From an uncultured Pirellulaceae bacterium (GTDB taxonomy: Bacteria > Planctomycetota > Planctomycetia > Pirellulales > Pirellulaceae), in assembly GCA_964458385.1 (NCBI GenBank), contig CAYWIS010000032.1, forward strand, positions 1 to 28,902: DNA of 28,902 nucleotides, written 5' to 3'. Within the stretch, counting starts at the first letter, position 1; every line of letters begins with the position of its first letter. The notes beneath the pieces are model-generated. The model saw nothing but the letters and a program-made list of their open reading frames with translations, did not search any database and was not told the origin of the DNA. A program made the position numbers and the translations under genes. This document shows, one piece after another, positions 1 to 28,902 of the stretch.

Positions 1-1562
1 AGACTTTCGGCGTTGGGAAACTGCGCCATTGCCTCCTTAAGATCCAAAAAGGATTGAGGGAAAAACCCCGAGTAGCCGTTCACCATCCGGCGCTCGTGGA
101 ATGTGCCCCAGTACATCCAGAGTGTGGTTGCCTCGTATGCTTCGGCGGTTATGCCTGTAGGGAAGGGAACGCAGGCCACTACACTTTCGGGCTCGGTGGA
201 GTACTTCAGGTAGCTGAGCCATTCGCGGTTCCACCGGGCCGGCGCCAGTTGGAACAGCTCTTGCCGCGGCGGCCAGAGTTCAGCCAGGGCGCCGGCCGCT
301 AAGAGCGTGGCCATGGCCGCGACCGTTACGGTCGCCGCCTTGCGTTTGAGAGAGGGCCAACGCAAGGGGCCAACGTGTCCCAAGGTTTGCAACCCCGCCG
401 CCGCCAGTAGCGCGATGGCCAGCTGCGCGAACACGGCGAAGCGGAACACGTTGCGGGCGGTATCGAGGCCGGGAACCCACTCCATAAGCTGCTCGTACGG
501 CGCCCAGCTTCCCAGCCGCAAATTGGGCCCCAGCGAGAGCAGAAATCCTGTCAGCAACAGAAGCACACAGAAGACGGTCCACCGCCTTAAACGCCGTCGC
601 CAAAGGCCCGCAGCGATGCCAACCGCCGCCAGCCCGTACTTGATCCATCCAGGCAGAAGATGGATATGCACCCGGTCATACTCCGCCAACGGCGCCAAGC
701 CGCACCAGGGCTGCCATGGCGGAACGGCGTAGTCCTTGGCTTGCGCCGAAAGCTGCACTAGCAGCGACATCGGACGCTTCATGGGGTACACCCGGCCGAC
801 GCGCAACTGCGCCTGGACGAGCGGAGCGATCAAGCCCGCTGCAAGTACAGCGCCCAGCGCCAGCCAACCCCACGTGCGCGGCTGTAGCAGACGCCGACCC
901 AACAGCCACAATCCCGGCAGTGGCAAGGCAACGGCCAGGAACAGCCCATAATAGCTGCAAAGATAATAGGTCAGTGCAAAGGCCAACCCCACCAGCGCGC
1001 CGCGCCCGAGGGTAGGCCGAATCGAGAAGACGAAAAGTTGGCGGATCGTTAGCAAGATTCCGAACAATGGCACAAGTTGCAGCACGCCAAGTTCGTTGAA
1101 TACAAACGGCAGAACTTCGACCAGCGCCCCGCCGGCCAGCGCTGGCCACGGTCGCAGCCGCACACGACGCAAGAGGTGAAAAGCACAAAAACCATTGAGC
1201 GTTAGCGAGAGCAGCAGAAGGGTGTTGTAGAGTAGCGCCCGGCTACCTGTAACCGCCAGCAGAGGCAGCCCCAGCGCCGTCAGCGGCAGCGGTTCGGAAA
1301 GCGCAAAGGTATCGGGCGCCGGGTGGAAGATGGGCGCCTGCCAATAGTCGGCGTAGCCGTGTTTTAGGCGATTGCAGTTCCACCAGATTGACCAGGTGAC
1401 GAAGAGCGGCACCGTGGCCACCGGCTCCATGCCCAGGGGCAGCGAGTCGTGCATGTGCTTGGGCAACGGCCATGTGGCGACAAGGGCCAAACCGAGATAA
1501 ACCGCCAGCGGTGCGACACGCAGGGACCACGTTTTCCACCGATCGACCGGAATGCGGTCCAT
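1..1562 (-). CDS. Polytopic integral membrane protein, GT-C-like (ArnT/PMT/YfhO-type architecture) glycosyltransferase candidate. The 3' end lies beyond the left window edge.
   Basis: Absent from the ORF track because it runs off the edge. My own minus-strand translation starts at ATG 1562..1560, with GAGG 7 nt upstream and an in-frame TAA four codons upstream. It stays open to position 1 (about 520 codons): MDRIPVDRWKTWSLRVAPLAVYLGLALVATWPLPKHMHDSLPLGMEPVATVPLFVTWSIWWNCNRL ... VNGYSGFFPQSFLDLKEAMAQFPNAE. It has many hydrophobic helices followed by a soluble C-terminal part. Listed ORFs 280..648, 676..1188 and 1243..1566 are Arg/Ala-rich off-frame shadows of this gene. The family assignment is inferred from architecture only. 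Confidence 0.8.
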   Translation of the reverse strand, partial: MDRIPVDRWKTWSLRVAPLAVYLGLALVATWPLPKHMHDSLPLGMEPVATVPLFVTWSIWWNCNRLKHGYADYWQAPIFHPAPDTFALSEPLPLTALGLPLLAVTGSRALLYNTLLLLSLTLNGFCAFHLLRRVRLRPWPALAGGALVEVLPFVFNELGVLQLVPLFGILLTIRQLFVFSIRPTLGRGALVGLAFALTYYLCSYYGLFLAVALPLPGLWLLGRRLLQPRTWGWLALGAVLAAGLIAPLVQAQLRVGRVYPMKRPMSLLVQLSAQAKDYAVPPWQPWCGLAPLAEYDRVHIHLLPGWIKYGLAAVGIAAGLWRRRLRRWTVFCVLLLLTGFLLSLGPNLRLGSWAPYEQLMEWVPGLDTARNVFRFAVFAQLAIALLAAAGLQTLGHVGPLRWPSLKRKAATVTVAAMATLLAAGALAELWPPRQELFQLAPARWNREWLSYLKYSTEPESVVACVPFPTGITAEAYEATTLWMYWGTFHERRMVNGYSGFFPQSFLDLKEAMAQFPNAES

Positions 1563-1994
1563 CCACAACCTCGCTTATGTTCCCCTCTGGAACCTGAAAG
1601 ATGACCCGGCGCGGCCACGCCGCCCTGGCGACAGGGTAGCGGCGTCAACCATACTCAGCGCCACCCGCCGACGCAACCCGCAAGCAAAGAAGTCGATAAC
1701 GCTCGCCAAGTTCTTCACCGATGGTTTTCCGTCCACCGCTGCATGGGCCAAGGCGCGGCGCCGAGCGAGTTTCATCACAAAGCCGCCTTTGATTTCCGTA
1801 ACGAAAATTGCAATCGCTTCCTGCAACGTACTTGCGATCGCGTGAGGAAGAAAAGCGGGGATGCAGCAGGCTGGCGTTGAGGGCGCCTAGCGCAAAAGGG
1901 AGGTCAACGGCCTTGGGCTCCGGACCGGCCGAGGTTGTTTTATTGGTAATGCGGCGTCCTTGACGGTTGTTCGGCGGCGCGGTATCTCGGTAGC

Positions 1995-2465
1995 GTGAAA
2001 TACGAACCGCTTTTTCATGTTGTCCTGCATCAGCCGCAGATTCCCCCGAACACCGGTAACGTCGGCCGAACCTGCGTGGCCGTTGGCGCCAAAATGTGGC
2101 TGGTGCGTCCGTTAGGATTCCAGGTGGACGATCAGCAAGTGCGCCGCGCGGGGCTGGACTATTGGCCGTACCTGGAATGGGAGATTGTCGACGATTGGCC
2201 TACGCTGGTGGCCCGGCTTCCCCAGCGGCGCTTCTGGTATCTCTCCAAGCGGGCCGAACGTGTGTATACCACGGCCAGGTTCGCTCGTGGCGATGTGTTC
2301 GTTTTCGGCAGCGAAACGCAGGGCCTGCCACGCGAGTTCGTGGAGGCGCATCCCGACGCGGCCCTGCGGATTCCCTGTCGGCCCCAGGTCCGCAGCTTGA
2401 ACCTGGCAAGCGCCGCGGCCGCCGTTATTTACGAAGCCGTGCGACAAGTGGGTGTTGAGTTTTAA
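1995..2465 (+). CDS. trmL: tRNA (cytidine/uridine-2'-O)-methyltransferase TrmL (SpoU/TrmH family, YibK type)
   Basis: 156-aa ORF with a GTG start. The N-terminus, HVVLHQPQIPPNTGNVGRTCVAVGA, is the typical TrmL motif. The C-terminal SPOUT knot region is GSETQGLP...IPCRPQVRSLNLASAAAAVIYEA. The size is typical for TrmL. Confidence 0.9.
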   Translation: MKYEPLFHVVLHQPQIPPNTGNVGRTCVAVGAKMWLVRPLGFQVDDQQVRRAGLDYWPYLEWEIVDDWPTLVARLPQRRFWYLSKRAERVYTTARFARGDVFVFGSETQGLPREFVEAHPDAALRIPCRPQVRSLNLASAAAAVIYEAVRQVGVEF

Positions 2466-2687
2466 CCTGCCCTCCGATCCAGCCTTCCCTCGACCCAGGC
2501 GACAAGCGTGTGTTTGCGCATTTCTTGTTTACCGCGAGACAGTTGTTGCCTGCTGCCGCGGGCTCCTTGTGGAAACGTCAGGCCACGGGCGCAATGGGGA
2601 TTGGCTCGGTAATCCAACTCAGAAGATACGAAGTTTGTTGCCTTTTCGCAGTCCCTTGCGATCGAACCCTTCACGGGGTGAACCGCC

Positions 2688-3776
2688 ATGCCTTTGATTC
2701 CCGCAAAACAACTGGAGCAACTTGCCAATAGCCTCTTGCGCGCCGGGGGAGCGCTAGCCGAAGAGGCGGACCTTGTTGCGTCGAGTCTGGTGGGCGCCAA
2801 TTTGCGGGGATACGACTCGCATGGCGTGATGCGGATTCCGTTCTATGTTGAGATGATCGCTCAGGGCGAAACCGTTCCCGGGGCGCCGCTGACCGTGATG
2901 AACGAAAGCGATGTCATCCTGGCCGCCGACGCGCACTGGGGCTTTGGCATGGTGCAAGCCCGCCGACTGATGGAGCGGCTGATCGAGAAAACTCGGCGCA
3001 GCGGCGTTGGGGTGGGCACACTGATTCACGCCAGTCATGTCGGCCGCATTGGCGAATACTGCGAGATGGCCGCCGAAGCGGGGTTCGTGTCGATTGTCAT
3101 GGCCAACACCCACGGCGCCGCCCGCCGTGTAGCGCCGCCGGGCGGCAAAGCGCCCCGCTTGGGCACAAACCCCATTGCCTTGGGTGCGCCGTACGCCGAT
3201 ACGCCGTTGATTTTGGATTTCAGCACCAGCGCAACCGCCGAGGGCAAAGTGCGCGTGCATAAGATTGCCGGGAAGTTGTGCCCCGAAGGCTGGTTGATCG
3301 ATAGCGAAGGGCGCCCCACTTGCGACCCCAACGCACTCTACGCCGACCCGCCCGGCTCCATTTTGCCGATGGGCGGCGCGCAGGCGTACAAGGGGTTTGG
3401 CCTGGCGCTGATGATCGACATTTTCTCGGGCGCTCTCTCGGGTGGCTTATGCGCCCGAGAGAAGCCAATCACGCCGAAAGGAAACTGCGCGTTCCTGATG
3501 ACGCTCGACCCCGAGCGGTTTGGCGGCGCCGAACACTTCCGGCAGGAAGTAGCCAATCTCTGCGAGTTTGTCCGCGGCTGCCCGCGAGTGGAGGGAGTGG
3601 ACGAGATCCTTCTTCCTGGCGATCCCGAACGCCGCACGATGAATCAGCGCATGCGCGATGGCATTCCGCTGGATGACGGCAACTGGGCCGAGCTCGTCAA
3701 GCTCGCGGAGCGTTTGGGCGTACCCGTTCCCGCCGTGCCGTCCCCGGCGAGCGCCTCAGCCGCTGGCGCACAGTAA
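2688..3776 (+). CDS. Ldh2-family (malate/L-lactate/ureidoglycolate dehydrogenase type 2) NAD(P)H oxidoreductase
   Basis: 362-aa ORF. Family-typical segments are GYDSHGVMRIPFYVEMI, HWGFG, SHVGRIGEY, GTNPIALGAP and FSTSATAEGKV. The substrate cannot be assigned from sequence alone. Confidence 0.85.
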   Translation: MPLIPAKQLEQLANSLLRAGGALAEEADLVASSLVGANLRGYDSHGVMRIPFYVEMIAQGETVPGAPLTVMNESDVILAADAHWGFGMVQARRLMERLIEKTRRSGVGVGTLIHASHVGRIGEYCEMAAEAGFVSIVMANTHGAARRVAPPGGKAPRLGTNPIALGAPYADTPLILDFSTSATAEGKVRVHKIAGKLCPEGWLIDSEGRPTCDPNALYADPPGSILPMGGAQAYKGFGLALMIDIFSGALSGGLCAREKPITPKGNCAFLMTLDPERFGGAEHFRQEVANLCEFVRGCPRVEGVDEILLPGDPERRTMNQRMRDGIPLDDGNWAELVKLAERLGVPVPAVPSPASASAAGAQ

Positions 3777-3916
3777 AACGGCCGCACCGGCCCGCCAACA
3801 CTCCGACGGTTCGTAGGGATTTCTTCCGCCCTGGCGATTGCAGGCGGCGCGAGAACCGCGCAAGATACGGTTCGCGCGGTGCGTTCTTGTCCTTCGATCC
3901 GTCAGGAGGTTCGCTC

Positions 3917-6220
3917 ATGCCGGGTATGCAACGATTGATCGGTTTTGGCTGCGCGGTCTGGCTCGGCTGCTGCGTTTCGCTGACGATGGCCGATGAATTG
4001 CCGCTTGTGAGCGGCGTGGCGGCCCAACCGCTCAAGGCGCAAGCACGGCGCGTAGCGCTGGCGCTGGAGTCCGTGGGCGAACCGCTCTCGGCTGAACGTC
4101 AGGCCGCTTTACAAAAAGCGCTGGACGAGATGGACGACGCCCGCGCGGTCGAGGCCATTCAAAAAGTGTTCGACCCGCTATGCATTGCTGGAGTTCATGT
4201 AAACCCTGAAAGCCGCGTTAAAGCGCAGCCGGGCGCCGCCAAGAAGGAGCTCGTCCAACACGGCTGGCGTGTGTTTTTGGTCAAAGTGAATAACGAGGCC
4301 GGCGTGACTGCGCCTTTGGGCGTTTCCAGCCCCAATGCGGCGCCGTTGTTCTCTCGCTCCACGGGTAGCCCTGAGCCCAAACCTGTCGTTTCTCCGGCCG
4401 ATGTCCAGCAACGTTGGCTGGAAATCGATGTGTTGCAGCGGCAACCGCTCAATCCCAACCTATCGGGATTGGAATTGGAATATCGGGTGATTTCACTCTA
4501 TAGCCGCGACCAGGGCAAACGCGAGGCGACGCTGACCTTTGATGTAGGGCAGGGCACTCAGGATTTGGGCTTCCGCAGCGAAACGCCCATCTTGTTTGAA
4601 TGCCTGCCGGCGGTTGAAGTAACGCTCGAGGTTATCGACCACGATGGTCAACCAACGACCGCGTGGTTTGTGCTGCGCGATAAGAACGGCCGCGCCTATC
4701 CGGCCCGAAGTCGTCGCTTGGAGCCCGATTTCTTCTTTCACGATCAGGTGTACCGCCACCACGGCGAGAGCGTGTTATTGCCGCCGGGCGAATACGAAGT
4801 GACCTACAGCCGTGGGCCAGAGTACCACATTCTGAAGACCGTGATTCACGTGCCCGACGCCAAGAAGCATCGCGAGTCGTTCCGGCTGCAACGCTGGATC
4901 AAGCTGGCCGATTTGGGGTGGTACTCGGGCGATCATCACGTGCACGCCGCCGGATGCGCCCACTACGAGTCGCCAACGCAGGGCGTTACGCCCGAAGCCA
5001 TGATGCGCCACATCTTGGGCGAAGACTTAAATGTGGGCTGTGTCCTGTCGTGGGGGCCGTGCTGGTATCACCAGAAGCAATACTTTGAAGGCGATGTGCA
5101 TCAGCTTTCAACCAAGAACTACCTGATGCGCTACGACGTGGAGGTTTCGGGGTTCCCCTCGTCGCATTGCGGCCATTTGTGCTTATTGCGATTGAAAGAT
5201 GACGACTACCCTGGAACCGAGCGCATCGACCAGTGGCCCTCATGGAACTTGCCCGTATTGAAGTGGGGCAAGGAGCAGGGGGGCGTGGTGGGATACTCCC
5301 ACAGCGGCTGGGGTTTGAAACTGCCCACTGACGATCTGCCCAATTACAACATGCCGCCGTTTGACGGCATTGGCGCCAACGAGTACGTGGTCGATGTGGT
5401 CCACGATGTGTGCGATTTTATCTCGGCTGTGGATACGCCCTCGGTGTGGGAATTGAACGTTTGGTATCACACGCTGAATTGCGGCTATACCTGCCGCATT
5501 AGTGGCGAAACGGACTTCCCCTGCATCTATGGCGAACGCGTGGGCCTGGGACGCGTGTATGTGAAGCTCGGGCCCGACCAGCCCTTGACCTACGACGCTT
5601 GGGCTCTCGGTTTGCGCGATGGGCGAAGTTATTGCAGCGACGGTTTGAGCCATCTGGTCGACTTCCGCGTGAACGACCTGGAAGTAGGCCAACAGGGCGC
5701 CGAGGGGAAGGCCAGTGTGTTGAATGTACCCGGCGGTCAGAAACTGCACATTTCCGCTCGCGTGGCGGCGCTACTAGAGGAAACGCCGAACGAGGACATT
5801 CGCCGCCGGCCGCTCGATGAGAAACCGTATTGGCACGTGGAGCGGGCGCGGATTGGCGACACGCGCCAAGTTCCCGTTGAGCTGATCGTCAACGGTTATC
5901 CTCTGGCGCGGAAGGAGATTCTAGCCGATGGCTCGCTGCAAGAAGTGCAGTTTGAGTACACGCCTGATCGTTCAAGCTGGGTGGCTCTGCGAATCTTCCC
6001 CAGTTCCCACACCAACCCCATTTTTGTGCAGGTGGACGGTAAGCCCATTCGCGCCAGTCGCCGCAGCGCCGAATGGTGCGCCCAGGCGGTCGACGTATGC
6101 TGGAACGCCAAACGCAACCAGATTCGCGAAAGCGAACGGGCCGAAGCCAAGGCTGCGTACGACCACGCAAAGGCAACCTACCTTCGAATTGCGGAAGAAG
6201 CCTTCGACGATCGAAAGTAG
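3917..6220 (+). CDS. Secreted PHP-domain metallohydrolase, CehA/McbA-like, with a long N-terminal region of unknown function
   Basis: The ORF track gives 3887..6220 with a TTG start. I prefer ATG 3917, preceded by GGAGG at 3905..3909 (7-nt spacer). A signal-peptide-like N-terminus follows: MPGMQRLIGFGCAVWLGCCVSLTMADE. The metal-binding motif GWYSGDHHVHAAGCAHY resembles the PHP/CehA GDxHxH signature. 767 aa. Confidence 0.65.
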   Translation: MPGMQRLIGFGCAVWLGCCVSLTMADELPLVSGVAAQPLKAQARRVALALESVGEPLSAERQAALQKALDEMDDARAVEAIQKVFDPLCIAGVHVNPESRVKAQPGAAKKELVQHGWRVFLVKVNNEAGVTAPLGVSSPNAAPLFSRSTGSPEPKPVVSPADVQQRWLEIDVLQRQPLNPNLSGLELEYRVISLYSRDQGKREATLTFDVGQGTQDLGFRSETPILFECLPAVEVTLEVIDHDGQPTTAWFVLRDKNGRAYPARSRRLEPDFFFHDQVYRHHGESVLLPPGEYEVTYSRGPEYHILKTVIHVPDAKKHRESFRLQRWIKLADLGWYSGDHHVHAAGCAHYESPTQGVTPEAMMRHILGEDLNVGCVLSWGPCWYHQKQYFEGDVHQLSTKNYLMRYDVEVSGFPSSHCGHLCLLRLKDDDYPGTERIDQWPSWNLPVLKWGKEQGGVVGYSHSGWGLKLPTDDLPNYNMPPFDGIGANEYVVDVVHDVCDFISAVDTPSVWELNVWYHTLNCGYTCRISGETDFPCIYGERVGLGRVYVKLGPDQPLTYDAWALGLRDGRSYCSDGLSHLVDFRVNDLEVGQQGAEGKASVLNVPGGQKLHISARVAALLEETPNEDIRRRPLDEKPYWHVERARIGDTRQVPVELIVNGYPLARKEILADGSLQEVQFEYTPDRSSWVALRIFPSSHTNPIFVQVDGKPIRASRRSAEWCAQAVDVCWNAKRNQIRESERAEAKAAYDHAKATYLRIAEEAFDDRK

Positions 6221-6264
6221 GCCAAGGGCGATTGATTTTCCTTTGTCTTCCTCCCACGATTTTT

Positions 6265-7446
6265 ATGTTACTTGATGTTGTCGAAACGCTACGCGAACTC
6301 GTCCAAATTCCCAGCGTTAATCCCATGGGGCGGCCGGTCTCAGGGCCGATTTACCTGGAAGAACGCTTGACCGATTATCTTCAAGGCTTGTTTCAGCGCC
6401 TCAACGTGCCTTGGGAGCGAACGACGGTTGAGCCACAACGTGCGAATATCCTGGCGCGGATCGACGGCCGCACGTCTCCCGAAGCGGGCGGCAAACTGCT
6501 GATCTTCGAGGCGCATCAGGACACGGTGCCCGTCGACGGAATGACAATCGATCCCTTCGCCGCCGAAGTGCGCGACGGCCGGTTATACGGCCGAGGCGCT
6601 TGCGACATCAAAGGGGGCATGGCGGCGATGCTTACCGCCTTTGCACGCCTGGCCGAACGACGCGGCGAGCTGAACGCTACGGTTGTTATGGCCTGTACGG
6701 TGAACGAGGAGTTGGGCTACACCGGCGCCAAGTTGTTGGCTCGCCAGTGGAGCGAGGGCGGTTCGCAGCTTGTGCCCCGCGCGCCCGATGCGATCGTAGT
6801 GGCCGAACCAACGCTCTTGAATGTGGTTGTGGCTCATAAGGGGCTTGTCCGTTGGCGGTGCCGTACGCGAGGCCGAGCCGCGCACAGTTCGCAGCCCCAG
6901 CTTGGAGAGAATGCCATCTTCAAAATGGCGCAGGTGCTGATGGCGTTAGAGGAATATCAAAAGGAGGTTGCGCCCACTCGCGGCGAGCATCCACTGTTGG
7001 GCCGGCCATCGCTAAGTGTGGGCACGATTGCCGGCGGGGTGAGTGTGAACACCGTGCCCGACGCGTGCGTGATTGAGATTGACCGCCGCATGCTGCCGAG
7101 CGAAAACCCCGACGAAGTCTATCGGCATGTGGTCGAGTTCGTTGCACAGCGAACCGACGTTGCTTTCCACGACCCGCCTGCCTTGGTCGCCCCCGGGCTG
7201 TCGAACGATAACAACGAACCGCTAGCCGATCGGTTGGTGGAAGTTGCGCGGCGTCTGGGGAACGCCAGCGAAAAGATCGGTGTGCACTATGGCACGGATG
7301 CGGCGGCCTACGGGCCAGCGGGCGTTCCCACGGTAGTCTTTGGCCCTGGCGATATTGCACAGGCCCACACCGACGACGAGTGGATCGAACTCGACCAACT
7401 CCACCGCGCCGTGGACATCTTGTACGAGTTCGCCCGCGTTTTCTAA
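6265..7446 (+). CDS. M20-family metallopeptidase (ArgE/DapE-type acetylornithine deacetylase or succinyl-diaminopimelate desuccinylase)
   Basis: The listed ORF 6073..7446 overlaps the upstream gene. The in-frame ATG at 6265 gives MLLDVVETLRELVQIPSVNPMG, a typical M20 N-terminus. Metal and catalytic motifs are present: FEAHQDTVPVDG, GRGACDIKGG, VNEELGYTG. 393 aa. Confidence 0.85.
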   Translation: MLLDVVETLRELVQIPSVNPMGRPVSGPIYLEERLTDYLQGLFQRLNVPWERTTVEPQRANILARIDGRTSPEAGGKLLIFEAHQDTVPVDGMTIDPFAAEVRDGRLYGRGACDIKGGMAAMLTAFARLAERRGELNATVVMACTVNEELGYTGAKLLARQWSEGGSQLVPRAPDAIVVAEPTLLNVVVAHKGLVRWRCRTRGRAAHSSQPQLGENAIFKMAQVLMALEEYQKEVAPTRGEHPLLGRPSLSVGTIAGGVSVNTVPDACVIEIDRRMLPSENPDEVYRHVVEFVAQRTDVAFHDPPALVAPGLSNDNNEPLADRLVEVARRLGNASEKIGVHYGTDAAAYGPAGVPTVVFGPGDIAQAHTDDEWIELDQLHRAVDILYEFARVF

Positions 7447-7562
7447 GTCGTTGGAATTCCGTTCGTCTCGGGCGGATTGGCAGCCACACAGCGGCGCAGC
7501 ATGGGACTGCGCTGGGGGGCGATAGAGAAGCTGCCCGGCCGCGGGACTTATAGGTAGGTGGG

Positions 7563-8027
7563 TTACTCGTCTTTCTTCTCTCGCAACATGGGCTGAAGTT
7601 CGTCGACAAAGTCGCGAACGTCTTTGAACTCGCGATACACGCTGGCGAAGCGGACAAAAGCCACCTGGTCCACATCGCCTAGACGTTCCATCACGAGTTC
7701 GCCGATGTGGCGGCTAGGAACTTCGGCTTCGAAGTTCGCATAGATTTCGGCCTCGACGGCGGCGGCTAAGGCTTCAATCTGTTCATCGCTGACAGGGCGC
7801 TTCCAACAGGCCTTGCGCAGGCCCTGGCGGATCTTGTCGAGGTTGAAAGGCTCGCGCACGCCGTTCTTTTTGACCACCTTTAGCTCCATTTCCTCCAGGC
7901 GCTCGTAGGTGGTGTAGCGCCGCCCGCAGCGGTTGCATTGGCGACGGCGGCGAATGAGGTAACCGTCCTGGCCGGCGCGGGAGTCAATTACTCGGTCGTT
8001 GTCGGCGCCACAAAAGGGGCAGCGCAT
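7563..8027 (-). CDS. nrdR: Transcriptional repressor NrdR (zinc ribbon + ATP-cone)
   Basis: 154 aa. The N-terminus MRCPFCGADNDRVIDSRAGQDGYLIRRRRQCNRCGRRYTTYERLE is the canonical NrdR zinc ribbon. An ATP-cone follows (VVKKNGVREPFNLDKIRQGL ... AFVRFASVYREFKDV). Confidence 0.95.
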   Translation of the reverse strand: MRCPFCGADNDRVIDSRAGQDGYLIRRRRQCNRCGRRYTTYERLEEMELKVVKKNGVREPFNLDKIRQGLRKACWKRPVSDEQIEALAAAVEAEIYANFEAEVPSRHIGELVMERLGDVDQVAFVRFASVYREFKDVRDFVDELQPMLREKKDE

Positions 8028-8233
8028 AGCGACGTCCTTAAAAAGAAAAGCTTAATGGCGGGGCGTTTCCAATCCTAGCGCTTTCTAAACGAATAGACAA
8101 TACACTCAGAACGCGGTGCGGCAAGCGGATACAACCATGGCTTTGTTGAAGTCCGCGCAGAAGCGTGGATAGCAACGGTCGCCGCCGCGTTGGCGGGTTG
8201 GATGCCTCGTTTCTCCCACCAGGTAATATCACC

Positions 8234-8878
8234 ATGCAATGCCCCCGCTGTAACTCCCTGGTTGATCCTCAGGCCAAGTTTTGCCCCGAATGCGGCGCAT
8301 CAATGGCCGACGGCGAGGCGACAACCGCTGCCGCCTTACGCAACGCCGCCGATTCCAAGCAGCGGGGTATCGAAGACGAACGCAATTTATGGCAAGGAGG
8401 ATACTCGCCTAAGGCCATGGTGGGCGTCTGGCTATTGCTGGCGGCGGTCAGTGTGGCGGCGATTGGGACTACTGTGCTTCTTGTGGGCTCCAGCACGCTG
8501 GGGGTGGGACTGCCGGTGGCGCTTCCTGTGGTGCTGGCGGCGTTGGGGTTGATGTGGTTGATAGGCTTTGCGGTGCTGCTTTATCGCCGGGCGAGCGTCC
8601 ATTATGAGCTAACAAGCCAGCGGCTGATTCATCGTCATGGCATTTTGAGCCGTACGACCGACCGGATTGAGCTGATCGACGTCGACGATATTCAGTACAC
8701 CCAAGGGTTGGTCGAACGGATGTTGGGGGTGGGAGCCATCGTGATTAAGTCGAGCGATTTGTCTCACCCGGAACTGCGGCTTCAAGGAATTGACAACGTC
8801 CAAACCGTGGCCGACATCCTGGATGACGCCCGCCGCCAGGAACGTCGCCGCCGCGGGCTGCATATCGAAACGATCTAG
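8234..8878 (+). CDS. Zinc-ribbon plus bacterial PH-domain (bPH_2 / YdbT-YdbS-like) membrane protein
   Basis: The in-frame ATG at 8234 gives MQCPRCNSLVDPQAKFCPECGASM (double CxxC zinc ribbon). Two hydrophobic helices follow (VGVWLLLAAVSVAAIGTTVLLV, LPVVLAALGLMWLIGFAVLLY). The next segment, YELTSQRLIHRHGILSRTTDRIELIDVDDI...GAIVIKSSD, is typical of membrane-flanked bPH_2 domains. 214 aa. Confidence 0.75.
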   Translation: MQCPRCNSLVDPQAKFCPECGASMADGEATTAAALRNAADSKQRGIEDERNLWQGGYSPKAMVGVWLLLAAVSVAAIGTTVLLVGSSTLGVGLPVALPVVLAALGLMWLIGFAVLLYRRASVHYELTSQRLIHRHGILSRTTDRIELIDVDDIQYTQGLVERMLGVGAIVIKSSDLSHPELRLQGIDNVQTVADILDDARRQERRRRGLHIETI

Positions 8879-8901
8879 CGTTTGCCGGCGCGGATGAAAC
8901 G

Positions 8902-8953
8902 GCTTGGTCCTTTATGGGCCAAGCGGCAGGGCCGAAAGACTCCTCGGCCCTGC
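8902..8953. terminator. Two adjacent GC-rich hairpins between convergent genes (candidate bidirectional terminator)
   Basis: Hairpin 1: GCTTGGTCC (8902..8910) / TTTAT loop / GGGCCAAGC (8916..8924). This is 9 bp including one G-U pair. Hairpin 2: GCAGGGCCGA (8926..8935) / 8-nt loop / TCGGCCCTGC (8944..8953), 10 perfect bp, followed on the plus strand by TCCGGTTTCTTG. Both lie in the 95-nt spacer between the PH-domain gene stop (8878) and the rpoN stop (8974). Confidence 0.5.
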
Positions 8954-8973
8954 TCCGGTTTCTTGCGGGTTGT

Positions 8974-10311
8974 TTAGTTGCTGGTCCAGATGCGACGCTG
9001 ACGGGAGGAAGGAATCCCCATCTTCTTGCGGTACTTGGTGATGGTCCGCCGCGCGACGTTGTAGCCTTGCGATTTCAGCCGCTTGACCAACTCGTCGTCG
9101 CTGTAGGGTTTGTGCTTGTCCTCCTGATCGATCAGGTCTTGGAGTCGCACGCGGATGGTGTCCCAGGCCACGTCTTCGCCGTCGTCACTCTTGGTGCCGC
9201 CGACAAAGAACCGCTTGAGCGGATAAATGCCGCGAGGGGTCTGAATCCACTTGTCGTCCACCGCTCGGCTAACGGTGGTGACATGGACGCCCACCTTATC
9301 GGCGATTTGCTGCATCTTGAGCGGCTCCAGCGCCTCGGGGCCTTCCTCGAGGAACTTGACCTGGTGGTCAATAATCGCTTGGGCCACGCGGGTCAGCGTG
9401 TTGCGGCGCTGCTCAATTGACTCAATCAGCCATTGGGCCGCATTGATCTTACGCTTGATAAATTCTTTTTCTTCGGGCGTGGCGTTCCCGTTCATCAGCC
9501 GCTTGCGGTAATAGGGGCTGATCCGCAAGGTCGGTGTGTCGCCGTCTTCCAGACGCACCACATACGTGCCGTTGCTGTCGCGCTCCACATACAAATCGGG
9601 CGTGACCGCACGGACGCTAACATCGCTGAAGTCGGCGCCAGGCTTGGGGTTCAGTTTCCGCAGCTCGTCCCAAGCGGCCTGAATGGTTTCCAGCGAGTAG
9701 CCGGTTTTGCGCTGGATGGCCGGCAGACGGTTGTCGCGAAGGTCCTCCAAGTGCCCCGAAATGAGCGTTTTCAGCTCTTCATAATAGGGCATGTCGGGAG
9801 TCAACTGCAGCAATAGGCATTCCCGCAACGAGCGAGCGCCCACGCCGGCCGGCTCCAAACTCTGCACCACATGCAGCGCTTCTTGCGCAATGGCTTGCAG
9901 TTCTTCGTCGGCGTTGGGAGGCAACAAGTCTTCCAAGTTGCCTTTGAGATATCCGTTGGAGTCCAGGCTGGAAATGATCCGCTCGCACATGGAGTGCACC
10001 TTGGGATCTAGCTCCAGCTCGCCCAGTTGGTGATCCAAGTAATCGTATAACGATTCGTGCCGCGCCAGGGCGTTGGCCATGGCGTCGTGCTTGCGGTCGG
10101 CCTCTTCGTCCAGGCGGGTGGCCGAGGGGCGAGTATGCTCCTCGTAGGTCTCGGGCAACTCGTCGCCCATGTTGAGCAGCCGCTCGAAATCTTCGGCGTT
10201 ATCGTGGGCGGTGTCCACGATCAGTTCTTTTTCGGTGTCGAGGGGCGAGTCGGGATCCTCGCGCTCCTCGGGCTCATCGGGCAAGTCGGGGTCGCGCTCT
10301 TGGATCTCCAA
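8974..10311 (-). CDS. rpoN: RNA polymerase sigma-54 factor RpoN, main body (regions II-III). The reading frame continues upstream but is interrupted by a TAG (see next feature).
   Basis: 445-aa ORF with the sigma-54 DNA-binding HTH (MQQIADKVGVHVTTVSRAVDDKWIQTPRGIYPLKRFF) and RpoN box (ARRTITKYRKKMGIPSSRQRR). It also has the acidic region II and the core-binding region. The listed start is a TTG that is simply the first start-type codon after an in-frame stop. Confidence 0.85.
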   Translation of the reverse strand: MEIQERDPDLPDEPEEREDPDSPLDTEKELIVDTAHDNAEDFERLLNMGDELPETYEEHTRPSATRLDEEADRKHDAMANALARHESLYDYLDHQLGELELDPKVHSMCERIISSLDSNGYLKGNLEDLLPPNADEELQAIAQEALHVVQSLEPAGVGARSLRECLLLQLTPDMPYYEELKTLISGHLEDLRDNRLPAIQRKTGYSLETIQAAWDELRKLNPKPGADFSDVSVRAVTPDLYVERDSNGTYVVRLEDGDTPTLRISPYYRKRLMNGNATPEEKEFIKRKINAAQWLIESIEQRRNTLTRVAQAIIDHQVKFLEEGPEALEPLKMQQIADKVGVHVTTVSRAVDDKWIQTPRGIYPLKRFFVGGTKSDDGEDVAWDTIRVRLQDLIDQEDKHKPYSDDELVKRLKSQGYNVARRTITKYRKKMGIPSSRQRRIWTSN

Positions 10312-10353
10312 AACCGGGTTCTCGATAACTTCCTGTTCGATGCGCTCTTGAAT

Positions 10354-10440
10354 CTACATCGACTGGATCATCCGCGGCGCCAGGATCATGGTCTGCTTTT
10401 GCTGGAGCTTCTGCTCCATGCCCATCGACATTTTCAACAT
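10354..10440 (-). pseudogene. rpoN: Detached sigma-54 region I fragment: 28 codons from ATG 10440, ending in an in-frame TAG (10356..10354), in the same frame as the rpoN body
   Basis: My translation of the minus strand gives ATG TTG AAA ATG TCG ATG GGC ATG GAG CAG AAG CTC CAG CAA AAG CAG ACC ATG ATC CTG GCG CCG CGG ATG ATC CAG TCG ATG TAG. This reads MLKMSMGMEQKLQQKQTMILAPRMIQSM*. It continues in frame as IQERIEQEVIENPVLEIQERDPD into the listed ORF. The Gln-rich leader ...QQKQ..L.P.M.QS. is the start of sigma-54 region I. Confidence 0.7.
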
Positions 10441-10519
10441 GGCTCTGCGCCTTCGGTTCCGAGAGGAAGAACTCGACGGTCCGTCAAGTCGCTTAAATCT
10501 AATTTACCATCTTTTCCAA

Positions 10520-11119
10520 CTAGAACTTCTGCCGACCCACCAGGGCGTCGGCCAGAATCTCCCGATTGGTGTATTCCAGGATGCTCCCGGTGGTGATGCC
10601 GCGGGCTAAGCGCGTAATGGTCACCGGGGCGTCGGCCAGGGCATTGGCAATGTGCAAGGCGGTGCCATCGCCCTCGACCGTAGGGTTGGTGGCCATAATG
10701 ACTTCCTGCACCTCGCCTTGATGCACGCGATTGACTAGCGCGTCGATCGTCAATTGGTCGGGGCCGATTCCCTCCAAGGGCGCGATCCTTCCCAACAACA
10801 CGTGATAAAGGCCACGGTAAACGCCAGCCTGCTCCAGGGCCATAACGTCGCGCGGCTGCTCGACCACGCACAGTTGCGATCGATCGCGCTGCGGGTCGCG
10901 GCAAATTTCGCACAATTCGTCTTCGGCCAGGAAGTAACATTGACGGCAATAATGCAGGTTTTCGCGGACGTTCCGGATCGCGTCCGCCAGCGCCAAGGCC
11001 TCGGCCTTGTTGACGCGAAGCACGTGATAAGCCAATCGCTCCGCCGATTTTTGTCCGATGCCTGGCAGCTTGGCGAATTGCTCGATCAAGTTCGCCAGCG
11101 ATTCGGAAAACTGCGCCAT
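10520..11119 (-). CDS. recR: Recombination protein RecR
   Basis: 199 aa. Helix-hairpin-helix LIEQFAKLPGIGQKSAERLAYHVL, C4 zinc finger CRQCYFLAEDELCEIC, and a Toprim region (CVVEQPRDVMALE ... VIMATNPTVEGDGTA). The start codon lies 3 nt after the ybaB stop. Confidence 0.95.
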   Translation of the reverse strand: MAQFSESLANLIEQFAKLPGIGQKSAERLAYHVLRVNKAEALALADAIRNVRENLHYCRQCYFLAEDELCEICRDPQRDRSQLCVVEQPRDVMALEQAGVYRGLYHVLLGRIAPLEGIGPDQLTIDALVNRVHQGEVQEVIMATNPTVEGDGTALHIANALADAPVTITRLARGITTGSILEYTNREILADALVGRQKF

Positions 11120-11122
11120 GAA

Positions 11123-11485
11123 TTACGCCTTTTCGCCTCCGCCGGTGAGCTGTTCCCAGGCCTTCTCCAACCCCGGCAGATCGAGCCCTGCGGCCAAGCC
11201 GCGCATCGCCTCGGCGTGGCGTTGCCGGGATTTGGCGATCGCTTCGTTCACGGCGGCCGGGATGAGGTCTTCAAGCATTTCCAGTTCGCCGCGCTCCAGC
11301 AACTGCGGATCGAGCTTGAGCCGCACGATCTCCCCCAAGCCGTTGGCCTCGACTTCGACCATCCCCGCTCCGACCGAGGCGGTCACCCGCTCGGACCGAA
11401 GGCGTTGATTGATCTCTTGCATCCTGCCGCCCATCTGTTGGGCTTGCTTCATCAGGGTGGTTAAGTTGCCTAGTCCTTTAAACAC
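11123..11485 (-). CDS. ybaB: YbaB/EbfC-family nucleoid-associated protein
   Basis: The listed ORF 11123..11560 would overlap the dnaX 3' end. The in-frame GTG at 11485 is preceded by GAAGGAG (6-nt spacer). It gives (M)FKGLGNLTTLMKQAQQMGGRMQEINQRL, the canonical YbaB N-terminus. 120 aa. dnaX-ybaB-recR synteny is classical. Confidence 0.9.
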   Translation of the reverse strand: MFKGLGNLTTLMKQAQQMGGRMQEINQRLRSERVTASVGAGMVEVEANGLGEIVRLKLDPQLLERGELEMLEDLIPAAVNEAIAKSRQRHAEAMRGLAAGLDLPGLEKAWEQLTGGGEKA

Positions 11486-11522
11486 GCGGGACTCCTTCAC
11501 GGGAACGGCAAGGCGCGGGGCG

Positions 11523-13286
11523 TTAATCGGCTCGCAGGATTTCGGCGTCGAAAAGGGCAATGGCCTCGCTGACCAGGGGATGCGAGCGTAGCTCAGCGAT
11601 CCGCTGTTGGCGAGAGACAGGACGACGCGCCATCTCTGGCGGAACCTCCTGGCGCACCGGCGCGGTTGCCTGGAATACTACTGCAATTGGCGTGCCAACA
11701 ATCGTCCGAATCGCTTCGTCAATTTTTTGCTTATGCTCCGGACGCTCGCATTGCTGGCGCTGAAAATTATAGTTCTCGGGAAAGGAGACGACCAGCCGAT
11801 TTGGCGCGGAAATTGCTACAGAGGTGGCGAACCGCGCAAAGTCCGCCGTCAGCCCTGTGAGCAGGTCGAGCGCCGCGCGCCATACTTGGGGCGCCGATTC
11901 GGCCGTCAGCTCAATGGCTGGCGTTGCTTCCGCTGGCGGAGCCGTCTCTGTAGCTGGGGGGGGGGGTGGCGCTGGGCTTGGAGCGACCGCCCGCGGCGCT
12001 CCGTTACTTGGTACGTTTTTTTTTTCGCCTACCGGGGGCGCGGGTGGCGCAGGGCGCGCGGGAGCGCGACCGGTGGACGAATTGGCCGGAGCGCCGTCGC
12101 GTACCGCCGCCACCAGCGACGCCAATTCGTCCAGGTTTTCCAGGTGGCAGGCTCGCACCAACGCTACTTCCAGTAGCACCCGGCCATGGGTGCTTTGTCG
12201 CATCCGCACCACCGCCTGATCGAGAATCTGCACAATCGCCAGGATGGTTTCCAACCCCAACCCTTCGGCGGCTGCACGCAAACGGGGGAAGTCGTTTGGC
12301 AGGGTGTGCAGCATCAGTTCTTCGCCGCATCCCACCGAGGCGGCCATCAGGTCGCGAAAGTACCCCAAGAGTTGCTCGGAAAGTTGGCCTACGTCGACTC
12401 CTTCACTCAAGGCGCGGTCCAGTTCCGCCAGCGCTCCCGCCGGATTGCGCGCGATCACTTGCCCCGCCAAAGTTTCAATTGCTCCGCCGCGAGCCGTGCC
12501 CAGCATAGCGTGCACATCGTCGGCGGTGATGGTGGAGCCACAGAACGATAAGAGTTGCTCCAACAGCGACTGGCTGTCGCGCATTGACCCGGCTGCACGG
12601 CGGGCTAGGAGTTGAAGGGCCTCGGGCTCCGCCTGAACGCCTTCTGACTCGACAATGTATCGCAGCCGTTCGCTGATGGCGTCGGTCTTGACCGGTGCAA
12701 AGTCGAACCGTTGGCACCGCGACAAGACGGTGATGGGGATCTTCTCTGGGTCCGTCGTGCAAAAAATGAACTTCACATGCTCGGGCGGCTCCTCCAAGGT
12801 CTTCAACAGCGCGTTGAAGGCCTGGTTGGTGAGCATGTGAACTTCGTCGATGATGTAGATCTTGAACCGCGCGCGGCTGGGACGCACGTTTACGTTGCTG
12901 CGCAACTGGCGGATCTCGTCGATGCCGCGGTTGCTGGCGCCGTCGATTTCCAGCACGTCTACGTCTTCCCCGGCGGCAATGCTGCGGCAAATGTCGCATT
13001 CATTGCAGGGGGTAGAGGTCGGGCCACGCTCACAGTTCAGCGCCTTGGCGAAGATACGGGCGGTGGACGTTTTGCCCACGCCTCGCGCGCCGGTAAACAA
13101 GTACGCATGGCCGACGCGGTTGGTGGCGATGGCGTTGCGCATCGCTTGGGCCACTTGCGGTTGGCCAACCAACTCTTCAAACGATTGGGGCCGATACCGC
13201 CGGGCGACCACAACATATTCGGCCGAGCGGCCCTCTTCAGTCGGAAGCGGTTGCGGGGCCTGAGCGGCCGTCGATTTCTTCGCCAT
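11523..13286 (-). CDS. dnaX: DNA polymerase III subunits gamma/tau (DnaX)
   Basis: The ATG at 13286 gives MAKKSTAAQ... (the listed 13340 start is a GTG). The AAA+ clamp-loader motifs are present: RYRPQSFEELVGQ, Walker A FTGARGVGKTSTARIFAKALNC, zinc module CNECDIC, Walker B IYIIDEVHML and sensor SRC (VLSRCQRF). A Pro/Ala-rich linker and a C-terminal tau-specific domain follow. 587 aa. Confidence 0.95.
   Translation of the reverse strand: MAKKSTAAQAPQPLPTEEGRSAEYVVVARRYRPQSFEELVGQPQVAQAMRNAIATNRVGHAYLFTGARGVGKTSTARIFAKALNCERGPTSTPCNECDICRSIAAGEDVDVLEIDGASNRGIDEIRQLRSNVNVRPSRARFKIYIIDEVHMLTNQAFNALLKTLEEPPEHVKFIFCTTDPEKIPITVLSRCQRFDFAPVKTDAISERLRYIVESEGVQAEPEALQLLARRAAGSMRDSQSLLEQLLSFCGSTITADDVHAMLGTARGGAIETLAGQVIARNPAGALAELDRALSEGVDVGQLSEQLLGYFRDLMAASVGCGEELMLHTLPNDFPRLRAAAEGLGLETILAIVQILDQAVVRMRQSTHGRVLLEVALVRACHLENLDELASLVAAVRDGAPANSSTGRAPARPAPPAPPVGEKKNVPSNGAPRAVAPSPAPPPPPATETAPPAEATPAIELTAESAPQVWRAALDLLTGLTADFARFATSVAISAPNRLVVSFPENYNFQRQQCERPEHKQKIDEAIRTIVGTPIAVVFQATAPVRQEVPPEMARRPVSRQQRIAELRSHPLVSEAIALFDAEILRAD
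12004..12026 (-). promoter_or_regulatory. dnaX: Candidate dnaX recoding site: A10 slippery run with a -1 frame TAA four codons downstream
   Basis: The mRNA sense strand reads G GAA AAA AAA AAC GTA CCA AGT AAC (T10 on the plus strand at 12016..12025). The zero frame gives EKKNVPSN. After a -1 slip or one extra A, the frame reads AAA CGT ACC AAG TAA, with the TAA at 12006..12004. The run contains A_AAA_AAA and A_AAA_AAC heptamers. It starts at codon 421, in the linker after the clamp-loader domains. Confidence 0.45.
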
Positions 13287-13560
13287 AACGCCGGATGGTG
13301 CGAACGAACAAGGAACTCCGCCCGTCAAGGCGTTGCGCACCGAAGATTACCTGCGTTAGTCGCCTCCGTCAATTTCGTCTGGCGCGCCTCAGGGAGAGAT
13401 CCTCAAAGAAGATAAGTTACGAGGACTAGGGCTATATCAACGTTTCGTTATGGGAGAGCGGCAGGGGCATTCTACGGCTGACGGCTAGCGTCTTGCCGCT
13501 CACGTTGCCCAGACGATTGGCAACCCTCATCTTGAACGTTGATCAAGGATTTCGCGCCGG

Positions 13561-13684
13561 CGCTCGCCACTGCCGGAAAGCGGCCCCCGCACAAGAGTAC
13601 CCCGCTTAGAGCTGCTCCAGTTAAGGCCTGACTCGGTTCACGGCTCCCCCTTGCGAGGGCCACTTTCCCGCAGTGATGCGAGCG
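13561..13684 (-). ncRNA. ffs: Signal recognition particle RNA (4.5S-type SRP RNA, ffs)
   Basis: The minus strand folds into one long hairpin. 5' CUGCGGGAAAGUGGCCCUCGC (13673..13653) pairs with GCGGGGGCCGCUUUCCGGCAG (13590..13570) at 20 of 21 positions, including 2 G-U pairs. An outer 7-bp extension pairs CGCUCGC (13684..13678) with GCGAGCG (13567..13561). The apical part, GUGAACCGAGUCAGGCCUUAACUGGAGCAGCUCUAAGCGG, matches the conserved domain IV pattern of E. coli 4.5S RNA (UCAGG-stem-tetraloop-stem-AGCAGC). Here the loop is a UAAC (URRC-type) loop instead of GGAA. The location directly upstream of dnaX-ybaB-recR is the classical ffs position. The ends are approximate. Confidence 0.7.
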
Positions 13685-13953
13685 ACAGTATGAGTATTGT
13701 TACCGCTTTCCCCCCGCAGGTAAAGCGGGCGACCCACAACGATTCTTTACAGGCAGCGCCTGTAAGAACTTTGAAATGAGAAAGAAGACGCCAAGAGCAG
13801 GATCAGCAACGCTCCTTCTGACTGTCGGGAAGCCACACGCACTCATTGCGATTGAGCAGGCGTCTGATCCGATGTGGGTTGTGATGCAGCAAGAACACGA
13901 ACGGCAAAAGCCGCTTGCCTCCAACAGGTGAGCGTCCCTTTGGAGAATCGGCG

Positions 13954-14655
13954 CTACTTCGGCTCAAAGAACATCATGTGTTGCCAGGGTAGCTCGTCAA
14001 ACTCCTTGACCAGCTTAAAACCGTTGGCGGTGAGTTCTTTGTTGATTTGCTTCTTGCTCATCTTGTGAAGCGGCTTGATGGGCACGGCGGGATCCTCGGC
14101 GCGGAACTCAACCAGCACTAGCCGACCGCTGGGCGCCAGCGCTTGCCGCATCGCCGCCAACATGTGCTCGGGATGCGAAAACTCGTGGTACACGTCGACG
14201 CACAAGATCAGGTCGACTTGGCCGGCGGGTAAGTGGGGATCAATGGGCGAGCCGTGAATGGGAGTGACGTTCGTAATGCCCGCTTTCTCGGCGCGCTCGG
14301 TCAGGAATTGCAGCATCTCGCGCTGGATGTCAACTCCGAGCACTTTGCCTTCAGGGCCGACCATTTTGGCGAGCTTGAGCGAATGATAGCCATTGCCGCA
14401 GCCCATGTCGCACACGGTCATGCCGGGTTTGACGCCCAGGTTCGCCAGCATCAGTTCGGCCCGTTCTTCGTTTTCGCGTGTGTCGCGGGTAAGCCATTCG
14501 GCGCCCAAGTAGTGCATCGTTTGGGCGATTTCTCGCCCCATATAGTGCGTCAGCGCCGGCGGCAGTTGCGGCGCCGTTGCTTGTTCCTGAGCCGTTAGCG
14601 AAACGGGCGCCAAGATGTACACGAACCCCAGCGCAAGCAAAGCGAGTCGTGGCAT
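13954..14655 (-). CDS. Class I SAM-dependent methyltransferase with a cleavable-looking N-terminal signal peptide
   Basis: 233 aa. The N-terminus MPRLALLALGFVYILAPVSLTAQEQ is signal-peptide-like. SAM-binding motif I is VCDMGCGNGYHS. It also has the post-I acidic residue (VLGVDIQ) and motif II-like LILCVDVYHE. Confidence 0.85.
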   Translation of the reverse strand: MPRLALLALGFVYILAPVSLTAQEQATAPQLPPALTHYMGREIAQTMHYLGAEWLTRDTRENEERAELMLANLGVKPGMTVCDMGCGNGYHSLKLAKMVGPEGKVLGVDIQREMLQFLTERAEKAGITNVTPIHGSPIDPHLPAGQVDLILCVDVYHEFSHPEHMLAAMRQALAPSGRLVLVEFRAEDPAVPIKPLHKMSKKQINKELTANGFKLVKEFDELPWQHMMFFEPK

Positions 14656-14777
14656 GACGAGAATTCACGAAAAGGGAGGTGACTACGCCGCCCGCCAGCG
14701 CGGCGTCTAGCTCGCATCCTAACAACCCCCACAGCGCAGTGAAAGAGTGACGGTGGCGATCTTCCTCATACGCCCAA

Positions 14778-15791
14778 TTAAATATGACCAAGCAAAACTT
14801 TTGCCGCTTGCCGGATTTTCATTTCATCGCCTTCCCGCGCGTCGTGGTATTGAAACAACTCCATGTACGTTGGTAGGTTCGCCGAACGCAGATAGATTGG
14901 CAGTAAGAGGTTGTCGCTGGACTTACGTTGACGTAAGAGCGCGATATTGAACTCCTCAAGACAGACTTTCGACTGAAGGTAATCGGGCGAGTATACGCAG
15001 ACCACTTTGCGGGAAGCGTCGAGCGCTTCAAATATCTTTTGCTGCCAAGCCGCCCCCGGGTTCAGTTCCAGGCGGTCAAGGAACAGCCGCAGCGAAGGTC
15101 GCTCTGTTCTCAGGGTGTCGACCAGGCAGTCCACCTCGTCCTTGTTCTTGTGACAGTAGCTAACAAAAACGTCGAACTCGAACGAGGGCGATGGCGGCGC
15201 CAAATAAGCGAAACGCTGCTTCACTTGCCGAAATACTTCCTGCTGTGCTTGAACGTCCACCGACTCGGAAACGACGATTTTGATACGATCCACGGGCAGG
15301 CCGATCGATAGCCAGTGGACGGCCGTGTCCGCTAATACCTCCAGCATCTTCTCGGGCGGCTCTTTCCGAGCGCCGGCCGCTACAACCGGCAGCGCAATTT
15401 GCGAGATGGGCGACGTCCTCGTGGTGAAGGGGAAGATGCTGCGGAAGATGTCTCCTACGACTTCCGCCACACTTCCTTGTTCAGGAGGCTCAAAGCAGAG
15501 GATTCGGCGGAAGGCAATATCTGGCCGATTAATTGGGCGCGATAGCCAACACGAAGAAAACGCCCGCAGATCCACCTCTTTGTCGCGGGCAAGCTCTTCC
15601 ACCGAAACGCCGCGCCGGTGGAGTGCGCCAATCACACTGGTCCGCGTGGGCAAATAATCGTTGGGAAAGGCGGAAACGACCAGTAAATCAACGGCCTCGT
15701 CCTGCGGCAATTGGGAAATGTCGCCGACGAACAGCATGACTGAGCGATCTTGGCCCTGGTGGGGAACAATAATCTGGCCAAGGAGTTTCAT
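14778..15791 (-). CDS. Two-domain protein: N-terminal macro-like domain (tentative) fused to a C-terminal TIR domain
   Basis: 337 aa. Residues of about 205-320 are a clear TIR domain: FDVFVSYCHKNKDEVDCLVDTL...FLDRLELNPGAAWQQKIFEALDASRKVVCVYSPDYLQSKVCLEEFNIAL. This shows the bA strand DVFVSY, W..I..AL..S, and the C.EE motif carrying the candidate catalytic Glu. Residues 1-195 show macro-like spacing. VMLFVGDISQLPQDEAVDLLVVSAF compares with canonical GDIT..DAIVNAAN, and ISQIALPVVAAGARKEPPEKMLEVLADTAVHWL compares with SIAFPAISTG..G.P. No Gly-rich GGGV loop is present. GGGAG lies 9 nt upstream of ATG 15791. Confidence 0.8.
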   Translation of the reverse strand: MKLLGQIIVPHQGQDRSVMLFVGDISQLPQDEAVDLLVVSAFPNDYLPTRTSVIGALHRRGVSVEELARDKEVDLRAFSSCWLSRPINRPDIAFRRILCFEPPEQGSVAEVVGDIFRSIFPFTTRTSPISQIALPVVAAGARKEPPEKMLEVLADTAVHWLSIGLPVDRIKIVVSESVDVQAQQEVFRQVKQRFAYLAPPSPSFEFDVFVSYCHKNKDEVDCLVDTLRTERPSLRLFLDRLELNPGAAWQQKIFEALDASRKVVCVYSPDYLQSKVCLEEFNIALLRQRKSSDNLLLPIYLRSANLPTYMELFQYHDAREGDEMKIRQAAKVLLGHI

Positions 15792-16150
15792 GGTTTAGGT
15801 CTCCCGTCGCTGCTCGCAGGGAATTTGTCATTTGTCTTTGGGAAAATTTGATCGTAGCCGCGCTCCCTCGGTGGCGCTAAGAGCGACTTGCCACAACATG
15901 GCTGCAATACAGATGAGAACTGCAAGTTGTCCTGCGTCGGCTGCCGTCTGGCTAAGCACAATTTACTCAGGCGGTTTGCTACTCGATACGATCCTACCCG
16001 GAAACTATCTCCTGCAAATGGCGCGACGCCGCGACGACCGCAACGCAGCTGCAGACATGGTGCAGCGAAAGAGCGACGGGCAAGCTGGCATTGCGGTATG
16101 GGATGCGGCATATTGGTTGGATTCAACCACCAATAATGATGTGGCGAGCG

Positions 16151-17563
16151 ATGAAACCTTCTTATTGTTTCAATTTCCGCGAGGCTCACGGGTGGAGCCG
16201 CCGCGAGGTGTTGCGCGTCGGCAGCTTGAGCCTGTTGGGCTTAACGTTGCCAGAACTGCTTGCGGCGCCGGCGCCCGCACAAGGAGATCAAGGGCCGGCG
16301 TTCGGCCGCGCTAAGGCGTGCATCTTGTTGTTCATGTGGGGCGGCCCGGCGCACCAGGATACTTTTGACCTCAAACCCGAGGCGCCCGTGGAAGTGCGGG
16401 GCGAGTTCCAGCCCATCTCGACCAATGTGCCCGGCATCCAGATTTGCGAACACTTGCCCGAACTCGCCCGGCGGGTCGATAAACTAGCAATTGTGCGGTC
16501 GATGACGCATGGCGATGTGAACCACACCTCGGCGACGCACTTCCTCTTGACCGGCCAGCCTCCCCCGCAAAGCAGAGAGCGTGCGGCTCAGTGGCCGCAT
16601 TTGGGCTCCGTGCTAAGCCGCTTAGGGCGCGGACGCGGACCGTTGCCGCCGTTTGTGTCGATGCGGCCCAAGCTGGATAACGACGTGCCCCGGTTTGTTG
16701 AAGAGAGCCAAGGTCAATTCGCCGGATGGCTTGGTCCTGCCTTTGACCCGCTGACGATCGATCACGACCCCAGTCGCGCTGACTACCGCGTGGGTGAGTT
16801 GACGTTGCCGCCTGAGTTGTCGCTGGGACGCCTGGAAGACCGATCGCAACTGCGGGCCGACCTGAACCGGCAATTGGAGCTGCTTTCGCCCGCCGCCGTC
16901 GCCCGCGACGTTAACTATCGCCGTGCGTACGATCTGTTAACGGCAACGGCCGCCGGGAGCGGCGCCTTCAACCTGTCTGACGAACCCGCCGCAGTGCGCG
17001 AGCGGTATGGTTTGAACCCTCACGGCCAATCGGTGCTGCAAGCCCGCCGCCTAGTCGAACGCGGCGTGCCGCTTGTGACGGTGTTCTGGCCCAACGACGG
17101 CATCAAGAACGTCTCGGTGTATTGGGACACACACAGCCGCAATTTTGTCGATCTGAAAGAGCGGCTGATGCCGGTGGCCGATCAAGCGTTCTCAGCTTTG
17201 CTTGACGATCTGGCGGAGCGCGGGCTTTTAGACGAAACGCTGGTGGTGTGGACCGGCGAGTTCGGCCGGACGCCTCGCGTCGGCCAACGTAATAGCGACG
17301 CCGGCGCTGGCGCCGACGGCCGCGATCATTGGCCGGGCTGCTTCACTACCGTGCTTGCTGGCGGCGGCGTGCGCGGCGGCCAAGTGTACGGTCGCAGCGA
17401 CCGACATGCCGCGTGGCCGGCCGATAACCCGGTATCGCCCCAAGACCTGATCGCTACGGTCTACCACGCATTGGGCGTCCCGCGCGAACAGACGCTTCCC
17501 GACGTGCAGGGCCGCCCCCTCCAAGTCAACCCGGGCCGGCCAATCCTTGAGTTGCTGGGGTAA
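16151..17563 (+). CDS. DUF1501 domain protein (sulfatase-like fold) with a twin-arginine (Tat) signal
   Basis: The in-frame ATG at 16151 gives MKPSYCFNFREAHGWSRREVLRVGSLSLLGLTLPELLAAPA, with Tat motif SRREVL. Alternative ATGs lie at 16136 and 16139. DUF1501-typical segments: CILLFMWGGPAHQDTFDLKPEAP, AIVRSMTHGDVNHTSATHFLLTG, VVWTGEFGRTPRV, GRDHWP. 470 aa. Confidence 0.85.
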   Translation: MKPSYCFNFREAHGWSRREVLRVGSLSLLGLTLPELLAAPAPAQGDQGPAFGRAKACILLFMWGGPAHQDTFDLKPEAPVEVRGEFQPISTNVPGIQICEHLPELARRVDKLAIVRSMTHGDVNHTSATHFLLTGQPPPQSRERAAQWPHLGSVLSRLGRGRGPLPPFVSMRPKLDNDVPRFVEESQGQFAGWLGPAFDPLTIDHDPSRADYRVGELTLPPELSLGRLEDRSQLRADLNRQLELLSPAAVARDVNYRRAYDLLTATAAGSGAFNLSDEPAAVRERYGLNPHGQSVLQARRLVERGVPLVTVFWPNDGIKNVSVYWDTHSRNFVDLKERLMPVADQAFSALLDDLAERGLLDETLVVWTGEFGRTPRVGQRNSDAGAGADGRDHWPGCFTTVLAGGGVRGGQVYGRSDRHAAWPADNPVSPQDLIATVYHALGVPREQTLPDVQGRPLQVNPGRPILELLG

Positions 17564-17660
17564 CGCCTTTTTCTGGTCCATCCACGTCAGGACAAAGAAG
17601 GCTCCGGCAGCGTTCCAAGGGCGCGGCGGGGAGCAGCGTCTTGCAGGGGGTTCACGTCCC

Positions 17661-18041
17661 TTAAGAACGCGACAGTAATATCGCTAACAGTTCGCGGTTG
17701 CCGGCGGGGAATTCGTAATCGGCGAGCGCCTCGCGAGCGACCCAAACAAAGGGAGCGCGGGGCGGCTGTGTGGGATCCAGGGGACGGCAGGCGAAGAACC
17801 GCAGGTGGACCGAACCATGGTCGTAGTGCTGAACGACCGACGGATATTCGCCCACCACTTGGATTGCGTAGCCGGTTTCTTCGCGGCATTCGCGTGTGGC
17901 GGCGTCGGCGGCGGTTTCGCCCGGTTCGACCTTGCCACCGGGGAACTCCCATAACCCGGCAAGCGCTACGCCTTCGGGACGGCGGCCAATAAGGAACCGC
18001 CCCTGGTGCTCAACCACGGCAATGGCAATCGCCTTGGGCAT
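17661..18041 (-). CDS. mutT: NUDIX hydrolase, MutT-like (deoxy)nucleoside triphosphate pyrophosphohydrolase
   Basis: The ATG at 18041 gives [21 protein letters not shown] (the listed 18083 start is a TTG). The Nudix box [24 protein letters not shown] fits GX5EX7REUXEEXGU. 126 aa. It lies 81 nt downstream of the VWA protein gene on the same strand. Confidence 0.8.
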
Positions 18042-18122
18042 GCGTCGATGATCTCTTGTGTGTGGAGCGAGAAAGCGAGACAAGCCATCGCGAGACTGAG
18101 TTGCACGTCACACAGGCTCATC

Positions 18123-20477
18123 TTACGCCAACCCATGCCAGCGACGCAGGCCCCATTCGGCAACAAGACAGGCTAACGCAAAGCAGAACACCCACGCCTG
18201 ATGCCACAAGGGATAAAGCCACGGCTCTGTCACGGGAACAGGGCGATTCGGCAGGTCGGCCGCCCATGCGTTCAATCGGTTCTGGGGAACCACGGCGCCG
18301 CCGGTCTTTTGCGCCAGTTCTTCCAATAGCTCACGGTGCGGCGCAAGGCGGCGGAACTCGTCGGCGGCCGGTTCGGCGGTCCAGCCGGCTTCGGTGGCTC
18401 CCAGCTCGGACCCGTCGGGACCGTGCACCGAAATGGTCGCTCGATACGCCCCTGCCTGCCGCGGTACGAAGGTGGTTTCGTACACTCCCGCCCGCTGCGA
18501 GCTTGGGGCGGCCGCCAATTCGATCGACTGGCCGTCGGGCTGCGTGATTTGCATCGTCACTGCGGCGTTGTCGAGCGGTTGAAACTCCTCGTCGCGCACG
18601 TCGACCGAAAGCACCACCGGCGCGCCGGGTTGGTCGCGGCGCCGCTGGACGTCGGCCTCGATGCGCTGCGGCACGTCGGACACCAACCAGCGGATCGTTT
18701 GCCGCCACGCTTTCTCCAGGTCGCGTTCGCCGTTTTCGGGACGGTGCATGCCCCATCGCCACAGGTCGCCAATCATCAAGGCCGCCGTGCGGCCGGCGCC
18801 AAACGGCTGCGCGGCCAAGGCCGGCAACTCTTCGCCTTGATTGGTGGTGACGGTGGCCAGCACGGCCGCTCCTGGTTTAACGGCGCGCACGGCATTCACC
18901 GTTTGAAAAGGCGGCATGGCCGCTAGCCGGGCTCGCTCGTCGTCTTCGTTGGCGCGCACGCGGACCCACGGCGAGAGCCAGCCTTCGCGCGTTAACGTCA
19001 GGCGGAAGCGTTCGGCTCGTTGGGCGGGCGGAATGCGGTCTAGGTAAACCGGCAACATTTCCCCCAACGGCGTGCGGTCGTAACGTCCTTTGACGAACGA
19101 CTCTTGGCCGCCCAGCATGAGCAAGCCGCCGCCGCGCCGCCGCACAAATTCCTGCAAGAGCCGCATCTGATCGGAGGTGAAGAATTCGGCTTCTACATCG
19201 TCGAGCACGACCGCATGGTAGCGGAACAGCAGGTCGGCGGTTTTGGGAAAACCGCCGCGTAGCTCCGAAGCATCTTCGGCGCCTAATCGGAGTATCACCG
19301 GCTCGTCATATTGTTCGGCGTCGTCCGGCTCCACGTTATCGAAGCCGCGAAAGAGCGGATTGGTCCGATGGTCGCGGTTTTCTCGGAAGGTGAACTTCGG
19401 TTCGCGCCGCGCGATCCGAATCAGGCCCACTAGGTCGACCTCGGGGTCTTCCTCCAACGCGCGGCGGAGAAATTTGAACTCCCAATTAGGCCGGCCCGAA
19501 ACGTACAGTACCCGATACGGCCCCTGGCCGCGATCGACCACCACCCACCGCGTGTTGTTGGCTAAGGTTGCTTCGCGCGAGCGGTCTGGATGGTCGAACA
19601 CGTCTGTTTCCGACGCGGCCGCTACGCGCACCTGGTAGAAGTGGACGCCGCCTCGTTCGGGGCGCGTTTGGAATCGGGCCCGCGGCGGCGCGTCGGCCGA
19701 CGCCGTGAGGGTTTGTTGCTCTAGCACTTTGCCGCGAGCATCAAGAAGTTGCGCTGTGATCTGTTGTCCTTCGTAACCGGCAACGTCGATGGGGGCTTCG
19801 ATGGTAACCGGCGCCGCCTCGAAATTGGTCTGACTGACGCGCAAGGCGCCAATCGCCAGATCCTGGGGAGAATCGTCGTCGCCCAGCGCCACAGGATAAA
19901 TCGGCGGAAGCGCGGACCAGTCCAAGTTCAAGTCGGATAGCGAGACAGCGTCGGTCGCATTGCCGTCGGTCCAAAGCAGAATGCCCGCCAGCGGCCGCCC
20001 CCGGAACCGCTGGGCGATGCTTTGGAGCGAGGCCGACAACGTCGAGGCGGCTCCGTCGAAGGTTAAGGCGTGGAAGTCGGGCGTGGACCGTAGCCGCGAG
20101 TCGAAGAGATACCGCCGCACGTCGAAATCCTGTTCCAGCCGCATCCGCCAGGGGGATTCCGCGGTGAGCTGGCGTTTGACGATCTCGCCGCGGCTTTCTC
20201 GTTGGCCGGCGTCGCGAACCGTCAGACTTTGGCTGTTATCGGCCAACACCACAAACAGGTTGGCGCCGGGTCGGGGCCGATTGCCGCTTAAGAGCGGTTC
20301 GATCAGACACACCGCCAGCGCCAACACCGCCAGCGTTTTCAGGGTTGCCGCAACGATCCGCACGCGGCGCGGTCCGGGCGAACGTACATAGGACCACACC
20401 AGCGCCAAAAGCGCGACGGTGGCCAGGATGACCGCAGGCAGCGCCCACTCGGGCGCGCCCCAGACAAGCTGAGACAT
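18123..20477 (-). CDS. BatA/BatB-like membrane protein: N-terminal TM pair, VWA-like region with a DxSxS motif, class-I glutamine-amidotransferase-like (DUF1355-type) domain, C-terminal TM anchor
   Basis: The ATG at 20477 is preceded by GGAG (7-nt spacer) and gives MSQLVWGAPEWALPAVILATVALLALVWSY. The listed 20582 start is a TTG. MIDAS-like LFVVLADNSQSL. RVLYVSGRPNWEFKFLRRAL and GGGLLMLGG are typical of the amidotransferase-like domain of Bat-type proteins. The C-terminal helix is AWVFCFALACLVAEWGL. 784 aa. Confidence 0.7.
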   Translation of the reverse strand: MSQLVWGAPEWALPAVILATVALLALVWSYVRSPGPRRVRIVAATLKTLAVLALAVCLIEPLLSGNRPRPGANLFVVLADNSQSLTVRDAGQRESRGEIVKRQLTAESPWRMRLEQDFDVRRYLFDSRLRSTPDFHALTFDGAASTLSASLQSIAQRFRGRPLAGILLWTDGNATDAVSLSDLNLDWSALPPIYPVALGDDDSPQDLAIGALRVSQTNFEAAPVTIEAPIDVAGYEGQQITAQLLDARGKVLEQQTLTASADAPPRARFQTRPERGGVHFYQVRVAAASETDVFDHPDRSREATLANNTRWVVVDRGQGPYRVLYVSGRPNWEFKFLRRALEEDPEVDLVGLIRIARREPKFTFRENRDHRTNPLFRGFDNVEPDDAEQYDEPVILRLGAEDASELRGGFPKTADLLFRYHAVVLDDVEAEFFTSDQMRLLQEFVRRRGGGLLMLGGQESFVKGRYDRTPLGEMLPVYLDRIPPAQRAERFRLTLTREGWLSPWVRVRANEDDERARLAAMPPFQTVNAVRAVKPGAAVLATVTTNQGEELPALAAQPFGAGRTAALMIGDLWRWGMHRPENGERDLEKAWRQTIRWLVSDVPQRIEADVQRRRDQPGAPVVLSVDVRDEEFQPLDNAAVTMQITQPDGQSIELAAAPSSQRAGVYETTFVPRQAGAYRATISVHGPDGSELGATEAGWTAEPAADEFRRLAPHRELLEELAQKTGGAVVPQNRLNAWAADLPNRPVPVTEPWLYPLWHQAWVFCFALACLVAEWGLRRWHGLA

Positions 20478-20608
20478 GGCAAACTCCTGCTGGGAGCGCG
20501 GAGATTCACCGCCGCTCTGGCGGGCTCCTTGGACGAGTGTGCGTCCAAATCGGGGGGCGGCGTTTCCCAAGGAAAGACGCAAACGCCAGGAAGGCTCCGC
20601 ACGCTCCC

Positions 20609-23600
20609 TTATTTTCCGCGGCCTAGCTCTTCATAGTAGCGGCGCACGGGGTCAACGAACTGCGGAGGAACGGGATCGCGATCGATGGGGGTGAGCGTGT
20701 CGGGAGACTGGCGGCGAATGAGCTCCTCGGCCACCCGGTCGCGGAGGTCGGCCAGAGGTTCAAGCAGCTCCAGACGCACCAGGTCCCAGTTGGGCTCGCG
20801 CGAGTGGCGTTTGTATTCGGCGCGCATGGCGCGAGCACGGTCGCGCACGCGGGCGGCCTCGCCCCGCAACTCGGGGTCGTCGAGCATCTCCTCTACATCG
20901 CGCAACTGGTCGGACCATTCGCGGAAGTTCTCGCCGGTCAGCGGGTTCATTGGTCCGCCTTGGTGATCGAATGCGCCGCCGCTGGGACCACTACGGTCAA
21001 AGGACGGGGGCTCTTGGTTGCGGTCATTGCGCAGCGACCGTGGACGGCGCGCCGGCGACGTGGGATCTTCGGCGTTTCCGCCTCCTGATGCTGCCCCTTG
21101 TTGCGGCGACGACCCTTGTTGCGATGCGGAACCTTGTGGTTGCGAATCTCCCTGCGACTGCGATTCTCCTTGTTGTTGTCCCGGCTGCCGGGAATCTTCT
21201 GACGGCGGTTGTTGACCCGACTGTTGCTGACCTGATTGCCGCTGGCCTGATTGCTGCTGGCCCGAGTTCTCCTGTTGGTCTGACGGGGGTTGTTGGTCGG
21301 ATTGCTGCTGTCGGCCTGGTTGCTGCGATTGGCCTGGTTGCTGTGCTGAGTTTGGTTGTTTGTTCTGGCTGCCCGATTGCTCCGATTCTTGCAGTGCGCC
21401 TTGCTCGGGGCGGCGATCTGTCGGGTCTTGAGGCGTGTTGCCTGATGCTTGTTCGCGGGATTCCGCCTCGCGCCTTAGTTGCTCCGTCAGATCTTGCAGC
21501 GTTTCGTGCGCGCGGCGCAGGGCTTCGGTTCCATCGCCAAGGATACTTTCAGCGGCGCGTTCCACGCCTTGCCGCAGGTTCTCCAAGCCACGCTGTGCGG
21601 CCTGTTCGGCGGGGGCGGCTTGATCCACCAGCCCAGCTTGGGCGAGTTGCCGGGCTGTCTCCAATGCGCGGTCGATGCGCTCCTGCCGGGCGTTGCGGAG
21701 ACTTTCATAAAGTTGGTCCGCCAAGAGCGGTTCAGGCTGCTCGGCTTCTTTTACGACTTCCTCCATTTGATTAAGCAGCCGTTGAAGGTCTTGTTGTTGC
21801 CTTTCAAAGCCGCGGGCGATCTCTTCGCTGGCGACCGCGTCGCGGAGGGTGCGAGGCCGGTCAGGGCGATTGGCGTCTTGCATCTGTTGGGCAAGGCGGC
21901 GTTCGTTTTCCTCGAGTTCGCGGGCGGCTTGACGCATCTCGCGCAGTTGTTCGTCGAACTGGCCGGCGGCGCGGCGGCGGAACTCGTCGCGGAGGGCTTC
22001 GAATTCGCGCTGGGCGCGGGAGCCTTCGGCCAGCGCTTGGGAGACACGGCCTTGCTCGAGCGCCTCGGACGCCCGGCGGACGTTTTCGCGGCTTTCGTTC
22101 AAGCGTTGCTGCGCTTCGGCCATCGCTTGTTGATCTTGGGCCTGATCCATCCGTTCGCGCAGCTCATCAATATCGCGCAGCATCTGCTGCTCTTCTTCCC
22201 TTAGCCGCTTCAACCGGCGGCGGATTTCTTCTCGCTCCTCTTCGGTCGTTGCTTGCTCCAGTGCGGCTTGCATTTCCTGGAGTTGCTTGTTCAGGTCTTC
22301 TTGCCTTTGGGCCAACTCGCGAAGACGATTAAGCGTTTGCCGAACTTCTCGCTGTTGAGCTTCTTGCGTGCGGTCCCGCGCGGTGCGCTGGTCTTCGTAG
22401 CGGTTTTCATCGTTCCGCAATTCCAGTTGATCCAGTTGCCGCTGCATGGCGCCGCCGCCACCACCCCCGCCGCCCGATTGCTGCTGGGAGCGAGAGCGCG
22501 TCACCTGATACTCGCGGGCCCGCAGCTTGAGCAGCCCTTGGTAGGCCGCCTGCTCCTCGGGCAACGCGTCGCGGAGCGGTTCGGGCGATTCGTCATCGAC
22601 CGCGCGCATCAAGTTCTGTGTGGCGGCGACCATGTGGCGTTTGGCTTCCTCCACATAGTCTTGCGATTGCCGGTCCTGCACGCGGTCTGCAAGCTCCTCT
22701 AGTTGCTCCAACGCCGCGCCTTGCGACTCGACTAACAACCGAACGTCGGGCGCGAACTGAGAGGAGAGGTCGCCGGGCCGTTCACGACGCAAGACGTTCC
22801 AGGCGCCGGCAATGATCTGCTTTTGCAGTTCGGCCAGTTGTTCCGCTTGTTGAGCGTTCTGCCCCGCTTGCTGTTGCTGCTGCTGTTGTTGTTGCCCGCC
22901 CGCCGGCTGCTCGCCTTCACGAAAGATTTCTTCAAAACGGCGGACTTCGGCAAAGAAGATATCGCTCAAGGTGCGTCGCACTTGGCCGTCGGGCCCGTAA
23001 TCCTCGGCGAAGAAGTAGTAGGAAAGGAGTTGATCGGGCTCGGCCTGCAATTGCTCCAGGTCGATCTGGTGAGCCAGAGAGCGGCGCTCCTTGGGGCGGC
23101 CTCCTTCGCCGAGCACAACCTCTTGTTCCTCTTGGCCCGCGTGGCTAAAGATTATGCCGTAACGCCCAAGCCCGAAGTCATCCCAGACGGTCGCTTCCAG
23201 GTCGAACTCCTCAAGCGGTGAAACCTGCGTGTCGCGCGCGGGCCAAGCGATTTCGATCTCGGCCGGCCGGTTGGGAATTACATTCGCCACCAACTCGGGC
23301 GGTTCGGGATTGGTGCGGCCCTGCGCGTCCTGCAAATGTAGGCGGTGTCGCCGGGTTTGGGTCATCGTGAACGAGACGGTGTAGACCGTGGGATCGTCGG
23401 CGCTGGCGGTCAAGGGCAGGGTTTCGCCATCGTCGCTTTCCAAGTGCGCCGATGCGACCGGCTTGTTGAGTCGGCAAACCCACGTGAGACGCGTTCCCTC
23501 GACCGCGGTCACGCGCCGGGTATCGGCCACTTCTTTTTCTGGCAACGAGGTGTACTCGGGGAACGCTAGCTTCGCGTCGGCTTGCAACATCGCGGGATAT

Positions 23601-24424
23601 TCAAACACCGTAACGCGGTAAGGCTGCGTTTGCTGTTGGTCGAAGGCGACGCGATACGTAAGGTCTTCGGTGACCGACGCCACCCGCGCGCCGTAGAGGG
23701 GATCGTCCAAACTGCGCGACATGGGCAACCGATCGGCCTTTCCCGATGCCGATTCGACGATCAATTCGGCGTCGGGCGGAAGTTCGCCGACGAACCGAGC
23801 GATGACCACCAGGCTGCCGCCGCGTTCGATCTCGATATCGCCGGGCTTGACTTCGACCCGGTATCGTCCCAAGGCCGTCAGGTCGGCGTCCGATCGTGTC
23901 GACGCCAACGGGTTGCGGCTTTCAGGCCCTGAGCCCGCCAGCACCAGAAGCGCCACAACGAATGCAACCAGCGCCACACCATGCGCGATCCTTACTGTGG
24001 CTAGCTTGCCGTCAGAAACGGTGTCGTCCCAGCCGCAACGATGGCCATGCTCCAACGCTTCGCGAATGACGGTTTCTTGGAGATAGCCGAAACGTCCCGT
24101 TTGAACGTCGGGCTGTTGTTCCACCGCGGTGAGCAAGCGAGCTTGCAACTCGGGATGGCGAACTTCAATCTTCCGGGCAAGCCAGCGGTTGTCGCCAACC
24201 GAACGCACCGCCAACCAAGCAATGACCGCACCGAGAATGAGGAATGCGCTCGCCAACCAGGCGGCGCTGCGCAGGCCAAGTGAGGCTCCGGGAAGGAACG
24301 TCACCAGCAGCAGGCCGATCAAGGCAGCCGCCAACCAGTTCACGGCCAACAGTCCCCATAGCCGCAGGCGGCGATAGCGCTGGGCCACCTTTTCCAATTC
24401 GACCTGCAAACGTCGTTGGATCAT
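20609..24424 (-). CDS. Large DUF4175-like membrane-anchored coiled-coil protein with poly-Gln, poly-Gly and a Q/S/G/P-rich tail
   Basis: The ATG at 24424 is preceded by GAAGGAG (6-nt spacer) and gives MIQRRLQVELEKVAQRYRRLRLWGLLAVNWLAAALIGLLLV. It has an N-terminal TM hairpin plus a third TM (VALVAFVVALLVLAG) and a beta-rich middle. A long E/R/Q-rich heptad-like region follows (about residues 560-1000). Runs of Q9 and G8 are present, and a disordered tail reads QPGQSQQPGRQQQSDQQPPSDQQENSGQQQSGQRQSGQQQSGQQ. 1271 aa. The family call is by architecture and memory of the N-terminal pattern. Confidence 0.65.
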   Translation of the reverse strand: MIQRRLQVELEKVAQRYRRLRLWGLLAVNWLAAALIGLLLVTFLPGASLGLRSAAWLASAFLILGAVIAWLAVRSVGDNRWLARKIEVRHPELQARLLTAVEQQPDVQTGRFGYLQETVIREALEHGHRCGWDDTVSDGKLATVRIAHGVALVAFVVALLVLAGSGPESRNPLASTRSDADLTALGRYRVEVKPGDIEIERGGSLVVIARFVGELPPDAELIVESASGKADRLPMSRSLDDPLYGARVASVTEDLTYRVAFDQQQTQPYRVTVFEYPAMLQADAKLAFPEYTSLPEKEVADTRRVTAVEGTRLTWVCRLNKPVASAHLESDDGETLPLTASADDPTVYTVSFTMTQTRRHRLHLQDAQGRTNPEPPELVANVIPNRPAEIEIAWPARDTQVSPLEEFDLEATVWDDFGLGRYGIIFSHAGQEEQEVVLGEGGRPKERRSLAHQIDLEQLQAEPDQLLSYYFFAEDYGPDGQVRRTLSDIFFAEVRRFEEIFREGEQPAGGQQQQQQQQQAGQNAQQAEQLAELQKQIIAGAWNVLRRERPGDLSSQFAPDVRLLVESQGAALEQLEELADRVQDRQSQDYVEEAKRHMVAATQNLMRAVDDESPEPLRDALPEEQAAYQGLLKLRAREYQVTRSRSQQQSGGGGGGGGAMQRQLDQLELRNDENRYEDQRTARDRTQEAQQREVRQTLNRLRELAQRQEDLNKQLQEMQAALEQATTEEEREEIRRRLKRLREEEQQMLRDIDELRERMDQAQDQQAMAEAQQRLNESRENVRRASEALEQGRVSQALAEGSRAQREFEALRDEFRRRAAGQFDEQLREMRQAARELEENERRLAQQMQDANRPDRPRTLRDAVASEEIARGFERQQQDLQRLLNQMEEVVKEAEQPEPLLADQLYESLRNARQERIDRALETARQLAQAGLVDQAAPAEQAAQRGLENLRQGVERAAESILGDGTEALRRAHETLQDLTEQLRREAESREQASGNTPQDPTDRRPEQGALQESEQSGSQNKQPNSAQQPGQSQQPGRQQQSDQQPPSDQQENSGQQQSGQRQSGQQQSGQQPPSEDSRQPGQQQGESQSQGDSQPQGSASQQGSSPQQGAASGGGNAEDPTSPARRPRSLRNDRNQEPPSFDRSGPSGGAFDHQGGPMNPLTGENFREWSDQLRDVEEMLDDPELRGEAARVRDRARAMRAEYKRHSREPNWDLVRLELLEPLADLRDRVAEELIRRQSPDTLTPIDRDPVPPQFVDPVRRYYEELGRGK
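21075..21400 (-). repeat. Cryptic low-complexity coding repeat (CAG/CAA/GGC/TCG-rich) encoding the Q/S/G/P-rich tail of the DUF4175-like protein. The ends are approximate.
   Basis: The plus strand shows reiterated units such as CTGATTGCCGCTGGCC / CTGATTGCTGCTGGCC and GGCCTGGTTGCTGCGATT / GGCCTGGTTGCTGTGCTG. The translated sense strand gives SGQQQSGQRQSGQQQSGQQ. Separate pure codon runs are Q9 at 22868..22894 and G8 at 22451..22474. Confidence 0.6.
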
Positions 24425-24853
24425 GGGCGCTCCTTCGTAGGTAAAGGCCGGCATTCAACCTGCCATACCACAACCCGCGCCGTCAAGCTTTTGAACCGGC
24501 AAGGCGCCGGGGCTTGGCCATCTCGCATGCGGGACGCGGGAGTCAGCGTCGTAGACGAGGTGGAATAGGAAAAAGGGGCAGCCAGGGAGAATGGGCGTCA
24601 ACATATCTTATGCTTAGTTAGATGTAAGAGCCTGACCAAAGCCGGGGAACGGCGCAGAGGTGGGCAAAACGCTCGGGGGTTCGTTGCGGGTACGAAGGGA
24701 GCTTGCGCTGAGAGTGGGCGTGGGGTTTAGCGGGGAACGCGTCGCTTGGATTCCTTTCGGCGTTTGTATTGCTCCGGGGCTCTAGCCAGGGTTGCTTGTC
24801 TTACCTACCTTAGACAGAGTGGCTTGTGTTTCCTGATCTCTCCGGCCGGACTG

Positions 24854-25459
24854 ATGATTGCGATTATTGATTACCAGATGGGCAACCTGCGAAGCGTGCA
24901 AAAGGCGTTTGAGCGGGTGGGGCATCCGGCGGTGGTGACCAGCGATCCGGCCGATCTGGAGAGGGCTGACCGTATCGTGCTGCCGGGGGTGGGCGCCTTT
25001 GAGGACGCGATTGCCGAACTGCGACGGCGAGAATTGGTGGAGCCTTTGCGACAAGCCATTGAGGCGGGCAAGCCGTTTCTGGGAGTATGCCTGGGGCTGC
25101 AACTGCTGTTCGAGGTTAGTTACGAGGGGGGCCGCCACGAAGGGTTGGGCGTGTTGCCGGGCGAGGTTGTGCGGTTTGATTTGCCCGCGGAATACAAGGT
25201 GCCGCACATGGGCTGGAACCAGGCGCGTATTGTGCGCCGGGCGCCTGCCTTGGAAGGGATTCCCGATGGGGCGTACTTCTATTTTGTCCATTCTTACTAT
25301 GTTGTCCCCCGCGAGCCGGAAGTGACCGCCATTGAAGTGGAATATGGCCGCCCCTTCTGCGCTGCGGTCTGGCGCGACAACCTCTTTGCCACCCAGTTTC
25401 ACCCCGAAAAGAGCCAGGCGGACGGTCTGCGGCTGTTAAAGAATTTCGCTGAAACTTAA
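24854..25459 (+). CDS. hisH: Imidazole glycerol phosphate synthase, glutamine amidotransferase subunit HisH
   Basis: The in-frame ATG at 24854 gives [24 protein letters not shown], the canonical HisH N-terminus. The nucleophile elbow is GVCLGLQLL. Also present: PHMGWN, FYFVHSY, and the C-terminal ATQFHPEKS. 201 aa. Confidence 0.95.
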
Positions 25460-25708
25460 GGCGAATTCCTCTTTGTGCTCATCACTAGATCGGGTACTAT
25501 CCCCCCGCTCCTCGCCGCGCCCGAGGCACGTTCTAGGCCAAGGACGCGAGCGCGGCCGGGCGGTTCAGGTTGCATTACCGGCGGAAAGTTCACAATCCGC
25601 CAAAGCCGCTTGTCCGGTTTAACCGATACCGACGAACAAGCCTGAGGGTGGCTGCTGGTCGATACTGCGCCGCTAGGTAGTGAACTCCCTTCGCTTAACA
25701 CACGACGG

Positions 25709-26803
25709 GTGAGAATGGATCAACCTTGTCATTCGCGTCCTTCCAGGCCCTGGAGCCAAGCGATCGCCTTGAGCGTTCTGGTTTTGGCGTGGGCCTCGTG
25801 CTTGGGGTGCCAGTCCGCGATGTACCGCGCTTCGCGGCTGCCGCCCGAGCTGGAAGCGCCGCCGTTGGATAGCGCTCGGGCGATCAATCTTTCGCAATTG
25901 GCGCGGCCGCGCGCGAACACCGAGCAGATCTTTGTTGGCGACACGCTGGAAGTGGCGATTGCCACCGGGTTGGAGCGGCAAGGCCCCAACAAGTGGCTCC
26001 TGCGGGTGGCCGACGACGGCACAATCAACGTGCCGCTGGTCGGTCCCGTGCGAGTGGAAGGGCTGGTGTTGCCGCATGCCGAGCATGTGGTGCGCGAAGC
26101 AAGCGTGGCCCGCGGCATTTACCGCAACCCGCAGGTGGCGATCCACCTGGTTGACCGCCGCTCGATCCGGGTGTCGGTGGTGGGCGAGGTGGTCAAGCCG
26201 GGCGATTACGACCTGCCCATTACGCAAGCCGACTTGCTGGCCGCAATTTCGATGGCGGGCGGTCTGAAGAGCGGCACCGCCGGGGAAGTCATCGAGATTA
26301 CCCATCCGGCCAATCCTCACGCGGTGCACCAGGCGAGTTATCCCGGCGGTCCTCCGTCGCCGGTGGGAAGCCGCAACGTAACGGTCAACTTGCGCGATGT
26401 GACCGAGGGCCGCGGCGGCGATTTCCACTTGGAGAATGGCTCGGTGGTGATGGTCGGCAAGAAGCCCCCGCGCACCTTCAGCGTGATTGGGTTGGTGAAG
26501 AAGCCGGGGCAGTATGAGGGATTGAACGACCAAGACATTCGACTTCTGGATGCGATCGCCATGGCTGGTGGACGGACCATGGAGATTGCTGACAAGGTGC
26601 ATATCTATCGCACGATCGACGGCAGTGATCAGCCTGTTGTCATCGAGGCTTCAATCCGGGAAGCCAAAGGCGGCGGGCCGGCGAACATCCGCCTGGCGCC
26701 GGGCGACGTGGTGAGCGTGGAAGAGACGCCGTTGACGTTCACCGTCGGCTCGCTGATGAACTTTGTCCGCTTTGGCTTCTCGGCTGGCGTGCCGATTTTC
26801 TAG
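25709..26803 (+). CDS. Polysaccharide export protein, Wza/Poly_export + SLBB family (outer-membrane auxiliary type)
   Basis: 364 aa. The start is GTG 25709, with an alternative ATG at 25715. The N-terminus is signal- or lipoprotein-like: AIALSVLVLAWASCLGCQ. The Poly_export motif region is IFVGDTLEVAI...DGTINVPLVGPVRVEGL. SLBB-like repeats follow (VSVVGEVVKPGDYDL...DLLAAISMAGGL and FSVIGLVKKPGQYEG...RLLDAIAMAGG). Confidence 0.85.
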   Translation: MRMDQPCHSRPSRPWSQAIALSVLVLAWASCLGCQSAMYRASRLPPELEAPPLDSARAINLSQLARPRANTEQIFVGDTLEVAIATGLERQGPNKWLLRVADDGTINVPLVGPVRVEGLVLPHAEHVVREASVARGIYRNPQVAIHLVDRRSIRVSVVGEVVKPGDYDLPITQADLLAAISMAGGLKSGTAGEVIEITHPANPHAVHQASYPGGPPSPVGSRNVTVNLRDVTEGRGGDFHLENGSVVMVGKKPPRTFSVIGLVKKPGQYEGLNDQDIRLLDAIAMAGGRTMEIADKVHIYRTIDGSDQPVVIEASIREAKGGGPANIRLAPGDVVSVEETPLTFTVGSLMNFVRFGFSAGVPIF

Positions 26804-26829
26804 CCCTTTCGCACTTGGCAACAACGCGT

Positions 26830-28902
26830 ATGAGTCAGGAACTTGGGGATTCGCCGGCCGATCTGGGAGCGCCGACAGCCGCCGACAGCGTACAGGCCGC
26901 CATGCGCTTTCTGCGCGTGATCCTGCGGCGCAAGAAGATCGTCCTGGCGAGTCTGGCCGGCGCCTGCTTGCTCGGCGGCCTGTACTACATTACCGCCACC
27001 CGCTTGTACCAGGCCAAGGCGTCGCTGCTGGTGCAACAAACCGGCATCGATCCGGGCAGCATGGGCCTGGCCGCACAGGCCAGCAGCCAGGCGTTGATTC
27101 CGACGTACGAACGGCTGTTCACCAGCCGCAAGGTGTTGGACGGCGCCATGCAGCGGCTGCGAGAAAGTTATCCCGACTTGCAGATCGAACACCTGGAGCA
27201 GGGGCTTTCGGCGTCGGGCGTGCGACGCACCAACGTGATCGAGCTTTCGTTCCGGTGGAGCTCGCCCGAAGTGGCCGAAGCCGTGGTGCGGGAAGTCGTC
27301 GACGCGTACTTGGAATTCATCAAGAAGGATCAGCGGGACGTTTCGGAGGAACTGCTTGCCGTTCTGCAACAGGAACTGCACGATCTTGAAGCGCGGATCG
27401 AGAAGAAGAACGCACAGTACCTGGACGTGACTCAGCGTTTGGGCGCCATTGGCATGGTGGGGCAGGAGGCCAAGATGAATCATCCCACCATCCAGCGCGT
27501 GCTGACACTGGGCGACACCATCAGCACCGTCCAGCAAGAACGGATTAAGCTCCAAACCTTGTACGCCGCCGTGACCACGGCCGCCCGCAACGGCGGCGAC
27601 CTGCGGCAGTACCTCAGCGCCATTGAACCCGGCGTGGGGGGCGATTTGCTGATGGGGCAATTGGGCCTGAAATCTCTGGACGCCGAAGCCGCCCAGATCG
27701 AACGCAAGATCATCGATGACCGCGCGCGGCTGGAAATGCTCTTGGGGCACCTGGGGCCCAATCACCCCGAGGTTCTCCAACTTCGTCAGCAGATCGACAA
27801 CGCAATGACCTACATTGCGACGTACAATGAACGCGTGCAGCAGCGGATGAGCACCTTGAGTAATGAACGCTTGGCGCCCGTGCTGATTTCGCTTTTGCAG
27901 GAAAAGCTTCGCAGCGTGCAGGAGCACGAACGGCAACTGAACGAGGAATTCGCCATTGCCGAGCGCGAGGCTATTCAACTCAATGGCGAACTGGCCGAGT
28001 TGACGGTCGTTAACCACGAAACCGAACGCCTTCGTAAAGAGCACGACATGCTGATGTCGCGGATCGCCGGGATCGATCTCTCGGGTCGGTCGGGCGATGT
28101 GCGCGTTTCGGTGGTCAGCCCGGCGATCGCCAAAGACAGCCCCGTGTCGCCCAAGCTGCTGCTGGTGGCGCTGTTTTCGTTGGCGGGCGGCTTGGCTGTT
28201 GGCGTAAGCGCCGTTTACGTGTTGGACGTAATGGACGACCGGTTCCGCTCGCCCGAAGAAATGCAGGAGCAACTGGGCGCCCCGATTTTGGCGATGGTCC
28301 GCCAGTTGGCCGCTCCGGCCGAGGTGGGTATCGAGGCGTTGCAAGTGCACGTCTCGCCCGAGTCGGTCGCCAGCGAAGCGTTCCGCACCTTGCGGACGAC
28401 GCTCAGCTTGGGCGGCTCCGATCGCAATCGTTTGGCGATTACCAGTTCCGAGCCGGGCGACGGCAAAACGACCGTACTGGCCAACTTGGGCGTTTCGTAC
28501 GCTCAAGCCGGCAAGAAGACATTGCTGGTCGATATCGACTTGCGGCGCCCCGGTTTGACCAAGTTGTTTGGCATGCGAGGGCAACCCGGCTTGTCGGAGA
28601 TTCTGCGTTCCGACCGCGACATCGCCAGCTTGTGCGCCGAACGCATTTTGGCCACAGGGGTCGATGGCTTGGACATTCTCCCCTGCGGCCCCAAACCGTC
28701 GAATCCGACCGAGCTGCTGAGCGGTCCCCGCTTGGAGGAACTGCTGGGCTGGGCCGAAACCATCTACGACCAAATTCTCGTCGACTGCCCGCCGGTGCTG
28801 GTGGCCAGCGACGCCTGCATCATCGGGCGTCTGGTGGAAGGCATGGTCCTGGTGGTGCAGCCCGCCAAGAACCACCGCAAGCTGGTGCTTCGCGCGGCCG
28901 AG
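26830..28902 (+). CDS. Polysaccharide co-polymerase / tyrosine autokinase (Wzc, GumC, EpsG type). The 3' end lies beyond the right window edge.
   Basis: Absent from the ORF track because it runs off the edge. My translation from ATG 26830 stays open for 691 codons to 28902: MSQELGDSPADL...RFLRVILRRKKIVLASLAGACLLGGLYYI (TM1, Wzz-like). A long coiled-coil periplasmic region and a second TM (LLLVALFSLAGGLAVGVSAVYVL) follow. The BY-kinase motifs come next: Walker A SSEPGDGKTTV, Walker A' LLVDIDLRRP, Walker B ILVDCPPV. The 691-aa minus-strand ORF listed at 26800..28875 is its antisense shadow. Confidence 0.85.
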   Translation, partial: MSQELGDSPADLGAPTAADSVQAAMRFLRVILRRKKIVLASLAGACLLGGLYYITATRLYQAKASLLVQQTGIDPGSMGLAAQASSQALIPTYERLFTSRKVLDGAMQRLRESYPDLQIEHLEQGLSASGVRRTNVIELSFRWSSPEVAEAVVREVVDAYLEFIKKDQRDVSEELLAVLQQELHDLEARIEKKNAQYLDVTQRLGAIGMVGQEAKMNHPTIQRVLTLGDTISTVQQERIKLQTLYAAVTTAARNGGDLRQYLSAIEPGVGGDLLMGQLGLKSLDAEAAQIERKIIDDRARLEMLLGHLGPNHPEVLQLRQQIDNAMTYIATYNERVQQRMSTLSNERLAPVLISLLQEKLRSVQEHERQLNEEFAIAEREAIQLNGELAELTVVNHETERLRKEHDMLMSRIAGIDLSGRSGDVRVSVVSPAIAKDSPVSPKLLLVALFSLAGGLAVGVSAVYVLDVMDDRFRSPEEMQEQLGAPILAMVRQLAAPAEVGIEALQVHVSPESVASEAFRTLRTTLSLGGSDRNRLAITSSEPGDGKTTVLANLGVSYAQAGKKTLLVDIDLRRPGLTKLFGMRGQPGLSEILRSDRDIASLCAERILATGVDGLDILPCGPKPSNPTELLSGPRLEELLGWAETIYDQILVDCPPVLVASDACIIGRLVEGMVLVVQPAKNHRKLVLRAAE

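Follow-up and report, generated by a model that had tools for sequence, protein, structure and literature searches.

A divergent macro-fold domain fused to a TIR domain in an uncultured Pirellulaceae bacterium: a candidate self-contained NAD+-cleaving effector

In bacteria, plants and animals alike, TIR domains play a central part in immunity, both as executioners and as makers of signals, and for each new TIR family the main question to be answered is how the domain is switched on. This question is raised by a gene located in the window analyzed here, a 28,902-nucleotide stretch of DNA from an uncultured Pirellulaceae bacterium. The original prediction described its product as an orphan protein, in which a C-terminal TIR domain is preceded by a macro-like domain.

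Gene organization and locus

The reading frame is found exactly as predicted, and its features are as follows:

14778..15791, minus strand: complete open reading frame (337 aa plus TAA stop, ATG start) for a macro-like domain, a short linker and a TIR domain
15198..15791, minus strand: divergent macro-fold domain, residues 1-198 (AF2, Foldseek, profile match to Af1521, hhalign to YmdB)
15717..15725, minus strand: G23-D24-I25, equivalent of the macrodomain GDIT motif with its adenine-contacting Asp (aligned to YmdB G10-D11-I12)
15627..15677, minus strand: V39-S40-A41-F42-P43 and loop P43..G55, replacing the NAAN motif and Gly-rich loop 1 (YmdB alignment, conservation)
15486..15497, minus strand: C99-F100-E101-P102 motif at the position of the macrodomain (H)xVGP strand (YmdB alignment, conservation)
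15357..15395, minus strand: A133-L-P135-V-V-A138-A-G140..P145, equivalent of phosphate-binding loop 2, AFPxISTGxxGxP (profile and YmdB alignment)
15180..15197, minus strand: Pro/Ser-rich interdomain linker PPSPSF, residues 199-204 (low model confidence)
14781..15179, minus strand: TIR domain, residues 205-337 (Pfam matches; PDB sequence and fold matches)
15042..15056, minus strand: G246-A-A-W249-Q250, conserved BB-loop region of the TIR domain (conservation, pLDDT)
14952..14954, minus strand: codon of E280, the predicted catalytic Glu, in S274-K-V-C277-L-E-E280-F (conservation and motif register)

The ATG start is supported by the conserved N terminus of the family, since M1 is aligned with M1 in 101 of 112 homologues. 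As described before, the flanking genes code for a class I SAM methyltransferase with a signal-like N terminus and a DUF1501 protein. The window copy lies between ffs-dnaX-recR-rpoN and DUF1501-NUDIX. No other gene in the window is as low in GC content (0.552, the others ranging from 0.59 to 0.65), while its GC3 of 0.648 is similar to that of two other window genes, and the compositional deviation is mild.

The gene was previously proposed to form a separate transcription unit, with a hairpin behind the stop codon as evidence. The proposal is retained on other grounds: the intergenic gaps around the gene (122 bp and about 300 bp; the median same-strand gaps in 80 homologous loci are about 300 and 225 bp) suggest a separate unit better than the hairpin does. 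The 7-bp inverted repeat (14685-14691/14700-14706) is present, but it has no U-tract, the terminator scan makes no call there, and the folding of the region does not exceed that of shuffled sequences (z=+1.36; 184 of 200 shuffles fold equally well or better), so that it provides no evidence for a terminator.

No defence partner is encoded among the ten flanking window proteins scanned, which cover about 8.7 kb on either side (6073-24454), consistent with the earlier statement that no canonical partner adjoins the gene. In particular, no SIR2-SLOG, Macro-TM, SLATT or caspase effector was found among these ten proteins. The PADLOC matches of the window methyltransferase (mad2) and NUDIX protein (PDC-S07) were dismissed as generic fold matches that do not represent systems. 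An upstream ORF of 133 aa (15788..16189, minus strand), overlapping the gene start by ATGA, was likewise rejected as a partner because of its junk-like composition and the lack of a homologue at the compared loci (81 homologue loci and the E. coli ymdB locus; best tblastn E=0.31).

Domain architecture of the protein

The TIR domain is recognized by two Pfam profiles scoring above their curated thresholds, TIR_2 (E=3.8e-22, 79.5 bits with a cut-off of 28, residues 208-327) and TIR (E=6e-13, 49.4 bits with a cut-off of 21.3), which assigns it to the TIR superfamily (PF13676/PF01582) and bears out the original prediction, as do PDB sequence matches to TIRs. The PDB sequence and fold matches of this part comprise MAL, MyD88, TRR-2, L6, RUN1 and AbTIR, and weak sequence matches include Cat1, TIR-STING and AbTIR. 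The sequence is nearest to adaptor-type TIRs, e.g., MAL and MyD88. These two adaptor-type TIRs have no Glu at the position of E280.

E280 belongs to the motif CLEEF (residues 277-281), within SKVCLEEF at window positions 14949-14972. It is assigned as the catalytic position because it is in register with the S-x-x-C-L-x-E-L motif of plant and bacterial TIRs. The conservation of this Glu, anticipated from the single sequence, is nearly complete: it is present in 111 of 112 close homologues and in 111 of the 114 sequences of a divergent set (the window protein and 113 representatives), the other three carrying Asp. A catalytic Glu is needed in AbTIR (E208), BdTIR (E127), TcpO (E279) and ThsB (E85) (PMC10022894). 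The TIR domain of the window protein probably cleaves NAD+, as judged from its sequence. In the BB-loop region, G246 and W249 are at least 93% conserved in the divergent set, and the low pLDDT at residues 243-245 is typical of a mobile loop. The AF2 model has pLDDT below 50 in the linker region (residues 198-201) and a full-length pTM of only 0.59, which makes the interdomain geometry uncertain.

Models of known defence proteins match the TIR part weakly or incompletely. The curated scores of ThsB/ThcB models are not reached: NCBIfam Thoeris_type3_ThcB4 gives 25.7 bits, far from its cut-off of 220. The PADLOC ThsB models match only the TIR part, the best of them being ThsB1 with E=2.7e-4, and the PADLOC ThsA models do not match the protein. 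Membership in PADLOC PDC-S66 was considered and rejected: residues 193-301 align with profile positions 136-242 of 282 (E=3.7e-11), leaving the macro-like domain outside the match.

Residues 1-198 are not recognized by any model of Pfam, NCBIfam or PADLOC, and Pfam Macro (PF01661) does not match the protein even at E<=1. The AF2 models of the full-length protein and of the N-domain have pLDDT of 88 and 92, respectively (91.8 for the latter, with pTM 0.89). In a Foldseek search of the PDB, 49 of the top 50 matches of the N-domain are macrodomains or macro-carrier fusions (TM 0.55-0.71). OiMacroD, YmdB, MacroD2, macroH2A and PARP9/14/15 are matched by both models with a probability of 1.0 and TM of 0.6-0.7; the macrodomain-fused SirTM (8rsn) is among the fold matches, and the viral library matches are macro or PARG proteins. 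An identity as a SLOG, CARF, SAVED or Rossmann-like domain was rejected, since no such fold is present among the matches, which are of macro type. As modelled, residues 1-198 adopt the three-layer alpha/beta/alpha macro fold, in line with the earlier suggestion. The RMSD of 4-5 Å indicates strong divergence from known macrodomains. Searched against PDB sequences, the family profile finds Af1521 as its best match (E=0.003; the match spans loop 2 and the C-terminal helix), and hhalign aligns the domain with YmdB over its full length and in register, although weakly (E=0.011, probability 3.8%, single sequence).

The N-terminal motifs noted earlier, GDI (23-25), VSAFP (39-43) and ALPVVAAG (133-140), are all present, in register with GDIT, VNAANP and AFPAISTG of E. 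coli YmdB. Among the elements that contact ADP-ribose in macrodomains, the Asp D24 (D in 110 of 114 divergent-set sequences) and loop 2 (A133..G140; AAGARKE in the window protein, ASGDQGE in the family consensus) are retained, while the Gly-rich loop 1 is replaced: G30-G33 of YmdB align to T49-R50-T51-S52, which agrees with the reported lack of a Gly-rich phosphate loop. Both residues of MacroD-type hydrolases, the Asn of NAAN and the Asp of GGG-V-D, are substituted as well; the catalytic N25 of YmdB corresponds to F42 (F in 106 of 112 homologues) and the catalytic D35 to I54 (I or V in 112 of 112). Owing to the replacement of this loop and of the catalytic Asn and Asp, the domain is probably a binder rather than a MacroD-type hydrolase, in accordance with the initial guess of a binding-only or divergent macrodomain. 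The family has invariant or nearly invariant residues of its own, including S40, Y46 and, in close homologues, P48, and E101 is retained in 100% of the sequences, those of the divergent and Ralstonia branches included. Its invariant polar residues (S40, Y46, D74, S84, E101 and C99) could constitute a different active site.

Distribution, genomic context and fusion partners

The N-domain query retrieved 405 homologues, nearly all of about 340 aa and of the same architecture. The two domains occur together, in the order macro-like-TIR, in 125 of 150 representatives; 22, probably fragments for the most part, stop just past the macro-like domain, and only 3 continue otherwise. The macro-like and TIR domains thus form an obligate dyad. 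The macro-like family comprises 1,146 representative clusters at E<=1e-3, with TIR as the partner in more than 1,000 representative proteins. Fusions of the dyad itself to further modules occur as well, namely to Hsp70, Ser/Thr kinase, FHA, VipA/VipB, NUDIX, GT4-conflict and CHAT+NB-ARC (STAND) modules and to extra TIRs, and in these the dyad takes the terminal position, as is typical of effectors. The gene is more than an isolated orphan, the dyad being a widely reused cassette.

The dyad is a rare, horizontally scattered cassette, present in 155 of 185,579 species genomes (about 0.08%) and spread at 40-60% identity over more than 10 phyla and an archaeon; the taxa include cyanobacteria, Chloroflexota, actinomycetes, myxobacteria and planctomycetes. 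The gene is absent from the orthologous DUF1501-NUDIX loci of related planctomycetes. Their contigs keep DUF1501-NUDIX but not the arrangement on the opposite side, so that the comparison establishes only a synteny breakpoint and not a clean "empty site". No phage copies were found, including in an IMG/VR search, and no plasmid copies apart from the Ralstonia branch described below.

All-against-all ORF clustering across 80 homologous loci revealed no conserved partner gene. When 149 immediate neighbours were scanned with Pfam and PADLOC, only scattered defence-type matches were obtained, 4 of the neighbours being a second TIR gene. The closest relative (75% identical) adjoins an SNF2 helicase and an MmeI-type methylase, and another adjoins a ThsB-like TIR, a NERD-kinase and a patatin. 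The defence-island association is modest: the location of the closest relative in a defence-like locus, unlike that of the window copy, supports it, but many copies, the window's included, are located amid housekeeping genes.

The latter location, shared by the window copy and several others, together with the lack of detected phage or IMG/VR copies and the mild compositional deviation (GC3), is consistent with a role outside immunity and conflict, in which the protein would regulate NAD+/ADP-ribose metabolism as a housekeeping function or act as a TIR scaffold without enzymatic activity. This role is improbable, given the rare and phylum-hopping spread, the absence of the gene at the orthologous locus of related planctomycetes, the conserved Glu at the catalytic position, and fusion partners typical of conflict systems (CHAT-STAND, VipA/B, GT4-conflict, extra TIRs). 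Nor does the dyad behave as a housekeeping family at a fixed locus, the situation that the original prediction had named as speaking against it: the few genomes that carry it share no common neighbour.

Alternatively, the protein may be a ThsB-like sensor and signal generator, in which the macro-like domain would sense infection and the TIR domain would release a diffusible ADPR-derived signal to an effector encoded elsewhere in the genome. Precedent is provided by Thoeris, where TIR proteins with variable accessory domains produce the signal and Macro domains read ADPR-based signals (bioRxiv 10.1101/2024.01.03.573942; PMC11204291). The weak matches between the TIR part and the PADLOC/NCBIfam models for ThsB and ThcB4 and the second TIR gene beside a few loci point in the same direction. 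The ThsB-model matches, however, are far below the cut-offs, no conserved partner occurs in the 80 loci, and the ten flanking window proteins scanned include no cognate effector of Thoeris types I-IV, be it of the SIR2-SLOG, Macro-TM, SLATT or caspase kind. To our knowledge, bacterial signalling systems are almost always operonic, and a dispersed system of this kind is quite unlikely.

In 133 Ralstonia megaplasmids, the macro-like domain is fused to an apparently active R-S-ExE ADP-ribosyltransferase (ART). The TIR and ART fusions together indicate that this domain combines with NAD+-using partners of two unrelated folds. A macro domain that occurs together with an ART or a sirtuin is usually a reversal enzyme. 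The macro-like domain could accordingly be read as an enzyme that hydrolyses or processes the product of the attached NAD+-using domain rather than as a sensor. Its targets would be ADPR adducts, cADPR isomers or auto-ADP-ribosylation, and it would serve in cis as an antidote or end the signal, after the models of DarG with DarT, the macrodomain-fused SirTM and the predicted Macro regulators of TIR systems. The fusion to an apparently active ART, the presence of macrodomain-fused SirTM (8rsn) among the fold matches and the strict invariance of S40, Y46, D74, S84 and E101, unexplained by the canonical site, are in favour of such an enzyme, as is the prediction of Iyer et al. that Macro domains regulate TIR systems by targeting cADPR (PMC9503650). 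Nevertheless, the equivalents of the catalytic Asn25 and Asp35 of MacroD/YmdB are Phe and Ile, the GGG loop, which places the distal ribose, has been lost, no alternative catalytic constellation was identified (TARG1 Lys/Asp, PARG QEE), and a hydrolase fused 1:1 to a bulk NADase would bring no obvious benefit. An enzymatic role of the domain is thus considered unlikely.

Proposed function and comparison with known systems

The reading tentatively favoured, with slightly less than even confidence, is that of a horizontally acquired and self-contained TIR NADase effector, in which the macro-like domain would sense a nucleotide and gate the TIR domain. The protein is most likely a one-protein cell-suicide or immune module. 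Its TIR domain would cleave NAD+, either in the manner of an NADase or to make ADPR-derived products, while the macro-like domain would serve as an in-cis nucleotide sensor or gate for NAD+, ADP-ribose or an ADPR derivative and, when occupied by its putative ligand, would control the self-association and activity of the TIR domain. Infection or NAD-metabolic stress could then lead to activation, NAD+ depletion and cell arrest or death. The predicted NADase activity, the putative ligand binding, the proposed gating logic and the presumed immune role would together amount to a producer and a sensor in one chain, as we infer along with the original prediction.

A broader proposal, which is speculative and has a low probability, is that the macro-like domain represents an unrecognised class of sensors of NAD+ or ADPR derivatives, functioning as a portable allosteric switch, and that the stand-alone protein is a self-amplifying single-chain Thoeris. 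Such a switch would control unrelated NAD+-consuming effectors, the TIR domain and the R-S-ExE ART in Ralstonia, by reading the TIR domain's own product or the NAD+/ADPR state of the cell, and this one-protein suicide switch would need no separate signal generator. The links to ART, Hsp70, kinase, VipA/B and CHAT-STAND modules suggest that bacterial conflict systems make general use of an NAD+-linked control module. The macro-like domains make up a sizeable uncatalogued family, absent from Pfam, NCBIfam and PADLOC, whose recognition could improve the annotation of defence systems in Planctomycetota, Chloroflexota and Cyanobacteria, for which few such systems are known. The system is compact and consists of a single gene, and is thus easy to test.

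In the literature searched, no description of the macro-like-TIR dyad was found, an earlier mention in Burroughs et al. 2015 (NAR) being possible; Kaur, Burroughs, Iyer and Aravind (2020/2021) list TIR and Macro as separate effector and ADPr-processing domains (PMC7159879, PMC8195603). The macro-like domain has the same fold as YmdB, OiMacroD, MacroD1/2, Af1521, macroH2A1.1 and PARP9/14, but only about 15% identity. It shares with them, in register, GD(I), the conserved Asp before strand 3 and the A-x-P-x-x-[AS]-x-G loop. The GGG loop is replaced by a conserved P-x-D-Y-x-P-T-x-x-S loop, and W82, C99 and E101 are invariants new to this family.

NTP-dependent conflict systems of multicellular bacteria are found in similar taxa and have a fusion repertoire in common with the dyad (Hsp70-like ATPase, S/T kinase, FHA, CHAT, STAND/NB-ARC, glycosyltransferase, TIR); unlike them, the window copy is a bare cassette without an NTPase or adaptor. 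Type II Thoeris (ThsB TIR and ThsA Macro-TM) likewise pairs a TIR enzyme with a binding Macro domain, which binds and does not hydrolyse His-ADPR (bioRxiv 10.1101/2024.01.03.573942; PMC11204291). There, TIR and Macro reside on separate proteins of an operon and Macro drives a membrane effector, whereas in the window protein they are fused in the order macro-TIR, with no TM segment and no partner.

The closest parallels in design are the ligand-gated NADase effectors TIR-STING, TIR-SAVED (Cap12), Cat1 (CARF-TIR), PucTIR and SARM1 (ARM-SAM-TIR), which combine a nucleotide-binding regulatory domain and a Glu-bearing TIR in a single chain, as proposed for the window protein. By analogy, the proposed logic is alike, with ligand-controlled TIR assembly followed by NAD+ depletion. 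In contrast, no cyclase, CRISPR or other signal-making gene adjoins the window copy, and the regulatory domain has a macro fold instead of being a STING, SAVED, CARF, ARM or cNMP-binding domain. A macro-like gate would have its counterparts in the ARM domain of SARM1 and in STING, SAVED and CARF of TIR-STING, TIR-SAVED and Cat1, and, if the proposal is true, the macro fold would join these known gates of TIR domains.

Domain composition of the macro-TIR protein

The macro-TIR gene is an ORF of 337 codons, running from ATG to TAA on the minus strand of the window:

14778..15791 (-): macro-TIR gene, encoding a macro-like domain (residues 1-198), a linker and a TIR domain (residues 205-337)

By Pfam, the TIR domain spans residues 208-327 (TIR_2, E=3.8e-22; TIR, E=6e-13), and all PDB sequence matches are TIR domains (MAL, MyD88, TRR-2, L6, RUN1, and AbTIR). 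The motif S274-x-x-C277-L-E-E280-F lines up with S-x-x-C-L-x-E-L, the motif found in TIR NADases of plants and bacteria. Residue 280 is glutamate in 111 of 112 close homologues and in 111 of the 114 sequences of a divergent set (the window protein and 113 representatives 34-51% identical to it), the other three carrying aspartate; G246 and W249, in the BB loop, are conserved too. AbTIR, BdTIR, TcpO, and ThsB all need the catalytic glutamate for activity (PMC10022894). By its motifs, the TIR domain looks catalytically competent.

Residues 1-200 have no match in Pfam, NCBIfam or PADLOC. This N-terminal region retrieved 405 homologues, nearly all of about 340 aa and identical architecture, 112 of which were used for an AlphaFold2 model (mean pLDDT 88; N-terminal domain modelled separately, pLDDT 91.8, pTM 0.89). 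In a Foldseek search of the PDB, the C-terminal part returned TIR domains and the N-terminal part almost exclusively macrodomains (probability 1.0, TM 0.55-0.71), including Oceanobacillus MacroD, E. coli YmdB, MacroD1/2, macroH2A, the PARP9/14/15 macros, and Af1521. A viral structure library likewise gave a macro-type answer, and neither search matched the N-terminal domain to SLOG, CARF or SAVED folds. The best PDB match of a 31-sequence profile was Af1521 (E=0.003), aligned at the phosphate-binding loop, and hhalign aligned the domain with the YmdB sequence over its full length and in register. The original prediction had read macro motifs in this region, and the models and the YmdB alignment agree with it: the domain is, on this evidence, a divergent macrodomain.

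In the YmdB alignment, G23-D24 corresponds to the GDIT adenine Asp of macrodomains, D35 to the conserved Asp preceding strand 3, and A133-x-P135-x-x-A138-x-G140 to the AFPxISTG loop. The catalytic Asn25 and Asp35 of YmdB are replaced by F42 and I54, and its GGGG loop by T49-R50-T51-S52, within a family-specific conserved loop, P43-x-D45-Y46-x-P48-T49-x-x-S52. Because the fold and profile matches are to macrodomains and these catalytic elements are replaced, the domain has a macro fold and is predicted not to be a MacroD-type hydrolase. Residues kept across the divergent set (G23, D24, D35, S40, A41, Y46, D74, W82, S84, C99, E101, A133, P135, and G140) point to a specific conserved site, for binding or other chemistry. 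Phosphate loop 2 (window 15357-15395, residues 133-145) reads AAGARKE in the window protein, AGGHQKE in a 75%-identical relative and ASGDQGE in the family consensus, whose Q142 is present in 99 of 112 homologues; by alignment, the change in the first two is lineage-specific and lies in a putative ligand-binding loop.

Genomic context and distribution

Both flanking genes named in the original prediction were confirmed: one encodes a class-I SAM methyltransferase whose N-terminus is signal-like, the other a DUF1501 protein. The 7-bp inverted repeat 3' of the stop codon, which had suggested a separate transcription unit, is present but cannot credibly be called an intrinsic terminator. Planctomycete housekeeping genes make up the wider neighbourhood: rpoN, recR, dnaX, and the SRP RNA on one side, a MutT-type NUDIX together with a BatA-like protein on the other.

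13573-13667 (-): small bacterial SRP RNA (ffs), Rfam RF00169, 48.5 bits
15788-16189 (-): ORF of 133 aa, probably not a gene
17661-18083 (-): MutT-type NUDIX gene
20609-24454 (-): ORF of 1,281 aa

The SRP RNA gene, upstream of dnaX, completes the conserved ffs-dnaX-(ybaB)-recR cluster and is immediately adjoined by the methyltransferase and macro-TIR genes; the window contains no tRNA. The end of the 133-aa ORF overlaps the macro-TIR start codon (ATGA); it probably is no gene, since it has no homologue in 81 homologue loci and the E. coli ymdB locus and its composition is junk-like. The NUDIX gene lies about 2 kb from the macro-TIR gene, probably by coincidence, as it is syntenic with DUF1501 in relatives lacking the TIR gene. 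The 1,281-aa ORF, without Pfam or PADLOC match, adjoins a BatA-like/GATase1-like protein of 819 aa, and AT skew is strongly negative at 20.5-23 kb.

The macro-TIR gene has the lowest GC content in the window (0.552, other genes 0.59-0.65) and the lowest GC3, but marginally. A PADLOC scan of the ten flanking proteins, about 8.7 kb each side, detected no defence partner, only generic methyltransferase and NUDIX fold matches. The DUF1501-NUDIX pair is kept in related planctomycetes (DUF1501 orthologues, 82-84% identity); the sole relative with upstream DNA (locus L088) carries an acetyltransferase where the macro-TIR gene would be, the other two contigs ending there.

With one genome per species, relatives (40-61% identity) occur in only 155 of 185,579 species, spread over Planctomycetota, Acidobacteriota, Chloroflexota, Cyanobacteriota, Actinomycetota, Myxococcota, "delta" lineages, alpha-, beta-, and gamma-Proteobacteria, Gemmatimonadota, Verrucomicrobiota, Bacteroidota, Armatimonadota, and one archaeon, Methanocrinis. 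Phage and IMG/VR collections contain no copies. When all ORFs from 80 loci were clustered, no neighbour proved conserved; the best cluster other than the family itself reached 11 loci, at variable distance. Pfam assigns the 149 immediate neighbours to 118 families, each in at most four loci; extra TIRs, DEAD/ResIII/SNF2 helicases, Uma2, and an N6 methylase occur amid ordinary metabolic genes. The 75%-identical relative has an HTH regulator on one side and an SNF2 helicase and MmeI-type methylase on the other; another has a ThsB-like TIR next in line, with a NERD-kinase and patatin nearby; further relatives are flanked by housekeeping genes. The gene is thus accessory, horizontally scattered and without partner, and its association with defence islands is only modest. 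A ThsB-like signal generator whose effector acts in trans is a quite unlikely reading of the protein, and a non-immune, metabolic or scaffold role appears improbable.

Reuse of the macro-like domain

When 1.84 billion cluster representatives were searched exhaustively with a profile, 1,146 proteins carried the macro-like domain at E<=1e-3 (844 at E<=1e-10). Among the best 150 representatives of these 1,146, TIR directly follows in 125, the chain ends just past the domain in 22, probably mostly fragments, and only three continue into something else. Macro-like plus TIR is thus an obligate dyad, reused as a cassette. Two of the three (P0145 and P0257) may be truncated; the third, P0219 (724 aa), lacks a TIR and carries a tandem pair of macro-like domains, plus 230 aa at the C-terminus that match no Pfam family.

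Extra domains are present in about a quarter of the representatives listed: Hsp70-like ATPase, Ser/Thr kinase, FHA, fused VipA/VipB sheath, an additional N-terminal TIR, RyR, NUDIX, C-terminal OGFr_N, CHAT plus NB-ARC/STAND, and GT4/GT5 glycosyltransferases, including the "GT4-conflict" family. The dyad occupies a protein terminus, the usual position of effectors. The NTP-dependent conflict systems described from multicellular bacteria have this repertoire (PMC7159879, PMC8195603). In P0147, P0179, and P0189, fused T6SS-sheath-like VipA and VipB precede the cassette, and in P0189 (1,717 aa) a Ser/Thr kinase, FHA, and second TIR precede these; it is unusual for a contractile-sheath protein to be fused with a TIR effector. 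In P0161 the cassette is preceded by a NUDIX domain.

The same macro-like domain (hhalign probability 99.9%, E=9e-32) occurs in a 396-aa protein of 133 Ralstonia solanacearum-complex megaplasmids, whose C-terminal half is not TIR but an ADP-ribosyltransferase (ART; PF03496) with the R...S-x-S...E-x-E signature:

L089:5995-7185 (AP024100.1, 2058911-2060101): Ralstonia macro-like-ART protein BCL95478.1, annotated "hypothetical protein"

The operon also encodes a 2,657-aa protein without Pfam match, a 299-aa unknown protein, DUF6508, and a calcineurin-like/ASMase_C phosphoesterase. It looks like an uncharacterised NAD+-dependent toxin/effector locus of a plant pathogen. Because one macro-like domain pairs with two unrelated NAD+-consuming folds, its role is probably tied to NAD+/ADP-ribose chemistry. 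The fusion to ART, together with the DarTG and SirTM-macro precedents, would also speak for a non-canonical hydrolase by which the partner domain's product is reversed or limited; we consider this unlikely.

Proposed function and known systems

The best explanation, which we hold tentatively from motifs, models and analogy, is a self-contained TIR NADase effector. The macro-like domain would act in cis as a nucleotide sensor or gate of the attached TIR, analogously to the gating in SARM1, TIR-STING, TIR-SAVED, and Cat1, and once activated the protein would deplete NAD+, with growth arrest or death as the outcome. Each functional step is predicted; the observations are of folds, motifs, architecture and distribution.

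Full-text search of the literature, a 2015 NAR survey excepted, found no named Macro-TIR fusion, and in the Aravind-group surveys Macro and TIR appear as separate domains only. The protein offers a compact, testable single-gene system and its macro-like domain an uncatalogued family; on the other side stand the great diversity of TIR fusions already on record and a function that is predicted. Defining features of Thoeris, MacroD hydrolases, and PADLOC PDC-S66 are lacking. Of known systems, ligand-gated TIR effectors and type II Thoeris come closest. In the latter, a binding-type Macro domain likewise pairs with TIR by reading its product, but it belongs to a separate protein, together with a membrane effector, whereas here macro and TIR share one chain.
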